Part shown: positions 1-64,000 of the stretch, piece after piece
Layout: each line of letters opens with the position of its first letter
How positions within the stretch are numbered: the stretch's first letter is position 1
IMG/VR virus record: IMGVR_UViG_2885972705_000001
Span: 7,679-71,678 of that record
From: a virus
Lineage: Duplodnaviria; Caudoviricetes
DNA length: 64,000 nt
Reading direction: 5' to 3' (one strand)
Notes under the pieces: model-generated
Seen by the model: only the letters and a program-made list of their open reading frames with translations
Database searches by the model: none
What the model was told of the DNA's origin: nothing
Position numbers and translations under genes: made by a program

Positions 1-2
1 GG

Positions 3-239
3 TAACCCGCAATCACCAGTGAAGTCTGCGGCCCGATTCTGCATTCGCTGCCCAGTAACAACATAAAGAACGTCGATGCCGACCTTGGCGATCGACGCTA
101 GATAGTCAGCCCGCGGAATTCTAACCCCGGCCTCATAACGACCTTGAGCATTCACCTCCACTCCCCCTGCGGCACCGAGCATGGTTTGAGTTAAGCCGAG
201 GCGCAGCCTTTCAGATTTTAATCTAGCACCGATACCCAT
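3..239 (-). CDS. XRE-family HTH regulator (3' end runs off the window)
   Basis: Manual translation MGIGARLKSERLRLGLTQTMLGAAGGVEVNAQGRYEAGVRIPRADYLASIAKVGIDVLYVVTG; typical XRE HTH; not in the ORF track. Confidence 0.8.
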   Translation of the reverse strand, partial: MGIGARLKSERLRLGLTQTMLGAAGGVEVNAQGRYEAGVRIPRADYLASIAKVGIDVLYVVTGQRMQNRAADFTGDCGL

Positions 240-407
240 TTAAAATACCCTCGAACAAAAGCCTTTTTGAGAAGATTACCATCGAGTTTTCGGCGCCGCA
301 GCACAGCTTAAATCGGCATCTCATTCTGGTCTATCTATCGCGCTCGTCCGCACTACACGCTTAGCGGTCACGAACTACACTGACTGGAGATAGGGAGGGG
401 CGCGGGG

Positions 408-1085
408 ATGTGCGGGAGACTTACGCAGTATCGAGGAATCCACGATTTCGTTGCCGCGCTGAGCATGCCCAATGCCCTGGCGAACTCCGTGGGTGACCAG
501 CCGATTGAGCGCTACAACGTCGCCCCGTCCACACAGGTAGCGTTGCTGCATATCCAGAACGATCTGTTGCACGCTGACTCCGTGCGCTGGGGATGGCGGC
601 CTCATTGGGCCAAGGACCGTGCCGCGCCGATCAATGCTCGCGCAGAGAAGGTGGCCCACGGCCCGTTCTTCCGGGCGATCTGGCCGCACCGGGCAATCAC
701 GCCGATCGACAACTGGTTTGAGTGGGTTGATGAAGGCGGCCCCAAAAAGCAGCCCTATTTGATTCGCCGACGCGATGGTGCGCCGGTATTGTGTGCAGCC
801 ATTGGCCAACTACCCGACGCCGATGAAGGCCCAGGTGAGCACGATGGCTTTGTGATCATTACCGCCGATAGCGCTGGCGGGATGGTGGATGTTCATGACC
901 GGCGCCCCGTGGTTCTAACGCCGGACCTTGCGCGGGAATGGCTGGACCCTGCCACGCCCAAGGAGCGTGCCGAGCAGATGGTGCTACACCAGGGCGAGCC
1001 GTCGGAAGCGTTTGAATGGTTCAAAGTCGACGGCTCTGTGGGAAATGTACGAAACAAAGGATCTAATTTGATACTACGGGCTTAG
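408..1085 (+). CDS. SRAP-domain abasic-site processing protein (YedK/HMCES family)
   Basis: N-terminal MCGR, RYNVAPS, INARAE, FEW and HDRRPVVL motifs. Confidence 0.92.
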   Translation: MCGRLTQYRGIHDFVAALSMPNALANSVGDQPIERYNVAPSTQVALLHIQNDLLHADSVRWGWRPHWAKDRAAPINARAEKVAHGPFFRAIWPHRAITPIDNWFEWVDEGGPKKQPYLIRRRDGAPVLCAAIGQLPDADEGPGEHDGFVIITADSAGGMVDVHDRRPVVLTPDLAREWLDPATPKERAEQMVLHQGEPSEAFEWFKVDGSVGNVRNKGSNLILRA

Positions 1086-1104
1086 TGAGCCTTCCCAAGT
1101 CACC

Positions 1105-1476
1105 TCACTTTCCTTTCGCGGTTTTTGAAACCAGCCTGTCTTTGTTGGTCGGCTTAGCAGTCGCCTCTCCGACCGTGAACTGACTAGTAAAGTGATTGAG
1201 GAACGTTTCAATAATATGCCCGTGATAAAATGCATATATCTCGGATGTAACGATCTCACCTGCTGGCGGAATCACATTGAAAATCAACTTCCCACTTACA
1301 TCAGTCCGGGCTTTGAAGTAACACTTCCCCCCCCAACGTTCCGACTTATGGGTGTAATAGTCTTGCTTGTTTTTCATCCACGTAGTAATAGATCCTTCCT
1401 TTTCCTTTTGCTTGATGCGGTCATCGAATGCTTTAAGTAGGGACTTCGCAGAGCTGGTGTAAAAACGTACCGACAT
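1105..1476 (-). CDS. Hypothetical AT-rich moron protein
   Basis: 123-aa ORF with AAGGAG RBS; low GC. Confidence 0.65.
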   Translation of the reverse strand: MSVRFYTSSAKSLLKAFDDRIKQKEKEGSITTWMKNKQDYYTHKSERWGGKCYFKARTDVSGKLIFNVIPPAGEIVTSEIYAFYHGHIIETFLNHFTSQFTVGEATAKPTNKDRLVSKTAKGK

Positions 1477-1551
1477 CGTAAATCTCCTTTTGATGAAGTT
1501 GAATCAATATCATAGTGCCACCGTACCATGCAATCGTGAGTCGGAAGTACC

Positions 1552-1809
1552 TCAACGGCATTCTCTAACTGCCGCCACAAGCTGGCGCTCATATCCAATT
1601 CGCTGTCGGCGCTCGGCAAGTAATGCACGCACCTTCACCTCCAAACTGTCGGACTTCTTAAGGCCAGCGGCCGCCCAAGACGGCACCGCTATCTCTTTCG
1701 TCTTACATGGCACTGGCACCGGCACCTCAACACGAACGGTGCGCACCTCGAGCTCCGAGGTCGCGCACCCCGCCAGCACTAGGGCCATCACCACCAGCAA
1801 AGACTTCAT
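1552..1809 (-). CDS. Outer-membrane spanin (Rz1-like lipoprotein)
   Basis: Lipobox LAGC, Pro-rich segment, overlaps Rz-like gene. Confidence 0.8.
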   Translation of the reverse strand: MKSLLVVMALVLAGCATSELEVRTVRVEVPVPVPCKTKEIAVPSWAAAGLKKSDSLEVKVRALLAERRQRIGYERQLVAAVRECR

Positions 1810-2177
1810 AGTCCCAACTCCTTGTCGATGATCAATGAGGCGGCCTGAGCGGGATCACCGCCGATTTGCTCCCGCAACAGCCGGTTGGCTGCCTCGTAGT
1901 CTGGCTGGGCCTCTTGGGCGGCTTTCTCCTGCGCCAGCGCAGCATTCCGCTCCCGCAGTTCACCTGCCAGCACCAGCTCGCCGAGCTTCTTGCCCTGCTC
2001 TCCCGTCAGTGTTACCAAGTTGTCACGGGCGGCATGGGTGGTGGCTAGGTCACTATTGGCCGCATCGAGCAGTGGCCGGTAGTGGGCGGCGGCACGCCAG
2101 ACCCCGACGCCGGCGCCCAGGACCAGCAGCAGCGCCACGGCCAGGCCAAGGCCGATCAGCTTCTCCAGCGATGTCAC
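1806..2177 (-). CDS. Inner-membrane spanin (Rz-like)
   Basis: N-terminal TM followed by coiled coil; GTG start overlapping the endolysin stop. Confidence 0.75.
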   Translation of the reverse strand: MTSLEKLIGLGLAVALLLVLGAGVGVWRAAAHYRPLLDAANSDLATTHAARDNLVTLTGEQGKKLGELVLAGELRERNAALAQEKAAQEAQPDYEAANRLLREQIGGDPAQAASLIIDKELGL

Positions 2178-2683
2178 GACATCACCCCGCCCGCCAGTCG
2201 GTACTGCTTCAGCAGGTCCTCCAACCGGTGTTCCCGCTGGCCATACCCCGCACCCGGTAAGCTGGCCCAGATGTTCCGGCACTTCGAGATAGCCGTCTCG
2301 ATCCGCCCGGCAAGCACATCAGGCAAAGCCCGGCACTCTCGAATATGTTGCAGGGCCAGCAGGTCCTGGCTGATCGGGCTGAAGTCAGGCAGCTTGAGCA
2401 GTGCCTTGTAGTGCGGCCAGTCCTTCAGCATCTGCTGGTACCGACCGGAAGCATTGGACGTGAGCCCCTTGCTGTTGATGACCTTCGAGGCGCGCCCCTT
2501 GGCGAATGGGTGGTCCGTGAAGTCCTTAAACACCTCAGGCTTGCGGTCTATGCCGGTCACGATGACGTCGTAGCCATCCATGGCCGTGGCCGGCGAGGTG
2601 CTGGTGCCCTCGGACCAGCCGAGCATATCGAGGAAGGCCAGCGCATTGCGGCCGCCGGCGAGAGATTCGGAAAGTCGTGCCAT
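2174..2683 (-). CDS. Endolysin, lambda R-like lytic transglycosylase
   Basis: AFLDMLGWSEGT, ASGRYQ, DFSPISQD and WASLPGAGYGQ motifs. Confidence 0.92.
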   Translation of the reverse strand: MARLSESLAGGRNALAFLDMLGWSEGTSTSPATAMDGYDVIVTGIDRKPEVFKDFTDHPFAKGRASKVINSKGLTSNASGRYQQMLKDWPHYKALLKLPDFSPISQDLLALQHIRECRALPDVLAGRIETAISKCRNIWASLPGAGYGQREHRLEDLLKQYRLAGGVMS

Positions 2684-2686
2684 TGC

Positions 2687-2723
2687 TTTTCTCCAGACAA
2701 AAAAATACCCGCTCATGGCGGGT
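2687..2723 (-). terminator. Intrinsic terminator fused to the RBS of the next gene
   Basis: ACCCGCCATGAGCGGGT hairpin, T-run, then CTGGAGAAA. Confidence 0.6.
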
Positions 2724-2741
2724 GGCAGTGTTAGGGCGGCG

Positions 2742-2984
2742 TCAGGCTGCCGGAATCACTGGCAGCGGGTAGCGCGCCTTGATCGCTGCGACCGATGCGA
2801 GCCACGCTGAATAGTCAGGCTCCAAGCCCTGGCTGAGGGCGTCGTAGTCAGCCTCCAGGCGGAGCGGGTCGGACTCAGCCAGGTAAGCCGCACGACGGGA
2901 AGCCATCACCGCCTCGCGTTCGGCCTGGATCTTTTCCGCCTGCAACTGCCCGGCGGTTTTCATCTTGCTGAAGTCGATATTCAT
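2742..2984 (-). CDS. Tail fibre assembly/chaperone-like protein
   Basis: MNIDFSKMKT...RRAAYLAESDPL...IKARYP; follows the fibre genes. Confidence 0.65.
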   Translation of the reverse strand: MNIDFSKMKTAGQLQAEKIQAEREAVMASRRAAYLAESDPLRLEADYDALSQGLEPDYSAWLASVAAIKARYPLPVIPAA

Positions 2985-3271
2985 TGAGGAAGACTCACGT
3001 TGCCGTCGGGCGGGTTGACGATATCGGCAGGAAACATGCCGGCGGCAGTAGCATCCGGGCCGAGCGGCAGCAGGATTGTGAGCTTCAGCTCTCCGTTGAG
3101 CCGAGTGACATCCCCCACCACGAACTCGCTATTTACCGCCGAGGCCGGCAGTACCGCCCCTTCAGGGATCTGGCTGAAGTCGAAGCGCTCATCGTTGATG
3201 ATCAGCACATCGCCGCGTTTCTGGATGCTCAGTGCTTTCGAGGGCCCTTGCGGGCTCAGTTGAATGATCAT
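2981..3271 (-). CDS. Tail-fibre-associated protein
   Basis: MIIQLSPQ...FDFSQIPEGAVLPASAV; start coupled to the fibre stop. Confidence 0.65.
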   Translation of the reverse strand: MIIQLSPQGPSKALSIQKRGDVLIINDERFDFSQIPEGAVLPASAVNSEFVVGDVTRLNGELKLTILLPLGPDATAAGMFPADIVNPPDGNVSLPQ

Positions 3272-4035
3272 GCTTTCCACCGTCCAATTGCGACAAGCCA
3301 GGTTGAGTACACGCGGCTTGGCTGTGCCACCGCCGCAACATTGAAGTAAGACCCCTGCGAGGCGCTGGCAAAGTTGTTGCTTAAAAACGACACAGCATTG
3401 GGGGCTTTCGCGGACCCAAAAAAGGTGGGTGCCGCATAGAATGCCTGAGGATAATTCCAGGAAAATGTGCTGCCGATAAACAACCCAGTCGCAGCCGAGG
3501 AAACCGTATCTGTGTTGTCGACGGTCCTCGTGCAAATCAGCGTCCCATCCAGAAACTTGGTGTAGTCGCCGTTGGCGTTAGTGCCCCGCTCAATGATCGC
3601 GCCGGCGGAGTTCAAGCCAACAACGTCAGCTACGGCTGCAGAACCCAGCCCAAGCGCGACCCTGGCCGCCGTAGCCGTTGTGGCGCCCGTGCCGCCCTTG
3701 TTCACCGGCACGATGTTCTCGGTTGCGACTGTGCCCAGGCTTGCGAGCGTAGCGCCCCAGTCATTAAGGATCTGTCGCACCTGGTCGGCCAGGCCCTTGG
3801 TGTAACCCTGCACCGGGACAATCGCGTACGTACCGGCTGCGGCTGTAGCGCCACGGTAATTCGGGGAGATCGACAGGACGGTGTTGCTGGCGACGTTGGT
3901 GACCTCGTACCAACCACCGTCAGGACCGAGGAACGCATCGCCTACTCGGGTGTTGGCGACAAAGGATGTGCCAGCGCCTGTGACGGTATTGTTATTCAAA
4001 GTTACTGCAACGGTGCCGGTTCTATACCAAGGCAT
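3268..4035 (-). CDS. Tail fibre protein
   Basis: MPWYRTGTV N-terminus, VPVNKGGTGAT, IIERGTNANGDYTKFLDGTLIC, AIGRWK C-terminus. Confidence 0.85.
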   Translation of the reverse strand: MPWYRTGTVAVTLNNNTVTGAGTSFVANTRVGDAFLGPDGGWYEVTNVASNTVLSISPNYRGATAAAGTYAIVPVQGYTKGLADQVRQILNDWGATLASLGTVATENIVPVNKGGTGATTATAARVALGLGSAAVADVVGLNSAGAIIERGTNANGDYTKFLDGTLICTRTVDNTDTVSSAATGLFIGSTFSWNYPQAFYAAPTFFGSAKAPNAVSFLSNNFASASQGSYFNVAAVAQPSRVYSTWLVAIGRWKA

Positions 4036-4100
4036 ATTTTTCTCCAGGCAATAAAAAACCGCACTTGGCGGCTATAGAGTTCTGCTCGATCTGCAAACAG

Positions 4101-4757
4101 CTATGAAATTGGTTTTGCGAAAACGACGGGAATATAGAGTGAAGTTTGCAGGTCAACCCCAACAGCTTGAATTACAAGCCTGTCATTTTGATATTCCCAG
4201 ACCGCATACAAATTCCCTTGCCTAGATGTTCCTCCCGCTATATCCATTGCAATGTTATTCAGCAGCATATAGTCGCCACTACTCAGCGGCGATGGTGCCG
4301 TCCAGCTAAGCCTGCTCTGTCCCTGCGGATCGCTGCTTGACCCTAGGTAGGTCCAAGCATTTATGGCCCTAGTAAACTGCGCACAGGGAGTACCGCTATC
4401 AAAGAGAAGCTTTGAGCTTCCATCCCATAACCGAAAGCCATAAGTGGCCGTGGGTTCTGACTTGAACGCCGCCGTAAACCATTTGCCTGAGGTCGCTTGA
4501 CCTACCCGCCCGTGAAAGGAAAATCCAGTCCAGGCACCAGACGATCCCAGAACAACGCAAAAACACAGTATGTTGGATTGATCAGGCCTGACAAATATCA
4601 GTGGCGGTTCGTCAGTGGTTATGGTTTTTGAAAACGACACACCAACTCCCGCTCCGGTACCATTCCAAGTGCCTTTTTCAAGCACTACAAGCCGTGCAAA
4701 CTCAGAGTCCAGAATCACGACATCACTGTTATTTGTAAAGGTCACTCCATAAGTCAT
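4101..4757 (-). CDS. Tail-tip associated protein
   Basis: 218-aa beta-rich ORF downstream of J (YGFRLWDGSSKLLFDSG). Confidence 0.6.
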   Translation of the reverse strand: MTYGVTFTNNSDVVILDSEFARLVVLEKGTWNGTGAGVGVSFSKTITTDEPPLIFVRPDQSNILCFCVVLGSSGAWTGFSFHGRVGQATSGKWFTAAFKSEPTATYGFRLWDGSSKLLFDSGTPCAQFTRAINAWTYLGSSSDPQGQSRLSWTAPSPLSSGDYMLLNNIAMDIAGGTSRQGNLYAVWEYQNDRLVIQAVGVDLQTSLYIPVVFAKPIS

Positions 4758-5095
4758 TATCGAAACCTCATAACAAGAAGTCTTTGCGGGCTCAGTCCGA
4801 TAGGACCCGTTGAGGTTGCAGGATTCCCAAAGTAAATAGTTACACCACCAGAAGAAACTCGCGGAGTGTATTGGATTGCATAGTTACTTTGCGCGGTAGT
4901 GTCGTACGCCGCGATAGGAATACAAACAGCAGAATGAGTTGATGGATCAATTCCGGGAATAGCGATATATCGAGTTCTCCCTGGCGCAGGAATGCCGGAT
5001 CGGACTATCTCCGAATAGACAATCCGCACAGTGAAGGACGTTTCATCCAGCTCAAGGAGGCCAGTCGGCCCCCATGTCCGATTTCCAGAGATCAT
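4757..5095 (-). CDS. Tail-tip associated protein
   Basis: Translationally coupled to the J stop. Confidence 0.6.
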   Translation of the reverse strand: MISGNRTWGPTGLLELDETSFTVRIVYSEIVRSGIPAPGRTRYIAIPGIDPSTHSAVCIPIAAYDTTAQSNYAIQYTPRVSSGGVTIYFGNPATSTGPIGLSPQRLLVMRFR

Positions 5096-8000
5096 GCGGA
5101 AAGATCCCCCCACTGGTAGCGCTTAACGTCATTTTCATCGTAAACCTTGCCGCCACGGTTATTGATGGTCTGGCGACCACCGCCACCAGTCGCGCTATTC
5201 AACTCGAACTCACCGGTGACGAAGTTGATCATCAGCCCCATCCTCCCGGGAACGTAGTTTTCCGACTGGATGCTCTGGGTCAGCTTTGCCACACCGATTG
5301 AAGCGTCCTGAATGAACGCCGAGTTCATGAACACCTGCCCGCCCTGCACCACAAACGGCGTGGTGATCGCCCCGCCAGCAATGGTGTTCACCACCGCAAA
5401 CCGATCAGCACTCACCACGAACTGGCTTTGCAGTAAGCCGTCGGCGTTCTGCTCGATGCCCAGGCCGATCCCCGCTGCCACGTACTGGCCGTTGGCGTTG
5501 ACCTGCATCTTCACCGCCCACATTGTGGACAGCTTGCCGTCGATGTCTGCTGTAGCCCTGGCCGTGACCTGGATCGACGCCTTGTTCTTCCAGTCGTTGA
5601 TGGCACTGGCCAGGTCGCCCTCATCCGAGCCGTCACGATCACCGCCGGCGATGGCTTCAATCGTGGTGGACTGGGATGCGATCGACTTGTTGGTATCAGC
5701 AAGCGACTGGGTGACGGTCTGGACGGCTGCCGAGTTGGTATCGACGTTGCTCTTAAGCTGGTCGATACGCTCAGTAGTTGCCAGCTTGTCGGTGGCCACC
5801 ACCTGCTCCAGCGTGGTCAGTGCAGCCTTGTTGGCCCCCACCGCCGCATCCAGCGACGTAGTGCGCTCAACCATTGCCCGGTTGTCGGAAGCCTGTACCT
5901 TCACCTGCTGCGCAAACTTGGCGGTGGCGTCCCAACTTTTCACCGCGTCGGCAAGGTCACCCTCCCCGTCATTCTCGCGCCAGCTTGCCTGGAGCGATTG
6001 CAGCGCCGAGGCGTTCGCTGTGACCTTGCCGTCCACGGTTTCGATTGAAGTCTTGTTCTGCTGGATCTGGAGTGCCATGGCCTGGGTTGTTTGGGCAATG
6101 GTGCCCATGTTGAACCAGTACTCGACAGCGGGCGGCGGGGTATCCACCGGTACCGCCTTGAGTGCCTGCCACAGGTTCTGCCCCGTGCGAACAATCTGCC
6201 CGGTGGTGTAGGTCTTGGTCGGAACGTAGACCAGGGCGTCCGTTACGTGGTCGATCAGGTCTTCCAGTTCCTGCTTGGCTTGCTCCAAACGATCATTGAC
6301 CGAGCCCGGACCGGAGCCGGAGATCAGCTCGATCTCCTCAAGCAGCTCCTTGCCCAATTCGGATTCGCCAATCTGGCCGGCGATCATCTCCAGAATCGGC
6401 GCAGCATTCGCGCTGGCCTGCCCCGGTACACCATTGACCACCGGATAGAACGGGCCGACGTTGCCGGTGCGGTCCACCAGGCGCGCCCAGAAGAAGAACT
6501 GCGCACCGGCCTTGAGGGCCTGCATGCTGTGGTTCGCCTGGGGGTAGGCCAAGTCGGCAAGCTTGGTGGCCACTGACAGGTCATTGGCTGGGCCGTACCA
6601 CAGCTCGGTCCGCTGGGTGTCCTCGGCACCGGGCGGGAAAGCCCACCGGATGCCGATGCCGAACAATTCGCTGGTGGTGGTCAGGGACGCAACCGCAGGC
6701 GGCAGGCCCACCTTCCCTTCCAGATTGGTCAGGTTGGAGCTCTTCCAGATCGACGAAATTTCAAAGGCGCTCACCGAGCGAACCCGGGCCAGATAGGCGC
6801 CAGAGTAGATGCCGGTGAGGTCCACGCTCGTCGAACCAGTGCGCTGCAGCTTGATCCAGTTGCCGCTGTCCTTGCGCCACTCCACGTCATAGGCGATCGC
6901 ACCCGAAACAGCAGGCCACGAGATGTTCATGGTGCTGATTGCCAGGCCTTGGTCCACGGAGTAGTTCGAGGTGATGCTAACGCTCGCCGGCGCCGGAACC
7001 ACGGTGATGGGTACAACACTGATCGGACGATCCTCCAGGCGCGCGCCGGTATCGATGTGATCGAACTTGCTCGGGTCGTACTGCACGGCCGAGATCTCGA
7101 ACACGCCGGCTTCCGGCCGGGCCACGCTCACCACGCGGTAAAGCGGGATGGCCAGGTCGTCTGCATCCAGCGCCCACACCAGTTCGCGCTCAGGCGGGAC
7201 GGAGTAGGCCAGGGTTACGGTGACTTGCCGGCCGCTGACCAGTTGCACGGTGCGGCCCTCGCACTTGCCATCGGGCAAGTTGAGGATTAGCCGGTCGCCA
7301 GGCTTGGCCTGGGTGTCGCGGTCCAGGGTGATGACCTTGCCATTCACCGCCGAGATGCGTCCGCCCACAGAACGGCCGGCCAGCAGTTCGTCAGCAATAG
7401 GGATCACGTAGCCGGGCAGCGGGATACGCCCGTCGAGGCCGACCTTGAAAGTGACGGCGCGGTCTTTGGAGTTCGTGAGCAGCGCCCACTTACCGCGGCG
7501 CTGCGCCTCCGACTCACGGGTGCAGCCGATGGCGCTGATCTCCAGCGGGTTGTCGCCGTAGCGCCGCTGGAGCTTCGAATCCGTGACCGCCGTGACATCG
7601 GTGTCGTAGTTGTTGGCCGGGTTGTCGTAGCTGATCAATGCCCGGGTGTATCGCGTGCGCTCCGAGGCGCTGGAGTAGGTGAACTTGCCGTCGATCACGT
7701 TCGCCCTGGTATAGGCGAAGTCGAAGTCGGTGGCGCGCGGCATGTCCGCCAGCGTGAAGACCTGGCCCTGCGCCCAGTAGGTCATGCCACGGTAGATCGC
7801 CGAGATATCGCGCAGCAGCGACCAAGCGTCAGCCTTGCTCTGCAGGTTCAAGTTGCAGAGGAAGCGCGGTTCCATGCCGCCTTTTCCGTCCGGCACCAAT
7901 TGGTCGCAGTATTGGGAAATACGATACAACTCCCAAATATCAACCATCCACGGCTTGATGCGACGGCCCAAGCCGAAGCGGTCGGCGGTGGTGATGTCGT

Positions 8001-8862
8001 AAGTCATCCAGACAGCATTGTCAGTCCATGCCTGCTTGAATGTACCGTCCCATATCCCGGTGTATGAACGCGACGCGGGGTCGTAGTTACTCGGTACCTG
8101 CATCTTCTTCAGCTTGGTCTCGACCGTGACGGCCGGGATGCTGCGGAACTGCTCGGCTGAAAATTCGATGTAGAGCAGCGCTGTATTTGGATAGCGAACC
8201 TTCGCATCGATCACCTCGGTGAAGCCGGCGATCTGCATGGTGTCGGAGATTTTGTTGTTGTTCTGGTTGATCGTCAGTCGCGTGATCCTCATCAGCCAGC
8301 CAGTGGTCGCCTTTGGAAGATCAATGCGGCGTGTTCGCTCGTACAGGCTGGTGGTCTTGCCGTCGACAGCCTCGCTCAGCACCTGCTGGTAGGTCCCACC
8401 ATCGGTGGCCAGCTCAACCTTGTATTCAATGCGGTACCCATTGACGTTGCCGCTAGAGTCCACCGACTGAAGCGCCGGCCACGCGAAACGCACTCGTACT
8501 GCGGAGAGCTGGGTGTTGCTAATGGCTCGGACCCACGGCGTACCGCTGCGCAGCTCGGTATTGATCGTTGTCTCGTTCTCGATCGATGGAATGCCCTGGA
8601 TATAGCTCTGATCCACGGCACCGGTGCGCCACTCCCACTTCACGTTCGGGAAGTTCATGTTGCCTTGAGGGTCTTGCAGGGGCGTGTTGTCGAGATAGAT
8701 GTCTTTGGCAGTTGGCGTGCCCTCGAACTCACCCTCGCCCACGGCAATGAGCATTTTTGCGATAGCAACAGAGCGCAGACTGTCCGGGGCCTCAGTCGGC
8801 GTTTTTGGTTTACCTTCGCCGCCTTTGGCGCCGTGTATATCGATGTTTTGTGCTGCGCCCAT
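5092..8862 (-). CDS. Tail tip / host-specificity protein J
   Basis: 1256 aa; GEGEFEG, YPNTAL, YCDQLVPDGKGG, FN3-like repeats, SQFVVSADRFAV C-terminal domain. Confidence 0.95.
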   Translation of the reverse strand: MGAAQNIDIHGAKGGEGKPKTPTEAPDSLRSVAIAKMLIAVGEGEFEGTPTAKDIYLDNTPLQDPQGNMNFPNVKWEWRTGAVDQSYIQGIPSIENETTINTELRSGTPWVRAISNTQLSAVRVRFAWPALQSVDSSGNVNGYRIEYKVELATDGGTYQQVLSEAVDGKTTSLYERTRRIDLPKATTGWLMRITRLTINQNNNKISDTMQIAGFTEVIDAKVRYPNTALLYIEFSAEQFRSIPAVTVETKLKKMQVPSNYDPASRSYTGIWDGTFKQAWTDNAVWMTYDITTADRFGLGRRIKPWMVDIWELYRISQYCDQLVPDGKGGMEPRFLCNLNLQSKADAWSLLRDISAIYRGMTYWAQGQVFTLADMPRATDFDFAYTRANVIDGKFTYSSASERTRYTRALISYDNPANNYDTDVTAVTDSKLQRRYGDNPLEISAIGCTRESEAQRRGKWALLTNSKDRAVTFKVGLDGRIPLPGYVIPIADELLAGRSVGGRISAVNGKVITLDRDTQAKPGDRLILNLPDGKCEGRTVQLVSGRQVTVTLAYSVPPERELVWALDADDLAIPLYRVVSVARPEAGVFEISAVQYDPSKFDHIDTGARLEDRPISVVPITVVPAPASVSITSNYSVDQGLAISTMNISWPAVSGAIAYDVEWRKDSGNWIKLQRTGSTSVDLTGIYSGAYLARVRSVSAFEISSIWKSSNLTNLEGKVGLPPAVASLTTTSELFGIGIRWAFPPGAEDTQRTELWYGPANDLSVATKLADLAYPQANHSMQALKAGAQFFFWARLVDRTGNVGPFYPVVNGVPGQASANAAPILEMIAGQIGESELGKELLEEIELISGSGPGSVNDRLEQAKQELEDLIDHVTDALVYVPTKTYTTGQIVRTGQNLWQALKAVPVDTPPPAVEYWFNMGTIAQTTQAMALQIQQNKTSIETVDGKVTANASALQSLQASWRENDGEGDLADAVKSWDATAKFAQQVKVQASDNRAMVERTTSLDAAVGANKAALTTLEQVVATDKLATTERIDQLKSNVDTNSAAVQTVTQSLADTNKSIASQSTTIEAIAGGDRDGSDEGDLASAINDWKNKASIQVTARATADIDGKLSTMWAVKMQVNANGQYVAAGIGLGIEQNADGLLQSQFVVSADRFAVVNTIAGGAITTPFVVQGGQVFMNSAFIQDASIGVAKLTQSIQSENYVPGRMGLMINFVTGEFELNSATGGGGRQTINNRGGKVYDENDVKRYQWGDLSA

Positions 8863-8921
8863 GCTTTTCTCCAGGCAATAAAAAACCGCCTCATGGGCGG
8901 CTGCGATGCTTAAAGTGGTGT

Positions 8922-9521
8922 CTACATCTGGTCTTCGGCGTATATCGCGGCGCTAATAATCGCGCCGCCGACCCTGCGCTTGCCGTAGCAGAGCGGGACC
9001 GGGTTGCCGGATGCAGTTGTGTTCTGCGCCGAGCCAAATGCATATCCAGGCTGGTTTTCGGGCGCAGCGCTCATCTTGAGGCCTGCCGCCTGCGGACTAA
9101 GCATTTGGATTACGCCCCCAGCAGCACTACCGATACCGCCCGCTATGAGGGCTGCGCCTGTAGTTGTTGTCGACCCGAACGCAAAAAAACCTACCACAAT
9201 CAATATGGCACCCAAAATGGTCTGCATCAGGCCTGCGCGCTTTCGGCCCGTAATTACCGGCGCTATACGGATTTCTCCGGAACCGCCAAATCCTAATTCT
9301 TTTTCTTCAAGATTTTTTGACCCTCGAAACACGGCAAACTCAATGCCGCGAGACTTGGCGTTCGACAGGAACCGCTCGAAGCCAGGGATCTGTACGCATA
9401 GTGCCTTGATAGCCTCGGCTGGGGACTTAACTGACAACCTGAAAGATCTTCCAAATTGCCTAAGCTGCCCATAAAGCAAGATGGTAGTCATCGGCTGATA
9501 ATTAATTGCGAGTGCTGACAT
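8922..9521 (-). CDS. Tail assembly protein I
   Basis: SPAEAIKALC, IRIAPVITG, GNPVPLCYG...GGAIISA. Confidence 0.92.
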   Translation of the reverse strand: MSALAINYQPMTTILLYGQLRQFGRSFRLSVKSPAEAIKALCVQIPGFERFLSNAKSRGIEFAVFRGSKNLEEKELGFGGSGEIRIAPVITGRKRAGLMQTILGAILIVVGFFAFGSTTTTGAALIAGGIGSAAGGVIQMLSPQAAGLKMSAAPENQPGYAFGSAQNTTASGNPVPLCYGKRRVGGAIISAAIYAEDQM

Positions 9522-9568
9522 GGTTTTCTCCAGGCGAAAAAAAACCCGCTGTAGCGGGCTTAATGGGA

Positions 9569-9970
9569 TCAATAAGCGGTAGCTGAAATATCTGGACCGC
9601 CGGGCGACATGGATATTCTTCTTCTCAAAACTTCTCCGCTTTTTATTTCGACATCGCGCTCAACCATCATCCCTCCCCCGCAAGCTGCGCTTGGCTTCGC
9701 GCCAAGCACTACTCGGCCGGCCTTAACACCAAACCTAGCCACCTCTCCCGAGGAGAATTCGGCAGCAAGCTCCCCATTGATATAGAAACGGTAATTGCAT
9801 CCAGATCCAAACATCCCGCCATCTCGGGTAACAATGAGTTGAGCATCGGACTTTGTAGCGAAGGCATAAAGCCGAGAGCTTGGCACCGGATCGGCCTTGT
9901 CGGCAGATATAGGCGAACTAGAGCAGCCGACCAAGCTCAAAATAAAAAAGAATCCTACGAACAGTTTCAT
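9569..9970 (-). CDS. Phage lipoprotein moron
   Basis: Signal peptide with LVGC lipobox. Confidence 0.8.
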   Translation of the reverse strand: MKLFVGFFFILSLVGCSSSPISADKADPVPSSRLYAFATKSDAQLIVTRDGGMFGSGCNYRFYINGELAAEFSSGEVARFGVKAGRVVLGAKPSAACGGGMMVERDVEIKSGEVLRRRISMSPGGPDISATAY

Positions 9971-10025
9971 GTCGCTCCCTCGTTGAGAAATGGCGAGACT
10001 TTATCACCAAGCAGAGAGCAACACG

Positions 10026-10044
10026 AAAGCCCGCAATGCGGGCT
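10026..10044 (-). terminator. Intrinsic terminator closing the RAMP/array transcript
   Basis: AGCCCGCA-T-TGCGGGCT hairpin followed by TTCGTGTT on the minus strand. Confidence 0.7.
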
Positions 10045-10104
10045 ATATCAATCGAAAACTTCTAACACTGCAATGCCTCCTCCAAGAAGAGACATTACGC
10101 TGTT

Positions 10105-10172
10105 ATCAGCCCATACCAAATCAAACCACACCCCGCCGGACCTAGCCGCGACTTGCCGGACCAGAACCTGCC
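10105..10172 (-). repeat. GGY-NN pentamer tract A
   Basis: GGC-AG GUU-CU GGU-CC GGC-AA GUC-GC GGC-UA GGU-CC GGC-GG GGU-GU GGU-UU GAU-UU GGU-AU GGG-CU GAU. Confidence 0.92.
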
Positions 10173-10224
10173 AGCGGCTTCTGCCACCGCAATGCCGACT
10201 GATTCCAATCGGCATTACGCTGTT

Positions 10225-10287
10225 GTCAGCCCTCACCTCGACATGCCCGACCTAACCAGGCCTCGCCCAACCTTGTCTCGCCACGCC
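10225..10287 (-). repeat. GGY-NN pentamer tract B
   Basis: GGC-GU GGC-GA GAC-AA GGU-UG GGC-GA GGC-CU GGU-UA GGU-CG GGC-AU GUC-GA GGU-GA GGG-CU GAC. Confidence 0.92.
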
Positions 10288-10338
10288 ACATGATGCGTTC
10301 GCACCGCAATGCCCTCTCATAGAAAGGACATTACTCTG

Positions 10339-10800
10339 CTATTGACCAAGAGCCTTTCGGGTCATGCCCTGGAGCGCGGAAAACTTTGCTACAGCGTCAA
10401 GGTTTGCACGTCGCTGATCATCGGTAAGCTCCGTTATCCTCAGATTCCTCAGCTTTTCTCCACTCCCGCGAAACGCCTTCCGGACATTCCGGCCCAGCTC
10501 ACTTACCGCAACTTCTGTCTGCTCATGAGGCGGCACCCAGCGGTAACCACGGCCGCGCACAGACTGAAGGCAGACCTGATGATGCTTGAGCAAGTCCGAT
10601 TTAAATGCCTCCACGTTCGCAAGCCATTCGAACTGACGCTCACGAAACTTCTCAACGGTCAGCGACTTCGAGTCAGTCATGGAAGGCATTCCGAAACGCG
10701 CCTCCAACCACTCATGCCCGACCAGATCGCCGTATTTGAATTCCTTGAGGAAGTCATCAACAGCTTGCTTGTAGCTTGGGTGCTTTGTCAGTTCAGACAT
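10339..10800 (-). CDS. Accessory protein of the RAMP/array locus, winged-helix-like (153 aa)
   Basis: Start MSELTKHP overlaps the RAMP gene end; LQSVRGRGYRW wing-like motif; helical C-terminus. Confidence 0.7.
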   Translation of the reverse strand: MSELTKHPSYKQAVDDFLKEFKYGDLVGHEWLEARFGMPSMTDSKSLTVEKFRERQFEWLANVEAFKSDLLKHHQVCLQSVRGRGYRWVPPHEQTEVAVSELGRNVRKAFRGSGEKLRNLRITELTDDQRRANLDAVAKFSALQGMTRKALGQ

Positions 10801-11368
10801 ATGCCACCTCGAAACGACCGAAGCGCGGCCGGTATTCACAGACGCCAATCAACAGTCCTGAGTCGGTGATCGCCTTTTTTGCTTCCTCTATGTTGAGTAC
10901 GTCAGCGTTGATCGCGACTTCCAGCTCGACGCCCCATTCAAGAAAGATTGGCCGGTAACGCATGATCTTCGCCTGCCCAACCTTAACCCCGCGACAATCA
11001 ACGAATCGCTGATCCTCCCAAAGAGAATCGGGAGTTGTCGGCCCAGAGAACTCCAGCTTTGCCTTGTCAGTCATTACGACCGCTCCGCGCTTCCATTGCG
11101 TGCCCAGCTTCTGAAGCTTCGCGCCAGCCAGGAACGTCGCATCGAAGTTAGCGCCGGGTACAAAGAATCCGAGCTTTTCATCGTGGTAAGCGCCGGCGAT
11201 AAATTCAGAGCGAGCGATGGCAAGATGATCGTCGTCCGTCTTCTTGCGCTTTCCGGTCAATTCCTTATGAGCCTTTGTTGCGGGATTCAAAGGGTTGGCC
11301 AGCTTGTCGCTGTGCATCATCAGCGGAGACGTGCCGGTAATTTTTAGCGTGACAAGTTCCATGCTCAT
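10793..11368 (-). CDS. Minimal RAMP/Cas7-like RNA-binding protein (Vipr-like)
   Basis: LKITGTSPLMMH (RAMP first strand), FFVPGANFDATF (like IPGSSLKG), C-terminal glycine loop GLLIGVCEYRPRFGRFEV. Confidence 0.8.
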   Translation of the reverse strand: MSMELVTLKITGTSPLMMHSDKLANPLNPATKAHKELTGKRKKTDDDHLAIARSEFIAGAYHDEKLGFFVPGANFDATFLAGAKLQKLGTQWKRGAVVMTDKAKLEFSGPTTPDSLWEDQRFVDCRGVKVGQAKIMRYRPIFLEWGVELEVAINADVLNIEEAKKAITDSGLLIGVCEYRPRFGRFEVAYV

Positions 11369-12228
11369 GCTGCGTCCCTCCGAGCAGCCTGGAAAAGAAA
11401 TCGGCAGCGCAGATTTTCAGTAGCAAGCGCCACAAACTCAAACATTTCCGCTGTGGAGACTGGCATATCCCTGTCCACAAGCATCGACTGCATGAACTGC
11501 TGCCGGGTCAAAACGAACGCACCCATTGGCACGGGCGTGACCTGCCGATTGCCGTGATGGTCGGCGCTGACGAGATATCGCTCACACTCTCCAAGTTTGT
11601 CGGGGATATCGAAGGACTTGCCCTGCCCCTTCGGAATGAACTCACCTTCCAGGACGGCGTAGGCCGCGATGAAGTTGCACGCCGACTCGAACTGGCTTGC
11701 AGGTATCAGCTCAAGGCGCGGCACGTTGAAACGCGTGTGCACTGCTGAATAAATACGCGCGGAAGCACTGCGCTGAATGGATGCTGGAAGATGTGCCACT
11801 TTGTGGCGCGCCAAGCCTTTCAGGGCATTCGTCTCGGTCATGTCGACCAGGTCATCCATCAGCGTCTTCATTCTATTGCTGGAGTCTTGGTAGCTGCCCT
11901 GCTTGCGAATCGCCGGAAGGACTTCAGCAGTCACCCACTTCTTGAAGCGCTTGGCTTCAGCCTTGCGGCTGCGCAGGATGGCCGAGTAAAGGCCGGATTC
12001 GTTTATGACCAGCATTTCTTGGTCGCCGCCAGGGGTACGCACAATCTGCGTACCCTTTTCGTCTTCGTCCAAGTTTCGAGTCATGTCACCAGCAATACGG
12101 TACTCCAGGGCGGACGACACATCTGCCGCCACGAACCACGGCTGATCATCAATCAGCAGGGTCCGCACCTGTTGCTTGCCGAACTTGAAGGGGATGACAT
12201 TGGATGTGGCTGTGCTAATATCGCTCAT
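11365..12228 (-). CDS. BRO-N domain antirepressor (Ant-like)
   Basis: PWFVAADV, INESGLYSAILRSRKAEAKRFKKWVTAEVLPAIRKQG. Confidence 0.9.
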   Translation of the reverse strand: MSDISTATSNVIPFKFGKQQVRTLLIDDQPWFVAADVSSALEYRIAGDMTRNLDEDEKGTQIVRTPGGDQEMLVINESGLYSAILRSRKAEAKRFKKWVTAEVLPAIRKQGSYQDSSNRMKTLMDDLVDMTETNALKGLARHKVAHLPASIQRSASARIYSAVHTRFNVPRLELIPASQFESACNFIAAYAVLEGEFIPKGQGKSFDIPDKLGECERYLVSADHHGNRQVTPVPMGAFVLTRQQFMQSMLVDRDMPVSTAEMFEFVALATENLRCRFLFQAARRDAA

Positions 12229-12295
12229 GACGTTTTTCCTAGTAGATTGACGTTCTGCTTCACAGGCCTCAAGCGTTGGCGCGCTTGGGGCTTTT

Positions 12296-12448
12296 TCATG
12301 CCTGTTCATTTTTCGCTTTTCCCTTGGCTTGCTGAATAATCTCAACCAGTTGCGCGTTCATCGAGCGGTTCTGCTCGCGCGCCTGCTGTTTCAACCATTC
12401 CATCAGCTCACCAGGGAATCTAACCTGCGTTCTTGCTAGATCGCTCAT
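12296..12448 (-). CDS. Arc-family ribbon-helix-helix repressor (50 aa)
   Basis: Manual translation MSDLARTQVRFPGELMEWLKQQAREQNRSMNAQLVEIIQQAKG; AAGGAGG RBS. Confidence 0.85.
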   Translation of the reverse strand: MSDLARTQVRFPGELMEWLKQQAREQNRSMNAQLVEIIQQAKGKAKNEQA

Positions 12449-12458
12449 AACCCCTCCT

Positions 12459-12511
12459 TAGTGACACGCAGTCACTATACAGCCGATATTTCACAGTGAC
12501 AAGATAGTGAC
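12459..12511. promoter_or_regulatory. Arc/Mnt-type operator in the divergent promoter region
   Basis: Palindrome TAGTGAC-N5-GTCACTA (12459-12477) plus AGTGAC half-sites at 12495 and 12506. Confidence 0.65.
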
Positions 12512-12901
12512 ATGGAAGAAATTTATAGATCTCAATTCCGCCTCCCCTACTCTCTTTATGAGCAGTTGAAGGCTTCCGCTGACAAGAATCGCCGCTCAGT
12601 GAACGCGGAGCTAATCGCGCGCCTGGAGCAAAGTTTTGAGGTTCAGCAACAAGATGCTGAGGATTCCCCTCGATTTAAGATCGATGGAGACGCCTTTAAT
12701 CTTGGGAAATATGAGCCTGGGGCTGACGCAGTGAAATTTGCAGGCGGTCCGGCAGCCGAAAAGGAAAACTCCTTTATGGCGAGTTTGCTAGAACTGATTA
12801 ATGAGTATCGCCCCGCAGAGCTCAAAACGTTGCCGCCCGATAACGCAAAACCCAAACCTAATACGGGGCCAGAGCCCCGCAAGCGCTACCCGAAGAAGTG
12901 A
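12512..12901 (+). CDS. Arc/Mnt-family repressor
   Basis: QFRLPYSLYEQLKASADKNRRSVNAELIARLEQSF. Confidence 0.85.
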   Translation: MEEIYRSQFRLPYSLYEQLKASADKNRRSVNAELIARLEQSFEVQQQDAEDSPRFKIDGDAFNLGKYEPGADAVKFAGGPAAEKENSFMASLLELINEYRPAELKTLPPDNAKPKPNTGPEPRKRYPKK

Positions 12902-12922
12902 TTGGTCCGACAAGGAACGTCA

Positions 12923-13390
12923 ATGTCACCCAAAGAGCCCATACCAGAACCCGACAATTCCAGTGCCTTTTCGTCAGTCACGGTCTGCTTCGTGCCCAGG
13001 GCATTTGCCGCCAACACCCTAGCGAACCTCGGCCTGGTAGGCACCCTCTGCAAATACGGCGACAAAGAGTTTCGACGAATCGAAAAGCTGAAGTGCGACC
13101 TGTACTTCCCAGCCGGGACGTTTGTCGCTCTTGATCAGAATGGAAACATCGACAGCATCCATACCGGGTCTGACATCGGGCAGCTTGACCTGGCTTTCAA
13201 CGACTACTTGAATTTCCTCATGGATGTTCGGCGGATCTACGAAGGGCCGGGCACCTACAACAAAAAACTTGAGGCCGTCGAGGCCATGACAACCGGCATG
13301 GGGCGCCAAGGGCATTCCCATGGCTACTTCATAGCCAAGCATGGCGGCGCGGGCCCGCTTCTCGACAAGTGTGTCCAGCGAAAGCGCTAG
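12923..13390 (+). CDS. Hypothetical moron protein
   Basis: ORF with AAGGA RBS. Confidence 0.6.
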   Translation: MSPKEPIPEPDNSSAFSSVTVCFVPRAFAANTLANLGLVGTLCKYGDKEFRRIEKLKCDLYFPAGTFVALDQNGNIDSIHTGSDIGQLDLAFNDYLNFLMDVRRIYEGPGTYNKKLEAVEAMTTGMGRQGHSHGYFIAKHGGAGPLLDKCVQRKR

Positions 13391-13432
13391 TATTCCCTCC
13401 CGCCTGAATCCACCATCGATAAGGAAATTTGT

Positions 13433-13645
13433 ATGCGGAAATTAAGGTCTATAGAAACCGTCGGACTTAGCGTTCAAGAGATCCTCAGCGAGTTCAATGA
13501 GCGCGCGGGAGAGTTTGGCGTGACAGAGGAAAACCTCGTCTCCGTGAACGTCACTCCCCCGAGTAACCCCATCAAAATACTTGATGGCGATAAAACTAAA
13601 GACGCGCGCGTCCAAGTGACTATCATTTACTGGAGCGATCGATAG
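13433..13645 (+). CDS. Hypothetical protein
   Basis: 70 aa with TAAGGA RBS. Confidence 0.6.
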   Translation: MRKLRSIETVGLSVQEILSEFNERAGEFGVTEENLVSVNVTPPSNPIKILDGDKTKDARVQVTIIYWSDR

Positions 13646-13708
13646 TCTCCACTCACTGACCCAAGCCCGGCCCGCCGGGCCTCGAACGCCACGCCAGGAG
13701 GCTCGGCC

Positions 13709-14104
13709 ATGCTTAAACTAAAAAGAATCAGTGCCAAACAAGAGATCAGGAGTGCCGTACTTCAGGAGCGCTACTACAAAGGCTCAAGCCCAAAAACCCA
13801 TGATTATATTGCGCTGTCGAACGATGCTGAGGCGGGGCTCCTTATCTACGAGGACTGGGGAACTCCCGTAGGTTTTATCTTCGAAATTTTCGTAGTCAGT
13901 GATTTCAGAAAACGCGGTATCGGGAACTGGATTCTGTCTCAAGCAGAGGTTGTTGCTGCTGAGCTTGGCAACACAAGAATCAGACTCGACGCAAGAACAC
14001 TTGATCCAGAGCAGATGAGTCATAACGACTTAGCCACTTGGTACCAGAGCAAAGGTTATGTCTGGAATAACTCTAAAGTTGGCACGCTAGAGAAGGCGCT
14101 GTAA
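13709..14104 (+). CDS. GNAT-family acetyltransferase
   Basis: IFVVSDFRKRGIGNWIL acetyl-CoA motif; WYQSKGY. Confidence 0.85.
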   Translation: MLKLKRISAKQEIRSAVLQERYYKGSSPKTHDYIALSNDAEAGLLIYEDWGTPVGFIFEIFVVSDFRKRGIGNWILSQAEVVAAELGNTRIRLDARTLDPEQMSHNDLATWYQSKGYVWNNSKVGTLEKAL

Positions 14105-14167
14105 CGTCAAAGCCCTTTTCATATCCGTCTCTGCTTTCCCTGCCTACCCATCCCATAGGATCGTTGC

Positions 14168-14431
14168 GTGTCAGAACCCAACCTCACTTTGAAATGCCTA
14201 GGCCGCACCAAACGAGGCGATGTTCTGGTTGGGCGCTACCATTTGGAAGTGACCGACATCCGAAGTGGCAAGACTGCGACTATCTCGGTCGAACCCAGGC
14301 ACTCGGCCTCGGCGCGGAGCATGAAAAGGATCCTGCTAGAGCGGTGCATATTCTACAGGGCAACGCGCGCGGAGCACGACCAGGTGCTACTTGAGATTCT
14401 TGATCCGCTGACTGAAGCAATCCAAAAATAA
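14168..14431 (+). CDS. Hypothetical protein
   Basis: 87-aa ORF, GTG start with AGGA RBS. Confidence 0.5.
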   Translation: MSEPNLTLKCLGRTKRGDVLVGRYHLEVTDIRSGKTATISVEPRHSASARSMKRILLERCIFYRATRAEHDQVLLEILDPLTEAIQK

Positions 14432-14486
14432 TCCTGCCCTAATAAGTTTTCACACTGGCTTACACCTACGCTGCACATACCCAAGG

Positions 14487-15026
14487 ATGACAATGAAGAG
14501 AGAAATGTTCGCGAAGGACGTCGGTAAAAAGATCACGCAATTTCACCAAGCCTTCGACCGCGATGACGCCCTTCTAACGGCTGTGCTTCGAGGTCACATG
14601 ATGATTGAAGAACGACTCCATGATGTGATCTCTGCGGGCGTTGCTCGTTATGCTCGCCCACACGACCGAAACGACATATTCACTTTTGGCACAGCAACAG
14701 AGCTTTGCAAATCAATCGCGGGACTGGCCGCCTCACCCGATCTTTGGGATGCTGTTAAATCACTAAACAACCTGCGGAACGCCTTGGGACATCGGAATGA
14801 ACCGGCGCGACTAGGTTCGCTCTTGCTGAAATTCTTCAAGCAGAGCGAGCCGGTTGCTCTCAGCTTTTTTGAGGTGAGCGCATCCTATGATCCAGAGGGC
14901 GAAAACGAAAGCACGCACGCCATTGCTGTTCGTAACCGAATAACTGCGATGTGGACCGTTCTAGGGATTCTCGCTGACGACTTGGCCCGCGACCTGGATA
15001 GCGCGCTTGAAACTCGGCGGCATTGA
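14487..15026 (+). CDS. HEPN-like (MtlR-type) helical protein
   Basis: LRGHMMIEERL helix and RNALGH (RxxxxH) motif. Confidence 0.6.
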   Translation: MTMKREMFAKDVGKKITQFHQAFDRDDALLTAVLRGHMMIEERLHDVISAGVARYARPHDRNDIFTFGTATELCKSIAGLAASPDLWDAVKSLNNLRNALGHRNEPARLGSLLLKFFKQSEPVALSFFEVSASYDPEGENESTHAIAVRNRITAMWTVLGILADDLARDLDSALETRRH

Positions 15027-15098
15027 CAAGGCATACCTACCAACCAGACTCGAAAACCGACCATGCGCCGGACTGAGACCTTACTACCGGAGAAGGGA

Positions 15099-15425
15099 AT
15101 GACTCCCGCGAAAAAAGCGATACAAATCACTAATGCACGCGTCCTTGTGAAGGCTGACTGCGATGCTGCAGTTGACACTGAAGCAAGCACAGAGGCTCTA
15201 CGAAACGCAATTTCTGCCTCCTTGCGAGGATCGATCAGAGGCCTTTGGGCATCGTTATTTGCTTTTCAGCTCTTCCCTGAAGGAGAGGCTGCTAACCCTG
15301 ACCATTTGGATCTTGTCGAACAACTGGAAGAACTTATCGCGAACGATGTAATGTCATTGCCCGCGAGTGAGCGCGACAGCTGCTTCAAGAATCTTGATGA
15401 GCTCGTGGCTATGCTTCAAATCTGA
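15099..15425 (+). CDS. Hypothetical protein, paralog of 24682-25005
   Basis: Shared MTP.KKA, VDTEAS, ASLRG, WAS.FA..LFP motifs. Confidence 0.7.
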   Translation: MTPAKKAIQITNARVLVKADCDAAVDTEASTEALRNAISASLRGSIRGLWASLFAFQLFPEGEAANPDHLDLVEQLEELIANDVMSLPASERDSCFKNLDELVAMLQI

Positions 15426-15659
15426 TCTCTACGTTTCGTATCACGATGACGCCGCATGAGACCCGCTCAGCCAGGCGTAAATGGGTGAACTGCTAAACGG
15501 TTGAGTCTTGGTCATTCCCGCCTGTACGAATCCTCAGTAACCCCCGACCACCGGCCAGTAGTAGTCTCCTGCCACACGCAAGGATTTCCCAGCCCTACGC
15601 CTGCAAGCCCAAGGACTGGGGTAGCGCCAATATCGGCGCGTTTATTGAAGGAGCAAGAC

Positions 15660-15914
15660 ATGCGCCAAGGGCAAACCATTTTCCCCTACGTTTTAGTTAC
15701 TGAAAGCGCGGCAGTTTCGACAAAAGCTCAGGATTTCGCCGTAGACGGAATGCAGAGCGGGTTCGGGCTTTTTACTTTTAGCTCAGAGAGCCAGCCTGAC
15801 GAGCTCTTTACTGCTCTGAGCGAGGCGGGAACGGACTTTGCTTTAATTCGGGTATACGACAAAGCGATTCGGGGAGACGGTAACTTTATGAGGGTTTTCG
15901 GCCATATCAAATAG
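15660..15914 (+). CDS. Hypothetical protein
   Basis: MRQGQTIFPY with AAGGAG RBS. Confidence 0.55.
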   Translation: MRQGQTIFPYVLVTESAAVSTKAQDFAVDGMQSGFGLFTFSSESQPDELFTALSEAGTDFALIRVYDKAIRGDGNFMRVFGHIK

Positions 15915-16110
15915 GCTGAGTTCTACCGCTACTCCAAATGACCCGGCCCTCTCTAACTTCAATCGTAGCGCCCTCGGTCATTCGGTAAGGGCCGCTGAGC
16001 AAATACTCAGCGCGCCCATCCTGGACATCAACTTCGACAGGATCGCGCTCTGGGTTGGCGAAGTTTCTGCGCCAGGCGATGGTAGGGGCAAACGGGTCTG
16101 GCTGAATCAT
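15907..16110 (-). CDS. Hypothetical protein
   Basis: 67 aa with AGGAG RBS, downstream of K. Confidence 0.5.
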   Translation of the reverse strand: MIQPDPFAPTIAWRRNFANPERDPVEVDVQDGRAEYLLSGPYRMTEGATIEVREGRVIWSSGRTQPI

Positions 16111-16135
16111 GCGTATCTCCTGCGGCCATGCCGCG

Positions 16136-16900
16136 TCATGTTGGTTGTTTTGCGTCTTTGTGCCTGAGAATCAGGCGTGTTCGGTCGTTCCAGGGGCCGC
16201 CGTAGACAATGATCTCGGACGGCCTGCCATATAGGTGATGAAGCAGGAACGGGCCAGGCCCGAACGTGCATGACTCTTCACCAGCTAACGCAGGATCAGT
16301 ACCCAGGTAAATCCCCGCGTGATTCGGGTGAACCGTTCGGCCGACATGCATGACTATCAGGTCACCGCGCTGCGGCTGGTCCACCTGCACAAAGCCGGCG
16401 GCCTCGTAATGCTGTTCGTACAGGCTTGCGTTCTCCGCGCTCTCCCACCAGCCATCAGTGCGCTGGAAGGTTTCAAACTCCAGTCCCCACTCCCGCTGAT
16501 ACCAGTCAGCGCAAACCTGCCAGCAGTCCCAGGCTCCGTGAACGAACGGGCGCTTGAGCAGCGGCGTGCTGCCGGTTGGCGTGATCGTGCGCAGATCGCC
16601 CTCCGGCCAGCTCAGGATATGCCAGGGCAACGCCGTGGCCTCACACATCGCCAGGTCGTGCGATGACGGCCGGCTGGTGGCGTCTGGGTGCGAATGAACA
16701 ATACCGATCACCTCGCCCAGGTCTTCCGCCGCGGCGTAGTCCTCAGGATCTAGCCGAAACTCTTCGTTTGGCTCCGTGGCGATGTTCCGGCACGGGAAGT
16801 ACTTCTGCGACCGCCCGATTGCCAACAGCAGCCCGCAGCACTCTTTCGGGTACTGGGCGGCGGCGTGCGCCTGAATGGCCGCAATAATGTGCTTGCGCAT
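16136..16900 (-). CDS. Tail assembly protein K (JAB + NlpC/P60)
   Basis: YPKECCG, IVHSHPD, DCWQVC, NHAGIYLG, LLHHLYGR. Confidence 0.93.
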   Translation of the reverse strand: MRKHIIAAIQAHAAAQYPKECCGLLLAIGRSQKYFPCRNIATEPNEEFRLDPEDYAAAEDLGEVIGIVHSHPDATSRPSSHDLAMCEATALPWHILSWPEGDLRTITPTGSTPLLKRPFVHGAWDCWQVCADWYQREWGLEFETFQRTDGWWESAENASLYEQHYEAAGFVQVDQPQRGDLIVMHVGRTVHPNHAGIYLGTDPALAGEESCTFGPGPFLLHHLYGRPSEIIVYGGPWNDRTRLILRHKDAKQPT

Positions 16901-16902
16901 GA

Positions 16903-17655
16903 TCAGCTCCGGGCAATGAGTGAAACGGCGGGGAATCCACCGAAGGCCAATTCGTTGTTCTCGCCAAACCGCAGCTTGCAGGACGACAGACAGCCCTTAC
17001 ACTGATCCTTCGACGGATCGTCCGTTGGGTTGTCCTCGTCGTCGAACATCACCGCGCCGGTGTAACCGCAGTCCGGCCCCCGGTAGCCATTGGTCATGGC
17101 CCAGTGGCAGAACGTGGTCATCTGCCGGCCCGGCAGCCCGTGGTTATCGATCTCGCCCGGGGAAGACAGCTCCCACACCACCGCCTCACCGTCCTCGCTG
17201 GTCTTCTGGTCGATGAACCAGATTTCCAGCGCTTCCTGGGTCGGATTCGCCGTTGGGTTCCCCTCCGGGAAGTTCGCCGCATCCAGGTACTGGACCAGGG
17301 TCTCTCGAACCGTCAGCTTGAACTTGAGCATGTCCTCGAACGCCAGGCACAACGCCGTGACGCGCCCGTTGATGTTGCCGGCGGCGAAGGTCGGGCGTGA
17401 GGCGGTGCCGTCGCTGCTGGAGGAAATGCCCTCGATCTGCACCGGCCAGGCAGCGTATTCCTCGCCCTGCCACCAAATCGACTTGGCCGGCAGGTCCTCT
17501 TCCGAGTGTTCGTAGGCCATCAGCTCTTCCGGCGTGTGCGGAATCGCGTGCCCGTGGAAGCGCAGGTAATCGGCGCCGTACTCGGTCCCGTCGATTTCAA
17601 ACAGGCGAATCTCGCCGCCGGGCTCCAGTTTCTGGATGTCCGTGATCAGTGCCAT
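16903..17655 (-). CDS. Minor tail protein L
   Basis: C-terminal Cys cluster (CHW...CGY...CKGCLSSCKLRF), FGGFP. Confidence 0.93.
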   Translation of the reverse strand: MALITDIQKLEPGGEIRLFEIDGTEYGADYLRFHGHAIPHTPEELMAYEHSEEDLPAKSIWWQGEEYAAWPVQIEGISSSSDGTASRPTFAAGNINGRVTALCLAFEDMLKFKLTVRETLVQYLDAANFPEGNPTANPTQEALEIWFIDQKTSEDGEAVVWELSSPGEIDNHGLPGRQMTTFCHWAMTNGYRGPDCGYTGAVMFDDEDNPTDDPSKDQCKGCLSSCKLRFGENNELAFGGFPAVSLIARS

Positions 17656-17666
17656 GGGCGGTTATC

Positions 17667-18005
17667 TCAGGGGTGAAAGGTTTGCTGGAATGTGGCGGTG
17701 ATGGCGTAGACCTGGCCACCGCGATGCACGGGCTTGTAGCCGTTGCACTTGTAGAGGCCAAGCTCCCCGAGGGGCGGCGTCCAGAGAAACGCCTTTGCCC
17801 CCTTGTGCCGATCAAGGAACGCCTTGATCAACATCACCCGGGGCTTGCCGCCTGTGAAGACGAGCGGCCAGGACTGGGACTGATTGTTGAGGCCGTCCTC
17901 GACCGACTGCTCGTAACCGTCCCCGAACTGCTTGGTGCGAACGCGCTGGGCAACATCCCCTTCCGCGCCCTTTTCCGTCTCCCAGATGAATCGTTCGATG
18001 GCCAT
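17667..18005 (-). CDS. Minor tail protein M
   Basis: FGDGYEQ...DGLN, FLDRHKG.KAFLWTPP. Confidence 0.92.
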   Translation of the reverse strand: MAIERFIWETEKGAEGDVAQRVRTKQFGDGYEQSVEDGLNNQSQSWPLVFTGGKPRVMLIKAFLDRHKGAKAFLWTPPLGELGLYKCNGYKPVHRGGQVYAITATFQQTFHP

Positions 18006-21000
18006 CAGCGCCCCTTGATTGCTTTGTTGATGACGCCGCCCTGGCGCATGTCCTTCGTCCGTAGTTCCTGATACCTCTGCTCGACGAAGGTCGCCAACTC
18101 TTTGCCGAACAGGTCGTAGCCGGGATCATCGGATGAGGACGACGTGTTGCCGTCTCCGTCGATATGCACCTCGACATTGATCTGCGTGCCGCCACCGCCA
18201 CCGCCGCCCATCGCCATAACGCCAAGCTTGCCGCTGGAGGTTCGCGTGAGTGGCATGATCGCCTCTTCGCCCGCCTCACCCATGATGCCGGTCTTGCCGT
18301 TGCCCATACCGAACGCCTTGGGCTTACTGACGACAGAGTTGGTGAAGGCACCGCCGTCGGCGAACATCTGCACGCCATTGGCCCAGGCACCACCGTCCGC
18401 CTGAAAGTAGGCGCTGGAATAGCCAGCCTGCGATGCGCCGAGGTTTGACGACGTGGCACCGGCAGACCCGGCCGCCATGCCATTGCCACCTCCGGCCGCG
18501 CTGCCACCGAAGTAACTCGCAGCCGCGCCCACCAGACTGCCCAGCAATGCCGAGCTGGCCTGGCGCGTAGCAATGCGCGCCATATCCGCCAAGATCGATT
18601 TGGTGAAGTCAGAAAACTTCGCCTTCCCCGTGAGCACGAAATTGGAAACCGAGTCCTCCATGGTGCCGAAGGCGTTGCCAAACAGGCTTTTTGTCTGACC
18701 GGCGATGTTCTGCGCCGAGTCCAGGTAGTTTTCCCAGGCCGCCGTAGCGCCCTTCGTCCAGTCTCCTTGGGCGGCCTCCACATCCGCGTAGTTCTGCCGA
18801 ATCTGGTCGGTAGCCTTCTTGTTCGCGTCGGCGAGCGCCTGCGATTTGCGCGTGAACTCTTCATCCGACATGTTGCGCGACGGATCGGAGCGCTGATTTT
18901 CCAGTTCCAGCGACTGCTGAGCAAACCGGTCTTGCTGGCTGTTCAGTTGCCCGTTGAGCGCGTTCTGGCGATCACCCTGGCCGACGCCCAGCACGGCGCG
19001 CTGCCCGGCCAACTCCAAGGCTCGCTGTTGCTGCCCCAGTGCCTGTACGTACGAGCTGATCGCCCGCTCCTGCTTGGCAAGTCGCCCGACCTCGTTGGTC
19101 GCCAACACCTCAAGCTGGCTATCGGCATCCTTCTGCGCCTTCACCATCCCTGCGCGCGCGTCGGCGATCTTCTGGTCTAGCTGGATGCTTTGCGCGGCTG
19201 ACGTGGTTTTCTTGCCCTTGGCGGCCTCCAGCGCAGAGATCTCGGACTCGTACGCGGCCGTTACCTGGTCATGTTCGTTGCCGATCAGCGCCTGGCGACG
19301 CACCAGGTAGTCGGCCTCGGAGATGAGGCCGGCCCTCTGCGCCGCGTCCAATTCCTTCTGGTAGTTTTTGTAATCGGCTGCGATGGCTGCCAGGTTGTTC
19401 TTGGCGTCGTTGAAGCCGGTCAGGTCAACCTGACTGCCTGCCGTTTTCGGGTCTTTGTTCTTGGTCTCAAGCCCCTTCAGTAGCGTGTCGTAAGCACCAC
19501 CAGAGAACTTGGCGCCGTCGAAACTGACACCATCAAGCAATGGTGACTTCTGCCCGGTTTTCTCGGCGTTTTCGTAAAGGGCGCGGAACTGATCGTTGAG
19601 TTTCTTCAGCCCAGCCTGACGTTTGGCCAGAGGGTTGACGTTATCGAGCTGAGCATCCAGCGCCCGCTGAGCGTCAATGGCCTTCTGATTGGCGTCAGTG
19701 TTTTCACCGGTGGCGATTGCCAGATTTGAACTGGCCGCCTGCCTGGCTTTCAGACCTGCAAGTTTCTTTTCCAGAGCCTCGGTCGAGTCGTCATGCTCGC
19801 CGGTGCCCAGGCCCAGCGCAGTGTTGAGTGAGCTGAGCCCGTTGGAGATTGCGCCAGCTACACCACCACCCTTCCGGGTATCCAGCACCCGCTGAGTGAT
19901 CTCGATCTGCTTGGCCAGGTCGGGGAAGATCTCCGACCGGACTTCGGCGTACGCGCCTTTGATGGCGGTCTTGATGTTGTCCCAGTCGCGCTCAACGTCG
20001 GATAGCGACTCGCGGTAGGTCTTCAAGCGCGTCAGCGCAGCCTGATTCAGATCCTCGCTGAGAACATCCAAAGCGCGCTGGCTTTCGCCTTGGTCATCCA
20101 GCCCCTTGATCACCTGGTACTGCTCAAGAGTGAGCAATCCATACTGGCTGCTGATCTTTCCGGCTGCCTCCGTCGCGGTGTCGCCGGCGGTGGCAAAGGA
20201 CTTAGCCAACTCGCCCGCGCCCTGCCCAGTGACCTCGCTGACCGCCGCGGCAGCTTCGGCCAGATTGCGCATCTGCGTTCCGCTGGTGGCTGCGCCAGAC
20301 GCCAACGACACAACCGCCTCCCGCGCGCCGGTCAAGTTCCCGGTAACGCGGCCGGCACCGTCAGCCATGTCCTTCAGGCTCGCAATGGTCTGCCCTGCAC
20401 CGTTCGTGCCGCCATTGATTGCAGCGTTGAACTCGCGCGCCTGCTTCATCGCGTCGAAGTAGGCGTAGCCAAGCGATCCAATAACAGCGACCAGCAGGCC
20501 GGCCGGGATCAGCATCCCCGCAAGGCTCTTCGCCGACTCACCGGCGCCGGCACCCAGTTGTGCAATGGCCCGCGCCCCGCTGCCCAGATCGCCCGCCTGA
20601 ATGGCGTTGACGAGCTGCATCACGTTTTCTTGAGCCTGGCGCGTACCCAGTTTGAGCTTGTCGAACGCGCCAGCAGTCTCAGTCAGGCCAGACCGATCCT
20701 TTCCTATCTTCGCCAGCGCCTCGTTGTAACGCTCTGCGTCGATCTGACCGGATTTATGCAGGTCGTTGAGCGCCTTCTCCTGGGCTTCCAACTTCGCCAG
20801 CTTGGCGGTGACCGGATCAATCCCGTTGACCGTGCGTTTCAGCGCCTCAATCTGACGATTTTCCGCCTCAATCAGTTTCTGTTTCTGGGCCAGTTCCTTC
20901 GCTTCTGCCTTCTCGATCTTGTCGTAGGCCTTGCCCAGTTGGTCCTGGTACTTCGCTTGCTCCTCGATCGTGACCAGGCCACCCTTGCGAGCGCGCTCCA

Positions 21001-21352
21001 GCAAGCCCTCGGCCTGCACCAGCGATTCAATGCTGTCGATGTTGCCCGTCATTGCCTTGTCGAGTTGGCTGATGACGCTGATTTCCGCTACTGCGCTGTC
21101 GGCCGCCTTGCGGCTTGCCCCGGTCTGTCGATCCCTGGCAGCAGTGGATTTGTCGATGCTTTGAGCAACGTCCGCTTCGGCCTGGGAAACCTTCTTGCCG
21201 GTGTTGGCCAGGCCTTCACCAGTTTTGCCGAGGTCATCGATAGCCTTCTGGGCACCTTCCGACGAATCGACCAGCTTATCCAGATCGTCAGCAGCCTTTG
21301 CGGCCTGCGAGGACTCAACCGCAATGCCTAGGGTGGCGAAGTTCGTGCTCAT
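18005..21352 (-). CDS. Tail tape measure protein (lambda H-like)
   Basis: 1115 aa, Ala-rich helical; FSDFTKSILADMARI and GEAGEEAIMPL C-terminus. Confidence 0.93.
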   Translation of the reverse strand: MSTNFATLGIAVESSQAAKAADDLDKLVDSSEGAQKAIDDLGKTGEGLANTGKKVSQAEADVAQSIDKSTAARDRQTGASRKAADSAVAEISVISQLDKAMTGNIDSIESLVQAEGLLERARKGGLVTIEEQAKYQDQLGKAYDKIEKAEAKELAQKQKLIEAENRQIEALKRTVNGIDPVTAKLAKLEAQEKALNDLHKSGQIDAERYNEALAKIGKDRSGLTETAGAFDKLKLGTRQAQENVMQLVNAIQAGDLGSGARAIAQLGAGAGESAKSLAGMLIPAGLLVAVIGSLGYAYFDAMKQAREFNAAINGGTNGAGQTIASLKDMADGAGRVTGNLTGAREAVVSLASGAATSGTQMRNLAEAAAAVSEVTGQGAGELAKSFATAGDTATEAAGKISSQYGLLTLEQYQVIKGLDDQGESQRALDVLSEDLNQAALTRLKTYRESLSDVERDWDNIKTAIKGAYAEVRSEIFPDLAKQIEITQRVLDTRKGGGVAGAISNGLSSLNTALGLGTGEHDDSTEALEKKLAGLKARQAASSNLAIATGENTDANQKAIDAQRALDAQLDNVNPLAKRQAGLKKLNDQFRALYENAEKTGQKSPLLDGVSFDGAKFSGGAYDTLLKGLETKNKDPKTAGSQVDLTGFNDAKNNLAAIAADYKNYQKELDAAQRAGLISEADYLVRRQALIGNEHDQVTAAYESEISALEAAKGKKTTSAAQSIQLDQKIADARAGMVKAQKDADSQLEVLATNEVGRLAKQERAISSYVQALGQQQRALELAGQRAVLGVGQGDRQNALNGQLNSQQDRFAQQSLELENQRSDPSRNMSDEEFTRKSQALADANKKATDQIRQNYADVEAAQGDWTKGATAAWENYLDSAQNIAGQTKSLFGNAFGTMEDSVSNFVLTGKAKFSDFTKSILADMARIATRQASSALLGSLVGAAASYFGGSAAGGGNGMAAGSAGATSSNLGASQAGYSSAYFQADGGAWANGVQMFADGGAFTNSVVSKPKAFGMGNGKTGIMGEAGEEAIMPLTRTSSGKLGVMAMGGGGGGGTQINVEVHIDGDGNTSSSSDDPGYDLFGKELATFVEQRYQELRTKDMRQGGVINKAIKGR

Positions 21353-21618
21353 TTGGTTTCTCTCTGTTCCGCCATCACCTGCAGGGCTTCAGCCTCCATC
21401 CGCCGGAAGTCACTGAAAAGGGTTTGTCGCTGGCTGATCGGCACGCCGCACATCCGAATCACACCGGAGAGAACGCTGTAGTCCATGCCTGTTGCGCCGC
21501 ACGCGCCTGTGCGCCACTGGGTGCTCATGGCCTCGAAGACCTTGAAGGCGTCCCAGTTGTCGGGCCAGATGCCGACTTCCTTGTCGGGGATGTCCTGGCG
21601 AGACAAACCGAAGGCCAT
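21349..21618 (-). CDS. Tail assembly chaperone, frameshifted part (T-like)
   Basis: WPDNWDAF...TQWR..G.TGMDY; follows the slippery site. Confidence 0.8.
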   Translation of the reverse strand: MAFGLSRQDIPDKEVGIWPDNWDAFKVFEAMSTQWRTGACGATGMDYSVLSGVIRMCGVPISQRQTLFSDFRRMEAEALQVMAEQRETK

Positions 21619-21665
21619 CAGGTCTGCATCTGACGGCCCGGGTTCATACAGCGCGCGGGAGGCGC

Positions 21666-22046
21666 TTAGGAGTTTCCCAGGCGGGCTTCGCTGAAGGCTT
21701 CGGCGTACGCGTTAAGCACCGCCTTGGGCGCCGAGTTGATCGAGTTGACGAGGATGCGCACGTTTTCAGGCGTGAACTTTTCCTCGATGTCCCAACCGAC
21801 GACCACGTCCATCAACTGATCGGCTTGCAAGGCGATCTGAGCGGCAGTGAACGCCTTGAGGTCCATGTCACCGACTTGCTTGCTCAGCTCGTTGTGGCGC
21901 TCATTCCAGCCGGTGTACAGCTCGGCAAGTGCGGTACGGTCCAGGTACTGGAACTCGAACTCGACCTTTTCGGCGTTGTAGCCGGCCCGCTGGATCAGTA
22001 CGGTCGCCTTGAACGTGGGTTTCTGGATCAGCTTGAACTTGGCCAT
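21666..22046 (-). CDS. Tail assembly chaperone (G-like)
   Basis: Lies between tail tube and tape measure; ends RLGNS. Confidence 0.85.
   Translation of the reverse strand: MAKFKLIQKPTFKATVLIQRAGYNAEKVEFEFQYLDRTALAELYTGWNERHNELSKQVGDMDLKAFTAAQIALQADQLMDVVVGWDIEEKFTPENVRILVNSINSAPKAVLNAYAEAFSEARLGNS
21672..21678 (-). other. Programmed -1 frameshift heptamer G GGA AAC
   Basis: Slippery site at the 3' end of the G-like gene, analogous to lambda G GGA AAG. Confidence 0.75.
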
Positions 22047-22049
22047 GGG

Positions 22050-22706
22050 TTACACCGTGGTCGCGTAGCGAGTTGGCAGGCCAGTCAGGGCAACGCTGAT
22101 AACACGGGTCATCAGGTTGTTGCGCGACATGGTCGGCGTCGCGGTGATCGACACGTAGCCGTTGTAGATAATGCTGCTACCACCCGGGAGGTTCAGGCGG
22201 AGCAAGCGAGGCTGCTTGTCGTCGTCCGCTGCCTCGCAGACAGCCACATAGGGCTTGGACGGATCGTCAGCGACGGTGTAAGTCAGCGTGATCGGGTTCT
22301 TGGTGGTCGGCATCTGGCGATCGTTGTCGTCGGCCACGAAACCAAAGGTCAGGAACTGCTGATCGCCACCGGCCGAGTTCATTTCCGTGACCTGCGAGAT
22401 CTCGGTGAAGGCAGTCACCTCGCGGACAAAGCCGATACCGGAGCCCGCTGGATACTGCTGAGTGTTGGTCGTGTTCACGCCTGCCAAGGCGAACGTGCCG
22501 CTGGCAATTACCCCCACGCGGACACCGCGGCCGTCGAGGCGAGTCCAACCGGAATTGACGGCGATTACATCGCCCTCGGCCAGGCCATGGGCTGCAGCAG
22601 TTGCGATTGCCGGATTGGCATTGTTCAGCGCAGTAAACGGGATTTCAACGCCGTAAGTCGATGCAATCTCAAGGGTAGCGCCGTTGGGCATTTGGATGCC
22701 GGCCAT
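22050..22706 (-). CDS. Major tail tube protein
   Basis: MPNGATLEIA, SGWTRLDGR, GGDQQF; position in the tail operon. Confidence 0.85.
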   Translation of the reverse strand: MAGIQMPNGATLEIASTYGVEIPFTALNNANPAIATAAAHGLAEGDVIAVNSGWTRLDGRGVRVGVIASGTFALAGVNTTNTQQYPAGSGIGFVREVTAFTEISQVTEMNSAGGDQQFLTFGFVADDNDRQMPTTKNPITLTYTVADDPSKPYVAVCEAADDDKQPRLLRLNLPGGSSIIYNGYVSITATPTMSRNNLMTRVISVALTGLPTRYATTV

Positions 22707-22823
22707 GGGTGTTTCCTCTTTCCAGAAATGACATAACCCGCACAGAGGCGGGTTATTGGGTTTGCCCTTTGGGCGGTGGAAGTGCTAATCAGTTAGCTCC
22801 GTGATGAAGCACCGGGGACAACT

Positions 22824-23213
22824 ATGTTGACAGAGGCCGCTCTACTCAACCTGCTTCAAGAAATGGAAATTAGCTTGCATCAAACGAGTGTCCGCAGTAA
22901 CCCCGAACAACTCGATCGTCTATTGCACAGAGACTTCCATGAAATAGGTCGCTCAGGTGCCTTCTATTCAAAAGCTGATACGGTTGAAAGCTTGCCGAAT
23001 ATGAAGTCTCGCGTCGAAATCCTGGCGCGAAATTTCAAAATGACCGTGATCTCCAAAGACGCTTGCCTGCTGGTATACGAAGCCTCCCAATCCAGCCGCG
23101 ACGGAGCATCAAGGCAATACGCGCGCAGATCTTCAATCTGGAAGCTTGAGGCTGGAAATTGGCAAATGCTCTTCCATCAAGGGACGCCTACTCACCCGCT
23201 TGATCCTGGCTAA
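22824..23213 (+). CDS. NTF2-like (DUF4440-type) moron
   Basis: LLHRDFHEIGRSG, RRSSIW...WQMLFHQGT; antisense to the late operon. Confidence 0.8.
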   Translation: MLTEAALLNLLQEMEISLHQTSVRSNPEQLDRLLHRDFHEIGRSGAFYSKADTVESLPNMKSRVEILARNFKMTVISKDACLLVYEASQSSRDGASRQYARRSSIWKLEAGNWQMLFHQGTPTHPLDPG

Positions 23214-23626
23214 ACGATGTCGGCTCTGTATTCGAACGACACCGGCACGGTATATGTGGGCGGGTCGGGAATGCCCGGACCAGGATCAACTGGCGACATC
23301 GTAACGACGGTGAGGCCTGCCTTTGTGTCTCTCGCATAAAGCGGGAACAGCTTGGTCAACTCAGCCACTAGTGGGTTCGTCTTGGTCTTGCCGGTATTGG
23401 CCGGAGCCACAATGCTGACCTGGTAGACGCCGATGAAAGCTCGATGGTCGCCGGCTAGCGTGCTGCTGGCCGTCTCACCCGGGAGCATGAACGCCCGCAG
23501 GTAGGTCTCGCCGTCCGCCGGGTCGTACTGAGTGTTTTCGAACACGACCTTGATGGGCTCCGCACGCGCTTTACTCCAAGCGAGCAGCTTTGCCTCATAG
23601 ATCGACGCGATGATGGCATGGCTCAT
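23210..23626 (-). CDS. Tail terminator/completion protein
   Basis: YLRAFMLP, GVYQVSIVAP, YTVPVSFEYRAD. Confidence 0.8.
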   Translation of the reverse strand: MSHAIIASIYEAKLLAWSKARAEPIKVVFENTQYDPADGETYLRAFMLPGETASSTLAGDHRAFIGVYQVSIVAPANTGKTKTNPLVAELTKLFPLYARDTKAGLTVVTMSPVDPGPGIPDPPTYTVPVSFEYRADIV

Positions 23627-24279
23627 ACTTGGTTATTCCTGATGGCGTCATCGACAGTTTTCTGGAACTGAGACAACGTGACCCGAATCATCCCATGAGG
23701 CGCTTGCTTGCTATGCCCGTACTCAAGGGGGATTCCGTAGGGCAGGTTATTCACGATGTAGGCCGTTTGCCCCGCTGTCAGGGATTGAACCTGCGCTTTG
23801 AGCACAGCGATGCTGACGTTACCGCTGACATCGATTTGATCAAGCACTCCCTCGGCCGGCGTATCAATCGAAAACTGCCAGTTCCCGCGAAACCGCCCGC
23901 CGACGTAGCTCTTGCCTGCCACCAAACCGTTCACGCTGAAGTTCTGGTCGCGCTCGGTCTTGGTCAGGGGCTTGGCGTACTTCACGCCCTTTCGCAGCTT
24001 GCCGGCTTTGGTGAAGTTCGATTCGTTCAGGTTGATTATCGTATTGCGCACCGCGACCTTGAAGTCATAGTCATCGGCGGCTCGCTTGTTCGCCTGTCGG
24101 TGAACGACATTCGCCGCCCAGACCTCAGGATTCCCAACCGGCGACATACGTATCACGCTGCTACCGATCTCAATGACGATCTCGCGGATGGTCGCATCTA
24201 TGCTGCCTTTCGTTCGCTCGGCGAAGTCGCGAATGTTCTCAGCAAAGCTGCCGTTCATACTCGCGTATTTGTTCGTCAT
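23623..24279 (-). CDS. HK97 gp10-like tail completion protein
   Basis: SPVG...GGRFRGNWQ, NNLPYGIPLEYGHSKQAP.GM. Confidence 0.85.
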   Translation of the reverse strand: MTNKYASMNGSFAENIRDFAERTKGSIDATIREIVIEIGSSVIRMSPVGNPEVWAANVVHRQANKRAADDYDFKVAVRNTIINLNESNFTKAGKLRKGVKYAKPLTKTERDQNFSVNGLVAGKSYVGGRFRGNWQFSIDTPAEGVLDQIDVSGNVSIAVLKAQVQSLTAGQTAYIVNNLPYGIPLEYGHSKQAPHGMIRVTLSQFQKTVDDAIRNNQV

Positions 24280-24647
24280 GATCGCACCTGCAGCTCATAC
24301 AAGATCGGCGTGCCGGCCGGATTGACCTCTTTCAGCGGGGGCACGATTGTCCAAGTGCGCCCTTGGACGATGACCTGGTTCAAAAGATCAGGCGCCCATT
24401 CCAACCCCTGCGCGGCGATTTTCAGTTTCTTGTCGTCCTGCTTGATAAGGCTGTTGTTCTGGAATTCCTGGCCGGTAAAGTCTAGCAGGACTCCATGGGC
24501 AATTTGCTCTACAGTCGCGCCAGGCGATTCACCACCAGTCTCAGGATTGTATTCGCCCGGCTCCGATTTTCTGATGGCCACTGGTTGGCCGAACTGTGTT
24601 ATTAATCGTAAAGCCACTTCTGCAAATCGGTCATAAAAGTGCGCCAT
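24276..24647 (-). CDS. Head closure / head-tail joining protein
   Basis: GEYNPETG, IKQDDKK, NPAGTPILYELQVR. Confidence 0.75.
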   Translation of the reverse strand: MAHFYDRFAEVALRLITQFGQPVAIRKSEPGEYNPETGGESPGATVEQIAHGVLLDFTGQEFQNNSLIKQDDKKLKIAAQGLEWAPDLLNQVIVQGRTWTIVPPLKEVNPAGTPILYELQVRS

Positions 24648-24681
24648 ATCAAACTCTTCACTAATTCATCGAGGACAAGGA

Positions 24682-25005
24682 ATGACTCCCGAAAAAAAGG
24701 CAGCGACGGTACGAGAGGCACGCTTAAAGTTGCAAAAAGACGTCGATTCCGGCGTCGATACTGAAGCAAGCAAAAAAGTGCTACGAGATTCCATTGTTGC
24801 TTCTCTTAGAGGAACGCACCGAGCGATCTGGGCATCAGAATTTGCAATGAAACTCTTCCCAGCTGATCAGGAAACCCTGCCTTCTTTGTTTGAGTTCATC
24901 GAACAATTCGAGGAGATGATTGCTAAAGACATAATCTCTTTGCCAGCCGAAGAGGAAGACGATTTCACCCGCCTTGATGACGTAACGGCAATGTATCGAA
25001 TTTAA
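24682..25005 (+). CDS. Hypothetical moron, paralog of 15099-15425
   Basis: Antisense AT-rich insert; similarity visible by eye. Confidence 0.7.
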   Translation: MTPEKKAATVREARLKLQKDVDSGVDTEASKKVLRDSIVASLRGTHRAIWASEFAMKLFPADQETLPSLFEFIEQFEEMIAKDIISLPAEEEDDFTRLDDVTAMYRI

Positions 25006-25505
25006 ATTTTTATCGACCAAAGCCCGCGTTTAAGCAAGTAATCAGCAAACTGGCTTCGACTTGGTCGGCTTGGTGCCGCAGGAAGAAGCCTACTGCTGGT
25101 GTTGCTGATTGGTGCATATTCAACACTAACCGCGCCTTCGACACGCTCGCGGACTACTGCTCCTTGTCTTTGGTCGATTGGGTCGACGTCGTCGGTATGG
25201 ATCTCAGCAGCAAGCGCCATCTGCCCGTACTGGATCCGAGCCGGTAGGTAGTTGTTCGGCTTGATCTCGTGATCCAACAGCACTTCCCGGCGCGGCCAGG
25301 ACAGAGCTTGCTCGCTGTTGGACTTGCGTCCTTTCCAGACCATGCCATCCATCGCCAAGGCGGCCCGGCGCAGCAACGCTTCCTGCTCGGGAACGCCTGC
25401 TGGGATAACCGTGCCAAATTTCACGGCATACAGGGCCAGGTCCTCGGCGCTTGCATAGCTTTCCGCGTCAGGCTTGCCGGTGCCGTCCTCGATAATGAGT
25501 GTCAT
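25002..25505 (-). CDS. Head-tail adaptor protein
   Basis: LIIEDGTGKPDAESYAS, WKGRK...QALSWPR. Confidence 0.8.
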   Translation of the reverse strand: MTLIIEDGTGKPDAESYASAEDLALYAVKFGTVIPAGVPEQEALLRRAALAMDGMVWKGRKSNSEQALSWPRREVLLDHEIKPNNYLPARIQYGQMALAAEIHTDDVDPIDQRQGAVVRERVEGAVSVEYAPISNTSSRLLPAAPSRPSRSQFADYLLKRGLWSIKI

Positions 25506-25564
25506 GCGTCAACTCGCTGGAATGGTTTGAAGATTGGCCGCCGGATCACCGACAGCCAGCATTA

Positions 25565-26149
25565 TCACTCCTTGGACAGATCAGCTACGAGCCTTTCCAG
25601 GGATTCTTTCGAGGCGTTGGCGCGGTAAGGCACCTGGGCTTCGTCCAGCTTCGCTTTCAACGCCGCGACTTCGCCGGCCTCGTCAGCCGTCTGCGCGACT
25701 GCGGCCTTCTTCAGCGCTTCAATCTCACTACGCAACTCGTCGACGGTAGAGGCCAGGTCGTCACGTTCCTTGGTCAACTCACCAAGAGAGGTATGGGCGG
25801 ACTCAAACGCATCAAACAAGCAGATCGCCAACTCGCCCGTTTCTGGACGCACCATTTCGCCAGTTTTCAGGCCGTCAACCAAGAAGACAATTGCATTGTT
25901 TTCAGCGCGCAGGCCGGCAATGAGGCGTTCCAGTTCAGCCTGATTGTCGGTGCCGACAACCTGCACTCGAGCGCCTTCCTTTACCGAAACATCGACGCCA
26001 ACCGACTCATAGGCGTCAACCACCTGCGGCCAATCGCCAATCACCATCACGCTGGTTACACCCGCTTCCGGCTTATCGAAGTGTTCCGGGTTGCGATAAC
26101 GCTCATCCGGGTCGAAGCCATCAAGCTGATTGCTGTAAGTCAGTTTCAT
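25565..26149 (-). CDS. Capsid-adjacent protein with coiled coil and C-terminal HeH-like motif
   Basis: LKAKLDEAQVPYRANASKESLERL. Confidence 0.65.
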   Translation of the reverse strand: MKLTYSNQLDGFDPDERYRNPEHFDKPEAGVTSVMVIGDWPQVVDAYESVGVDVSVKEGARVQVVGTDNQAELERLIAGLRAENNAIVFLVDGLKTGEMVRPETGELAICLFDAFESAHTSLGELTKERDDLASTVDELRSEIEALKKAAVAQTADEAGEVAALKAKLDEAQVPYRANASKESLERLVADLSKE

Positions 26150-26195
26150 GAATATCTCCGTGGCGGCCATTTCTGGCCGCCTTCAGGGGTTGTTA

Positions 26196-27158
26196 TCAGC
26201 CGCCGGCTGGAGGCGTGGCAGTCAGTTTGATCATCACGCCGGCGGTGACCTTGTTGCTGCCCGCGTGCTTGACCCAGTTAGCCGCGGAGCCAACGGCGGC
26301 GAGGGTTGGGTTGGAGCCGCCGGTGGTGGCTTTCCAGCTGTAACCCAGCACGTCGATGTTCACGGTGCCTTCTGCGCGGTAACCGATGCTCAAGTTCTCT
26401 TCGTCGTTGACTTCGTACGAGCGGAAGCCTGGAGCCTGAGACTCGGTGATGGTTACGGCGTTTGGCAGCAGGCCGAAGATCACGTCCGCCGGCGCGGTGT
26501 CGGTTACAAGCACCGGCTTGCCGAGAGTGCCGGGCAGACCGCCGTAGATCACGACACCGGCTTCTTCGTAGATCTTGTTGGTGATCGCCTCGTCAACGAT
26601 GTCGAAGTACGCAGACGAGTGCATGACCCACAGCGCGATGCGGCCGAACTTGTCGCCGAACTTGCGCATACCGCGCGTCAACGTCTTCTTGCCGTCGGTT
26701 TCGATATTGGCGGAGACCACCATTTCGGCGTTGGAGCCGATAGCGGCGCGCAGGCCGGCAGTCGCGTACTGGATGAAGCCTTCCAGGGTCGCGTCGGCCA
26801 CGTCGGCACCGACGATCTGGGAGAACTCCTCAACCGGACGACCGCGGCGCTTGAACGCCTCTTCGGTGGTCTGGTACGGGCCATACTTCCAAGGAGCCTT
26901 GACGCCGACAGCTTCGCCAGCGGTGATTTTCTTGGCGGTTACCTTGCCTTCGGAGTTGACGTCGCGGTGTTCCAGCGAGCCGTTCAGCTTGTAGAGCGCG
27001 CGCTTGCGGAAGTCGCCTTCGATCAGCTCGTTGTCGAGCACCATCGCGCCGTTGGACGATGCGTTGAACACATCGAGGTTGTCCTGGACACGCTCCAGGT
27101 ATGCGGTTTGCGCCTCATCGTTGTAGATGATCAGGTCGCTGTTGACGGTTGTAGCCAT
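26196..27158 (-). CDS. Major capsid protein
   Basis: 320 aa downstream of scaffold; DVFNASSNGAM, VMHS, LGKPVLVTD. Confidence 0.85.
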   Translation of the reverse strand: MATTVNSDLIIYNDEAQTAYLERVQDNLDVFNASSNGAMVLDNELIEGDFRKRALYKLNGSLEHRDVNSEGKVTAKKITAGEAVGVKAPWKYGPYQTTEEAFKRRGRPVEEFSQIVGADVADATLEGFIQYATAGLRAAIGSNAEMVVSANIETDGKKTLTRGMRKFGDKFGRIALWVMHSSAYFDIVDEAITNKIYEEAGVVIYGGLPGTLGKPVLVTDTAPADVIFGLLPNAVTITESQAPGFRSYEVNDEENLSIGYRAEGTVNIDVLGYSWKATTGGSNPTLAAVGSAANWVKHAGSNKVTAGVMIKLTATPPAGG

Positions 27159-27170
27159 GGGTTTGTCCCC

Positions 27171-27899
27171 TTACTTGGGCAATGCGAGATATGCGGTTTG
27201 GCCGTGCTTGCGCTGGAAGTCGCGCTTCTGCTCGGAGGTCATTTCGGAGCGCTTGAATGCAGCCTGGCCGCCACCCCCGCCCGGGGCATGTGTCCCTGAA
27301 GCCCTAGGCCACAGGTGAGGTGCGCTTTCGCGCAGGGATTCCGCCCATTCGAGCGGGGTCAGAGGGGACTTGCCGTCTTTGCCACGGACAATTTCTCCGT
27401 GCTCATCGACAGCTACCGCTTCACCCTCCTCGCTCAGAGAGAACACGCCCTTGGCGCGCAGGATGATGTCGTCGGTTGCTTCAGGGAGTGCACCAGCCTT
27501 CAGGGCTGCGCCGCGCACCGAGTCACCCAGGACTTTGCCCTGGAACTTGGCGGCGAAGGCTTCTGCCTTCTCGGCGCGGCCGGTGACGGCCTTCAGTTGC
27601 TTGTCGTAGTCACCGCGCAGGCGCTCGGTGCGGCGGGTGAAGACCTCGTCCACCTTGCCCTCGGTCAGCAGCTTGGTTTCTTCGTCTTGGCCGGCGCGGC
27701 TGAGCAAGCCCTTCACTGCATCGATGTCGATGCCTTCGAACTGGGTTTCAAACTGGGTCAGCTTGCCGGAGGTTTCCTTCAGCTTGCCCAGCAGCTCCGA
27801 GTTCTTGGTTTTGAGACCAGAAACAGATGCCTCAACGGCAGTCGCGATAGCGGCCTTGATTGCCGGATTTTCCAGGTCGATTTCGTTTTCTTCTGCCAC
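27171..27899 (-). CDS. Capsid scaffolding protein
   Basis: GLKTKNSELLG coiled coil, GGGGG linker, basic C-terminus. Confidence 0.8.
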   Translation of the reverse strand: MAEENEIDLENPAIKAAIATAVEASVSGLKTKNSELLGKLKETSGKLTQFETQFEGIDIDAVKGLLSRAGQDEETKLLTEGKVDEVFTRRTERLRGDYDKQLKAVTGRAEKAEAFAAKFQGKVLGDSVRGAALKAGALPEATDDIILRAKGVFSLSEEGEAVAVDEHGEIVRGKDGKSPLTPLEWAESLRESAPHLWPRASGTHAPGGGGGQAAFKRSEMTSEQKRDFQRKHGQTAYLALPK

Positions 27900-27982
27900 G
27901 TTGATGCACCCCTTGGGTTTGGTCGGCCCGCTTTGCAGGCATAAAAAAACCCCGGATAACCGGGGCTTTTGGAATCGTGTGG

Positions 27983-28318
27983 TCACATACCTAAGTCGCG
28001 CTCCAATCGGTACGCTTTCCTTCGGTTATCATCTGGTAGTGCGTCTACATACAGAGCCGTGCCCAAAGGGCTTTTAGACGAGGCGATTTCGCCAACCAGC
28101 CAGTGCGTAGACAGGGCGCGATTGAGACTGTCCAAATAGGCTTGTGGATCATCCAAACGACCTTGGGCATGAACTTCGTCACAAATTTTTTTAAGTTCAT
28201 TTCGTTGCGACGCCGAACAAGTATTATTTATTATCGCGACCGCCGCTGCCCTTAACAAATTTGATACTCGGACGATTTCCTGCGCGGTTAACTCGTTTCG
28301 CATTTGGTCTGAATCCAT
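27983..28318 (-). CDS. Hypothetical moron
   Basis: 111 aa, lower GC, followed by a terminator. Confidence 0.5.
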   Translation of the reverse strand: MDSDQMRNELTAQEIVRVSNLLRAAAVAIINNTCSASQRNELKKICDEVHAQGRLDDPQAYLDSLNRALSTHWLVGEIASSKSPLGTALYVDALPDDNRRKAYRLERDLGM

Positions 28319-28324
28319 CAGTGT

Positions 28325-29416
28325 CTACGTCTGCAATCCTGCCCTTTCAAACGCGAGCGGCTCAAGCACTTTCATCTGCTTTAGCGTCAGCGGCGCAAAG
28401 TTTCGATCAAGCTGCAGCTCGGCAAAGCGCTCCACAGTCAACCCACCCTCCCGGAAAAGCTTGGCCCGGACTGGGCCGATAGCAACGTCCTGGAACGAAG
28501 CTGGTTGCTGCTGGAGCCATTGGTAGTAATCCAGACTCGCACTTATCTGCTGGCCGCCATTGGCGCCAACCGACGCCCGGGTAGCGCCCTTGGCAAACAT
28601 CTCACTGAGTTTAGTCAGCAGAATGAACGTAGTGCGGCAGTTCGGGTGAAACGGTGGCCGCGGCCCGGAATCGACTGGGAACCGGCGCTTGTCCATCGAG
28701 CGGCATTGCTGGCTGGTCTTGCTATCCAGCGTGGCAATCATCTGGATCTCTTGCACGATGTCCGTATTGGCCTTGGCCACCTCCATCCGCGCCTGGGCCG
28801 ACACATGCTGAATCGCGGTGTGCACGATGGTGCTGGCGTTACGGTTTGTGGTCGCCAGGATGCCGTCTTTGTATCCGGCCGCCTTGGTACCGCGAATGTT
28901 GCGGATGATCTGGAAATTCGTCTGTCCTTCGAAGAAGCCTTGCCGGATCGTGCCGGTAACCCGCTCACGCTCTTCACCTGTCCAACCCTTGATAAAGGCC
29001 TTCAGCAGCTTCCCGCCGCCTGTGCCGCGCACACTCAACGGGTTTGTCAGGACAGCCGTGCGGATTGCGGCGGCCGTCGGCCCGACCACATCCAGCGATA
29101 CACCTACCGGCGCCGACCGGGCAAGGCTGGTCGCCTCAAACTGCGCCTCATAGTTGGCGATATCCACCAAGTCGAGGTTCAGTTGCGCGCTGTAGCGGTC
29201 AAAGATGCCCAGCAGCAGGCTATCCACTTCCTTCAACAGTGCTTCCAGGCGCTTCGTGTTGTACTCGGTCAGGTCCGATTGAGTCAGTCGGTCACGGATC
29301 GAGCGGTCAATCTCCTTGAGGAAGGGAGCGAACTTGCCCACCTCCCCGGCCTTGAGCTTTTCGAGGAAAACCGCGTGCCGGATGGTCGCGTCAAGGATTG
29401 CTTGGTTTGCCGCCAT
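28325..29416 (-). CDS. Minor head morphogenesis protein (MuF/SPP1 gp7-like)
   Basis: ATLDSKTSQQCRSMD, PPFHPNCRT. Confidence 0.88.
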   Translation of the reverse strand: MAANQAILDATIRHAVFLEKLKAGEVGKFAPFLKEIDRSIRDRLTQSDLTEYNTKRLEALLKEVDSLLLGIFDRYSAQLNLDLVDIANYEAQFEATSLARSAPVGVSLDVVGPTAAAIRTAVLTNPLSVRGTGGGKLLKAFIKGWTGEERERVTGTIRQGFFEGQTNFQIIRNIRGTKAAGYKDGILATTNRNASTIVHTAIQHVSAQARMEVAKANTDIVQEIQMIATLDSKTSQQCRSMDKRRFPVDSGPRPPFHPNCRTTFILLTKLSEMFAKGATRASVGANGGQQISASLDYYQWLQQQPASFQDVAIGPVRAKLFREGGLTVERFAELQLDRNFAPLTLKQMKVLEPLAFERAGLQT

Positions 29417-30809
29417 TCGTTTTGTCCTCATCGTCCAGGCCCAGGCCGTCACCCTGCTCTTCTAGCTCGCCGTCGATCTGCTGGTCAGTGCGCTCTGGCG
29501 CGATCAGGCCCAGTTTGCGCAGGTAAGCCCGCAGGTCAGCCTTGGCGAAGCCGCCGTTCTGCCACAAACCAACCAGGGCGGTGATCATTTGCGGATCAGC
29601 CGTCAGCTCGACGAACTCCTGATTGACCTGGTAGGCAACCTTCTTGTCGGCAATGCCCATATAGGTGCAGCACCACATAATGGCCCGCGTATAGGCTTCG
29701 CTGACATTGGCGACACAGCCGGCAAGGACAGATGTCGATGCCGACTGATCACCGCGGGACTCGGTGGCGGTCTTGGCCGCAAGTGAAGCCACCACCATCC
29801 GGGCGCCCAGCTCGATCATCATCTGGTTCTTGTCGGCCATGGCCTCCTTGACCAGCGTGTTCGGTGCCGGCTGCGCGTAACCGAAGGCACCACCAGCAGG
29901 CAAAAGCATCGGCGCGCGCGAACCGACATAAACCCCCTTCGCCTCTAGTAGCTTCACCCACTGCTCGGTCAGGCCGGAAATCCATGGTTGGGCCTGGCCG
30001 CACCAGAAGACGCTGTCTTCATAGTCGGCACTGTTCCGATAGTGGCCCAGGTTGATCATTGCTATGTCGTAGAGCGGCGACTCATCGATGCTCGGATCGT
30101 TGTTCTGCGCGCCGACGAAGGTGAATGGGATTTCCTTGAGACGCCCGGTGACGCCTTCCGGCCTGAACTCTTCGATGATCGCCAGCGGCCCGCCACCTTT
30201 CGGACCGGACCGACGCCAGACGCGGCAAACAAAGCCGTCGTCCTCCAGCGCCAGTTCCCGGTACTGCTCAGCTGTCTTGTAGCCAAACCCGTCCGGTATC
30301 TCCGGCGACTCCCGCAGCACCACTAGAGTCAGCACGCTATGACCATTCACCATTCCGGTGCGCCAGTTGATAATGTCTTCAGCGCAGTAGGACAGGATCA
30401 CCGAGTGCCCGCCGATGCCGTCGTCCTGGTGATAGTCGACGTAAAGACCGTGGCGACCAGCTTCAAGCACCTTTTCAAGCGTGCCCTGGGAGTGTTGATA
30501 AATGCTCACGCCGGAGCCGTTAGCGTTGTCTTGCAAGTACTCCAGCTTCTTCGGTACAGAGAGGGTCGGATCTTTGTGAAAGGCCAGACCCAGCAGCCCG
30601 TTACGGGTGTGCCCGGTTGCGTTCTTGAAAACTGCACGCTCTCGGTAAGCCCGGTTTCGGTCTTCGTTCTCCGGCGACTTGTCGTGTGCGTTGATGTACG
30701 GCAGCCGATCGACAACCCGGTGCTGGCCCGCACAAACGTCGCGAACGGTCGCCCAGCGATCCAGCACTGACGTGTATTCCGCTCGCTTGAAGGAGACGTC
30801 GTTGCTCAT
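29391..30809 (-). CDS. Portal protein (DUF4055-type)
   Basis: YRERAVFKNATGHT, IINWR, NLGHYRNSADYE; follows terL. Confidence 0.85.
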   Translation of the reverse strand: MSNDVSFKRAEYTSVLDRWATVRDVCAGQHRVVDRLPYINAHDKSPENEDRNRAYRERAVFKNATGHTRNGLLGLAFHKDPTLSVPKKLEYLQDNANGSGVSIYQHSQGTLEKVLEAGRHGLYVDYHQDDGIGGHSVILSYCAEDIINWRTGMVNGHSVLTLVVLRESPEIPDGFGYKTAEQYRELALEDDGFVCRVWRRSGPKGGGPLAIIEEFRPEGVTGRLKEIPFTFVGAQNNDPSIDESPLYDIAMINLGHYRNSADYEDSVFWCGQAQPWISGLTEQWVKLLEAKGVYVGSRAPMLLPAGGAFGYAQPAPNTLVKEAMADKNQMMIELGARMVVASLAAKTATESRGDQSASTSVLAGCVANVSEAYTRAIMWCCTYMGIADKKVAYQVNQEFVELTADPQMITALVGLWQNGGFAKADLRAYLRKLGLIAPERTDQQIDGELEEQGDGLGLDDEDKTNGGKPSNP

Positions 30810-32293
30810 CGGGCGTATCCCATTTTGATAGAGGTAGCCGGCTTCCTGGCACTCTTCGCCACCGCGAAGTACCGGAATCCATCAGACCCGTGTGAGGTCC
30901 AGTCATGAAGTGGTTTGTCTTTCCAGCAGCCGCGTTTGTCATCCCACTCTTTTCGGTAGTTTTCGATGCAGTTGATCCCCTGTTCGCACTTCGCCTCATC
31001 GAACACACAGAGCGGAAGAACCTCCCGCGCCGCTTCGATGCCGTCGCTGATGCCAATTTTCGGGACTACGTCGAACGTCATGCTGTAAATCTGCCCATCG
31101 ATCTCGTAGCCCTCTTGGGCCAACTCCCGGCGAGTCTTGGCATCACTGCCGAACTCCCGGTTATCAATGTCGTGCGGCCCCCAGTGCTCAGAGTACGTGT
31201 AACCCTTGTCCTTGAGCACCTTCATGTAATGGCGCAGGCCTTCGCCGCTGTTCTCGTAGTAATCGATGACGTGAAACTCTTCACCGACCTGACGCACGAA
31301 CCAGATGGCCGTGGAGTCGCCGACGCCGATGTCCCAGAAGGTCATCACCGGCAGGTGGCTGTTGTTCGGTATCACGCCGATGCGCTGTTGCGCGTAGAGC
31401 TTGGTCAACTGCTGGGCGTAGTAGGCGCCCTCGACCGACTGCTGGAAGGCCTCGACCGGGATCGAAGGGTATTCCCGCTTCATGTCGTCGCCGAGCGTCT
31501 TCTCCTTGGCCGCGTACCAAGCGCGCTGGCCGTCATTGGTGACGATGCCGTGCTTGGCGTGCAGTTCGTTGAAGTAGTCAGTCAGGCGCTGCGGGATGAC
31601 CACGTCGGTCGGTTCAAGCCAATAGGCCTTGTTCTTCCACCAGGAGAAGAAGAAAAACTTCCAATCCAGCAGGCCCAGGGGCACACCAGCCAGTTGCTGG
31701 CGTTCCGCGCTCTGCGAGTAATCGAAGAAGTAGCCCGCCCTGCCCTCCGCCGTCGACTCAATCGTGACGAAGCAATCGGTGGCGACAGCCTCGAAGGCGC
31801 CGGTGACGATCTCTCGGGCCTTGTGGGGAAACTTGGCACAGATCTTCCCGAACTCGGATACGTGCAGATACCGTAGAGTCCCGCCCCGGAAGGATGTGGA
31901 CACGTAGAGCGATCCGCCCTTGCTGAACACAAGCTCACCAGCAGCATCGTTAGAAGCAGGATTGGCGGCGCGTATCTCAGGAGGCAGGTTGTCATAGGCA
32001 TATTTGACCTTCTCCCGGAACAGCCGCTTGGCGTCGTTGAGGGTGTGAGCGATCAGGGCGCACTTGGCCGACTCGAACAGCGCCGCATCCAGCTGGATGA
32101 TGCAGCACTCGGTGGTGAAGCCGAGCTGCCGGGCCTTCAAGATGATATTGCGGGTGTGCATCCCTTCGAAGTATTCGATCTGCTCGTCCGTCATCCGGAA
32201 GCGGACTTTCTTGCCCTGCTTGTCCGTGATGAAGTAGAGGTTGTTCAGTCGCCAGTACTTGTCCCGGAGCAGCTTCAAGTGCTCGGGCTTCAT
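30806..32293 (-). CDS. Terminase large subunit
   Basis: ILKARQLGFTT Walker A, LHVSE Walker B, ESTAEG, WDIG, SHGSDGFRY. Confidence 0.95.
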   Translation of the reverse strand: MKPEHLKLLRDKYWRLNNLYFITDKQGKKVRFRMTDEQIEYFEGMHTRNIILKARQLGFTTECCIIQLDAALFESAKCALIAHTLNDAKRLFREKVKYAYDNLPPEIRAANPASNDAAGELVFSKGGSLYVSTSFRGGTLRYLHVSEFGKICAKFPHKAREIVTGAFEAVATDCFVTIESTAEGRAGYFFDYSQSAERQQLAGVPLGLLDWKFFFFSWWKNKAYWLEPTDVVIPQRLTDYFNELHAKHGIVTNDGQRAWYAAKEKTLGDDMKREYPSIPVEAFQQSVEGAYYAQQLTKLYAQQRIGVIPNNSHLPVMTFWDIGVGDSTAIWFVRQVGEEFHVIDYYENSGEGLRHYMKVLKDKGYTYSEHWGPHDIDNREFGSDAKTRRELAQEGYEIDGQIYSMTFDVVPKIGISDGIEAAREVLPLCVFDEAKCEQGINCIENYRKEWDDKRGCWKDKPLHDWTSHGSDGFRYFAVAKSARKPATSIKMGYAR

Positions 32294-32294
32294 G

Positions 32295-32903
32295 TCAGGC
32301 TTCCTTCGATAGATCGTCCATCAGTTTCGAGAGCGCGTCGGCGTCGCTGTTGCCGGCTTTGGTGTCGAGGTCGTAGGCCTGGCGCTCCAGGGCAACCAGC
32401 GTCTTCAGGGTTTCGGCCAGTTCCTTCATGGTCTTGGTTCGGCCCGGCAGGCTGATCACCTTGCCATACAGGTCATTGCGCTTATCGAAGCCGTTGTCGT
32501 CCGGGTCGCGCATCAGCTCGCCCAGCTCCTCGAACAACTCTCGGTTGTCGGTCAGGCCTTCCAGCTCATCCAGCAGCTTGTTGGTGAGTCGCCGGCTGCG
32601 AGAGATGTCTCCTCGGTGAGCCATGCGGATGTTCGCAATGACCTCGGCGTTGACCTCAATGATCTCTCTTTCGGTATCCGCCTGTTTGGTGGATACCTCA
32701 GTGGATACCGTGCGTTTGGATACCAGTGCATCGGCCTTGGCCTGGATCTTTGCCTTGAGGTCGCGCTCCCATCCATCACGCTTTGCGCGCTTGTTGATTG
32801 CGCCGTGGGTGATGCCCTGGGTTGAGGCGATCTCTCGGATGGATAGCAGCCCGGCCCGGTAGGCGCGCTCGATTGCCTCCCAGTCGGGATGCTTTATAGT
32901 CAT
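32295..32903 (-). CDS. Terminase small subunit
   Basis: PDWEAIERAYRAG.LSIREIA HTH; LERQAYDL. Confidence 0.85.
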   Translation of the reverse strand: MTIKHPDWEAIERAYRAGLLSIREIASTQGITHGAINKRAKRDGWERDLKAKIQAKADALVSKRTVSTEVSTKQADTEREIIEVNAEVIANIRMAHRGDISRSRRLTNKLLDELEGLTDNRELFEELGELMRDPDDNGFDKRNDLYGKVISLPGRTKTMKELAETLKTLVALERQAYDLDTKAGNSDADALSKLMDDLSKEA

Positions 32904-32970
32904 ATCTATTCCAAGTTAATTTCGAGCAAGTCGGCCCTATTTATGTATAACGAACCCTGTGGAGAGCTTT

Positions 32971-33303
32971 ATGGAAAAGGCAACTGAAGACGAACTGCTC
33001 AACTCGGCGCGAGATTACGTAGCAGCCAATATGTACCTCGGTAGAAAAGGTGAAAAGCGGGAATCAGTAAAAGCCCATGCAAAAGAGAGGCTGACCCAAT
33101 CTTCTGAGCTGCTTCAGCAGAATGGCTTTTTGCCGCATCTGCGCAGTAACGTTCCGCCCGGAGCTGATCCGTCAAACTACCTTGCATCGCTTGGCGGCGT
33201 TCAGGACGTATTAATTCCGCATGGCAAAGACAACAAAGCCATAAGGGTGAACGGGAATTCAGCTTGGGAGATTTGCAGAAAGCTTTACTTGGGGAGTTTG
33301 TAG
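32971..33303 (+). CDS. Hypothetical moron
   Basis: Antisense ORF with GGAG RBS. Confidence 0.5.
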   Translation: MEKATEDELLNSARDYVAANMYLGRKGEKRESVKAHAKERLTQSSELLQQNGFLPHLRSNVPPGADPSNYLASLGGVQDVLIPHGKDNKAIRVNGNSAWEICRKLYLGSL

Positions 33304-33420
33304 CCTCTCAAGGTTTTGTTGACTTCCAGACTCATCGGAATCGCGCGGCCTAGGCGGGTGACATTGCTCACCTTCAAAAGCTCGCGCCACGATTTGACAA
33401 GCTCGAAAACGTGGCGCGCC

Positions 33421-33765
33421 TCACTCGGCTCGACGCTCTAAACCGCTTAGTTCCTTGTCACAGTGCAGGCAGTGCTCGCAGTTCAGCGTCCGGCAAAGCC
33501 ACACCTTCACCCGCTGCCAGTAAGTGACCATGAAGATGTGGCGAGCACCGGCCAGGGCCAAGGCGACATGCAACGTCAGCCCGGCAGTGGTCGGTCCGAA
33601 GAAGATGCTCTGGCTGCGTACCATCACAACGAAACCGGTGATGGCGATCGTCGAGTAGATCAGCTTCCCGAGGATGCCGTCCCTCACCTTCCCGCTCAGT
33701 ACGCACCAAGCTGCCCACAGCGCGATAAGGCCGCAGGCGATGGAGTTGATCAGTTCAAGATTCAT
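33421..33765 (-). CDS. Membrane protein, holin-like/holin accessory
   Basis: Three TM segments; coupled to the upstream holin. Confidence 0.6.
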   Translation of the reverse strand: MNLELINSIACGLIALWAAWCVLSGKVRDGILGKLIYSTIAITGFVVMVRSQSIFFGPTTAGLTLHVALALAGARHIFMVTYWQRVKVWLCRTLNCEHCLHCDKELSGLERRAE

Positions 33766-34097
33766 GGGTTGCCTCCCCCGAACCGCTGGCGGATGAGCGC
33801 CCAAAGGTCAGCGGATTTGATGGCTCGATTGATTGCCGCCAGAAGCGAGCCACCGAAGGCTCCCAGTAGGAAGCCGATGCCAGCGACGATCTTCGGCTCG
33901 GTCACGCCCAGGTAGCTGCTGACCATGCTCGTCAGGTAGATCGAGCAGGCCACACCGGTGATTAGGAAGATCACCCAGGCTCGCCAGTCGCCCAGGTCGT
34001 CCTTGTGCCACCAGCTGGCGATCACCGCCCCAACGAGGCCCGCAATCAGCAATTCGAACCTGTCGATCTTGTCGAGCAGGCGCTGCAAATACTCCAT
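33762..34097 (-). CDS. Phage holin
   Basis: Three TM segments, GFLLGAFGGSL, near the start of the late operon. Confidence 0.75.
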   Translation of the reverse strand: MEYLQRLLDKIDRFELLIAGLVGAVIASWWHKDDLGDWRAWVIFLITGVACSIYLTSMVSSYLGVTEPKIVAGIGFLLGAFGGSLLAAINRAIKSADLWALIRQRFGGGNP

Positions 34098-34384
34098 GCG
34101 CTCGACTCCGTGGGGCATGTTTGAAATAAGTCAGCCCCAGCAGCACTCCCAGCTCGGAGCAATGGGTGTGGTGGGGCCGAAAACGAAAAGGCCCCGATCA
34201 ATGTCGAGGCCCTGAATAGGTGTGCGCGTCTTTCCGCGCTGTCTGCCGACGCCACCCTGGAAGTCAGGTTTGAACAGGGCGCACGGGCTGCCGGTATTTT
34301 TCCGTAGCGCTGCACTACCGGCTTATCAGCGTTCAGGCATCCCCCGAAGGGCGACCCTGGCTGTGTCGAGCCTGAATCAGAAAT

Positions 34385-34412
34385 GAAAAAGCCCAGCGCG
34401 ACGGCTGGGCTC
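34385..34412. terminator. Intrinsic terminator after the beta-propeller gene
   Basis: AGCCCAGC-GCGACG-GCTGGGCT with flanking A-run. Confidence 0.65.
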
Positions 34413-34434
34413 TGTTACGCAGGGTGGTAGAAGA

Positions 34435-35397
34435 TCATGGAGTCCAGTAAGCAATCTTACCGCCTGCACCAACAGCTACAAAATTGCCGTTGCCGTATGC
34501 GACGCTCCGGATATCGGTTCCTGCGAAAGTGTTGGTTTGCTGAACCCAGCCAATCCCATCCTCGGAAACGGCTGTCTTGCCGCCGTCGCCGACAGCTACA
34601 TACTTGCCATTACCGTAAGCAATGTCGCGGATGATGCTTCCACCGAAACTGGTATCTCCAACGGCAGTCCAGCTAAGCCCATCGGATGAATATGCCATCT
34701 TGCCATCCGCACCAACGATAAACATTTTCCCGTTGCATAGCTTCATGGAAAGGATGGTGCTAGTGCCGAAGGTGCTGGGCCTGGCCGCGAATGATTGGGG
34801 ATTACCCGTCGCCATCTTCACAGCGCTAAGCAGCTTCCCATTCGATCCCGCAACCAACACAAAAACGCCAATGACGTTGACGCAGTACACAGTCTCGTCA
34901 GAAGTGAAGGTCGTAGTGCGCTCCACCTGGCCTGACCAATCGCCATAACGGGAAAAGACTTTACCGTTAGACCCAACCAGTATCCAGGTCGCGTCGCTGC
35001 CGGAAATTGGCTGATAATACACAATGCCTTGCAAATCTCCGGACACGCGAACAGTTGCCGTAATGTTTGTCCAAGCCCTTTCAGGGCGTGCTGTGCTGCC
35101 GTAGACCACATTGCCGGATTGAGAAAGGGCTTGAAGCTGTGTCCCAAGACCGTTCCAGTACAGATCGTTGAGGACCTTTCCGCTATCAGAGGTGACGACG
35201 TCCTTAAGCTTGGTCCACGCTGTACCAGTCGCGCCTCCGCTGACAAGCTGAGTGGTTGTGGGAAGACCGTTGCCACCAGCCGCATAAAACTTGCCGTCCC
35301 CAAAAACCACGCGCCTAAGCATGCCGGTGTTATCCACCGGTTGCACTTGGGTCCAAAGATCTTGCAAGGTTTGAGACGCCGAATTTGCGTTTTCCAT
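34435..35397 (-). CDS. Beta-propeller (BNR/YVTN-like repeat) protein
   Basis: Repeats IAYGNGKYVAVGDGGK, VAYGNGNFVAVGAGGK, SSDGLSW. Confidence 0.75.
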   Translation of the reverse strand: MENANSASQTLQDLWTQVQPVDNTGMLRRVVFGDGKFYAAGGNGLPTTTQLVSGGATGTAWTKLKDVVTSDSGKVLNDLYWNGLGTQLQALSQSGNVVYGSTARPERAWTNITATVRVSGDLQGIVYYQPISGSDATWILVGSNGKVFSRYGDWSGQVERTTTFTSDETVYCVNVIGVFVLVAGSNGKLLSAVKMATGNPQSFAARPSTFGTSTILSMKLCNGKMFIVGADGKMAYSSDGLSWTAVGDTSFGGSIIRDIAYGNGKYVAVGDGGKTAVSEDGIGWVQQTNTFAGTDIRSVAYGNGNFVAVGAGGKIAYWTP

Positions 35398-35408
35398 TTT
35401 AAACTCCG

Positions 35409-35591
35409 TTACTTAGCTGATTTAAGTTCAGGCCTCTGTATTGGGCGTATGGCGCTCATGGGCGATTGCTCGAGGCTCGTGGCCTTCACATGATTCAACG
35501 TCCCACATCGGGAACACTTGATCTGGAGCTCTGTAAACCCACCCGTGCGGGCGAGAAGTCTTTTGCAGTTACCGCATCTGAATTCTTTCAA
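35409..35591 (-). CDS. Mu Com-like zinc-finger regulator
   Basis: RCGNCKRLLA...LQIKCSRCGTLN; TTG start uncertain (35591 or 35600). Confidence 0.8.
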   Translation of the reverse strand: MKEFRCGNCKRLLARTGGFTELQIKCSRCGTLNHVKATSLEQSPMSAIRPIQRPELKSAK

Positions 35592-35960
35592 AATCCGCAA
35601 ATTCCTTTTGCTAAATCGCCCTTTATTTGGGCAATAAAAAACCCGACTCACTGGCCGGGTTTTTGGTATCAATCTCGATACGCGCAAGATCGACATGATG
35701 GGTAAATAGTCTCTCACTTTCTCACTCGAAGCAACAACTGTTTGCCGTCATATGCCTTTTGGGTTGCCACTGACAGTTGAACCCACGTTTTTCGAGTAGT
35801 GAATGCGGACAGCCTTGGGAAACCATTCGTACCCGCACGAACTCACCCTCACCACCAACCCCACACCGCGTAAAGCTATGAACGTCATAGACAAATGCAG
35901 TCGTAGCGGTGCGGAGCATCTGATACCTTCTTAAAATAGACGTTCCAAGCGAGGGTTATC

Positions 35961-37742
35961 ATGGACGCCAAAGGCCCAGTGCTAGATCTGGATTACGAAG
36001 CGATACGCTTAGGTCGAGTGGCGGAGCTATGTCCTCACGATGACCAGACGGACGATGTCTTCGAAAAAATAATCGCCATGACTTCGGAATACTTCAACGT
36101 CCCGATCGCTCTGATTTCAATCGTAGGCGAACACGAACAGTGGTTCAGGGCTCGGATAGGAATAGATGAGAAATCAACTCCCCGCGACGTATCATTCTGC
36201 GCCCATTCTTTGCTTGATAAAGAACCGTTAGAGATTCTGGATGCAAGAACGGACGAACGCTTCAAAGACAACCCTATGGTGGCCGGCCCTCCGTACATAA
36301 GATATTACGCTGGCGCACCACTGCTGACAGACGACGGGTTCTCACTTGGCAGCCTTTGCATAATTGACACTCTTCCCAGAGTTGCGATGAACAGCCGAGA
36401 CGCAAGAATGCTCGTTCATCTATCTGAACTCGTGATCATGCGTGCCATGGGGTTACGGTCTCGCAACTACATCGATCAACCTACAGGCCTATTCAATCGC
36501 CTTCGACTGGAGGAAGATATACGACAGGTCAGTAATAGTGGAACAGCGCACAACCTTTATGCTGTAGATGTGATCTCGCCTAAATTCCTAAATGATGTAG
36601 TTAAAGCACTCGGATACAGCTTTTCACAAAACCTGATGCTGAACGTCAAAGCTCGCTTGCGTTCCCTAATACCAAAACAATGCATTCTGTACAAAATTAG
36701 CCCCACACGTTTTGGCTTTCTTCTTAATGCAGAAGATCCAATCGAAAGCCTGTGTATGAAAATACTTTCAAGCTTTGACGAACCGGTTGATTGCCAGGGA
36801 ATTCCCATCTTAATGCAGACTGGAATAGGTGTATTACACATTGGCGATCCAAAGGAAAGAGACTGGCTACGTCTTGTGGTCGGCGCTGCCGATGACGCCA
36901 GGGTTAGAAATCTAGGCTGGGCTTTGTATCAACCTGAGCTGGATGCTGCGCAAAAACGAGCGTTTGTGCTCCTAAGCTCATTGTCAGAGGCTGTCCGCTC
37001 GACTAACCAATTCAACTTAGTATTTCATCCAAAAATCAATTTGCCGGATTACTCTTGCGCAAGTGCTGAAGCACTGATTCGTTGGGACCACCCTACCCTT
37101 GGCCCTATCGGTCCGGCAGAGTTTATACCTCTGGCTGAAAAAACTGCACTAATGCGATCTATAACCTTTTGGGTGCTTGATGCGGTTACAGCGCAGGCAA
37201 AGGAATGGAAAAACAAAGGAATAAGATTAAGAATCGCAATGAACGTAACTGTCGGCGACCTTGAAAACTCAAAATTCGTGGATCGAATTGTAGAACTCAT
37301 AGACGAAAGCGAACTTGACCCAAAAGCATTAGAGCTTGAGTTCACTGAAAGTATACTTATGACGGACCCCAAGACCGTACTAGCTCAGTTAGAGCGCGCG
37401 AGAGGACTGGGCATTGAAGTATCTATAGACGACTTTGGTACTGGATACAGCAACTGGTCGTACCTGAGACAGCTTCCAGTTAACACAGTTAAGCTCGATC
37501 AATCACTCATCAACAACCTCAGTACAAATGAAAAAGACAAACGACTCGTTAAGACGCTGATCGAGCTCGCTAAAGGGCTAGGGTATAGGGTTGTAGCAGA
37601 GGGCGTTGAAACGGAAAAGACCCTTTCCTTGATTAGCCGGTGGGGCTGCACAGAAGCCCAAGGTTACTTGATCACTAAACCTCTGAGCGCGGCGCTACTG
37701 ACCGAGTGGTTGGAACAGGGAGGCTTTCGGCCCGCGCTCTGA
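35961..37742 (+). CDS. GAF + degenerate GGDEF + EAL c-di-GMP phosphodiesterase
   Basis: SFCAH and IRYYAGAPL (GAF); SPTRF in place of GGDEF; AEALIRW, ELEFTE, IDDFGTGYS, AEGVE, QGYL. Confidence 0.92.
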   Translation: MDAKGPVLDLDYEAIRLGRVAELCPHDDQTDDVFEKIIAMTSEYFNVPIALISIVGEHEQWFRARIGIDEKSTPRDVSFCAHSLLDKEPLEILDARTDERFKDNPMVAGPPYIRYYAGAPLLTDDGFSLGSLCIIDTLPRVAMNSRDARMLVHLSELVIMRAMGLRSRNYIDQPTGLFNRLRLEEDIRQVSNSGTAHNLYAVDVISPKFLNDVVKALGYSFSQNLMLNVKARLRSLIPKQCILYKISPTRFGFLLNAEDPIESLCMKILSSFDEPVDCQGIPILMQTGIGVLHIGDPKERDWLRLVVGAADDARVRNLGWALYQPELDAAQKRAFVLLSSLSEAVRSTNQFNLVFHPKINLPDYSCASAEALIRWDHPTLGPIGPAEFIPLAEKTALMRSITFWVLDAVTAQAKEWKNKGIRLRIAMNVTVGDLENSKFVDRIVELIDESELDPKALELEFTESILMTDPKTVLAQLERARGLGIEVSIDDFGTGYSNWSYLRQLPVNTVKLDQSLINNLSTNEKDKRLVKTLIELAKGLGYRVVAEGVETEKTLSLISRWGCTEAQGYLITKPLSAALLTEWLEQGGFRPAL

Positions 37743-37922
37743 CAAGACAAGAGAGCGAGATGTGGCCAAGAGGGGTGGGAGTCAGCGATCTCCCAACGCA
37801 CACACAGCGCGCCCATCCAGTGGACAATGTTAGTGCCCTCCGAGCTCAACGTTGAGCACCTTCAGTTTTCGGTCTAGTTTTACTAAACCCAATCAGGGAC
37901 GACTGAAAACAGGGGATAGGAC

Positions 37923-38159
37923 ATGTGTAGATGCAAGAACCTATTGGTTGCGGCGATTCTGGCAGCGGGAATGATGTCCCATGCAATCACGGCTAATGCC
38001 GAGGGGGATGTAGCCAGAGACGTTAGGACTGATATGCGCGATGCAGACAAAGATGCTGATCGGGCCGGCCATGATATAGACAAAGAATCTAAGCATCTGG
38101 AGAAGGAGCGGCACAAGGGGGACCGCCACGTAGACAAAGAGGTGAAGAAAGACATTTAG
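37923..38159 (+). CDS. Small exported charged protein
   Basis: Signal peptide followed by D/K/R-rich repeats. Confidence 0.5.
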   Translation: MCRCKNLLVAAILAAGMMSHAITANAEGDVARDVRTDMRDADKDADRAGHDIDKESKHLEKERHKGDRHVDKEVKKDI

Positions 38160-38237
38160 CCATGACTGCCATTTCGGCGGGCAGCTCCGACTTCAGCTCC
38201 CGCCCCACCCAAATAGCGATCTTGAAAACGCCTTATC

Positions 38238-38783
38238 TTACGCGGCAACCGTTTCGATTAACTCTTCAGCATCAAGCAGTTCTTGGGCTGCAGTCAGCGC
38301 CTCGTTTACCAAATCATCTAACCCCTTGCGAATCGACGAACGCCACCGATACCTGGTGGATTCCGGCTTGCCGTCATTGTCCCAATTCGTAATGTCGTAC
38401 CAGGCGGCCGGGAGCACTGCCGCAGAACGCTTACCCTCGGCACCGGCAACCTGCGGAATCGCCCAGGTCAGCACCGCACACTCGCGAAACCGTTTCGGCG
38501 CCGGCGACCTAACCGAATTCAGCAACTCCAGTATCGCGCCGTGCTTGCGTTCCTCGTGAGTGGAGTACTTCGCTACCAGGGCGCGCCAGTGCGCCGGGGT
38601 AAGCGCTTTGTGCAGCCGGCCAAAGACCCAGCAGTCCTGGAGCAGCGCCGCTTCCTTGCCAACGATCTCCCCCTTCTGCTTGGCGCACTGAACCTTGGGC
38701 TCGAAGTCGCAGCCGCCGGCGGAAGTGATTGTCTCGGCCGCCAGGGCTCGAACTACTGCTGAAACAACGTTGCGATAGGTCAT
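38238..38783 (-). CDS. Late antiterminator Q-like protein
   Basis: Last gene of the nin region before late genes; C-terminal ESTRYRWR helix. Confidence 0.6.
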   Translation of the reverse strand: MTYRNVVSAVVRALAAETITSAGGCDFEPKVQCAKQKGEIVGKEAALLQDCWVFGRLHKALTPAHWRALVAKYSTHEERKHGAILELLNSVRSPAPKRFRECAVLTWAIPQVAGAEGKRSAAVLPAAWYDITNWDNDGKPESTRYRWRSSIRKGLDDLVNEALTAAQELLDAEELIETVAA

Positions 38784-39394
38784 GCGGCTTCCCCTTTCTT
38801 CAGTTCTTTGGTCTTTGCCCGGTATTCCGCGGTCATCGTCTTCAACTCATCCACGGTGTACTTCTTGGCCTCATGAGGGCCTTCCAGCCACTCAACCGCT
38901 TCGGCGCCGATACGCTTCACCAACTCAATGCGGTAATTCACGATGTTCCCGGAGAGCCGGGTATTGCACGGTGAACATTGGCGGTGGCAGTTCAGCGGCT
39001 CGAAGCGAAGTGCGGGATTGCTACCCACCGTGCGGTAATGGCCGGCGTCATACTTACCCTGGTGGTGGCGGCTGCAGCTGACGCACGGAAGCTCCGCGTC
39101 ACGGGCACGAACCCAAGTATTGAACGCCTGCTGGGTGTCCTTCATGTGATCTGCCCTGCTCTTCAGCTTCTCCTTGCGGACCTTGATGTCCCGGCGACCA
39201 ACATCAGCCAGGGCTCTCTTGGCGCTCGCCTGCCCCTTCTCCGACCTGCCGTAAGCAATGGCGCACTCGATCTCGCCGCACACCACCTGCGAGCCGCGTG
39301 CAGGCGTGAACATCACTCGGCACTCTGGGCAGCGCTTGCGGCGTGGCCCACCGGACGTGAGTGGGGTTTTGCGTTGTAATGGGGTGCGCTTCAT
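38780..39394 (-). CDS. ninG: NinG/Rap-like endonuclease
   Basis: FNTWVRARD, CVSC, DAGHYRTVG, LRF..LNCHRQC..CN. Confidence 0.9.
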   Translation of the reverse strand: MKRTPLQRKTPLTSGGPRRKRCPECRVMFTPARGSQVVCGEIECAIAYGRSEKGQASAKRALADVGRRDIKVRKEKLKSRADHMKDTQQAFNTWVRARDAELPCVSCSRHHQGKYDAGHYRTVGSNPALRFEPLNCHRQCSPCNTRLSGNIVNYRIELVKRIGAEAVEWLEGPHEAKKYTVDELKTMTAEYRAKTKELKKGEAA

Positions 39395-39906
39395 GCGGCC
39401 TCCTTGAATGCTTCGAACTCTGCCATTTCGGTCAGGCGCTCTTCCGTGAGCGTCGGCCAGTCATGCAGCACCAAGTACCCACAGCACTGGCGCCAGAAGT
39501 CTTGGAATGTCTCCTCCCCCATTGAGTCGTAGGAAAGGCTGCGGGGTGTCTTGCGGGTGAGCTGGCCCAGGCCCGGGATGTCGAACAACTCCTCGTCGCA
39601 GTACACGCCGGATTCCAGCTGCAGTGCCTTGATCGCGTCGTGGGACCGCTTGCCTGAAAACCGATCGATGTTTTGGCTCAGCACGCGGCCCAGGCCGTGG
39701 ACCAGACCGTTGAACCGTGGGTTGCGTGGCTGCTTGAGGTCGGCGCGGATCTTGGTGTTGATGCGGAAATCTCGCTCGCGGAGGATCGACCGGTCAGCAT
39801 CGGAGGAAGGCACGAATGCAGCCACCTCCTTACCGGTTGCTGGATCGACCAGACGGCGCAGCACGAGGTACACGGGCATTGGGCGAGGCTTGGCTGGCTT
39901 GGTCAT
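39391..39906 (-). CDS. Nin-region hypothetical protein
   Basis: KQPRNPRF, PRSLSYDSM. Confidence 0.65.
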   Translation of the reverse strand: MTKPAKPRPMPVYLVLRRLVDPATGKEVAAFVPSSDADRSILRERDFRINTKIRADLKQPRNPRFNGLVHGLGRVLSQNIDRFSGKRSHDAIKALQLESGVYCDEELFDIPGLGQLTRKTPRSLSYDSMGEETFQDFWRQCCGYLVLHDWPTLTEERLTEMAEFEAFKEAA

Positions 39907-40379
39907 GCTGCAACCCCCGCCAAAGGCTCGCCGCTGCGCCGAGCAGAAAGATGGCCGCGCAAGATAAAGGCGTCGACGACGAAGCCGCCAAGGTCGATCG
40001 CCAGCGGAATACCCTCGCCGCGCCCCCGCGCCACGTAATATTTACGCTCGTCGCGCCCTTGCACCGGGTCAAATACGAAGTAACCGCTGTCGGTGACTTC
40101 AATCAGGATCTGGTGGTTTCCGCCCTCGATGTTGAGCGACGGGGAGGTGCACAGATAAACGCCTTCATCGGCCAGCGGCGGGCAGTCCAGGCTGGAGAAA
40201 GCCGTGTATTCAATGCCAAGGCGCTCCAGCATTTGCCGCAAGGTGAGATCGCCGTCGCGATATGGCTGGTGCATTTCTTGGATGACATCCCGCGCCGAGC
40301 GCCCAACGATCATTGCGAGGCAGGTCGACACGCAGCTGTACGGGCACGGTTGCATCTGGTGAGTGATCATCGGGCTCAT
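39903..40379 (-). CDS. Papain-fold (C39-like) peptidase-like protein
   Basis: QPCPYSCVSTCLAM, GNHQILI, VFDP. Confidence 0.55.
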   Translation of the reverse strand: MSPMITHQMQPCPYSCVSTCLAMIVGRSARDVIQEMHQPYRDGDLTLRQMLERLGIEYTAFSSLDCPPLADEGVYLCTSPSLNIEGGNHQILIEVTDSGYFVFDPVQGRDERKYYVARGRGEGIPLAIDLGGFVVDAFILRGHLSARRSGEPLAGVAA

Positions 40380-40990
40380 TGCTGCTCTCCCTTGCCCATG
40401 GCGGCGCACTCTTCTTCCCACGGGAAAGCACTGTACGACTCAAAGTCAGTCTCCCAGTGAGCCGGCTCAGTCATGCCCACGTTGTCGTGATACGCCTGGT
40501 AGTGGGCACACCTGAAAACGTAAAGGCCTGAACCCTTCTCGAAATAGTCCTCCCGATATTCAAGGATCTCAGCCTGGATCAAGGCCAGCTGTTCGACGGT
40601 GATCTGGCCGGTGATAGCGCTGATGAAGGGGTCGTCGCCTTCGCTGTTAAAGACCTCGATCCAGACTGACTCTTCACCATTGCGCCATGCATTGGCGTCG
40701 TACTGGCACTGCTCAATATCGTCGCGCAGCGCCTCGTTCTCGGCCTTGAGCTGGTCGCGCTCGGCCAGCAGGTTTAACGCGGCTTCGACGGTGCCGCCAT
40801 GATGCTCCAGCAGGATCAGCTGCTTGTTTTCTGCGTTCAGGCGCTCGTTCTCGGTGATCAGGGAGGAAATCGTTTCAACCGTGCACACGTCGAAAAGTGC
40901 TTCGACGGCCTTGCGGAACTCATGCGGACCATCGCAATTTTCTGAGCGGCAGGCCTCAAGCAATGGTTTCAGGTCGGTGTAGTCGGTCAT
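40376..40990 (-). CDS. Ead/Ea22-like coiled-coil protein
   Basis: LITENERL, LLAERDQLKAENEALR. Confidence 0.55.
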   Translation of the reverse strand: MTDYTDLKPLLEACRSENCDGPHEFRKAVEALFDVCTVETISSLITENERLNAENKQLILLEHHGGTVEAALNLLAERDQLKAENEALRDDIEQCQYDANAWRNGEESVWIEVFNSEGDDPFISAITGQITVEQLALIQAEILEYREDYFEKGSGLYVFRCAHYQAYHDNVGMTEPAHWETDFESYSAFPWEEECAAMGKGEQQ

Positions 40991-40991
40991 T

Positions 40992-41798
40992 TCAAAAGCC
41001 CTCCTTTCCGCGCTGCGATTCCCACTCAAACGGGATGACGATCACCCCACCCTCCCGAAGCCGATCAATGCAGCGATCGCCGATAGCGTCCGGCAGCGCC
41101 TTTGCATCCAAGTTGGAAACGATCACCGTGGGGCGGATCTGCTCGTACCGACCGTTGATGATTGCGAACAGCGTGGTCAGCTCGAAGTCGCTGGGCTTTT
41201 CCTTGCTGACGCCGATCTCGTCTAGGACAAGCAGCGAGGGGCTGATCAGGCTGGCGAGGATTTGGCTTTCGCTCTGGTCGCTGGTGCGGTCGTAGGTCGC
41301 CCGGATGGCCTGCAGCACGGAACCGATGGTGCGGTACACAGCCGTGGCGCTGGACCTGGCCATTATCTCGTTGGCGATCGCCACGGACAGGTGCGTCTTG
41401 CCGGTACCGGGCTTGCCCAGTAGCAACAGGCAGCGACCGGTCTCGGCGATCTGCGCGAATTCAGCGGCATACCGGCGACAGGTGTTCAGTGTCTTGCGTT
41501 GTTCGGTAGTGATCGCGACGTAGCCGTCCAGGGTCTTGCTGGCGAAGCGCTTTGGGATCAGCGCGGCGCCGAGCTTGCGCTCCATCGCCATGCGCAGTTC
41601 CATCGCCTTGTTGGCCTGCTGCGCAGCGTCTGCCTTCTCCTGGATGATCCGGCTGCACTCAGGGCACCCGCTTTTCAACTCTCGGCCGAGCACAGGAAAA
41701 ACCTTCTGGTCGTAGTCGCCGTGAGTTTCGCAGTGAGCGGGCTGGATGCGAGCGCCCGGTGGCAGTTCGGGGATTTGCTGGGATGGCTCAGATCGCAT
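40992..41798 (-). CDS. DnaC/IstB-like helicase loader ATPase
   Basis: GKPGTGKT, LLVLDEIG, IINGRY, DRLRE. Confidence 0.9.
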   Translation of the reverse strand: MRSEPSQQIPELPPGARIQPAHCETHGDYDQKVFPVLGRELKSGCPECSRIIQEKADAAQQANKAMELRMAMERKLGAALIPKRFASKTLDGYVAITTEQRKTLNTCRRYAAEFAQIAETGRCLLLLGKPGTGKTHLSVAIANEIMARSSATAVYRTIGSVLQAIRATYDRTSDQSESQILASLISPSLLVLDEIGVSKEKPSDFELTTLFAIINGRYEQIRPTVIVSNLDAKALPDAIGDRCIDRLREGGVIVIPFEWESQRGKEGF

Positions 41799-42633
41799 AG
41801 GAACCGTCCTCACGCTGAATCAGCCCATCTGTGTAGTTGCGCTCGGCAAAGCCTGTGTGACGCGATTGGGGCGCTGGCGCCGGCGCAGATTCCGCTAGGC
41901 GCTTGATCACCCAGGACGCCTTGAAACCCTGCCAGCCAGAATTCAGCGCCTCGGTGATTGCCTCTTCGGCGGTGATGCCAGCCTCGGCGCACTTGGCCAG
42001 CTCGGTGTTCACGGTTGACCAGACGGTGGCGGTCACGGCGGCGCGTTTGGCTTTGCGCTGGGTGAGCCAGTCTGCCAAAAGCTGCTCGGGGACGTTGTGC
42101 GGGTTGTCGGCCAGCAGCTGAGACATGCCGAACGGCGCCTTGCGATCAGGCTTCGCCGGTTCGGTTTTTGGTTGGGGCGGATTAATCTCTTTCGTAGAAA
42201 GAGTTAATAGGGGTTCTTTCTTTGCATAAAGAAGGGAGTCGTCGGTTTTGGTCTGTTTCGCGGCTGTGCCGATTCGGACCACTTGAGCCGAATCAGACGA
42301 TATGGTCTGTTTCGGCTCTACTACAAAGATCCACTCTTTTGGATCGCAAACTCCGATGTCACCGCGTGCGCCACCCTCTCGGTAGAGTACGCGACGGCGT
42401 AACAGGCCGGAGATGGCCTTCGACACCGTGTCGGGATGAATGTGGGTTGCCTTGGCGATATCAACCGCCGGGATGCGATGGGCACCCGTGCTGAAGTTCA
42501 AGGTGGCCTTGGCCACGTACAAAACGATCTTCATCTCGCGCGCCGACAAATCGATGGCCATCAGGCCATCCATCATTTGGTTATCCATTCGGGTAAACCC
42601 CCGAGGGTTGTGTATCGGAACAATGTTTGGCAT
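41788..42633 (-). CDS. Replication initiator (lambda O-like)
   Basis: GFTRMDN...DLSAREMKI N-terminal domain; GWQGF. Confidence 0.85.
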   Translation of the reverse strand: MPNIVPIHNPRGFTRMDNQMMDGLMAIDLSAREMKIVLYVAKATLNFSTGAHRIPAVDIAKATHIHPDTVSKAISGLLRRRVLYREGGARGDIGVCDPKEWIFVVEPKQTISSDSAQVVRIGTAAKQTKTDDSLLYAKKEPLLTLSTKEINPPQPKTEPAKPDRKAPFGMSQLLADNPHNVPEQLLADWLTQRKAKRAAVTATVWSTVNTELAKCAEAGITAEEAITEALNSGWQGFKASWVIKRLAESAPAPAPQSRHTGFAERNYTDGLIQREDGSYAI

Positions 42634-42698
42634 GATTTCTCTCGCTTAAAGCTGTTAAAGAAGCCGACCTCGACCGTCGGCTTTTTTGTGCCTGGAAT

Positions 42699-43313
42699 TC
42701 AGGCGATGGATTTCAATGGCCTCGCCCCGGCGAGCAACTGCTCCGCACGACGCCCCAGCTCCCCCGCCTTCGCTTCAACCTGGCGGCACTGCTTGGCGAA
42801 CGCTGGCAAGTGCGGCAGATCCAGTTCGCACATCACCTGGTCATCGAACACTTCGCTGCCGGTGTCGATCACATCGCCCAGCGCGCGGATCAGCGCACCG
42901 AAGCTTTTGTTCGCACATTGGTCGCTGGTCATCTGGCGGGCTCCGATCAAGCCGTGGCGGCAAGCCAGCTCGTTCAGGCAGTGATCACGGTATTCAGGCT
43001 CAAGGGCGTTGACCCACGACTCTTCCAGCCAGGACGGCATTTCTTGATCGCCGTTCAGCCACCGCTGTACACGCTTTAGCCAACGGCCGGTAGCCTTCAC
43101 AAACTCACTCACGTCGCCAGTTAGTTCGGGTGAATTGAAATCAGGAACTACCTTTTCCTTGGCTCGATCAGGGATCGACAGGTGCAGCTCACGGCTCAAG
43201 GCCTGGGCGAAATCGTCCTGGCTCAAGCTGGTGCGTGCGATCTGGTTTGCAGCATGGGCGACCAGCACCTGATCACGGGTTTGTACGGTGTGTCTGGAAC
43301 TGGACGTTTGCAT
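42699..43313 (-). CDS. CII-like regulator
   Basis: Located between cro and O; RVQRWLNG...WVNAL. Confidence 0.55.
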   Translation of the reverse strand: MQTSSSRHTVQTRDQVLVAHAANQIARTSLSQDDFAQALSRELHLSIPDRAKEKVVPDFNSPELTGDVSEFVKATGRWLKRVQRWLNGDQEMPSWLEESWVNALEPEYRDHCLNELACRHGLIGARQMTSDQCANKSFGALIRALGDVIDTGSEVFDDQVMCELDLPHLPAFAKQCRQVEAKAGELGRRAEQLLAGARPLKSIA

Positions 43314-43363
43314 GGGGACTGCTCTCTTCTAATCTGGCTTCAATGGAACAGCGGACATGAATA

Positions 43364-43543
43364 TCAAGCGGCCTGGATCTTCTTTGCCGCCTTGAACTTG
43401 CCCTTGGAGAGGACCTGAATCTGGTACTGCCGGGATTCAGGGATCGTTTCTCCCCACATGGTCACGGCGCTCGGACGAATGCCCAGAGCCAGTGCCAGCT
43501 TTGTCTTACTACCGAAGAATTCGGCGACTTCATCAGTCTTCAT
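43364..43543 (-). CDS. cro: Cro repressor (59 aa)
   Basis: Manual translation MKTDEVAEFFGSKTKLALALGIRPSAVTMWGETIPESRQYQIQVLSKGKFKA. Confidence 0.88.
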   Translation of the reverse strand: MKTDEVAEFFGSKTKLALALGIRPSAVTMWGETIPESRQYQIQVLSKGKFKAAKKIQAA

Positions 43544-43572
43544 TGCGCATCCTCGTTCGATTCTGACGCAAT

Positions 43573-43642
43573 TTCAGCATGCTTAATTTATCGCGTCAAC
43601 GGCGTTTTATGCCTACTGCATACTTAAATTCAGTTAACTTAA
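43573..43642. promoter_or_regulatory. OR operators
   Basis: TTCAGCATGCTTAA (43573) and TTCAGTTAACTTAA (43629) between cro and cI. Confidence 0.75.
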
Positions 43643-43652
43643 TATTGAGTCC

Positions 43653-44309
43653 ATGGAAAGACACGAACGTATTGCCCGCGCTATCAAGCTCAGCGGTAAA
43701 AAAAAGGGAGAAATTGCGACGCTTTGCGGCGTAGCGAACTCTGCTGTCACTCAATGGATTTCTGGCGAGAGCAAAAGCCTCCGTCCGGAGAATCTTTACG
43801 CGCTCGCTAAGGCGACCGGATTCCGAGCGGAGTGGCTCGGCATTGGCGAAGGCCCGGAACAAGACGCATCGGAGTCCAACGTTTCAATTGCTGCGCAGCC
43901 TTCGCAAAGCTTTCGCTACCCGGTAATCAGTTGGGTGTCTGCTGGCTCCTGGGCGGAAGCAGTTGAGCCCTACCCTGCCGGGATCTCGGATCGTTACGAG
44001 TTTTCCGAGTACAACTCGAAAGGCCCTGCGTTCTGGCTTGAGGTGAAGGGCGACTCGATGACCTCTCCGGTCGGCACGAGCATCGCCCAGGGATCACTGA
44101 TCCTGGTAGACACCGAAGTCGAAGCAACGCCGGGCAGGCTTGTCGTGGCCAAGCTTCCTGACAGCAACGAGGCAACCTTTAAGAAGCTGGTCAGTGATGG
44201 CGGGAGGCTTTACCTGAAACCCCTGAACCCTGGCTACCCAACTGAAGTTTTTGACGAGAACTGCCGGATCGTCGGTGTTGTTGTTCAGGCTACGCAGAAG
44301 TTTCTCTGA
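43653..44309 (+). CDS. cI: CI repressor (HTH + S24 autopeptidase)
   Basis: SAVTQWISG HTH, VSAG cleavage site, KGDSM, ATFKKL. Confidence 0.93.
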   Translation: MERHERIARAIKLSGKKKGEIATLCGVANSAVTQWISGESKSLRPENLYALAKATGFRAEWLGIGEGPEQDASESNVSIAAQPSQSFRYPVISWVSAGSWAEAVEPYPAGISDRYEFSEYNSKGPAFWLEVKGDSMTSPVGTSIAQGSLILVDTEVEATPGRLVVAKLPDSNEATFKKLVSDGGRLYLKPLNPGYPTEVFDENCRIVGVVVQATQKFL

Positions 44310-44548
44310 TGCCCTCCGCTCTTGGAAAACCATCGACCTCATGGCGAGAGGAAAGCTTCTGGAGCAAGGTCTGGCTCTGGGCCTGGCTGGCGCTCATGGT
44401 GGTTTTCACAACCGAAGCTGGCATTTGGCCGGACGGCAGCTCATCCAACCGCAAGCGAGTCTTCAGCCCTGGCTTCGTTGTGCTCTGCGCCATCGTCGCT
44501 GTAGTTGAGCTGATAGCGCTGAACCACTTCTATGGTGCGCGCGGATGA
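44309..44548 (+). CDS. Small membrane protein coupled to cI
   Basis: Two hydrophobic segments; TGATG overlap with cI. Confidence 0.55.
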   Translation: MPSALGKPSTSWREESFWSKVWLWAWLALMVVFTTEAGIWPDGSSSNRKRVFSPGFVVLCAIVAVVELIALNHFYGARG

Positions 44549-44657
44549 GGTGAAGGCAGGAAAGATTACGAAGTCGAAATAACAAACTTTTATGTAGGCC
44601 AAAATAACAACCGCAATTGTGTTTTGCTGGTATCGCGAGATTTAGGGAGTTCAATTG

Positions 44658-45551
44658 GTGAAACAGGAAAAACAAAAGCGCTACATATTTGATTTCTATT
44701 CGATAACATCAGTCCAGCAAGACCTCTTCGCCATGACCACAGAAGCCGCATTTGAGAAGATAATAAACGGGGATCACCCTAAAAGCTATGCGAGCTATGG
44801 GTGTATACGAGAAATTTTCGGCCTGAACTACCGTAGCAGTACCAATTCATACGCGGGCCAAATCCGTAAAATACGGAAAGCAGATCTTCCAGAGATTGGA
44901 GCATTGGGGAAGGATGGAAAAAAGATTGAGTTGGAAATGGACGAAGGCGTTATTGAAAAGAATTTTTTCGTTTACTACAAAGAAAATTCCTTACTAGTTA
45001 TACACAGGAATGATGACGGTAACACTGGCTTGCATCTTGCCCAACTGCTGACGGCTAGTGCTGGCGTGAATTTTTTTTCCAGCCCAATCATAAGGCCGGA
45101 CCAAGCAGAGATGCTCCTTAATAAAAAACTGAGCATAAAAAAGTTCTCCGTAAAAATCCCCAAACCAACTAACCCTGATTTGTATCCACAAGATAACTTG
45201 AGCGCCAGAACTTTAGAACTATTAAACCAATCAGGTGCTGATTTTCTCGACGTAACCTTCACAATTGATAACAAACTCGATACAAGCTCAGGAAAGCTGA
45301 GTAGTGCCATACAGAGTTCAATTGGCCACCTTTTAACAATGGGTGCTACTAAAGCAAAAATTGAAACTGATGAAAATGGCAAAATACTACCTATAGACTT
45401 AATCGCCAATAGGATATACTCATCTCAGACCATTAGATCCAACTCATCTTTTCCGCCTCCTGAAAGCATGTATAAACTTGCTGACAAGGCAAAGGAAGAA
45501 CAGAGAGAATCAGTAGATGAATATTTCGGCAAAACTGACAGAATTATTTAA
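44658..45551 (+). CDS. AT-rich soluble protein (DUF6731-like), candidate exclusion/defence component
   Basis: About 297 aa, low GC, downstream of cI, overlaps a membrane gene. Confidence 0.6.
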   Translation: MKQEKQKRYIFDFYSITSVQQDLFAMTTEAAFEKIINGDHPKSYASYGCIREIFGLNYRSSTNSYAGQIRKIRKADLPEIGALGKDGKKIELEMDEGVIEKNFFVYYKENSLLVIHRNDDGNTGLHLAQLLTASAGVNFFSSPIIRPDQAEMLLNKKLSIKKFSVKIPKPTNPDLYPQDNLSARTLELLNQSGADFLDVTFTIDNKLDTSSGKLSSAIQSSIGHLLTMGATKAKIETDENGKILPIDLIANRIYSSQTIRSNSSFPPPESMYKLADKAKEEQRESVDEYFGKTDRII

Positions 45552-45954
45552 ACTATCCACTGCGATATTCATGACGTGGATGTTTCACAAGTATAACTTC
45601 CGCTTCCAGCCTGGCGAAATCTCTACGCTTGCCGGCGTCCTTGCTGGCGCTTCTGGAACGATACTCGGGTTCCTGATCACTGCAATCGCATTGATGGCAT
45701 CAGTGATGGATCGGGATCTTTTGAAAAACCTCAGGGCGACCGGGGGATATCGGATACTCATCTCCGGAAGCTTTGTATGTGCATTCCTTTTTTTGCTGCT
45801 CCTTGCGTCATCAATATGTCTATTACTTCCATGGGCAGGAGAAAAGCAGCTTCTCCTGCTCCTGAACATATTCATAGGGTCTCTGGCGGCAATACAGCTT
45901 GCCGGCACTGGGCTGGGTTTCTACCGAATTATTATGTCGATTAGCAGAGGCTGA
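45517..45954 (+). CDS. Four-TM membrane protein
   Basis: Four hydrophobic helices; SGTILGFLITAIAL. Confidence 0.7.
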   Translation: MNISAKLTELFKLSTAIFMTWMFHKYNFRFQPGEISTLAGVLAGASGTILGFLITAIALMASVMDRDLLKNLRATGGYRILISGSFVCAFLFLLLLASSICLLLPWAGEKQLLLLLNIFIGSLAAIQLAGTGLGFYRIIMSISRG

Positions 45955-46072
45955 GCGCGAATGCGCTGACTCTTCAGCTTGTCATACCCAGCCCAGCGCC
46001 GGGCTTCTCGTTCCTAGTGATCCCCTACCCTGCTATGGTGGCGCCCTCTGATCGCAATGGAAGCATCGAAGA

Positions 46073-46399
46073 ATGGACTCATGGAAGGCTCTGGCCATCG
46101 CCCTACTGGCATCGGTCAGCACACAGGCCGTATCAGGTGATGGTGCCAACCCTATCGCTGCCGCGATATTCATCACAATTTCCTCGCCGACCATTTTAAT
46201 TGGCGCGACCACATCTCTCACGACCGATCCGCCAAAGATTTTCAAGTCAGCCAAAAATGACGCCTTGGCGTTCATTGGTTCGGACGGAGAGATACGGGGT
46301 GCTGAGTTTGAACAGGCGTCCAGATACTATCGTTCGGCCTACAAATCACCTCATATGTCTGACATGCGACTGGCCCAGGCGATAGCGACCTCGTTTTGA
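46073..46399 (+). CDS. DUF2388-like exported protein
   Basis: AKNDALAFIGSDGEIRGAEFEQA, SDMRLAQAI. Confidence 0.8.
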   Translation: MDSWKALAIALLASVSTQAVSGDGANPIAAAIFITISSPTILIGATTSLTTDPPKIFKSAKNDALAFIGSDGEIRGAEFEQASRYYRSAYKSPHMSDMRLAQAIATSF

Positions 46400-46491
46400 T
46401 GCCCGCTTAAGACGGACTTTCGCCTTCTCCCAGCAGGAACGCACTCTGCTATGGTAGCGGCCCTCTCTGATCGGAATGGAAGCATCGCAGC

Positions 46492-46815
46492 ATGGACTCA
46501 TGGAAGATTGTAGCCGCAGCCCTCATGGTATCGATCAACGCTCATGCCTCTGAGGGGTCCGACGACTCCTATAACAACTCGATGCTGTCTGTACTGATGG
46601 CTCCAAGCTACACCGTTGCAGGAACTACCGGGCTCACCATGCTCGCTACTAATAACTTCAAGCCTGCAAAGGCTGACGCGCTCGCCTTTATTGGCTCAAA
46701 CGGTGAAATACGCGGTGCCCAATTTGAACAGGCGGTGCGCTTCTACCGTACGACCTATGCACCACCGTTGATGAATGATCAGCAGCTCGCCCAGGCAATC
46801 GTAAGTACGTTTTGA
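46492..46815 (+). CDS. DUF2388-like exported protein (second copy)
   Basis: AKADALAFIGSNGEIRGAQFEQA. Confidence 0.8.
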   Translation: MDSWKIVAAALMVSINAHASEGSDDSYNNSMLSVLMAPSYTVAGTTGLTMLATNNFKPAKADALAFIGSNGEIRGAQFEQAVRFYRTTYAPPLMNDQQLAQAIVSTF

Positions 46816-46931
46816 GATCGACACCGAATGCCTACCCCTAGCGCTAGACAGGATCAGAAGAACAGCCACTACACAAACCAAATGGAGCGTGGTATCAATT
46901 AGCTATCGCGAAGTTTCACGGGGAGGCTGCG

Positions 46932-47228
46932 ATGAAGGTCTTTGGATTAGCACTGCTCGCACCAACCTGCCTGATCAGCTTCTTCATCAGCAGCGGCGAC
47001 AATGGAGTCGCTCTTGCAGCTGATCTTATGTTCTACATCAGCGCCGTAGCCCTTTACCTATTCCCCTCAATTTATACCGCCCTAGTCGAACCAGTTCCGC
47101 CCCGTCGAATTTTTCTAATCAACCTACTGACCGGATGGACACTGATCGGCTGGTGTGTGGCTTACTACTTAGCTTTGTGCGATCCACAGAACCAGCAAGT
47201 CGAGGATAGTCGACACGAAAAGGTGTAA
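46932..47228 (+). CDS. Superinfection immunity protein (T4 Imm-like)
   Basis: LYLFPSI...IFLINLLTGWTLIGWCVA. Confidence 0.75.
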   Translation: MKVFGLALLAPTCLISFFISSGDNGVALAADLMFYISAVALYLFPSIYTALVEPVPPRRIFLINLLTGWTLIGWCVAYYLALCDPQNQQVEDSRHEKV

Positions 47229-47509
47229 GCGCAGAAGGATCATCAGATCACTTCCGAATATTAATAACGGCCAGCCCATGAGCAAACCTCTTCTACCTGG
47301 CCTTTCACGACCTTTTCACAGTCGGGCGCCTATGGTTATCCCAGCTCCTAATGAAACCCTTTAAGCCCGCCAATCCCCATCGCGGGCTTTTCTTTTCCTG
47401 CGATTTGGAGGGCTGACACTCGCCCTCCCCGGCTTACCCTACGACCGCTATACACGCCCACCGTCAAAATGACACGATAACGCCTCGCCTCCGTGAGTAG
47501 GAATACAGG

Positions 47510-47944
47510 ATGTTCAGTCACGTAACCGTTGGGACAAACGATCTTGATAAGGCCGCTACCTTTTATGACGCGGTTCTGATCCCTCTGGGGCTCTGCCGTC
47601 GACCTGTAACGCCCGATGGCGGACCACCTTCGGCATGCTGGGTGAGCCCCGACAGACCTCTGCCCCGCTTCTATGTTTACTGCCCTTACGATCTCAAAGA
47701 GGCGATCGCGGGAAATGGCAGCATGGTGGCTTTCTCCGCGCCACATACAGATTCTGTCGATGCAGCCTATGCCGCAGGTCTTCGTGCTGGCGGTGTAGAT
47801 GCTGGTGAACCAGGGCCGCGCCAGCATTATGGGGACGGCTATTATGGCGCGTACCTACGTGACCCGGATGGCAATAAAGTGCACATAGTCCATCGTGGCG
47901 ATTTGCGCTTGCCTGCTGAAACTCGACTGTCAGTGCTCGCTTAA
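47510..47944 (+). CDS. VOC/glyoxalase family protein
   Basis: MFSHVTVGTNDL, GNGSMVAF, YYGAYLRDPDGNK. Confidence 0.88.
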   Translation: MFSHVTVGTNDLDKAATFYDAVLIPLGLCRRPVTPDGGPPSACWVSPDRPLPRFYVYCPYDLKEAIAGNGSMVAFSAPHTDSVDAAYAAGLRAGGVDAGEPGPRQHYGDGYYGAYLRDPDGNKVHIVHRGDLRLPAETRLSVLA

Positions 47945-48057
47945 AGCCCGCCACGCGCGGGCTATTTTGTGCCCGCGAGAAGGTAACCTTCTCAGCTTCT
48001 ATGCATTTGCGCATGAAAAAGCAAATCGGAGCTTGCCAATATATAGCAACACAAATA

Positions 48058-48073
48058 CTGTACATGCATCCAG
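48058..48073. promoter_or_regulatory. LexA (SOS) box
   Basis: CTGTACATGCATCCAG (CTG-N10-CAG) just upstream of 48093. Confidence 0.7.
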
Positions 48074-48092
48074 CTAAGGTAAGGAGTACCAC

Positions 48093-48344
48093 ATGCACAG
48101 CCCAGCGTTTACCACGTCTAAACCGCCCTCTTCCTACGAAGCTGCAGGTCGACGCCTGCAAGCCCTGATTGCCTCACCAGGTGTTCAGAAGGTCCAGGCG
48201 GTCACGGTGTGTAGGCTGGAGCATGAAAATCCCGAGGACTGGAAGCGGCTGCTAGATGAAATCAGCGAAACCGCAGGCGTCCGCGTCGAGACCATGGAAG
48301 GAGGAACCGTCAGGATCGGCTGGCGAGAATACTGCGACGCATAA
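48093..48344 (+). CDS. DUF1654-like small protein
   Basis: SYEAAGRRLQALIASPGVQK...W. Confidence 0.65.
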   Translation: MHSPAFTTSKPPSSYEAAGRRLQALIASPGVQKVQAVTVCRLEHENPEDWKRLLDEISETAGVRVETMEGGTVRIGWREYCDA

Positions 48345-48345
48345 A

Positions 48346-48372
48346 TGAGCCCGCCATTGAGCGGGCTTTTTA
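48346..48372 (+). terminator. Intrinsic terminator
   Basis: GAGCCCGC-CATTGA-GCGGGCTTTTT. Confidence 0.75.
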
Positions 48373-48384
48373 TCGCTCAATAAT

Positions 48385-48443
48385 TTCAGCAATCTGAATT
48401 TATTAATTCAGCATGCTTGACACGATTATTTCAGCTTGCTTAA
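48385..48443. promoter_or_regulatory. OL operators (three copies)
   Basis: TTCAGCAATCTGAA (48385), TTCAGCATGCTTGA (48407), TTCAGCTTGCTTAA (48430); same consensus as OR. Confidence 0.8.
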
Positions 48444-48768
48444 ATTCGTCTCAAGCCAGCAGCAACAACAGCCGGCCAGCAGCGAAAGCCGCGCCGCTCT
48501 TTAGCGACACCTCTTGCCGGATCACCACCGGCCCAGCTTCAAAGGCAGCGATGAACCGGCCTAAACGGTTCAGAGGGTTGGCAACTGACCCGGGCGTGCA
48601 GCGTAAAACGTCGAAAGCAGTTATCCAGCGGGAGAACAAGCCGAAAGGCCCGCGGCTGGAGAAACATTTGATTAAAGCCGGTGATGGCCGCCAGTAGCGG
48701 GTCACAGGTGCACAGATTTCTGATGCCGCTTCTATGAGGCGGCATTGGAAATCAACGGAGATGCAGCG

Positions 48769-49011
48769 ATGAGCAATTCAGTATTTGAAGCACGTGATGA
48801 GGTGGTCAACGAGGCAGCAGCATTGTGCGCCAGGCTGCTGGAAAAGTGGTTCGGCGGCGTCGATGAGGCGATCGCAGCGCTCGAAGCTGGCCAGGTTGAT
48901 TTGGCGGATCTCGCGCTGCGCAGCCACATCAAGCAGCGCAAGGCGATGACGGTCAGTGCGCATATGAACATCCAGGGCTTCAGCCGTGAAGTTCTCGGCC
49001 AGGTCGCATGA
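48769..49011 (+). CDS. Hypothetical early protein
   Basis: ORF with GGAG RBS after a hairpin. Confidence 0.5.
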   Translation: MSNSVFEARDEVVNEAAALCARLLEKWFGGVDEAIAALEAGQVDLADLALRSHIKQRKAMTVSAHMNIQGFSREVLGQVA

Positions 49012-49070
49012 AGATTTCACTGGCAGGCCTTCGCAAGAGGGCCTGACGGGAAATCAAACGGGAGTCACAC

Positions 49071-49832
49071 ATGAAAGTCGATAACGAAGTGATGGCGCTG
49101 CTCAGCGCTTCGCGCACCGAAGACAACAAGCTGTTCATCACCGGCGGACAGCTCGATAAGAGTCTGTACCAGCGCCTCGATAAAACTCTGAAGGCCGCGG
49201 GCGGCAAGTGGAACACTAAGGCAAAGGCCCATCTGTTCACTGGTGATGCGGCCGACGCAATCGAAAACATCCTGATGACCGGCGAGGTCACTGTGCCGCA
49301 GGATTTTGGCTTCTTCCCTACCCCGCAGCACGTTGCTAAACAGGCTGCCGATCTTGCCATGATTGGTGACGGGATGATGGTACTGGAGCCAAGCGCAGGT
49401 CGTGGGGCTCTGGCGGTGGCCGCCAATTCCGCAGCGGTAGGCGTCATGGTCGACATGCACGAGTTGCTGCCGGACAACCACAAAGCGCTAATCGAACTAA
49501 AGCTGCCACTGTCCGGGGTTTCGGAACCTGGCGACTTCTTGCAGGTTGAGCCTAAACCCATCTATGACCGCGTACTGATGAATCCGCCCTTCGACAAAAA
49601 ACGCAGCGATATTCACCACGTATTGCACGCACTGAAGTTCCTGAAGCCCGGCGGCCGACTGGTGGCGATCATGCCTTCCGGTGTGACCTTCCGGGATGAC
49701 GCTCTGACCCGGGACTTTCGCGGAATCGTAGAGCATCGCAGTGGCAGTATCGAAACCCTGCCAGAAGCCTCATTCAAGCAAGCCGGAACAATGGTCAGCA
49801 CCGTATTGGTGGTGATCCCGGCCGCAGCCTGA
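49071..49832 (+). CDS. SAM-dependent amino-methyltransferase (probably DNA)
   Basis: FFPTP, VLEPSAGRG, MNPPF. Confidence 0.85.
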   Translation: MKVDNEVMALLSASRTEDNKLFITGGQLDKSLYQRLDKTLKAAGGKWNTKAKAHLFTGDAADAIENILMTGEVTVPQDFGFFPTPQHVAKQAADLAMIGDGMMVLEPSAGRGALAVAANSAAVGVMVDMHELLPDNHKALIELKLPLSGVSEPGDFLQVEPKPIYDRVLMNPPFDKKRSDIHHVLHALKFLKPGGRLVAIMPSGVTFRDDALTRDFRGIVEHRSGSIETLPEASFKQAGTMVSTVLVVIPAAA

Positions 49833-49894
49833 CAACCAGCGCCACGACAGCATGTCGTTAACTGCCCGAGGCCCTGGTACTCCCCAGCACCAGG

Positions 49895-50020
49895 CCGCAT
49901 CGGATATAGCTCGGCCCACTGTCGTGATAGCAGGGTGGCCACCTTGTCCCGAGCCTGAGCGGATTTTGTCGCGGCGAAGACGGGCAACACTCGGAGGGAT
50001 TCGAGCTATATCCGATGCGG
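49895..50020 (+). ncRNA. Structured RNA element closed by a perfect 19-bp stem
   Basis: CCGCATCGGATATAGCTCG (49895) / CGAGCTATATCCGATGCGG (50002). Confidence 0.5.
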
Positions 50021-50064
50021 ACGAAATCGCGGCCTATATCCGCCCACCTGCATCACCGCAACAA

Positions 50065-50257
50065 GCAGATGAATGCCCAGGCTGATGGGCAAGTGTAAGA
50101 CCTGAGGGATCGCGGGAATCGTGACCGGTAGAGTGAGTAAGCGCCCGTATGGCCACGGCGAGTCCAAGAATAAGCGGCTGAAACCTTCGCCCCGGTGAAA
50201 CTCCGGTGTCACTAAGGCCGCTAATAGTCGTGCCGGGATCAGCTCCGGTCATCTGCA
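50065..50257 (+). ncRNA. tRNA-like / C4-antisense-like structured RNA candidate
   Basis: GCAGATGA...TCATCTGC closing stem with a T-arm-like GCCGG-GATCAGCT-CCGGT hairpin. Confidence 0.4.
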
Positions 50258-50282
50258 TCACCCACCCCAACCGGAGATCACC

Positions 50283-50426
50283 ATGCTCCTACTGTTCCTG
50301 ATCGGCGCAGCGCTCAGCCATGCGCGGCCAGAACCGCCACCTGATGACGGCCTGCCAACCGGTCCATTGCGCTTCCATCGTGAGCGCTGGCGTTCTAGAT
50401 CGGGGCTCTCGGCGTTCTGGCGCTGA
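50283..50426 (+). CDS. Small peptide (47 aa)
   Basis: MLLLFLIGAALSHARPEPPPDDG with GGAG RBS. Confidence 0.4.
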   Translation: MLLLFLIGAALSHARPEPPPDDGLPTGPLRFHRERWRSRSGLSAFWR

Positions 50427-50615
50427 AAGTCCCGCCAAAAACTCACCCCGGCGCCACGTAGGGAGGTCTATGTGTCGCACCGAAAGCCCGGGCAATGTTC
50501 GGGTTTTTTTACGCGCCTCTATTACGTCAGCACTCCTCCCCCGCGCCCATCGGCAACCAGCGGGAGGAATGAGTGTTGACGAATACAGGTGAACAACACG
50601 CCTCTGGAGGCGACC

Positions 50616-50882
50616 ATGAACCAAAGTCAGCACGCTTACTGCGAAGTAGCGCTCGCAATGAACCAGCGCCGCAACTTGGCCCTAGCCCTTTGCCTTGGAC
50701 TGGTCGGCTCCAGCGCTCCAAAAACCTCACCTCTCTACCGGGTCATCCCGGCTGGGAATGAGTTCTTCCACGTCGTCGATTCCGCCACCGGCAAGGTGAA
50801 GGGCTTCCGCCGCAACCACAACGAAGCCTGCGCCCTCGCCCGGCGCCTGGAGTCACACCATGTCCAGCATTTACGCGGATAG
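50616..50882 (+). CDS. Hypothetical early protein
   Basis: GGAGG RBS; FHVVDSATGKVKGFR. Confidence 0.6.
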   Translation: MNQSQHAYCEVALAMNQRRNLALALCLGLVGSSAPKTSPLYRVIPAGNEFFHVVDSATGKVKGFRRNHNEACALARRLESHHVQHLRG

Positions 50883-51090
50883 CGCACAGGCCAGGGAATC
50901 GGACAGGCGTTGGGACTTGCCGAACTTCGGCAAGAAGCCGCATGTCGATCTGTTCCACGAATACACGGCTGACGACCTGGCAGAGCGTAAGGCGCGGCGA
51001 CTCACAGAGCGCGCCAGCCTCAAGGCCCGCATTGGTGTAGCAATGGCGCAGATGGAGTTGATCTGCCCACCAGCCGAGGGCGCCGAATGA
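50860..51090 (+). CDS. Hypothetical early protein
   Basis: GGAG RBS; coupled to neighbours. Confidence 0.55.
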   Translation: MSSIYADSAQARESDRRWDLPNFGKKPHVDLFHEYTADDLAERKARRLTERASLKARIGVAMAQMELICPPAEGAE

Positions 51091-51314
51091 ACATCGCACA
51101 GCGCGACCACCAGACGGCTGTGACCTGGATCGAGGGCGAGATCGAAAACATGATCCGCGACCTTGGAAAACCAAACGCCAGTTCGGCGGCGACATCGTGC
51201 GTCACCCTGGCCTTCATGCTTCGCGTGATCGATGAAAACGAGCATCGGTACTTCCGGGCGCACATCGATAAGATTTACGACAACTACAACGCTTCACTCA
51301 TTTCCGCCGCCTGA
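51087..51314 (+). CDS. Hypothetical early protein
   Basis: ATGA overlap. Confidence 0.55.
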   Translation: MNIAQRDHQTAVTWIEGEIENMIRDLGKPNASSAATSCVTLAFMLRVIDENEHRYFRAHIDKIYDNYNASLISAA

Positions 51315-51371
51315 CGGCAGCACTCACCCCCACTACTTTCAATGCTGCGCCTGGCGCGGCGAGGGATCGTC

Positions 51372-52523
51372 ATGTCCAAAAACACCAAACAAGCACTAGC
51401 ACAAGAACCGCTCGAAGAGAGCGCGACCGAAGATTCCAAAAAGTCCGTTGTGCCTGCTGTTGCCGTCACCGACATCGCCGAATATCAGCCGCACGAAGAG
51501 CAGATCGTTCGCCTGGAGACCACCTACGCGAAGCTGGTCGTTGACTGCTCAACCAGCGAAGGCCTGGCAAACGCCAAAGAGGTTCGCGTCGATATCCGCG
51601 ACGTGCGCTATGCATTGGATAAAACGACCAAGACGGCACTGGTGCCTTATCAGCAGAAAGTCAAAGACGCCCAGGCGCGCGTCAACCAGGTTAAAGAGTT
51701 CGGCGAGACGTTGAGGACTCGCGTCCTTGTGCTTGAAGAACCAATCGACGAAGCCATCAAAGTCGAAGAAAAGCGCGTTGCCGATGCCAAAGCCGAAAGG
51801 GAGCGGCTAGAGCAAGAACGCATCGAAGCCATCCGGGCGAAAATCAACCGGTTCAGCTCTGTCGCTGCCGCCTATGCAAGCCGCAGCGCCGCAGATGTCG
51901 CAAGTATTCTGCTGGGCGTCAAAGAGTCGGTGATCCTGCCCGAAGAATATGGCGAGTTTGAAGCCGAAGGCACCATCGCTCGCGACAATGCGATTGAGCA
52001 GCTGGAAGCGCTGCACAAATCCGCCGTTGAGCGCGAAGAAGCTGCCGCCAAGTTGCTGGCCCAGCAGAAAGAATTGGACGCGTTGCGGGAGAAGCAACGC
52101 GTTGCCGACGCGGAAGCTGAGGAGCTGCGCAAGCAACGTGCAGAGGAAGACCGCAAGCGCTTAAAGCAGCAACAGGACGAGTTGGACAAGCAGCGCCGCG
52201 ACCTGGAAGCGCAGCAGCGCCAACAACGCGATACGCAAGCAGAGCAGCAGCGTCAGCAACAGGTACGTGACGACCAACATCGACGCGACCAAGAAGAGCT
52301 TGCTCGCCTGCGCGCCCAAGCTGCTGCTCCTGCGCCAGCCGCAGCCACTGTGAACGAAGAGAAAGCGGAAGTCGCACCTGCTGTCGTACATACCCCCGTG
52401 ATTGAAGCCATCATTGCGGATCCGGCCACACCGCCCGCTGACGACATTGTCGAAGTTGTCGCCCTGGGCTTCGACGTGGATCTCGACACCGCTCGCGCCT
52501 GGCTTCGCGCCATCAGCTTCTAA
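51372..52523 (+). CDS. Coiled-coil protein of the recombination module
   Basis: E/Q/R-rich coiled coil upstream of RecT. Confidence 0.7.
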   Translation: MSKNTKQALAQEPLEESATEDSKKSVVPAVAVTDIAEYQPHEEQIVRLETTYAKLVVDCSTSEGLANAKEVRVDIRDVRYALDKTTKTALVPYQQKVKDAQARVNQVKEFGETLRTRVLVLEEPIDEAIKVEEKRVADAKAERERLEQERIEAIRAKINRFSSVAAAYASRSAADVASILLGVKESVILPEEYGEFEAEGTIARDNAIEQLEALHKSAVEREEAAAKLLAQQKELDALREKQRVADAEAEELRKQRAEEDRKRLKQQQDELDKQRRDLEAQQRQQRDTQAEQQRQQQVRDDQHRRDQEELARLRAQAAAPAPAAATVNEEKAEVAPAVVHTPVIEAIIADPATPPADDIVEVVALGFDVDLDTARAWLRAISF

Positions 52524-52576
52524 CCACCCTTTCCATCTGACGGCCAGCACATCCCATGCTGGCTACGGAGAGCGTT

Positions 52577-53566
52577 ATGACCGATACAAACCCCCAAGCA
52601 CAAACCGGCCTCGCGACCTATCACGATCCATCGCACAACGCGGCCGCGCTGATCCTCGACCCAGGCACCATGCGGTCGATGAGCGACCTTGCACTGATGA
52701 TGTCGCAGGGAGTGACCACCGTCCCGAAGCATCTCAAAGGCAACCAAGCCGACTGCATGGCGGTGGTGCTTCAAGCAATGCAGTGGCAAATGAACCCCTT
52801 TGCCGTAGCGCAGAAGACGTTCATCGTCAACGGCGGCGCACTGAGCTACGAGGCGCAGCTCGTCAACGCGGTGATCACTGCCAAGGCACCAGTCAAGGGT
52901 CGCTTGAACTTCGAGTGGTTTGGAGCCTGGGAAAACGTCATCGGAAAGATGCGTGAGGTCACCAGCAAATCCAAGAAGGACGAGGACACTGGCGAGTTCA
53001 AAAAATACCGCGTTCCAGACTGGAGCTTTGACGACGAAAAAGGACTCGGCATCAAGGTTTGGGCGACGTTCCGGGGCGAAGACGAGCCGCGCACCCTGGA
53101 ACTTCTGCTGACCCAGGTCCGTACCCGCAACTCTACGCTCTGGGCGGAAGACCCCAAACAGCAAATCGCGTACCTGGTTACCAAAAAATGGGCGCGCCTC
53201 TTCTGCCCTGACGTGATCCTTGGCGTTTACACCCCCGACGAATTTGAAGATTCGTACGGTGGCGAGATCGACATCACCCCCGCCAAGCAGACCGCGAACA
53301 CCGCTGCAGCTGCAGGCGTGTCGTTCGGCCCGAAATCCCCCTCGCCTGAAATCGACGGAGTATTCGCGGATCTGCTGGCCGTTGCGAAGCGCCAGGACAT
53401 CGAGGCCTACGCGGCAGCCTGGGCAGGCCTCAAGCCGAAGCAGCGCGCAGCGATCGGCCTGGAGTGCCACGAAGCACTCAAGAGCATGGCTGCAACCGTC
53501 GATGCGGACTTCACTGACATGACCGGTTCCAACAGCGACCAACCCCGTACAGAGGAGGCCGCGTAG
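52577..53566 (+). CDS. recT: RecT/Bet-family ssDNA annealing protein
   Basis: VPKHLKG..ADC, QAMQWQMNPFAVAQKT, WARLFCPDVILGVYTPDE. Confidence 0.88.
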   Translation: MTDTNPQAQTGLATYHDPSHNAAALILDPGTMRSMSDLALMMSQGVTTVPKHLKGNQADCMAVVLQAMQWQMNPFAVAQKTFIVNGGALSYEAQLVNAVITAKAPVKGRLNFEWFGAWENVIGKMREVTSKSKKDEDTGEFKKYRVPDWSFDDEKGLGIKVWATFRGEDEPRTLELLLTQVRTRNSTLWAEDPKQQIAYLVTKKWARLFCPDVILGVYTPDEFEDSYGGEIDITPAKQTANTAAAAGVSFGPKSPSPEIDGVFADLLAVAKRQDIEAYAAAWAGLKPKQRAAIGLECHEALKSMAATVDADFTDMTGSNSDQPRTEEAA

Positions 53567-54228
53567 TGAGAACTGAGCTTCAGGGCACAGAGAAGTGGCA
53601 TGCGGACCGATCGGGCCGCGTGACAGCCAGCCGTTTCAAAGATGTGGTTGCATGGGGAAAGCCTGACAAAAATGGCAAACGCGAGCCCATGGGTGCCCGC
53701 ACCTCATACATGCGCGAGCTGTGCTTTGAACGGCTAGCAAAGAAATCCAAACACAACGTCAGCAGCGCCTCTCTGAAGTGGGGCCACGCCGAAGAGCAAA
53801 AGGCCCAGGACGCCTACGAGATGCTGACAGGCAACATCGTCCTGCCCTCGGAATTCATCGTTCACCCCAAGTACGATTGGTTGGGCTGCTCGCCCGACGG
53901 CCTCATCAACGACGACGGTGGCACCGAGTCCAAGTGCCCGTTCAACGAAGCGATTCACGTCAGGACCTGGCTTGAAGGCATGCCCGAGGAACACATGCCA
54001 CAAGTCCAGGGCTGCATGTTCGTGACGGGCCGTAAGTGGTGGGACTTCCTGTCGTTCGACTCTCGCCAGGATGAAGAGTGCCAGCTCTACATCGAGACGA
54101 TTTACCGCGACGAAGACTACATCGCCAACCTGCACAAAGAGCTGGTCCAGTTCAACCTGGAACTGAATCGCATGGTTGACGAGGTAGCAGACAAAGCTAG
54201 GGCGCAAGCCCATCGTTTAGGAGCCTAA
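53566..54228 (+). CDS. YqaJ/lambda-type exonuclease
   Basis: QGTEKWHADR.GRVTAS, GCSPDGL, ESKCP, QVQG. Confidence 0.92.
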   Translation: MRTELQGTEKWHADRSGRVTASRFKDVVAWGKPDKNGKREPMGARTSYMRELCFERLAKKSKHNVSSASLKWGHAEEQKAQDAYEMLTGNIVLPSEFIVHPKYDWLGCSPDGLINDDGGTESKCPFNEAIHVRTWLEGMPEEHMPQVQGCMFVTGRKWWDFLSFDSRQDEECQLYIETIYRDEDYIANLHKELVQFNLELNRMVDEVADKARAQAHRLGA

Positions 54229-54230
54229 CC

Positions 54231-54749
54231 ATGATCAGCCCAGAACTCAGCACCATCCGCCAAAAGGATCTGGACCGCGATTGGATCGCCCGGGCCACGG
54301 CAGAGTATGAACAAGGCACCACCCTCGAAACGCTGATCACTCAAGTTCGGGATGTCGATTTCGGCGCCATGTTCAACGGCAAGTCCCGCGACGGTACCAG
54401 GGCAGAGCCTAACCCATCGTTTGAAAGCAAAGTGGCAGCAGCTGCACCGACGCTGACCGTCACCGAGGCCATGAAGACCTTCCACCTCTGCGAGCGCGAC
54501 TTGAAGCGGATGGCATCCCGCATGGGCTTCAAGTTCAAGCGCGGGTACACCACCAACCAGGGTCACAAGGCCACTGACGGCCCGATGGTTGAGCGGATCA
54601 TTGCCTTGCGTGATGTGGGGCTCAATCGGTCCCAGGTCATGAAGCAGACGGGCATGTGCTACGAGAAATTCCACCGATTGCTCAAGGATTACGGCATCGA
54701 CTTCCCGCCGCTCCCGTTCAACTTGCGGAACGGGAAAACGAAACGTTGA
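54231..54749 (+). CDS. Hypothetical HTH-like protein
   Basis: 172 aa with AGGAG RBS. Confidence 0.6.
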   Translation: MISPELSTIRQKDLDRDWIARATAEYEQGTTLETLITQVRDVDFGAMFNGKSRDGTRAEPNPSFESKVAAAAPTLTVTEAMKTFHLCERDLKRMASRMGFKFKRGYTTNQGHKATDGPMVERIIALRDVGLNRSQVMKQTGMCYEKFHRLLKDYGIDFPPLPFNLRNGKTKR

Positions 54750-54827
54750 AGCGCATAGCCCGCATCCAGCAACGCAAACGTCAACCCTGGCTCGCACTGC
54801 CGGCCAGCGGAATAGAAGAGGTAGGCC

Positions 54828-55316
54828 ATGGCTGCCGAACAGAAGGAACGAACAGCCAAGCTTGCCGAGAAGCGGCAGGAGCTGGGCGAGCAGGAATTGC
54901 GGCACACGGTCCCGTACGGCACCCGGCAGATGCTCGACGAGCTGATGCGCTGGCACAAGATCGAGGAAGTCAGTGAGGCGGTGCAACTCCTGGTGATCAA
55001 CGCCAAGGCCGAGGATCTGCCAACGGCGCCACCGAAGATCAAAGGGCCGTCCGACATCATCCGCCACTACTTCCGCCAAGGCATGCGCGACCGGCTGGAG
55101 GCGCTCACCGCCGGCCTGGGCGAAACGAAGGACCGCACCACCATCTGGCGACTTATCGCACATGCCCACTCGTTGGGCGTCGAGAAGTCCGCACCAATGC
55201 TTGAAATTAAGCGCCACACAATCGACATACCACAAAACGTGGCGCGCAAATTACGGCAAGCAGGCTTTGCCGAATCGCTTCAAATGAACGCCGACGACGA
55301 CGGCGAGAACGACTGA
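54828..55316 (+). CDS. Hypothetical protein
   Basis: 162 aa with GAGG RBS. Confidence 0.6.
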   Translation: MAAEQKERTAKLAEKRQELGEQELRHTVPYGTRQMLDELMRWHKIEEVSEAVQLLVINAKAEDLPTAPPKIKGPSDIIRHYFRQGMRDRLEALTAGLGETKDRTTIWRLIAHAHSLGVEKSAPMLEIKRHTIDIPQNVARKLRQAGFAESLQMNADDDGEND

Positions 55317-55365
55317 TAAGCCGCTCAGGCAGACGTATCCATCGGAAACGTTTCGATCACCGGCT

Positions 55366-55719
55366 TCAACTCGATGCCAGCGTCGGAGTTTTTTCAAATA
55401 AATCAGATATTTGTTCTGCTGCTAATCTCGCATCACTTATCAAAAGCCCATCAATATAACCAACTAGTCCGCCACCGTAGAACTCGCTTTGGCTTCCTGC
55501 ATAGAGCAGATAAATATCTTTCAAGGACTCACGAAGCTCTCGCTCACAGGCGTAAAAATCGCGGTCACGCTCCTTCGGGACGCTGATGTAATCCCATTCA
55601 ACCCTCGCATACTTGGTTCTAGGGAAAACCTCCACATTGACCGCCTTCGTCGCCACGCAATACCGATACCACTCATTTCGACCTGCAATGTCGTTCTTCT
55701 TCAATTCCTTGTAAGCCAT
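55366..55719 (-). CDS. Hypothetical AT-rich moron
   Basis: Antisense insert in the early operon. Confidence 0.55.
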   Translation of the reverse strand: MAYKELKKNDIAGRNEWYRYCVATKAVNVEVFPRTKYARVEWDYISVPKERDRDFYACERELRESLKDIYLLYAGSQSEFYGGGLVGYIDGLLISDARLAAEQISDLFEKTPTLASS

Positions 55720-55828
55720 GGTCTTCGGATCCCGAGCACAAGTGATTTATAGACACCGGTAATACCCCAACCAAAACCAAATTGCCACCACCGATCACGG
55801 AGGGCGGCGCTTACCTGAGGTACAAGCA

Positions 55829-56836
55829 ATGCCCATCCGCCACAGCATCATCCACAAGATCGACAAGAAGCCCGACGGCAGCACGGCCGTTCTGTTCCTG
55901 GGCACATCCGAGCAGGTCGATAGCCAAGCCCGCGACGACTTGATGAGCCAGCTCAACGACAGCTACAACGCCACCGCCGGCAAGGGCTGGGGGTTCTTTC
56001 ACCAAGAATCAGGCGCTCACCCTTTCAGCGGTTGGCTCGGCAAGTACCTGGCCGGCGCCACCGACTTCTTGTCGTTCAGCACCACGGCAGTCGAACACCT
56101 GACCAAGCTGAGGGAAGAGTCAAACCTCACCACCGGTGGGCACGCCCTCTTCTGCCACTACCAGCAAGGCCTGACCGATTACTTGGTGATCGCCCTGGTG
56201 CAGGAAACCGAAGCGGTGACCATGACCGAAGATCTGGCCCTGATGACCGTGAAGCGCCTGGACCTGGATCACATCCGTCTGGCCGCACGCATCAACATCA
56301 GCGAATGGCAGAACAACCGCCAGTCGAAGCAGTACATCTCATACCTGAAGGGCAAGCAGGGCCGGAAGCTCAACGAGTACTTCCGTGACTTCATCGGCTG
56401 CCAGGAAGGGATCGACGCCCCAGGCGAAACCCGCACGCTGCTGAAGGCGTTCAGCGACTTCGTTGAAAGCGAGGACATGGTCGAAGATGCGGCCCGTGAG
56501 AAGACCCACACCCTGGTCAGCTACTCAATGGCCCAGGCCAAGCTGGGCGAGCCGATCACTCTGGACGAGCTGTCAGGCTTGATCGACGAAGATCGCCCGA
56601 AGAAATTCCACGACTTCATCAAGGCGAAGGACTACGGAATTTCCGAGTCCCTGCCGCCGGACAAGAAGACGATCAACAAATTCCGGCGCTTCTCTGGCCG
56701 GGCTGAGGGCATGTCGATCAGCTTCGAGGCGCACCTGCTGGGCGACAAGATCAAGTTTGACGAGGAAGGCGGCACTCTGACGTTGCGCGGCCTTCCCACG
56801 CAACTGACCGAGCAGCTAAAGCGCGCTACCGCCTGA
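55829..56836 (+). CDS. Nucleoid-associated protein NdpA/YejK homolog
   Basis: [42 protein letters not shown]. Confidence 0.9.
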
Positions 56837-56891
56837 CACCAACAGCTGCGCCGCACTCTCGTCAGAGGCGGCGCCTGACTGGAGATAATCC

Positions 56892-57527
56892 ATGAGCAAG
56901 CCAAAAGTCGATCCGGCATCGCGCAACGTGCTGGCCTACTCCGTAGAAACCAACGACCCGGAAGAATCAAATATCCAGTTCGCCACCTCGAACGCCGCGG
57001 CTCGGCGCCAGGGTGCAGACAATATCGGTACTGACTTTGGCGCAGTGTCGTGCCGCCGTGCCCACTGGGCCGACCAATATGCCGGCCAGAGCTTTATCCC
57101 GGCAAAAGCCTACATCGATGCCGGCTGGTGGTTCGGCTGCAACCACTGCGGCACGAGGTGCGACAGTGATGCCAGCTATTGGGATGAGGAAACAGAAACC
57201 GATATCGCACTGGACCTGGTGTTCGATGATCGAGTGGTCTACTGCTCTGCGGACTGTAAGACAGGACATGAAGCTGAAGTGACGGCCCGCAACGCCAAAT
57301 TCGAGGAGTTCAAGGTTCGGGCGGCGGCGGCCAGGCCTGGCGTCACCTTCACCGGGTTCACTGGCGGATACCCGTGGTGCGGCAACAAAGGGCTGTTCAC
57401 TTTCCCTGGCGCCCAGTACGGCGGCTCAGTAACCGACATTGACGAAAGCACAGAGCTGAAATGGTATGTAGCCCAAGGCGATAGAGCCGCTTGGGACTAC
57501 TTCATCGCAGAACGACCTGCCGCCTGA
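56892..57527 (+). CDS. Hypothetical protein with Cys motifs
   Basis: GWWFGCNHC, YCSADC. Confidence 0.65.
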   Translation: MSKPKVDPASRNVLAYSVETNDPEESNIQFATSNAAARRQGADNIGTDFGAVSCRRAHWADQYAGQSFIPAKAYIDAGWWFGCNHCGTRCDSDASYWDEETETDIALDLVFDDRVVYCSADCKTGHEAEVTARNAKFEEFKVRAAAARPGVTFTGFTGGYPWCGNKGLFTFPGAQYGGSVTDIDESTELKWYVAQGDRAAWDYFIAERPAA

Positions 57528-57585
57528 CGCTCCGGCGCTGCCCGCCAGCGCCTTCCTTTCTGAAACGATGCACGACCCTGGGCTA

Positions 57586-58266
57586 CTAACCAGCCGGCGA
57601 TGCCCCGTCGGGTTCGGGTTGATTTCCTGTAATTTTCAGCAAACAAGGACCGACTAAATCCTTGATTTCTTTTGTGGCTTTGAATTCTGACAAAGACAGC
57701 TGCATGGAAAGGATAAGGAGCTCTTTCACGTTCGCGACCGCCATTTCTTTCTCTTTAAGCGATGGTTCCGCCGCTTTCTGCCGATCAGTAAAATCGCCCC
57801 GACCAAGATCCATTATTTTCAAAACCACTGACGACATCGCATCCGCATGTCGCTGCTGGTTATCAACTAAAAATTCAATAAGCCTGAACTGACTATTCAG
57901 ATAATTCTGAACCAAGGATCGTTCAGCCTCATCCCTTGACAGCTGCAGCTGATCATCCTGACGCTGCAAGGACGCGATTTGCTGCTGGCTCAGGGTGAAG
58001 AACTCGTCCTTCTGAGTCCTCAACAAGTCACGTTGGAGGTAGACCGTCCTAAGAACCGCCCCAAGGGTCAAAAAGGATACGAGCGGCCCAAGGACTCCAC
58101 CTATGTAGCTTCCAAATGCAGACCAGTCGGTAGCTTGGGTCGAGAAGCCACCCACAAAGTGCAAACGATAAACAACAAGCGCCGCCGCGCCAGCAACCAA
58201 AGCTACGAAAGTCAGGAGAAACCAAAAACTGAATATGACTCCGACCAGCCGTTTCAAGAACCCCAT
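57586..58266 (-). CDS. Two-TM + coiled-coil moron protein
   Basis: WSAFGSYIGGVLGPLVSFLT followed by a Q-rich coil. Confidence 0.65.
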   Translation of the reverse strand: MGFLKRLVGVIFSFWFLLTFVALVAGAAALVVYRLHFVGGFSTQATDWSAFGSYIGGVLGPLVSFLTLGAVLRTVYLQRDLLRTQKDEFFTLSQQQIASLQRQDDQLQLSRDEAERSLVQNYLNSQFRLIEFLVDNQQRHADAMSSVVLKIMDLGRGDFTDRQKAAEPSLKEKEMAVANVKELLILSMQLSLSEFKATKEIKDLVGPCLLKITGNQPEPDGASPAG

Positions 58267-58311
58267 TACTACCTCCATTTTTTGCGCGGATCATACCGGC
58301 GCGGAGATCCC

Positions 58312-59274
58312 ATGCCCATAACTTACGGAAGCGTCTGCTCCGGCATCGAGGCCGCTACACAAGCGTGGCACCCGCTGGGCATGCGCGCCGCTTGGTTCGC
58401 CGAGATTGAGCCGTTCCCCTCGGCGGTCCTGGCCCACCACTACCCCGACGTGCCGAACCACGGCGACATGACCAAGCTGGCAGCCCTGGTGCTGGCCGGC
58501 AAGATCCCGGCGCCGGACGTGCTTGTCGGCGGCACCCCGTGCCAGGCCTTCAGCGTGGCCGGTATGCGGGAAGGCCTCACCGACCCGCGCGGCGCCCTCA
58601 CCATCAAATACGTGGAGCTTGCAGATGCAGTTGACTATGTTCGCGCCGGCCAGCGAAAGCCCGCCAGCGTTATCGTCTGGGAAAACGTCCCCGGCGTCCT
58701 CAGCGACAAAGGAAACGCCTTCGGATGCTTTCTTGGTGCGCTTGCTGGGGAAGACTGCGAGTTGCAGCCTCCAGGGAAGAAATGGCAGGACGCTGGTTGT
58801 GTGTATGGACCCAAAAGAACAATCGCGTGGCGGGTCTTGGACGCCCAATATTTCGGCCTGGCCCAACGACGCCGTCGTGTGTTCGTTGTCGCAAGTGCTA
58901 GAGACGGATTCGATCCCACTGAGGTACTTTTTGAGCGCGAAGGCGCTCGCCGGGATAGCCCGCCGAGATGGCCGGCGAAGCTTGCACTTCACCCTACTCT
59001 CACGGCACAAGGGGGAGGCTCTCTCGATGATCGAGAGGCATATGTGCTGGAGCCCGAAGGCGTCCGCCGGACCAGTGTGATCGAGTGGGAGCGATGCCAA
59101 GGTTTTCCCGATAACTACACGCAGATCCCCTGGCGCGGCAAGCCTGCAAGTGAATGTCCTGACGGGTCCCGCTACAAGGCAATCGGTAACAGCAAGGCCA
59201 TCGCGGTGGTTCACTGGATAGGCGGGAGAATCGTCAAGTTTGTTGAGCTAAGCGACGCACGATCACCTCTTTAA
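58312..59274 (+). CDS. C5-cytosine DNA methyltransferase
   Basis: SVCSGIE, GGTPCQ, WENVPG, AQRRRRVF, ERCQGFP, YKAIGNS. Confidence 0.92.
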   Translation: MPITYGSVCSGIEAATQAWHPLGMRAAWFAEIEPFPSAVLAHHYPDVPNHGDMTKLAALVLAGKIPAPDVLVGGTPCQAFSVAGMREGLTDPRGALTIKYVELADAVDYVRAGQRKPASVIVWENVPGVLSDKGNAFGCFLGALAGEDCELQPPGKKWQDAGCVYGPKRTIAWRVLDAQYFGLAQRRRRVFVVASARDGFDPTEVLFEREGARRDSPPRWPAKLALHPTLTAQGGGSLDDREAYVLEPEGVRRTSVIEWERCQGFPDNYTQIPWRGKPASECPDGSRYKAIGNSKAIAVVHWIGGRIVKFVELSDARSPL

Positions 59275-60043
59275 TTACTGAGTAGTCCTCGATGCCCGAT
59301 CGCATATGAGCGTGCACGGCAGAATGACAATTCGAACACAGTAATGCTAAATCTTCTAAAACCACATCTACCTTCACAGCCTTCATAGAGACTGGCACTT
59401 TGTGATGAGCCTCGATATATTCAAATCCGTATCTAACTTTAAAATCATCACTGCAAATTTCACAGACGCATGATCCGGACGATTTTAGCAGCTTAACTAC
59501 TTGAGAGTTCCTCTCATACAACAAATGCGTAACATAACTTTTTCCACCCTCCATAAATCCTTGGCCGACCTTGCTCGTAATCACATTAGTTTCGGCTTGG
59601 CGACCAAGAACAACATATTCGTCAGCGCATTCAACCAAGCCAAACAACCCTTCAAAAAACCAGCCCTGCTTTTGCTCGCTATAAAGAAGTACTGGGTAAC
59701 CGAACTCAGGCTGATTCAGCAACGAAAGATTCGCCTTTTCCTTAAGTGATACAACACCTTTTCTGGCTTTAAAGGAATAGCGGTAAAAATTTCTTTCAGC
59801 ATCTACCCAACCATCGTGACTATAACTTCCCGGATACACTTTAACTATGACCCCTGCAAGAGCAGGAAGTGAACCAATCCAGTTAATACCCTGTTGTGGA
59901 GTATTATTTATCACGAAATTTTCACCACCCCAATATTCAGATCCTTCTACTTTTGAATACTGAATTAATTCATATAGCTCTTTTTTTGAAACCATTGATC
60001 CAACTGGAGCATTTAGCAGATCATGAACGCTTATATTTGCCAT
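59234..60043 (-). CDS. HNH endonuclease (McrA-like) with N-terminal SRA-like domain
   Basis: YERN, CEIC, IEAHHKVP, LLCSNCHSAVH; AT-rich. Confidence 0.8.
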   Translation of the reverse strand: MANISVHDLLNAPVGSMVSKKELYELIQYSKVEGSEYWGGENFVINNTPQQGINWIGSLPALAGVIVKVYPGSYSHDGWVDAERNFYRYSFKARKGVVSLKEKANLSLLNQPEFGYPVLLYSEQKQGWFFEGLFGLVECADEYVVLGRQAETNVITSKVGQGFMEGGKSYVTHLLYERNSQVVKLLKSSGSCVCEICSDDFKVRYGFEYIEAHHKVPVSMKAVKVDVVLEDLALLCSNCHSAVHAHMRSGIEDYSVIKEVIVRRLAQQT

Positions 60044-60170
60044 CGTTGTCCCTAACAAAATTCCCGTGTACTCACCTTTCATTATGGCACTGCGCATTTA
60101 AAGCGCGAAGTCCTCAATTTCAACGTCCCCCCAACCCTACTTCCCGGGCATCACCCGGCAAGAGCTCCCC

Positions 60171-60482
60171 GTGAAACGGATTTACCTCAGCGAACCCATG
60201 ACCGGCCTGCCCGGCCTCAACTTTGCCGCCTTCCACGCTATGACCACCAACCTGCGCGCCGGCGGCCACACCGTCACCAACCCCGCCGAGATCAACCCCG
60301 ACGGCGGCAACTGGAACGACTGCATGCGCCGCGACATCGTCGCCCTGATGGAGTGCAACACCGTGGCCACCCTGCCCGGCTGGGAGCACTCAAAGGGCGC
60401 ACGCCTGGAAGTCCTGATTGCCGAACGCCTCGGCATGACGGTTGTGAATGCCCAAGATCTGGTAACGGAGAACGCATCGTGA
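60171..60482 (+). CDS. DUF4406-like protein
   Basis: RIYLS.PMTGLPGLNF.AF, NPAE, LPGWEHSKGARLE. Confidence 0.85.
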   Translation: MKRIYLSEPMTGLPGLNFAAFHAMTTNLRAGGHTVTNPAEINPDGGNWNDCMRRDIVALMECNTVATLPGWEHSKGARLEVLIAERLGMTVVNAQDLVTENAS

Positions 60483-60718
60483 GAAATATCAAAACCCGCG
60501 AAGGCTATGACCTTTGGGACAAGGTACAGGCTCTGCCACGATTCAATTTCTGGCGCGGCGGCGAGGATGCAACAGGTAGCGTAATCCGCGTGCCGGATAA
60601 GCATGGTAACTGGGTCAACTTCAACGACCTGACAACCCTGGCCGATCAGTACCAGGATGAAATCAACAGCCTGCGTGAGCGGCTTTCGCGACTTGAACCC
60701 AAATCGGTGAAGTCATGA
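60479..60718 (+). CDS. Hypothetical protein
   Basis: GTG start coupled to the upstream stop. Confidence 0.55.
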   Translation: MRNIKTREGYDLWDKVQALPRFNFWRGGEDATGSVIRVPDKHGNWVNFNDLTTLADQYQDEINSLRERLSRLEPKSVKS

Positions 60719-61251
60719 CCACCAACCAAACAATTGACGGTGTGTCGCGTGAGCTGCTGGAGAACTTCGCCAGCTACGCCGAAGGATCTGCAAGCGGTGA
60801 GGTGCAACTGTGGGTCAAGAAGCTGCGCGCCCTGCTGGATTCGCCTGTGGCGCTTGGCGAGATCGACCTGACCGCGAAACGTCTTGCGCACGCAGAGAGC
60901 GTTATCGAGCAGCAGAACAACTTGATCGCCAGCTTGCGAGCCGAGCTTGTCGAGTCGTATCGCGTTGCCGCCTCGCTCCAAAGCGAGCCGGACCAGGATG
61001 ATCGAGACGCGCTGTTCGGATACGGTCGCAGTAACGGCCTCGACGAAGCCTCGACGCTTTGCACGCGCCTGGCATACGCCGCTTACTACCCGCCAGGTAC
61101 ACGCTTCAAGGCCTTCACCCCGAAGGCCCAAAAGGCTCTCGGCGACCTGCTGATCAAAGCTGCCAACGAGATTGCATCACTGCCCGGCGGCCCGTACGAA
61201 CGCTTCAAGGCGCGCCAGGCCAAGAAGGCCGAGTCAGCCAACTCCCGGTAG
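60715..61251 (+). CDS. Hypothetical protein
   Basis: MTTNQTIDGVSRELLE; ATGA overlap. Confidence 0.6.
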   Translation: MTTNQTIDGVSRELLENFASYAEGSASGEVQLWVKKLRALLDSPVALGEIDLTAKRLAHAESVIEQQNNLIASLRAELVESYRVAASLQSEPDQDDRDALFGYGRSNGLDEASTLCTRLAYAAYYPPGTRFKAFTPKAQKALGDLLIKAANEIASLPGGPYERFKARQAKKAESANSR

Positions 61252-61331
61252 GAGTACATCCGTACTCCACCCGCAAAACCTGTAAACCCTCCCCCTTCAA
61301 AGTCAGCCGCTATAGCGGCAAGGACGAAGTC

Positions 61332-61643
61332 ATGACCATTGAAAACCGAGAACAAGCATTCGAACTCAACGGCAGCCAGCCCGCGCCGCCTAAATTGCTC
61401 GCCTTCATGGTTGGCGACTGCGATTGGGTTGCGGCTGTCGATGAGGCAGGCGCACGCCGGGTGCTCGAAGAAATGAACGGCGAAGAGCCAGGCGCCTACG
61501 ACGACTGGGATGTTGAGCTGGTCAGTGATGAATGGCTCGACAAGCCGTGGTGCGATGAAGATGACCGCACGAAGATCGTCGGCACGTTGCGCGAATGGCT
61601 GGCCGCCGCCACGGAGCCGGCATACCTCGCCGGGACGGAGTAA
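61332..61643 (+). CDS. Hypothetical acidic protein
   Basis: AFMVGDCDWVAA...PAYLAGTE. Confidence 0.6.
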   Translation: MTIENREQAFELNGSQPAPPKLLAFMVGDCDWVAAVDEAGARRVLEEMNGEEPGAYDDWDVELVSDEWLDKPWCDEDDRTKIVGTLREWLAAATEPAYLAGTE

Positions 61644-61646
61644 GTC

Positions 61647-62051
61647 ATGAGCCGAAGCGGATATAGCGATGATTGCGGCGGATGGGATCTGATCTGCTGG
61701 CGTGGCGCCGTGAAGTCGGCGCTGAAGGGAAAGCGCGGCCAGGCGTTCCTTGTCGAGCTGCGTGACGCGATGGATGCAATGCCGGATAAGCGCTTGATCG
61801 CCGACTCGCTTCAGGCCGAGGGGGAATTCTGCACCATCGGCGTAATTGGGGCGAAGCGCGGAATTGACATGGCCGTTCTTGATCCAGACGACCGAGAGGC
61901 CGTAGGCGAAGCGTTCGGCATCAGCCCTGCCATGGCGTCAGAAATTGTTTTCATGAACGACGAAGGCAGTTGGCAGGCAGAAACGCCGGAACAGCGCTGG
62001 CAGCGTATGCGTACCTGGGTCAACTCAAATATTCAGAGGGTGACGCCATGA
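61647..62051 (+). CDS. Hypothetical protein
   Basis: MSRSGYSDD...GKRGQAFLVEL...ETPEQRW. Confidence 0.7.
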   Translation: MSRSGYSDDCGGWDLICWRGAVKSALKGKRGQAFLVELRDAMDAMPDKRLIADSLQAEGEFCTIGVIGAKRGIDMAVLDPDDREAVGEAFGISPAMASEIVFMNDEGSWQAETPEQRWQRMRTWVNSNIQRVTP

Positions 62052-62105
62052 TCGCCACCCTCCCGTTCGCCTACGTGTACTGCTAACGCCAGAAACCGAT
62101 GGTTG

Positions 62106-62381
62106 CTAGTTCGATTCAGGAGTTTCATCCCCTCTAAAGCCCCAACCTTGCTTTTTAGCTGTCTCAACTAACTCAGTAATCATCTCCATATTGGGCAGGC
62201 GTGCTTGACCCCGTGCAGCTTGTAGAGAGCCGTCTGGGCGTTTCCAGATGAAGCGATAGCCTCGTTGCTGCGAACCGTCACTGTAATTGTAATGGCACCA
62301 TTGAAAACAGAGTGTCCAGCCTTTTTCAGTGAATTTTTTTTCTACACTTTCGATCACGTGAACACGTGCTTGGACAGCCAT
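62106..62381 (-). CDS. Hypothetical moron
   Basis: WTLCFQWCHY...GYRFIWKRPDGSLQAARGQARLP; GAGG RBS. Confidence 0.65.
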   Translation of the reverse strand: MAVQARVHVIESVEKKFTEKGWTLCFQWCHYNYSDGSQQRGYRFIWKRPDGSLQAARGQARLPNMEMITELVETAKKQGWGFRGDETPESN

Positions 62382-62399
62382 AGACACCTCAGAAATCAA

Positions 62400-62431
62400 T
62401 TAAGATCTTAATTGAGCAGTTAAGATCTTAA
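62400..62431. promoter_or_regulatory. Tandem palindromic operator
   Basis: TTAAGATCTTAA at 62400 and 62420. Confidence 0.6.
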
Positions 62432-62621
62432 CTGAAAAAAATCTCTAAAAAAAGCAGTAACTGACGCAGGTAGGCGGCGATCTAGATCTATCCCTACAAC
62501 AACTCCTGCCAGCCTATGAGCGGCGGTCGAGGTATGCACGCATGTTTGGCGAGCAATCCGCACCGAACTCTTTCGAATCGACTAACCCAATTTCCGCCGC
62601 CCACCGCGGCCAGGACACCCC

Positions 62622-62966
62622 ATGTCAGCAGCCGAACAACAAAACGACGGCATCACCGGCGACAAGGTGCCGGAGGCGCAGATGGCCCAAATCCTCGGCA
62701 CCACCCTCGCCGCCCTGCGCTCCAAGCGCGCCCGCAATCAAATCCCCCTCGGCGTCTGGAACAAACAAGGTAGCCGAGTTCTGTACAGCATCAGGAGATA
62801 CTACGAATGGCTCGAAAGCCAATGGGTTTGCCCGCAGGAATGGACCTCCACCACGGATCGATCCGCATCCGCTTTATGTGGAACGGCAGCCGGCGCAGTG
62901 AAACGCTCCCCTATCCCCCGACACAGAAAGGAATCAAGTCTGCCGCACAGGTTGTTGATCAAGTAA
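62622..62966 (+). CDS. Excisionase-like protein
   Basis: EAQMAQILGTTLAALRSKR winged HTH, upstream of int. Confidence 0.7.
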   Translation: MSAAEQQNDGITGDKVPEAQMAQILGTTLAALRSKRARNQIPLGVWNKQGSRVLYSIRRYYEWLESQWVCPQEWTSTTDRSASALCGTAAGAVKRSPIPRHRKESSLPHRLLIK

Positions 62967-64000
62967 AAGGCCTGATCAAGCTGGGGTTGCTCGACGACGA
63001 TAAGTACGCCGAGCTGTTCCCCAGCTCCAGCAACGTCGCCGGCGGCAAGATCAACTTCGGCGAATACGCCCAGCTCTGGCTGGACAGTCGGGAGGTGGTC
63101 GCTGGTACGAAGGGGAACTACAAGGGCGCGCTGAACCGGTACTGGATGCCCGGCCTGGCACTGGTGAGGATCGATTTGATCACCACCACCCTGCTCCGCC
63201 GGGTAATGGCCGCCAGTGAGTGGAAGTCGCCCGGGGTGAAGCGCAATGCGATCTCGAAGCTGTCGACCATTCTGAACTCGGCCGTCAATGAGGAGCTGAT
63301 CCCGAAGAACCCGGCGGCGATTCTGGAGTTGCCCAAGCGCAGCAAGAAGGAGATCGACCCGTTCACCCTGGACGAGGCGAACCAGATCATCGCCAAGATG
63401 TACGAGCACGATCACTGGCCCAGCACGATATATGCGGCGTTTTTTGAGTTTGTGTTTTTTACGGGGATGCGTCTTTCCGAAGCCCTGGCAATGCGTTGGG
63501 ATGCGGTAGACGAAGAGAAAAGGACGGCCCACGTGTGTCGCGGGATCGCCTTGGGGGAAGTGGTGGAGCGCACGAAAACGGGCAGTGACCGCTTTGTTTT
63601 GTTGAATGACCGCGCCCTGCACGCCCTGGCGTTCGCCAAGGAATATGCAGAACGTCGGAAAAAGGGCAAAGGCAAGGTGCTGGAAACGCCTTTCATCTTC
63701 CCCCCGTCGAAGAACGCAGCGTACGTCCGGCAGACGTCCGACCTGCACAAGCAATGGGTTCCTACACTGAAAGCGTTGAATATCCGTCGTCGCCCGCCAT
63801 ACAACTGTCGTCACACCTATGCGACAATATGCATTATGTCTGGCATGAACCCCGCCTTCATCTCCCAGCAGCTCGGCCATAGTGTGCAGATGCTGCTCTC
63901 GACTTATGCGCGTTGGATCAACTCAAGCTCGGACTGGAGCGAAATGCAAAAGCTCCAGATTGGTCCCAAATTGGTCCCAGTTCAAATAAGCGCACCCTAA
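62807..64000 (+). CDS. int: Tyrosine integrase
   Basis: Arm-binding N-terminus; TGMRLSE, TKT, YNCRHT, QLGHS, TYARW. Confidence 0.95.
   Translation: MARKPMGLPAGMDLHHGSIRIRFMWNGSRRSETLPYPPTQKGIKSAAQVVDQVKGLIKLGLLDDDKYAELFPSSSNVAGGKINFGEYAQLWLDSREVVAGTKGNYKGALNRYWMPGLALVRIDLITTTLLRRVMAASEWKSPGVKRNAISKLSTILNSAVNEELIPKNPAAILELPKRSKKEIDPFTLDEANQIIAKMYEHDHWPSTIYAAFFEFVFFTGMRLSEALAMRWDAVDEEKRTAHVCRGIALGEVVERTKTGSDRFVLLNDRALHALAFAKEYAERRKKGKGKVLETPFIFPPSKNAAYVRQTSDLHKQWVPTLKALNIRRRPPYNCRHTYATICIMSGMNPAFISQQLGHSVQMLLSTYARWINSSSDWSEMQKLQIGPKLVPVQISAP
63959..63979 (+). repeat. Direct repeat ATTGGTCCCA x2, probable integrase arm-type sites near att
   Basis: Tandem 10-mers inside the 3' end of int. Confidence 0.55.

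Follow-up and report, generated by a model that had tools for sequence, protein, structure and literature searches.

The window, the whole 64-kb stretch of DNA analysed here, comes from a Pseudomonas prophage and carries between tail genes K and I a VIPR (Viral Interference Programmable Repeat) locus consisting of vipr, a vap-like gene and two vrRNAs. The vipr gene (10793..11368, minus strand; phrog_4652) encodes a 191-aa putative Cas7-like RAMP protein, recognised from its predicted fold and its homology to phiSUSP1. Directly downstream lies the vap-like accessory gene (10339..10848, minus strand; 169 aa, phrog_5926), and downstream of both are two tracts of NNGGY pentamers, the only such tracts in the window. 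The vrRNA-J tract has 13 pentamers (10225..10289, minus strand; core pentamers 2-10 at 10240-10284) and the vrRNA-I tract has 14 (10105..10174, minus strand; core pentamers 3-11 at 10120-10164). Each is followed by a conserved hairpin that forms the 3' tail of the vrRNA, GTAATG...GCATTGC at 10189..10218 after the J tract and its counterpart at 10070..10098 after the I tract (both minus strand). A third, tail-like hairpin (10306..10334, minus strand) immediately follows the stop codon of vap and is not preceded by a repeat tract; the motif search returned 3 matches against 0.03 expected. A terminator-like hairpin follows the vrRNA-I tail at about 10019-10044. The tail genes named by the guides are J, for the tail tip and host specificity (5092..8862, minus strand; 1256 aa), and I, for tail assembly (8922..9572, minus strand; 216 aa, phrog_32).

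The vipr product has no match in Pfam or PADLOC. Searching the PDB with its AF2 model (pLDDT 72.1, pTM 0.64), Foldseek returned 2 matches with E <= 0.001, the best being a Csm-complex chain (Csm3/Cas7; E 9e-4, probability 0.99, TMq 0.46), and nearly all of the top matches listed are Csm, Cmr, Cas7-11, type VII or Cascade entries. With TM scores below 0.5, we place moderate confidence in the predicted Cas7-like core. By tblastn, vipr has a homologue in phiSUSP1 (42.2% identity over 98% of the query, E 8e-45) that is flanked on both sides by GGY/NN tracts, one upstream and three downstream. Because this layout is the one described in the VIPR preprint, the phiSUSP1 gene is probably the gene named vipr there. 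The vap-like gene resembles the one that follows the vipr homologue of the Felix-O1-like phage Mijalis (24% identity, E 9e-12), and homologues occupy the same position in Medea1 and LESphi2.

VIPR itself is already known. The text of the preprints places the SUSP1 and P. fulva prophage clades in type II (10.64898/2026.04.26.720920,.720927, 10.64898/2026.10.15.759431). It describes a small RAMP protein of about 20 kDa with the accessory gene vap, and arrays encoding RNAs of about 100 nt with 9-16 YNNGG repeats and a conserved structured 3' tail, which recognise competing phages on either strand with a 1-nt skip at the wobble position and no PAM (10.64898/2026.04.26.720920,.720927). On sequence grounds the window locus is a VIPR system of type II-like character.

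The guides emerge only under a non-contiguous reading in which two bases of every five are read and one target base is skipped. For both guides the NN dinucleotides correspond to codon positions 1-2 and the skipped base to position 3. The NN series of the J tract (GT GT GA AA TG GA CT TA CG AT GA GA CT) spells V-D-K-W-E-L-Y-R-I in its core; since this has the sense of J, the vrRNA would pair with the template strand. The I core is complementary to a stretch encoding N-T-P-G-Y-A-F-G-S, its NN giving the sense of I (AA AC CC GG TA GC TT GG AG) after reverse complementation. The nine-dinucleotide J pattern occurs exactly in 187 of 372 fetched loci and the I pattern in 68 of 372; in the species-representative loci (L003-L080) the counts are 69/78 and 46/78. 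These matches to relatives exceed chance. Under a three-of-five reading, the I guide matches exactly at 24/24 bases, extending to 27 contiguous bases. Contiguous matches to the sequence between the hairpins were sought and none was found. The layout of pentamer tract plus conserved hairpin is present in 83 carrier loci, and an exact eight-dinucleotide target occurs in the fetched set for 48 of 165 distinct guides, as called by a heuristic that requires 7 or more pentamers showing at least two of three GGY features and that may miss guides.

The prophage's own J and I depart from these patterns. As the first-pass annotation had claimed for positions 7912-9059, each resident site differs from its guide at two of the nine read dinucleotides, one by the synonymous route through codon positions 1-2 and the other by an amino-acid change. 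The resident J site (codons 307-315, V307-I315; 7918..7944, minus strand) reads GTT GAT ATT TGG GAG TTG TAT CGT ATT and matches its guide at 16 of 18 read bases. Here AA>AT gives K309I, the K/N-to-I change of the annotation, and CT>TT converts Leu CTN to TTG. The resident I site, N-Q-P-G-Y-A-F-G-S (9029..9056, minus strand), reads AAC CAG CCT GGA TAT GCA TTT GGC TCG and matches at 14 of 18 read bases, with two dinucleotides fully mismatched: AC>CA (T to Q) and AG>TC (Ser AGN, here AGY, to TCG). When the whole 13-dinucleotide J tract is counted, the resident site scores 18/26 against 21/26 for the best non-self site, a small margin. The I site retains six consecutive matched dinucleotides (P G Y A F G). 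A footprint of this length, 18 bp, is mentioned for a SUSP1 vrRNA (10.64898/2026.10.15.759431), which counts against escape at this site.

Lysine at J 309 is invariant in the 77 other species-representative loci, and K309I is the sole residue of the resident J (L001), over about 430 aligned positions, to depart from a consensus of at least 90%. By this comparison the J change is derived. The resident codons are also not the majority allele of phages that lack the system: in readable non-carrier loci, ATT at codon 309 occurs in 0/77 and TTG at the Leu codon in 5/77, and in I glutamine at the T position occurs in 1/65 and a TCN serine in 9/65, with both together in 0/65. Single mismatches such as TTG and TCN also exist in phages without the system, which counts against escape as their cause. 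The annotation had further pointed to a run of T-ending codons at the J site. That run is real (6/12, against 13.5% in J overall) but unexceptional under permutation (P = 0.68 for the whole gene, 0.27 for its first 420 codons), and its third-position bases are skip bases, unread and no part of the escape.

Across phages, carrying a guide is associated with mismatches in the corresponding own gene, as the annotation had expected. All 7 loci with a J guide have 2-3 mismatched dinucleotides in their own J, and 4 carriers without a J guide (L081, L208, L244 and L248) have a perfect J target with 0 mismatches. All 6 assessable contigs with the Ile allele carry the VIPR system, L371 falling outside the count. 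In other carriers we compared own and non-self sites for 24 guides, each having 10 or more target loci. Among pairs whose own site still encodes the same motif, 12/12 show a surplus of at least 2 mismatched dinucleotides in the own site over the best non-self site. Their targets are J, the tape measure, an LQQGGQLKDM protein, an LDQKTNEDG protein and vipr itself. At the level of sequence, the own-site pattern is general across carriers and target genes; because carriers are related, these counts are not independent events.

We interpret the mismatches as self-avoidance, with a probability of about two in three: the prophage's J and I would have come to differ from guides that it directs at its relatives. 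The vrRNAs spell conserved J and I stretches of related Pseudomonas lambdoid prophages and, since they match the relatives' genes, would be weapons against the relatives' tail genes. On the model given in the VIPR preprints, one Vipr protomer would bind each repeat, with GGY hidden, NN pairing to double-stranded DNA and every third target base skipped. Binding would then silence transcription of the target, by analogy with the SUSP1 and P. fulva systems, for which this mechanism has been shown. Given that recognition needs no PAM and that the prophage depends on the same two genes, the resident sites would be expected to differ. The published mechanism, as set out in the preprint text (wobble skip, no PAM, either strand, silencing), fits these observations and counts for self-avoidance.

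With derived changes in two of the read dinucleotides of each site, the prophage may be safe from its own guides, and the same mismatches would protect it against identical guides in rivals. In each site one change uses the sole way of altering positions 1-2 synonymously, within the six-fold families of Leu (CTN>TTG) and Ser (AGY>TCG); the other replaces an amino acid (K309I for J, T>Q for I). Two mismatched dinucleotides would presumably abolish binding. Perturbed NN pairing abolished silencing according to the text of the VIPR discovery preprint, and the structure preprint never uses the word "mismatch" in its main text. Selection for self-avoidance would then have produced the resident mismatches. 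Recoding of the gene may have followed acquisition of the guide. Alternatively, guide and patch may have moved together; they are separated by about 1-2.4 kb, and the guide and the resistant patch appear to co-travel by recombination. Comparison across phages makes self-avoidance well supported, including the annotation's proposal that guides against relatives are kept while self-targeting is avoided.

Self-avoidance could also be real with the genes unchanged by the guides, if variant J and I alleles pre-existed for unrelated reasons and only guides that do not match self were kept. In line with such filtering, the J guides of L218 and L241 aim at another J clade, and their own J sequences (VDKWSLYQI and VDKWSLYEI) differ in ways typical of that clade (compare VDKWGLYQI in L221). 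The T/Q position of I likewise varies among lineages (T, L, A, M, S, R, Q). Counter to this, filtering would require a free-standing pool of Ile phages and none was found: IMG/VR contigs have the K pattern in at least 120 cases and Ile in 5, Ile never occurs without the system (0/77 representative loci, with every assessable Ile contig a carrier), and K309 is otherwise invariant. We consider filtering unlikely as the explanation of this locus.

A second alternative, also raised in the annotation, is that the variants arose under attack by phages with identical J and I guides, with the prophage's own guides secondary. Identical vrRNAs are indeed common to L001, L002, L205 and L207, and L208 and L247 hold the I variant (Q with TCA or TCG) with no I guide. 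Some VIPR guides aim at other vipr genes, as the preprint text reports (10.64898/2026.04.26.720920 et al.), and the window's own vipr is a target, which speaks for an arms race. Yet attack by rivals predicts escape alleles in phages without the system, whereas 69 of the 78 representative loci are perfect J targets and the double-mismatch alleles are confined to carriers. This origin, too, seems improbable to us.

The patches could instead be neutral lineage markers, hitch-hiking at 1-2.4 kb from the VIPR locus, with the two mismatches functionally irrelevant. Identity between L001 and L002 is 97-100% over the stretch that runs from the array across I and takes in the first 200 nt of J, the I allele of L001 is divergent as a whole (at most 84% identical to others), and the T-ending run lies within chance, all of which would fit simple linkage. 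Arguing against it, the Ile patch is found on about three different J backgrounds. It is shared at 26-30 of 30 bases among Ile phages, yet in the 30-nt windows flanking it these phages resemble L001 no more than K-allele phages do. The skip-base states GAT and TAT, which the Ile phages have in common, suggest a single origin of this patch and its spread by recombination. Moreover, the changes hit read dinucleotides in both sites, as they do in the 12 other guide/own-site pairs, and K309I is an isolated departure from consensus. We regard neutral linkage as very unlikely. Finally, it is hardly credible that the partial matches are tuned so that the prophage's own VIPR complex weakly represses its late tail genes, for instance in lysogeny: 7 of 9 dinucleotides are still matched and type II VIPR represses rather than cleaves in the published description (10.64898/2026.04.26.720920), but guides perfect against relatives and imperfect against self are the opposite of what a self-regulator needs, and the same pattern recurs for guides against many different genes.

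Returning to self-avoidance, a further step is possible, though we put it forward tentatively. A vrRNA and a resistant allele of its own target may form a linked weapon-plus-immunity cassette that short recombination tracts carry from one lambdoid Pseudomonas prophage to another. Recombinants that keep the guide and regain the consensus tail-gene site would silence themselves, and the cassette would thus drive substitutions at residues that are otherwise invariant, J K309 among them, in the manner of a gene drive. The six-fold codons of Leu and Ser, and presumably Arg, might then be a general loophole for evading a wobble-skipping code with no change in protein.

Since VIPR lacks a PAM, self can be told from non-self by the target sequence alone. 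The locus described here offers a natural case in which guides are aimed at relatives' copies of genes that the carrier needs, and the carrier's own copies show which changes are tolerated. Two of nine read dinucleotides differing per site would be a naturally set mismatch threshold. Switching between CTN and TTR for Leu, or between AGY and TCN for Ser, leaves the protein unchanged yet alters read bases, which limits the wobble-skipping argument. Where a phage structural protein shows a lone change at an invariant residue, selection by RNA-guided silencing rather than on protein function could be the cause, and searching the genes of carriers for patches of this kind could assist in predicting vrRNA targets and mismatch tolerance.

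The closest relative is type II VIPR, whose RAMP protein with accessory gene, YNNGG repeat arrays with tails and wobble-skip targeting are all found here. The window differs in that its guides aim at orthologues of the carrier's own essential J and I, and in that the carrier's copies have derived changes at read dinucleotides, including the Leu and Ser six-fold switches. According to the text of the VIPR preprints, no self match reaches 80% of NN, vrRNA-targeting vrRNAs score lower on self, and wobble skipping blocks synonymous escape so that amino-acid changes are needed. Recoding of a carrier's own genes and the six-fold-codon route were not found in the text of the three preprints, whose supplementary data (for example data S3) may include the targets described here.

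With the Cas7/Csm3 filaments of class 1 CRISPR-Cas, the locus has in common the predicted fold of vipr, which best matches Csm3/Cas7 chains, one protomer per RNA repeat unit, periodic flipped bases and structured elements between guides. VIPR differs in that 2 bases are read in each 5-nt period, where CRISPR reads 5 in each 6-nt period, and in having no PAM, so that the distinction of self must reside in the target sequence. The locus lacks the hallmarks of class 1 CRISPR-Cas: it has no tandem or direct repeats with contiguous spacers, no cas1, cas2 or other cas genes, and no Pfam or PADLOC Cas match among the island proteins.

In free-standing homing endonucleases and poison-antidote pairs, a weapon against a conserved site in an essential gene is linked to the carrier's resistant allele, and the two move together by recombination. 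Type II VIPR differs from homing endonucleases in that, by its published description, it silences rather than cleaves; domain and profile searches found no nuclease domain in the VIPR island proteins. Phages that escape CRISPR, and hosts with tolerated self-targeting spacers, offer the last comparison: point changes in the protospacer end recognition while the gene still works. Those changes usually fall in the PAM or seed and can be synonymous at the wobble position. Here wobble changes are ineffective, and escape would therefore go through amino-acid changes or the six-fold codon families.

The window is a lambda-like Pseudomonas prophage whose own copies of two tail genes, J (5092..8862, - strand) and I (8922..9572, - strand), are mismatched to the prophage's own guides at bases that those guides read. 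This observation is confirmed. Over J and I (window 5000-12000) the prophage matches the Pseudomonas phages phiAH14a (86%), PseuP_222 (79%) and Medea1 (72%), and one of the fetched comparison loci, L001, is 100% identical to it. A 6.5-kb island, which separates I from the tail genes K and L, contains a lipoprotein gene (9569..9970), the vap-like accessory gene p169 (10339..10848) and the Cas7-like RAMP gene p191, or vipr (10793..11368), the latter two belonging to no Pfam family, together with a Bro-N antirepressor gene and Arc-like genes. Three strong hairpins lie in a non-coding stretch of this island. No nuclease domain was found in it, and a homing-endonuclease model was rejected on that ground.

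Several other elements were seen in the window. Directly 3' of the vap stop codon is a tail-like hairpin (10306-10334, - strand) without a preceding repeat tract; it recurs in all carriers inspected, and may mark the 5' boundary of the first guide RNA (vrRNA) or a processing site. Four copies of a 30-40-nt element, in which a Shine-Dalgarno sequence and a start codon accompany a terminator-like hairpin, lie on the - strand where genes of the tail region meet (2679-2718, 4033-4062, 8857-8896 and 9516-9555). Further along are an Rfam Proteo-phage-1 RNA (34286-34366, - strand), which scores 75.7 bits where the gathering threshold is 42, and a stretch of low G+C (0.48-0.51) at ~35960-37700 with a long reading frame on the + strand, in which a DDFGTGYS-like motif, of the kind known from EAL domains, was picked out by eye. 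Two 90-nt direct repeats, 78% identical (46040-46129 and 46459-46548), span the starts of two small adjoining + strand ORFs.

Searches for contiguous guides were negative because the guide code is non-contiguous. Mismatch and two-block scans, typed patterns built from presumed guide codons, alignment, local or gapped, of the array with the J and I sites, and blastn-short and motif greps all failed to find such a guide, and no Rfam family matched the array. RNA duplex energies gave no guide signal; the J site ranked ~6300 of 6354, solely because of its low G+C. The inter-hairpin stretches do have a 5-nt period (GGNNN), and the distant Felix-O1-like phage Mijalis has the same G/T-rich periodic tracts and hairpin 3' of its p191 homologue. 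Because of this period, the Cas7-like model of p191 and the finding that the resident sites depart from a sequence conserved among relatives precisely at the codons named in the first-pass annotation, we changed the search: the inter-hairpin stretches were sampled at k bases out of each 5 or 6, in every phase, and the resulting strings were looked for in relatives. Read 3-of-5 and reverse-complemented, the second stretch gave 24 bases without mismatch to the I gene of three relatives (L003, L006 and L014), extendable to 27 bases.

The guide repeat unit is NNGGY, in which the variable dinucleotide NN corresponds to codon positions 1-2 and the third base is skipped. Only two such tracts occur in the 64-kb window, both on the - strand. 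The J tract (10225-10289) has 13 units, with NN = GT GT GA AA TG GA CT TA CG AT GA GA CT, and its units 2-10 spell, in gene sense, the first two bases of the J codons for V D K W E L Y R I. The I tract (10105-10174) has 14 units, of which units 3-11, as the reverse complement, spell the first two bases of the I codons for N T P G Y A F G S. A stretch of the tape measure (18664-18723) that looks like the I site was put down to chance.

Codons 305-317 of the resident J read TGG ATG GTT GAT ATT TGG GAG TTG TAT CGT ATT TCC CAA, and the resident I site reads GAA AAC CAG CCT GGA TAT GCA TTT GGC TCG GCG CAG. Against the nine-NN core of each guide, J matches at 16 of 18 read bases, with the changes AA>AT and CT>TT, and I at 14 of 18, with AC>CA and AG>TC; all further differences of these sites from relatives fall at skipped third positions. 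The first-pass annotation had described two changed core dinucleotides per site (Leu CTN to TTG and K/N to I in J; Ser AGN to TCG and T to Q in I). It was correct in each detail, its core dinucleotides being the NN of the repeats. The intact nine-NN patterns are exact in 187 (J) and 68 (I) of the 372 fetched loci, overall fractions that are not population frequencies since the set was assembled by several pattern searches, and in 69 and 46, respectively, of the 78 species-representative loci L003-L080.

In phages without the system, the resident codons are not the majority allele. Besides L001 and L002, J codon 309 is Lys in 77 of the 77 readable loci among the 80 representatives (L063 is out of frame when translated, yet has the exact J pattern), and the J Leu codon is TTG in five of the 77. 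Across ~430 aligned J positions, K309I is the one place where L001 lacks a residue that at least 90% of the other loci have. For I, 65 non-carriers include one with Gln at the T position (L077) and nine with Ser as TCN, and none with both; a third change, K>Q, lies just past the site, where all 65 have K or R. Within IMG/VR the K pattern was found in at least 120 contigs and the Ile pattern in five. The run of T-ending codons that the first-pass annotation had also singled out in J is real (6 of 12 codons) and equals the highest count in that gene, but it is within chance by permutation (P = 0.68 for the whole of J and 0.27 for its first 420 codons), and we leave it out of the signal because its positions are unread skip bases. 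An internal promoter was sought at this AT-rich patch of J and none was found.

The altered sites and the system occur together. Only two of the 80 representative loci have p191, p169 and the array, and these two, L001 and L002, are the ones with variant sites. Contigs with the Ile allele (K309I) comprise five from IMG/VR plus L001 and L002, and all six that can be assessed carry the system, the other (L371) being without upstream sequence. Arrays were decoded in 83 carrier loci. In the comparison suggested at first pass, carriers of the J guide are enriched for mismatches, in counts that are not phylogenetically independent: the own J of all seven loci that hold this guide (L001, L002, L205, L207, L247, L218 and L241) has two or three mismatched NN, and 16 carriers without it, with J in view, include four with a perfect target (L081, which is Medea1, L208, L244 and L248), one with a single mismatch and 11 with two or three (L221 and ten of the MVDRWEMYR type).

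The MVDRWEMYR clade (IMG/VR loci L285-L364; 83 contigs found, 80 analysed) departs from the J guide at the two codons that are changed in the resident too, here with K>R and L>M, which may reflect either old escape or coincidence. A link of this clade to the system, as a second line of escape, was rejected: p191 is present in 2 of the 30 loci with the K-to-I interval in view, the system is missing from the other 28, and the R/M allele is a clade trait independent of the system. The Ant/Bro-N gene was not supported as a correlate of the Ile allele, as similar Ant genes (64-67% identity) occur in loci that have the usual Lys and no system.

The Ile/TTG patch is found on three J backgrounds (TADRF..KPWMVDIWELYRIS, TSDRF..KPWMVDIWELYRVS and VNDRF..RPWQVDIWELYRIS). 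In 30-nt windows, Ile phages match the L001 patch at 26-30 of 30 bases and K-allele phages at 20-24, and in the flanks the Ile phages resemble L001 no more than the K-allele phages do. Ile phages also have in common the skip-base states GAT and TAT, which the guide does not read. Because the patch and these unread bases are shared while the flanks are not, the sequences point to one origin and spread via short recombination tracts, rather than to repeated mutation. Between L001 and L002, identity is 97-100% over the array, I and the first 200 nt of J, and ~80-93% beyond.

Looking across all decoded arrays, 165 distinct guides were called, 48 of which have an exact 8-NN target in the loci. Targets include J and I, the latter also at its C-terminus (IYAEDQM*), the tape measure (AFSSMEDAVANF), the L protein (IWWQGNEY), two further conserved motifs (LQQGGQLKDM and LDQKTNEDG) and vipr itself (PATKAHKELT and AAKLMRYR). 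Among the 24 guides with at least ten target loci, an own site with the same translated motif was found for 12 guide/own-site pairs (L001, L002/L207, L205, L081, L214, L221, L224, L231, L237, L245 with two guides, and L248), and in 12 of 12 the mismatched NN at the own site outnumber those at the best non-self site by at least two; in the remaining cases, the own target gene lay beyond the fetched stretch or was unrecognisable.

The Medea1 vrRNA at 6577-6646 spells the tape-measure motif and matches relatives at 27 of 28 bases; Medea1's own tape measure (~1254) reads AFDSMDDSLANF, with four mismatched NN. A guide of L221 matches the window's own vipr (PATKAHKELTGKR, 11246-11284, - strand) over 10 consecutive NN and 23 of 26 read bases, and L221's own vipr has three extra mismatches at that guide's site. 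The single vrRNA called in L208 spells the I C-terminus and has 68 target loci. The window's I (3' end, 8922-8950, - strand) ends with the same peptide, and may thus be a target of this guide.

The best reading of the resident changes is self-avoidance. The first-pass annotation had suggested selection against self-targeting, and comparison among phages supports it: the guides are directed at the J and I of relatives, and the copies in the carrier show derived changes at read bases, at each site one synonymous change through a six-fold codon family and one that alters the amino acid. Guide filtering, escape from rivals that carry such guides, neutral linkage and tuned self-regulation are the competing explanations. 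Self-avoidance is weakened by the small mismatch margin at J, by the six consecutive matched NN that the resident I retains, and by L208 and L247, which have the I variant without the I guide. For self-avoidance speak the aim of the guides at relatives and the position of the derived changes at the bases that are read.

The best PDB matches of the AlphaFold model of p191 (pLDDT 72.1) are Csm3/Cas7 chains (top match E 9e-4, prob 0.99, TMq 0.46). The protein is 42% identical to the product of a phiSUSP1 gene with one upstream and three downstream GGY/NN tracts, and p169 has a homologue at the vap position in Mijalis. From these homologies and the layout of the tracts, the locus is therefore a VIPR system of the type II kind, newly added to the systems described in 2026. 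According to the preprint text, VIPR consists of a small ancestral RAMP protein (Vipr), an accessory gene (vap) and vrRNAs in which 9-16 YNNGG repeats are followed by a structured tail; the NN bases read double-stranded DNA on either strand without a PAM, one target base, usually the codon wobble position, is skipped, and competing phages are silenced transcriptionally (10.64898/2026.04.26.720920). The text of the structure preprint describes one protomer per repeat, with GGY sequestered (10.64898/2026.04.26.720927).

Self-avoidance has been touched on in these texts. In the first, no guide matched its own contig at ≥80% NN, and wobble skipping is argued to defeat synonymous escape (10.64898/2026.04.26.720920). 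In the text of an October 2026 preprint, vrRNA-targeting vrRNAs have lower self-match than non-self scores, which is linked to autoimmunity avoidance, and escape is argued to need changes at amino-acid-determining positions (10.64898/2026.10.15.759431). The main texts of the VIPR preprints, whose supplements may hold target tables, make no mention that we found of recoding of a carrier's own structural genes, of the Leu/Ser six-fold-codon route or of linkage between a guide and a resistant site. The recoding signature is a new and testable addition to VIPR.

Follow-up and report, generated by a model that had tools for sequence, protein, structure and literature searches.

A VIPR locus between tail genes K and I of a Pseudomonas prophage, with guide RNAs apparently aimed at the tail-tip genes of rival phages

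The minus-strand locus described here is a genuine VIPR (Viral Interference Programmable Repeat) locus in a Pseudomonas prophage, and both of its guide RNAs appear, from sequence matching, to be aimed at tail-tip genes of rival related phages. The window, that is, the whole 64-kb stretch of DNA that was analysed, is a prophage with integrase, CI, terminase, portal, tape measure and the tail genes M, L, K, I and J, and the cassette lies in its tail-tip gene block, between K and I, with the prophage's own I and J genes adjoining it. A preliminary description, made from the letters of the window, had pointed to this locus, and all of the elements it described were found at its coordinates on the minus strand: vipr (191 aa), vap1 (153 aa), tracts of 12 and 13 NN-GGY pentamers, three hairpins and a terminator. 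VIPR is a CRISPR-like viral RNA-guided DNA silencer first reported in preprints of 2026 (bioRxiv 10.64898/2026.04.26.720920, 10.64898/2026.04.26.720927, 10.64898/2026.10.15.759431). As defined in the available text of the first of these, it consists of a minimal RAMP protein (Vipr), a vap gene and vrRNAs made of 9-16 YNNGG repeats with a structured tail cap, and its carriers are mostly phages and prophages (10.64898/2026.04.26.720920). The preliminary description had named "VIPR-type systems", and correctly so: the protein is a full-length homolog of the Vipr of Escherichia phage SUSP1, and the locus agrees with the definition as given in the accessible part of that preprint (10.64898/2026.04.26.720920). 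Since three bioRxiv preprints of 2026 have already described VIPR, the locus itself adds no new kind of system. Taken as a whole, the explanation that a lambda-like temperate Pseudomonas prophage carries a type II-like VIPR, which silences DNA in the manner of SUSP1 and whose guides are aimed at the I and J genes of rivals, is in our judgement very likely correct.

The vipr gene (10793..11368, minus strand) is assigned to the minimal, Cas7-like RAMPs on the basis of PDB entry 36pp_D, phrog_4652 and an AF2 model searched with Foldseek. Its product aligns over its full length with 36pp_D, the "SUSP1 Vipr protein" (E 6.9e-46, residues 3-189 against 1-188), and falls in phrog_4652 (E 2.3e-72), while Pfam holds no family for it. 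Sequence identity amounts to 42% with SUSP1 Vipr, 81% with the protein of Pseudomonas phage Medea1, 46% with that of LESphi2 and 48% with that of P. juntendi. The RAMP fold that had been proposed from sequence hallmarks is borne out by the AF2 model (pLDDT 94.9), for which all top Foldseek matches are Csm3/Cas7/Cmr RAMPs (E 3.4e-5 to 1e-3, TM 0.4-0.54), at a sequence identity to Csm3 chains of just 8-14%. Six SUSP1 residues that hold GGY or contact the skipped base (H17, K33, R138, D177, W178 and R179) align to H19, K35, R139, E178, Y179 and R180, with four identities and two conservative changes; in the pyrimidine pocket, E71, M72 and C173 of SUSP1 are replaced here by A73, N74 and I174. The hallmarks picked out beforehand are in fact among these published contacts, with H19 in ITGTSPLMMH and E178-Y179-R180 in CEYRPRFGRF. 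The proposal that one protomer would bind each GGY and show NN for pairing likewise agrees, by analogy, with the SUSP1 structure, with the refinement that, in the available text, each GGY is common to two neighboring Vipr protomers (10.64898/2026.04.26.720927).

Overlapping vipr by 8 nt, a vap1-type accessory gene follows (153 aa; 10339..10800, minus strand; ATG at 10800, stop at 10339-10341), identified by homology to the vipr neighbors of SUSP1 and Medea1 and by phrog_5926 (E 1.2e-48). It shares 24% identity with the gene downstream of vipr in SUSP1 (E 6e-12) and 58% with the vipr neighbor in Medea1, and a vap homolog comes directly after vipr in 28 of 48 loci. A Pfam search with Vap gave a sub-threshold match only, and a fold search with its confident model (pLDDT 92) gave only a weak winged-helix likeness (best E 0.06). 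On the other side, the start of vipr overlaps the stop codon of ant (ATGA), which encodes an anti-repressor with a Bro-N and an ORF6C-like part (11365..12345, minus strand; Bro-N E 9.9e-23; phrog_245 anti-repressor Ant E 2.9e-60). The first gene of this operon encodes an Arc-like ribbon-helix-helix regulator of 50 aa (12296..12448, minus strand; Pfam Arc E 4.3e-8; Arc-like PHROG families), upstream of which lies a candidate sigma-70-like promoter (12474..12502, minus strand; TTGTCA, 17-nt spacer, TATAGT), proposed from its match to 10 of 12 consensus positions. A second Arc-like gene (12512-12901, plus strand) is divergently oriented. Among the 48 loci searched (L001-L048), eight have an Ant-like gene upstream of vipr (L002, L004-L009 and L012).

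The non-coding array downstream of vap contains two guide tracts. The vrRNA1 tract (10230..10289, minus strand) has 12 NN-GGY units, with NN reading GT GT GA AA TG GA CT TA CG AT GA GA, and the vrRNA2 tract (10110..10174, minus strand) has 13, with NN reading CT AG CT CC AA GC TA CC GG GT TT TT AT. The triplet is GGY in 9 of the 12 units of tract 1 (10289-10230), the others being GAC, GTC and a terminal GGG, and in 9 of the 13 units of tract 2 (10174-10110), the others being GTT, GTC, GAT and again a terminal GGG. Both tracts keep a strict 5-nt register, which confirms the alternation of a mostly constant triplet with a variable dinucleotide noticed before, and both are well above the minimum of 4 tandem units (typically 9-16), placed on the vipr strand in a flanking intergenic region, that marks a type II vrRNA tract. 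When the window is scanned by sliding windows of 12 units, both tracts reach 9/12 NNGGY, as against at most 6 elsewhere on either strand of the 64 kb and a maximum of 6/12 in 50 shuffles of the window. Two further minus-strand stretches with 6/12 NNGGY, at 60240-60309 and 56119-56183, were rejected as chance level, since 7 of the 50 shuffles reach 6. The association extends to other loci with vipr homologs: pentamer tracts on the same strand flank 44 of 48, opposite-strand tracts none of the 48. Across 30 vrRNAs of the clade, comprising 336 units, the dinucleotide is close to random (entropy 1.97 + 1.97 bits) and the triplet has lower entropy (0.31, 1.10 and 1.16 bits), GGY occurring in 246 of the 336; a triplet that is conserved while NN varies is what the preliminary description had expected of homologous loci. 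In contigs from RNA libraries of three studies a 99%-identical cassette is present, although DNA carry-over is possible and RNA ends and strand are invisible in such contigs; no conclusion is drawn from the uncovered parts of 9000-13000 or from the contig that breaks within the array in one run.

Three related hairpin repeats delimit the tracts, with start-to-start distances of 117 and 119 nt (236 in total), exactly where a 119/117-nt period had been reported. The leader hairpin (10306..10334, minus strand), which is of the type of tail stem-loop 2, stands directly after the vap stop with no tract before it; it is also present in Medea1, L007 and L008, and absent from L006 and L009-L011. The vrRNA1 tail (10173..10232, minus strand) consists of SL1 (GCUG-ACAA-CAGC), SL2 (a 30-nt hairpin) and a short SL3 before the next tract, and the vrRNA2 tail (10070..10112, minus strand) of SL1 and SL2 without SL3. 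A hairpin resembling an intrinsic terminator (10028..10044, minus strand, read 10044-10028), with seven pairs, six of them G-C, and a T-rich tail, closes the array, in line with the terminator placed there earlier. The 321-nt array folds with a z of -6.96, and none of 100 shuffles folds as well. Across the tails of the clade, SL1 pairs are near-invariant, SL2 shows compensatory changes at 13 of 13 pairs with 96% of cells paired (0 of 500 shuffles reach the observed values), and covariation in SL3 is a by-eye impression only.

One may argue that these repeats act as DNA, as iterons or binding sites of phage proteins, or that they simply terminate or attenuate the ant operon, and that they have nothing to do with the small protein. 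The hairpins are indeed G+C-rich and located at the 3' end of the operon, the last one is terminator-like, and the region has no RNA family match, as Rfam holds no family for the array and its sole row, RF02278 at 9536-9609, has an E of 0.97 and a score far below gathering. This explanation nevertheless seems highly improbable to us, as it conflicts with the strict strand asymmetry of the tracts relative to vipr (44/48 against 0/48), with the compensatory changes at all 13 stem pairs, which indicate selection on an RNA fold, with internal hairpins that are devoid of U-tracts, and with a protein that is the full-length homolog of one solved in complex with such RNA, as reported in the accessible part of the preprint (10.64898/2026.04.26.720927). 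Just as improbable is an origin from CRISPR-Cas by decay or miniaturization, which would have left a single Cas7 beside the remains of a repeat-spacer array. The Cas7/Csm3-like fold and the superficially array-like arrangement of three ~40-nt repeats around two ~80-nt stretches would fit a remnant, but the would-be spacers have a 5-nt GGY periodicity found in no CRISPR spacer, the arrangement of two genes plus tracts is found again in phages and prophages from many phyla, and identity is 42% to SUSP1 Vipr against 8-14% to Csm3 chains. In addition, a scan of the 43 larger ORFs gave no match to any CRISPR-associated PHROG family, and the earlier statement that this is not a standard CRISPR locus holds.

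Targets of the guides were searched with the published one-base-skip rule (NNxNNx...), for which the preprint sets a line of at least 80% NN match; natural targets are expected in competing mobile elements, with none in the carrier itself. Under this rule vrRNA1 matches the J gene of Medea1 at 21 of 24 NN positions, with units 2-10 perfect, as compared to at most 18 for 30 shuffled-unit controls, and its scores on J genes range from 20/22 to 21/24. The 9-unit core occurs exactly in at least 120 viral contigs, all 120 matches listed being in frame in J homologs, and in 20 of 120 Pseudomonas genomes, where the backwards-pattern control has 0; the exact 10-unit pattern has no match in the viral collection. 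We infer that the aim of vrRNA1 is the conserved stretch that codes for VDKWELYRI in the tip-attachment gene (J) of rivals. Sequence comparison places the homologous site of the prophage's own J gene at 7913..7947 (minus strand), a mismatched self allele that matches vrRNA1 at 18 of 24 NN positions (75%) and at 16 of 18 in the 9-unit core (ATT against target AAx, TTG against target CTx).

For vrRNA2, the matches point to the other strand, at the ENTPGYAFGS-coding stretch of the tail-assembly gene I in rivals, as its probable aim. Units 3-11 are perfect in 13 of 15 matches, which come from 9 of the 120 Pseudomonas genomes (control 0), and this core is found in at least 120 viral contigs, 119 of the 120 matches listed being I homologs, with no match in the viral collection for the exact 11-unit pattern or the 9-unit pattern of units 2-10. 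On I genes the best score is 21/24; a typical target has 20/26 over all 13 units (77%, below the published 80% line) and 19/22 over units 2-12 (86%). As we estimate that about 3-4 matches of 19/22 are expected by chance somewhere in 120 genomes, the case for vrRNA2 rests on the perfect 18/18 run, together with its frame, the gene in which it falls and its short distance from the vrRNA1 site. The prophage's own homologous I site, again located by comparison (9025..9062, plus strand, which is the guide-sense strand), is a mismatched self allele with 15 of 26 NN positions matching vrRNA2 (58%) and 14 of 18 core positions (PENQPGYAFGS in the prophage, PENTPGYAFGS in the targets; Ser codon TCG in the prophage).

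It could be that the locus is a VIPR but that the tail-gene matches are not working targets, the guides being decayed, aimed at elements outside the searched collections, or used to tune the carrier's own late I and J genes in a form of self-regulation. This view has several points in its favor. The best targets match only 9 consecutive units of the 12 or 13, with mismatches in the units on either side, and patterns covering the whole guides (13 and 14 NN units), with as many as 3 mismatches allowed, have 0 matches in 400 Pseudomonas genomes and 0 in P. costantinii. The 9-unit cores were picked after the first matches had been seen, and later core matches are not independent trials, as the sites are homologous. 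The own J site is near the target sequence (16/18 core, 75% overall), and the local test set was enriched for I and J regions. Moreover, lysis-lysogeny regulators rather than tail genes are reported as the main targets of the P. fulva clade (10.64898/2026.04.26.720920). We nevertheless regard this alternative as unlikely, because the two guides independently point to neighboring genes within the same rival prophages: in seven Pseudomonas genomes the vrRNA1 and vrRNA2 sites are ~1.1 kb apart, and the same pairing is seen in viral contigs. Furthermore, both guides match their target motifs in frame, the skipped base falling on the wobble position of each codon, so that synonymous drift gives the target no escape, and the backwards patterns have 1 and 0 matches in the viral collection, as against at least 120. 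All three guides of the relative L006 also match gene I, at 25/28, 15/16 and 19/20, although the 15/16 guide lies only marginally above its shuffled-guide maximum of 14, short of the criterion of more than 1 above that maximum. Neither of the own sites, J (75%) and I (58%), reaches the published 80% line; in its core, the own J allele differs from the targets at only 2 of 18 positions, which may or may not be enough for escape.

Rival I and J genes remain the favored targets, and the carrier's own I and J alleles, which differ at guide positions, would presumably be spared. The check for self-targeting covered the 64-kb window and the genome of P. costantinii, a carrier of a near-identical cassette, in which the guide cores have no match. 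In a small DNA set enriched for I/J regions, guides of L007, L008 and L010-L015 gave nothing above shuffled controls, and since the set is small and so enriched, these missing matches say little about distant clade guides. Two marginal matches are not claimed, namely a Medea1 guide on the tape-measure gene of the window (21/26 against controls of at most 19) and an L009 guide on a portal gene (16/18 against at most 14).

By extension from the work on SUSP1, arc-ant-vipr-vap would be transcribed on the minus strand and read through into the non-coding array, which would yield two vrRNAs of ~100 nt each, composed of the NN-GGY pentamer tract and the structured tail. Vipr protomers would then polymerize along the tract, one per pentamer, with GGY buried and NN presented, and the NN dinucleotides would pair with double-stranded DNA with every third target base skipped (NNxNNx...). 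The bound filament would silence transcription, an effect that Vap1 may enhance. A more specific scenario, which we offer tentatively and would sooner doubt than accept, is that the cassette of a Medea1-like sub-clade, situated between K and I, is aimed at sibling alleles of I and J, and that the array and the resistant alleles are inherited as a linked unit. Such a selfish module would block the virion completion of rivals in mixed infection or polylysogeny, acting at conserved sites that are proof against wobble changes, and penalize recombinants that take the cassette without the matching alleles. If true, it would add late structural genes to the reported VIPR targets, which are a satellite recombinase, lysis-lysogeny regulators and other VIPRs, though the supplementary target tables of the preprints may already list such cases.

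The value of the locus is as a clean, well-anchored VIPR example in a culturable host genus, together with the relative phage Medea1 and named strains that carry the same or a near-identical cassette. Pseudomonas sp. KBW05 has exactly this array, and P. costantinii LMG 22119 has one with a few differing positions. For each guide, the predicted targets are specific enough to be tested. If tail-gene targeting holds, temperate phages use VIPR against the virion assembly genes of their rivals, and a gapped code that reads codon positions 1-2 of invariant peptide motifs leaves synonymous changes no way out. As few as 2-4 guide positions would then separate self from non-self, which would provide a useful natural calibration of VIPR specificity.

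Among known systems, the closest for comparison is the type II VIPR of Escherichia phage SUSP1, which, in the accessible parts of the sources, comprises Vipr, Vap1 and four vrRNAs (10.64898/2026.04.26.720920, 10.64898/2026.04.26.720927, 10.64898/2026.10.15.759431; PDB 36pp). The two have in common full-length Vipr homology, a vap1 homolog directly downstream, an array downstream of the genes, NN-GGY pentamer vrRNAs ending in ..GGU AU GGG before a structured tail, and predicted targets that lie in coding DNA and have a wobble base at the skipped positions. They differ in their carriers, a temperate lambda-like Pseudomonas prophage here and a lytic Felixounavirus-like coliphage for SUSP1, and, unlike in SUSP1, there is no upstream vrRNA here and the genes are coupled to an arc-ant operon. 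The tail, compared at the stem-loop level, is predicted to form SL1 (GCYG-NNAA-CRGC), a long SL2 and a short SL3, in contrast to the hairpin-pseudoknot of SUSP1, and the guides are predicted to be aimed at the I and J tail genes of sibling phages rather than at the recombinase of a satellite.

The type II VIPR clade of Pseudomonas fulva prophages (>90% identity), going by its published description, has the host genus, a prophage carrier and GGY/NN vrRNAs in common with this locus. The array is upstream in the cloned P. fulva locus, described there as "vrRNA1-3, vipr, vap1", as well as in LESphi2 and P. juntendi, whereas it is downstream here and in Medea1, an isolated phage relative with the same cassette layout. 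A further likeness is that the targets reported for the P. fulva clade map mostly to resident Pseudomonas prophages, 48 of 66 (10.64898/2026.04.26.720920); by gene, however, they are reported to be mainly lysis-lysogeny regulators, in contrast to the tail genes predicted here.

With the Cas7/Csm3 backbone of class 1 CRISPR-Cas, the locus shares an RRM core, a glycine-rich loop and a thumb, as well as polymerization along a guide RNA at a fixed period. This period is 5 nt in VIPR, with three bases buried and two presented, but 6 nt in Cas7/Csm3, with one base flipped. Unlike class 1 systems, the locus has neither cas1/2 nor further effector subunits nor a repeat-spacer array, and the VIPR target is double-stranded DNA read by a gapped code, unlike that of class 1 CRISPR-Cas effectors. 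As for the genetic context, the immI region of Salmonella phage P22 (mnt / arc-ant) has a small Arc-type repressor gene followed by an anti-repressor gene, plus a divergent second Arc-like gene. The likeness to P22, which is one of context only, lies in the order of arc and ant and in the divergent Arc-like gene at 12512-12901 (plus strand), whereas here ant is followed, in the same orientation and with an ATGA overlap, by two more genes and a guide-RNA array.

The VIPR operon lies on the minus strand, where a candidate sigma-70-like promoter (12502-12474) is followed by an Arc-like gene of 50 aa (12296-12448), the anti-repressor gene ant (11365-12345), whose product has a Bro-N domain, the gene for the minimal RAMP protein, vipr (10793-11368, 191 aa), and the accessory gene vap (10339-10800, 153 aa). 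The ant stop codon overlaps the vipr ATG (ATGA), and vap overlaps vipr by 8 nt. The non-coding part, on the same strand, begins directly 3' of the vap stop codon with a tail-type hairpin that has no guide tract before it (10334-10306) and continues with the two guides: pentamer tract 1 of vrRNA1 (10289-10230, 12 units) with tail 1 (10232-10173), tract 2 of vrRNA2 (10174-10110, 13 units) with tail 2 (10112-10070), and a terminator-like hairpin (10044-10028). Nine units in each tract carry GGY, the remaining ones being GAC, GTC, GTT, GAT and a terminal GGG. When 12-unit sliding windows were scored for NNGGY along both strands of the 64 kb, each tract reached 9/12, versus at most 6 elsewhere, and the maximum in 50 window shuffles was 4 (two shuffles), 5 (41) or 6 (seven). 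In addition, the array folds with a z-score of -6.96, and 0/100 shuffles were equally stable. The preliminary description of a 191-aa plus 153-aa gene pair followed by a non-coding array, with hairpin repeats of period 119/117 nt (spacing here 117 and 119 nt), two mostly GGY tracts of 5-nt periodicity and a final terminator, thus holds throughout 11368-10028. The array of Pseudomonas sp. KBW05 is letter-for-letter the same, and that of P. costantinii LMG 22119 departs from it at two Y positions, at one NN position and in one unit with GAT in place of GGT. The leader hairpin (10306-10334) recurs in phage Medea1 and in loci L007 and L008, whereas L006 and L009-L011 lack it; it may help to process or stabilise the first vrRNA, or be a remnant of a lost guide.

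A Pfam search with the 191-aa Vipr returned no family, and the protein is assigned to phrog_4652. Against the PDB it hits chain D of 36pp ('SUSP1 Vipr protein') at an E-value of 6.9e-46, its residues 3-189 aligning on 1-188, and tblastn finds relatives in 136 phage records, the nearest being those of Pseudomonas phage Medea1 (81%), LESphi2 (46%) and SUSP1 (42%). An AlphaFold2 model built from 37 homologues has a pLDDT of 94.9, and its best PDB matches by Foldseek are all CRISPR RAMPs, namely Csm3, type VII Cas7 and Cmr subunits (E 3.4e-5 to about 1e-3, TM 0.4-0.54); together with the SUSP1 match, these support the RAMP/Cas7-like character first proposed from sequence motifs. In SUSP1 Vipr, as described in the structural preprint, G1 is contacted by H17 and D177, G2 by R138 and W178, Y3 by R179, and the target backbone by K33 (10.64898/2026.04.26.720927). 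The aligned counterparts are H19 and E178, R139 and Y179, R180, and K35, respectively, while the SUSP1 pyrimidine-pocket residues E71, M72 and C173 are changed. The same preprint lists T175 in this pocket, where the aligned GenBank SUSP1 protein has V at residue 175, probably a difference of numbering or construct. Vap is 24% identical to the gene product after vipr in SUSP1, vap1 (E 6e-12), and shares 58% identity with the corresponding Medea1 protein, and a homologue is the next gene after vipr in 28/48 loci. Its model (pLDDT 92) has weak winged-helix matches only, at E 0.06 and above, which are compatible with the 'predicted DNA-binding protein' of the VIPR preprint text.

The comparison covered 48 vipr loci, 45 from species-representative genomes and three from phages, and a tract was called at ≥7/10 NNGGY units within about 1.5 kb of vipr. 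Of these loci, 44/48 have tracts on the vipr strand and 0/48 on the other strand, so homologous genes generally carry the GGY-NN tracts that the initial reading called for. The four loci without a tract at this threshold are L016, whose vipr lies at a contig edge, L036, L038 and L039, with Vipr homologues from Clostridia, Zixibacteria and Phycisphaerae MAGs; they may use a variant repeat code, as is mentioned for VIPR in the preprint text, or have the array placed elsewhere. Across 30 vrRNAs of the Medea1-like clade (near-identical L005 excluded), entropy is 1.97 bits at each NN position and 0.31, 1.10 and 1.16 bits along the triplet, with GGY in 246/336 units, which agrees with the proposal of a constant triplet and variable NN. 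The tails, aligned in 25 copies, contain a near-invariant short stem-loop (GCUG-NNAA-CAGC), a 13-pair hairpin and a short stem-loop preceding the next tract. Terminal vrRNAs kept out of the alignment have a GCCG/CGGC stem in place of GCUG/CAGC. The 13-pair hairpin shows compensatory changes at 13/13 pairs and 96% of cells paired, versus 36-58% with slid partners, and 0/500 shuffles attain the observed values; covariation in the third element was seen by eye (GGC/GCC versus GAUGC/GCAUC).

Candidate targets were sought by converting each guide to an NNx pattern, in which every third target base is skipped, and scanning all offsets on both strands with shuffled-unit controls, a procedure identical to that in the Methods of 10.64898/2026.10.15.759431. 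In 408 kb of DNA, vrRNA1 matched the tip-attachment gene J of Medea1 at 21/24 NN positions with units 2-10 perfect, whereas 30 shuffled-unit controls reached at most 18 and the analytic estimate for ≥21/24 by chance is about 2e-4. In the matched sequence, GTC GAC AAG TGG GAG CTG TAT CGC ATC, which encodes VDKWELYRI, the skipped bases are all wobble positions. The 9-unit cores of both guides were chosen once the first matches were known, and the many later matches are homologous, non-independent sites. The vrRNA1 core is exact in at least 120 viral contigs, in all 120 listed ones in frame within homologues of the window's J (44-96% identical), and in 20/120 Pseudomonas genomes (21 sites), where the wobble bases vary freely. 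The backwards-read vrRNA1 pattern was found in 0/120 of these genomes.

For vrRNA2, the 408-kb set gave no match above controls, and the exact 11-unit and 9-unit (units 2-10) patterns had no match in the viral collection. Units 2-12 with up to three mismatches found 15 sites in 9/120 Pseudomonas genomes (control 0), 13 of them perfect over units 3-11; translated on the opposite strand, this stretch gives the ENTPGYAFGS motif of tail-assembly protein I. At least 120 viral contigs contain this 9-unit core, and 119 of the 120 listed are homologues of the window's I; among the matches listed, 122/123 fall within the aligned I segment and 120/123 code PENTPGYAFGSA. Typical I targets match at 20/26 positions (77%) when all 13 units are counted. 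By estimate, about 3-4 matches of 19/22 are expected by chance in 120 genomes and about 0.06 runs of 18/18; the case for gene I is therefore built on the 18/18 run, on the gene and reading frame in which it falls, and on the site of the other guide being only 1.1 kb away. The J and I sites lie about 1.1 kb apart in seven Pseudomonas genomes; the I site is also present in 16/120 listed J-site viral loci, where it occupies the other strand at a distance of 1109 to 1467 nt (1111-1112 in most), and the J site in 46/120 listed I-site loci. Backwards-read patterns gave 1 and 0 matches in the viral collection. From these sequence matches we infer genes J and I of rival related phages as targets of vrRNA1 and vrRNA2, respectively, a prediction new here; data S3 of 10.64898/2026.04.26.720920, the natural-target list, may already include such tail-gene cases.

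The window's own alleles differ from these sites. Its J site (7913-7947) matches vrRNA1 at 18/24 positions overall and 16/18 in the core, where two mismatches set it apart from the targets: ATT (Ile) versus AAx (Lys), and TTG versus CTx. Its I site (9025-9062) matches vrRNA2 at 15/26 overall and 14/18 in the core, with Gln versus Thr and Ser TCG versus AGC. No site in the window reaches an 80% match to either guide, and no guide-pattern search matched the P. costantinii genome, which has a near-identical cassette. All three guides of relative L006 fall in gene I (25/28, 15/16 and 19/20), the second being one above the shuffled-guide maximum of 14 and below the flagging criterion. In turn, the single Medea1 guide matches the window's tape-measure gene (18636-18673) at 21/26 NN positions (controls ≤19) and one guide of locus L009 its portal gene (30052-30077) at 16/18 (controls ≤14), marginal hints that relatives target this prophage's structural genes.

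The window is a lambda-like prophage with an integrase (62807-63997), a CI-like repressor, CII, replication genes O and DnaC-like, NinB, NinG, terminase, portal, tail fibre and endolysin. Between minor tail gene K (M, L and K, 16139-18005, beside the tape measure at 18008-21352) and I (8922-9572; Pfam Lambda_tail_I), with J at 5092-8862, sits the VIPR operon, along with a gene for a lipoprotein and 3.4 kb of hypothetical ORFs on the plus strand. Seven plus-strand ORFs between K and the operon (12902-15911) look like a moron island within the tail-tip gene block: one is a GNAT acetyltransferase (13709-14101, plus strand; Pfam E 4.8e-7), and the remaining six lack a Pfam family, one having only a PHROG family of unknown function. 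Upstream of vipr, the Arc-like gene, ant and a divergent second Arc-like gene (12512-12901, plus strand) form an immI-like unit (11365-12901) of which vipr and vap are the distal part, and an Ant-like gene is upstream of vipr in 8/48 loci. If the ant promoter drives vipr, the gene may stay off while lysogeny is stable and be switched on by infection or induction. Most of the stretch was found in twelve RNA-library runs from three studies, whose contigs may reflect DNA carry-over and carry no end or strand information, and hence attest the presence of the block only. Contigs of 4/12 runs span 9954-11676 and differ from the window at 20 of 1723 bases (about 99% identity); four differences lie in the array, 0/4 at an NN position of a tract. 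The sequence before 9954 is unlike the window, and beyond 11676 the 5' part of ant is diverged and the match patchy. These flanks place the block of ant 3' part, vipr, vap and array in another genomic setting, and it seems to be a module that passes from one phage background to another.

In summary, this locus is a canonical member of the VIPR family published in 2026, as the preliminary description had suggested; three bioRxiv preprints, Vipr and vap1 homology and the tracts support this. As these preprints define it, a VIPR system combines Vipr, which is a minimal RAMP, with a vap accessory gene and vrRNAs (10.64898/2026.04.26.720920, 10.64898/2026.04.26.720927, 10.64898/2026.10.15.759431), the latter of about 100 nt with 9-16 YNNGG units and a structured tail cap; carriers are mostly phages and prophages, and the NN dinucleotides read double-stranded DNA with one target base skipped per unit. 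The present locus is of modest interest, which it owes to a specific prediction of targets, namely wobble-proof sites in tail genes I and J of rivals with putatively resistant alleles linked to the cassette, and to its arc-ant operon setting. Guides of the P. fulva clade, according to 10.64898/2026.04.26.720920, aim mostly at lysis-lysogeny regulators. The layout around the operon is also that of Medea1, and the tails of its clade consist of three stem-loop elements, whereas the SUSP1 tail is pseudoknotted.

What the first reader, a model, noticed from the sequence alone, without database searches (positions are those of the whole stretch)
10225..10287. Tract B decodes, as a gapped NN-x code, to a site in tail-tip gene J
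Seen: the variable dinucleotides read GT GA AA TG GA CT TA CG AT (GA GA CT). Taken as codon positions 1-2 they spell V-D/E-K/N-W-E-L-Y-R-I. The J gene at 7944-7918 (minus) reads GTT GAT ATT TGG GAG TTG TAT CGT ATT (VDIWELYRI). That is 16 of 18 specified bases, with every skipped base at the wobble position. A rough hand estimate puts chance at well under 1% across both strands of 64 kb. Inference: the true target is the VDKWELYRI-type allele of related phages, and skipping wobble bases makes the guide insensitive to ordinary synonymous change.
Basis: partly seen in the sequence, partly recalled or inferred. Interest (0 to 1): 0.93.

Follow-up and report, generated by a model that had tools for sequence, protein, structure and literature searches.

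The report
VIPR guide RNA aimed at rivals' J gene
This stretch is a guide RNA of a recently described phage system (VIPR) whose two-letters-on, one-letter-off code spells a conserved site in the tail-tip gene J of rival Pseudomonas phages, while the carrier's own J gene differs at that site.

Summary
The kind of system is already in print.

**What the locus is.** Bases 10230-10289 (minus strand) are 12 NNGGY pentamers of a VIPR guide RNA (vrRNA). They sit in a two-guide array just downstream of vipr (10793-11368) and vap (10339-10800). The Vipr protein matches PDB 36pp "SUSP1 Vipr protein" at E 7e-46. VIPR and its "1-nt skip" code were described in three 2026 bioRxiv preprints.

**The resident J site.** The match at 7918-7944 is 16/18, or 18/24 over the whole guide. 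Alone it is weak: 8 of 1000 shuffles reach 16/18.

**Database test.**
All 120 hits encode VDKWELYRI inside J homologs.
- Two shuffled guides gave 0 hits and 0 hits. A 2-nt-skip version gave 1.
- Among the 79 closest J relatives reaching the site, chosen without using the site, 75 match 18/18 while wobble bases vary freely. The single poor match (15/18) is the only one that carries VIPR.

**Second guide.** Tract A does the same for tail gene I.

**Novelty.** This is a new member of a known kind. The scan has met VIPR on other DNA (528 notes, at least 396 genomes).

The parts
10793..11368 (-). vipr gene (191 aa), the minimal RAMP protein that binds the GGY triplets of the guide
   Evidence: PDB 36pp_D 'SUSP1 Vipr protein', E 6.9e-46. 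tblastn to SUSP1 CDS YP_009199429.1: 42% identity, E 8e-45. That accession is named as Vipr in 10.64898/2026.10.15.759431. It also matches phrog_4652. Contact residues are conserved.
10339..10800 (-). vap gene (153 aa from the ATG at 10800; the ORF is open from TTG 10848)
   Evidence: phrog_5926. BLASTP to the SUSP1 gene just after vipr: 24% identity, E 8e-12. It overlaps vipr by 8 nt, as in phage Medea1 gp08/gp09.
10302..10342 (-). leader copy of the hairpin repeat, just after the vap stop and before guide B
   Evidence: the repeat finder family D1/D3; sequence read.
10230..10289 (-). vrRNA-B guide tract: 12 NNGGY units (the finding). Units 2-10 form the core that matches J.
   Evidence: Self-match 24/24 at 3-nt skip.
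10185..10229 (-). 3' tail of vrRNA-B: a small GCUG/CAGC stem plus a 13-bp hairpin
   Evidence: RNAalifold on 34 tails: 17 pairs, 11 of them with compensatory changes.
10110..10174 (-). vrRNA-A guide tract: 13 units. Units 3-11 match tail gene I of rival phages.
10066..10109 (-). 3' tail of vrRNA-A
10028..10044 (-). terminator-like hairpin that ends the array
   Evidence: scan_promoters_terminators.
7918..7944 (-). resident J site VDIWELYRI, a mismatched (self) version of the guide B target: 16/18 in the core, 18/24 over 7912-7947
9031..9057 (+). resident I site (NQPGYAFGS, coded on the minus strand), a mismatched version of the guide A target: 14/18
   Evidence: alleles.
5092..8862 (-). tail-tip / host-specificity gene J (1256 aa); the site is residues 307-315
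   Evidence: ORF. Medea1 homolog is annotated 'host specificity protein J'. Residue index.
8922..9572 (-). tail assembly gene I (216 aa)
   Evidence: Pfam Lambda_tail_I, E 3e-6.

Best explanation
Tract B is the guide part of a type II-like VIPR RNA (vrRNA).

Published for SUSP1 and the P. fulva prophage, inferred here: Vipr protomers bind one pentamer each, hide the GGY triplets and present the NN pairs. These pairs hybridise with double-stranded DNA in which every third base is skipped, and the complex silences transcription.

Shown here by sequence: the nine central NN pairs of tract B spell codon positions 1-2 of VDKWELYRI. This is a conserved site at residues 307-315 of the tail-tip protein J in related Pseudomonas phages and prophages that lack VIPR. 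The guide has the sense of the J coding strand, so it would pair with the template DNA strand and cannot pair with J mRNA. The carrier's own J reads VDIWELYRI with a TTG leucine codon. That breaks two of the 18 core positions and keeps it below the published 80% cut-off.

Inferred: together with guide A (against tail gene I, about 1.1 kb away on the other strand), the prophage blocks tail-tip production of competing relatives and spares its own.
For: **System identity**
- Vipr matches a solved 'SUSP1 Vipr protein', E 6.9e-46.
- Residues that the cryo-EM preprint says hold G1, G2 and Y3 and the DNA are kept: H17/K33/R39/K82/R138/R179 become H19/K35/R41/K84/R139/R180, D177 becomes E178, W178 becomes Y179.
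- A vap homolog is adjacent.
- 78 of 80 vipr-homolog loci carry pentamer tracts on the gene's strand (189 tracts), against 0 tracts in 2.13 Mb of control loci.
- The tail hairpin has 11 of 17 pairs with compensatory change.

**Target**
- 186 of 186 sites lie in J HSPs.
- 119 of 120 genome hits are the J site.
- Controls gave 0, 0 and 1 hits.
- 75 of 79 unbiased J relatives score 18/18 in the core, and 74 of 79 score 20/24 (83%) over the whole guide, which passes the paper's 80% rule.

**Self versus non-self**
- Carriers of guide B (window, L002, L004) score 15-16/18 on their own J.
- Four VIPR loci without guide B (L001 Medea1, L005, L040, L044) score 18/18.
- No match of 80% or more exists anywhere in the 64-kb window, as the paper reports for its own systems.
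Against: - Only 9 of 12 NN units match. The first unit and the last two sit at chance level, so whole-guide identity is 83%, just over the published cut-off.
- No binding, silencing or expression was shown for this locus. RNA-library contigs that hold a near-identical module cannot prove transcription.
- Mismatch tolerance of VIPR is not given in the text I read, so weak binding to the resident 16/18 site cannot be excluded.
- The carriers with mismatched J are only two lineages: the window/L002/L004 group, and L014. Background nucleotide divergence in I and J is high (60-90%), so 'recoding to escape' is an inference, not a demonstrated event.
- The database hits are many copies of one homologous site, not independent events.
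Confidence: 0.88

Rival explanations
1. The J match is a coincidence, and guide B has another target or none.
For: Inside the window the match is weak: 18/24 is reached by 25-66 of 1000 shuffles. Three of the 12 units do not match even in the 'perfect' targets.
Against: Two shuffled guides gave 0 hits each and the 2-nt-skip version gave 1 hit, against at least 120 for the real guide. Every real hit but one lies at one in-frame site of J. The neighbouring guide A independently hits gene I in the same contigs: 85 loci carry both sites.
Confidence: 0.02
2. The guide acts on the prophage's own J (self-regulation of late tail genes, for example keeping them silent in the lysogen). The 16/18 site would be the real target.
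For: The resident site is the best match in the window. The mismatch tolerance of VIPR is unknown to me.
Against: Relatives without VIPR carry the perfect site, while carriers are the ones with mismatches. This is the opposite of what self-regulation predicts. The paper found no self hits at 80% or more for 96 P. fulva-clade guides.
Confidence: 0.05
3. Guide B is an ageing or partly decayed guide. It once matched J over all units and now binds poorly, so the match is historical rather than functional.
For: The flanking units are at chance level. GAGAC and ATGTC units depart from GGY.
Against: The same 9-unit core is kept in L002 and L004. It is tracked by a variant in L014 (TT at the Leu codon) that perfectly matches 11 TTR-Leu J sites among the loaded loci. 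Guide A shows the same design of a 9-unit core with unmatched ends, which suggests a rule rather than decay.
Confidence: 0.05

Closest known systems
VIPR type II systems (Escherichia phage SUSP1; Pseudomonas fulva prophage). bioRxiv 10.64898/2026.04.26.720920, .720927 and 10.64898/2026.10.15.759431.
   Same: vipr plus vap gene pair; vrRNAs made of YNNGG repeats with a structured 3' tail; 1-nt-skip targets in coding DNA with skips at wobble positions; targets on either strand; targets in rival Pseudomonas prophages; no self-target at 80% or more.
   Different: The main text I read names lysis-lysogeny regulators and other VIPR systems as P. fulva-clade targets, not tail genes I and J. Here only a 9-unit core matches. 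The tail is two plain hairpins; the pseudoknot described for the SUSP1 clade was not tested. Data S3 and fig. S15 were not visible to me and may list these targets.
Class 1 CRISPR-Cas backbone (Cas7 filament on crRNA)
   Same: A RAMP-fold protein polymerises on a guide RNA; a thumb breaks the duplex periodically; hairpin repeats separate the guides.
   Different: No cas1/cas2 or other defence-model hits were found (PADLOC). The guide is noncontiguous (2 of every 5 RNA bases pair). The variable tracts carry fixed GGY triplets. The system is encoded by a phage.
Prophage superinfection-exclusion / immI-type modules (P22 mnt-arc-ant region; recalled from general knowledge)
   Same: The system sits beside an Arc-like gene and a Bro-N/Ant antirepressor. 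Its likely role is competition between related temperate phages.
   Different: Specificity comes from an RNA guide against a structural gene, not from a protein acting on a repressor or on DNA entry.

Membership tests
VIPR (type II-like) | Vipr protein: a minimal RAMP homologous to SUSP1 Vipr | tested here: met
   PDB 36pp_D 'SUSP1 Vipr protein', E 6.9e-46 over residues 3-189. tblastn to SUSP1 CDS YP_009199429.1, which is named Vipr.
VIPR (type II-like) | Residues that read GGY and hold the DNA (H17, K33, R39, K82, R138, D177, W178, R179 of SUSP1) | tested here: met
   Alignment A1: six are identical, D becomes E and W becomes Y. The residue list is from 10.64898/2026.04.26.720927, Results part 1.
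VIPR (type II-like) | Adjacent vap accessory gene | tested here: met
   BLASTP to the SUSP1 gene after vipr, E 8e-12. Its DNA-binding fold was not tested.
VIPR (type II-like) | vrRNA of 9-16 YNNGG repeats with hypervariable NN | tested here: met
   12 and 13 units. These are the only two such tracts in the 64-kb window. 78 of 80 related loci have them.
VIPR (type II-like) | Conserved structured 3' tail after the repeats | tested here: met
   17 consensus pairs, 11 with compensatory changes, in 34 tails. Pseudoknot not tested.
VIPR (type II-like) | Natural target obeying the 1-nt skip rule at 80% NN match or more | tested here: met
   20-21/24 in 119 of 120 viral hits. 20/24 in 74 of 79 unbiased J relatives. 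The 2-nt-skip pattern gave 1 hit.
VIPR (type II-like) | No self-target at 80% or more | tested here: met
   Best in the window is 18/24 for guide B and 16/26 for guide A.
VIPR (type II-like) | vrRNA is expressed and co-purifies with Vipr; the RNP binds dsDNA and represses transcription | not testable with these tools
   Contigs from RNA libraries of 3 studies hold a 95-99% alike copy of 9954-11676, but contigs cannot show transcription.
CRISPR-Cas | cas gene set with adaptation genes and contiguous spacers | tested here: not met
   No PADLOC, Pfam or NCBIfam hit for the two proteins. No Rfam family. The variable tracts carry fixed GGY every 5 nt.

The most novel reading that the evidence does not exclude
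The VIPR cassette and its two targets may form a tightly linked 'weapon plus immune alleles' module. Both guides are aimed at the two genes immediately downstream of the cassette (I and J) as they occur in cassette-free relatives. The carrier's own copies escape by the few changes a wobble-blind guide can see: Lys->Ile and Leu CTN->TTG in J, and a divergent I allele. Rival lineages and guides appear to chase each other: the L014 guide has TT at the Leu codon and matches TTR-Leu J alleles. This would be a natural record of escape and counter-escape for a noncontiguous guide. It would also add structural tail-tip genes as a VIPR target class that is not named in the main texts I read.
Probability: 0.5. 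Interest if true: 0.55.

Novelty: new member of a known kind. Interest (0 to 1): 0.42.

Why it matters
It gives an independent, purely natural confirmation of the VIPR 1-nt-skip code in a Pseudomonas prophage. Hundreds of target sites differ at third codon positions yet stay identical at the read positions.

It names a concrete target: the tail-tip genes I and J of rival phages. A cultured phage, Medea1, carries the perfect J site, so the claim is directly testable.

It also shows what self-immunity looks like for such a system, and one route by which targets escape (a switch of leucine codon family) and guides follow.

It does not reveal a new kind of system. The class, the code and the wobble argument were published in 2026 preprints.

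Tried and rejected
- **Ring-protein or G-quadruplex idea.** Before finding the preprints I considered a TRAP-like ring-protein binding site or two-tier G-quadruplexes for the GGY period. I dropped both once Vipr homology and the target data were in.
- **Rfam.** Nothing on the array. The only hit was a weak terminator-like match at 9536-9609 (E 0.69).
- **Tandem Repeats Finder.** It did not report the pentamer tracts.
- **Protein libraries.** Pfam, NCBIfam and PADLOC gave nothing for vipr or vap.
- **Expression.** RNA-library runs were found, and four were laid. Contigs of 3 studies cover 9954-11676 at 95-99% likeness, but inside different flanks. They are contigs, so this shows neither transcription nor RNA ends. 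The uncovered parts mean nothing.
- **Local recoding.** Sliding identity of the window against seven relatives showed no special divergent patch at the J site; background is 70-90%. The I gene belongs to a divergent lineage shared with L431. I therefore do not claim site-specific recoding for I.
- **Not run.** Structure prediction, complex prediction, protein-atlas and large protein searches, because a solved homolog answered the question.
- **Not tested.** A 0-nt-skip control and a 3-nt-skip control. The latter would only find the arrays themselves.
- **Not visible.** Supplements of the preprints (data S3, fig. S15) were closed and may already list I/J targets.

Full report
**1. What is in the sequence.**
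Between the minus-strand ORF 10339-10848 and the lipoprotein gene 9569-9970 lies about 300 nt of non-coding DNA. It holds three copies of a roughly 41-nt hairpin repeat at 10066, 10185 and 10302, spaced 119 and 117 nt apart. Read on the minus strand, the two stretches between them are strict 5-nt repeats of the form NNGGY. Tract B has 12 units (10289->10230) and tract A has 13 units (10174->10110). They are the only such tracts in the 64-kb window.

**2. What it is.**
- The upstream 191-aa protein (10793-11368) has no Pfam, NCBIfam or PADLOC hit but belongs to phrog_4652.
- A literature search led to bioRxiv 10.64898/2026.04.26.720920. I read its abstract, Results, and Methods sections 20, 26 and 27. 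It describes VIPR systems: a minimal RAMP protein (Vipr), an accessory gene (vap), and vrRNAs made of 9-16 YNNGG repeats plus a structured 3' tail. The NN pairs read double-stranded DNA with one base skipped between pairs, usually the wobble base.
- The window's protein matches PDB 36pp chain D 'SUSP1 Vipr protein' at E 6.9e-46. It also matches SUSP1 CDS YP_009199429.1, the accession called Vipr in 10.64898/2026.10.15.759431 (passages only).
- The SUSP1 locus shows pentamer tracts before and after the two genes, as that paper describes.
- The residues that the cryo-EM preprint (10.64898/2026.04.26.720927; abstract and Results part 1) assigns to GGY and DNA contacts are conserved.
- The next gene resembles the SUSP1 gene after vipr at E 8e-12.
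- Of 80 viral contigs with a vipr homolog, 78 carry tracts on the gene's strand (189 tracts). The two without tracts are cut off soon after the gene. 2.13 Mb of control loci has none.
- The tail folds into a small GCUG/CAGC stem plus a hairpin, with compensatory changes in 11 of 17 pairs across 34 tails.

Membership in VIPR is therefore met on every feature I could test.

**3. Is the J match more than chance?**
Inside the window the evidence is only moderate. The J site is the best 1-nt-skip match (18/24; next best 16). However, 8 of 1000 shuffled guides reach 16/18 in a 9-unit sub-window, and 25-66 of 1000 reach 18/24.

All 120 hits translate in frame to VDKWELYRI within a J-like context.
- The 221 loci brought in by the guide B and guide A scans hold 186 such sites. 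All 186 lie inside tblastn matches to the window's J.
- In genome contigs (one genome per species) the scan again reached 120 rows. Of these, 119 are VDKWELYRI inside J matches, mostly in Pseudomonas species. One, in a Chloroflexi MAG, contains a stop codon and is a chance hit.
- Two shuffled-order versions gave 0 and 0 hits. The same dinucleotides with 2-nt gaps gave 1 hit.

**4. An unbiased sample.**
I fetched the 80 closest J relatives using J residues 325-654, which exclude the site.
- 79 reach the site. 75 match the core 18/18, three match 17/18 (TTR leucine), and one matches 15/18. That one, L429, is the only locus of the 80 with vipr and vap. It is the same contig as L002, which carries guide B.
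- The 79 sites comprise 46 different 36-nt sequences. Positions 1-2 of the nine core codons are almost invariant, while third positions vary freely.
- Over all 12 units, 74 of 79 score 20/24 (83%). This passes the preprint's 80% rule. The resident site (75%) does not.
- The first unit and the last two are at chance level in every target.

**5. Self and non-self.**
Eight VIPR loci reach their own J site.
- The three with guide B (window, L002, L004; one lineage) have VDIWELYR[I/V] with TTG, scoring 15-16/18.
- L014 carries a variant guide and has VDKWSLYQI.
- The four without a B-type guide (Medea1, L005, L040, L044) have the perfect 18/18 allele.
- The L014 variant has TT in place of CT at the leucine unit. 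It matches 11 TTR-Leu J sites among the loaded loci.

This fits target escape followed by guide change, but it rests on two carrier lineages. Background divergence in these genes is high, so I hold it as inference.

**6. The neighbouring guide.**
Of those, 119 of 120 lie in matches to tail gene I, as NTPGYAFGS on the strand opposite the guide.
- 85 loci have both sites, always on opposite strands and mostly about 1.1 kb apart. None of the 221 loci has vipr.
- In the unbiased sample, 66 of 71 I sites score 18/18. The resident I scores 14/18.
- Across 128 distinct tracts from the 80 VIPR loci, 16 have a perfect 9-unit hit in 3.64 Mb of I/J neighbourhoods, against 0 of 128 shuffled. One of them spells PATKAHKEL, a motif that also stands in this window's vipr.

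**7. How it most likely works.**
- Shown by sequence: the guide, its protein partner, the target site in rivals, and the mismatched self site.
- Taken from the preprints for SUSP1 and P. fulva: a Vipr filament forms on the vrRNA, the GGY triplets are hidden, the NN pairs bind DNA with every third base skipped, an R-loop triplex forms, and transcription is repressed on either strand.
- Inferred here: the prophage silences I and J of related phages, so that they cannot build tail tips, while its own alleles are spared. Guide B has the sense of J mRNA, so an antisense-RNA mechanism is excluded for it.
- Not settled by my data: whether the system acts from the lysogen (exclusion of superinfecting relatives) or during infection of a lysogen (attack on a resident prophage). 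The cassette sits next to an Arc-like gene and a Bro-N antirepressor.

**8. Novelty.**
The class, the code and the wobble argument are in print (three 2026 preprints; a fourth, 10.64898/2026.10.21.760802, was seen only in the search listing). This scan has noted VIPR 528 times in at least 396 genomes.

In the passages I saw, the P. fulva-clade targets are given as lysis-lysogeny regulators and other VIPR systems. 'Host specificity' does not occur in the first preprint, and 'Pseudomonas' does not occur in the third. The supplements that list targets were closed.

I therefore file this as a new member of a known kind. Three details may be new: tail-tip genes as targets, linked immune alleles, and a 9-unit effective core.

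Noticed in passing
window 10110-10174 (-) and 9031-9057 (+): The tract A core (units 3-11) perfectly matches NTPGYAFGS in tail gene I of rival phages, on the strand opposite the guide. It gave at least 120 viral hits, and 66 of 71 unbiased relatives score 18/18. The resident I (NQPGYAFGS) scores 14/18.
   Followed up: yes
window about 11258-11284 (-), inside vipr: A guide in another VIPR locus has a perfect 9-unit match that spells PATKAHKEL. This motif is also present in the window's own vipr. It may be a rival guide aimed at vipr, as the preprints describe for other clades. The match to this window's DNA itself was not scored.
   Followed up: partly
L014 4191-4265; L043 2294-2368: These are variant B-type guides. 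L014 has TT at the leucine unit and matches 11 TTR-Leu J sites in the loaded loci. L043 has TT at the tyrosine unit and has no match in the loaded loci.
   Followed up: partly
window 10230-10289 and 10110-10174: In both guides exactly nine consecutive NN units match the target. The one or two units at the 5' end and the two units next to the tail are at chance level. This may be a design rule of this clade.
   Followed up: partly
L008-L051, last tract of many arrays (for example L009 4276-4330): The last vrRNA of many arrays has a different tail: GGGCCGTAAACGGC followed by a terminator-like GC hairpin and a T run. The small stem changes from GCUG/CAGC to GCCG/CGGC.
   Followed up: no
L431 (IMG/VR contig), I site 2336, J site 3447: This relative has no vipr, vap or tract within reach. 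It still carries the resistant-type I allele (NQPGYAFGS, 14/18) and a TTG-Leu J site (17/18). It may be an escaper, or a lineage that lost the cassette.
   Followed up: partly
window 11365-12901: The cassette lies after a Bro-N/Ant antirepressor gene. In Medea1 the same cassette follows an Arc-family gene, with a divergent HTH regulator nearby, all between tail genes K and I. The layout resembles P22 immI.
   Followed up: no
window 9954-11676: Contigs from RNA libraries of three studies hold a 95-99% alike copy of array + vap + vipr, joined to different flanking sequence. The module therefore sits in more than one prophage background.
   Followed up: partly
L060-L081 (56-58% identical Vipr): In these more distant relatives the pentamer tracts lie upstream of vipr rather than downstream, and many units are GGA or GAA rather than GGY.
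   Followed up: no
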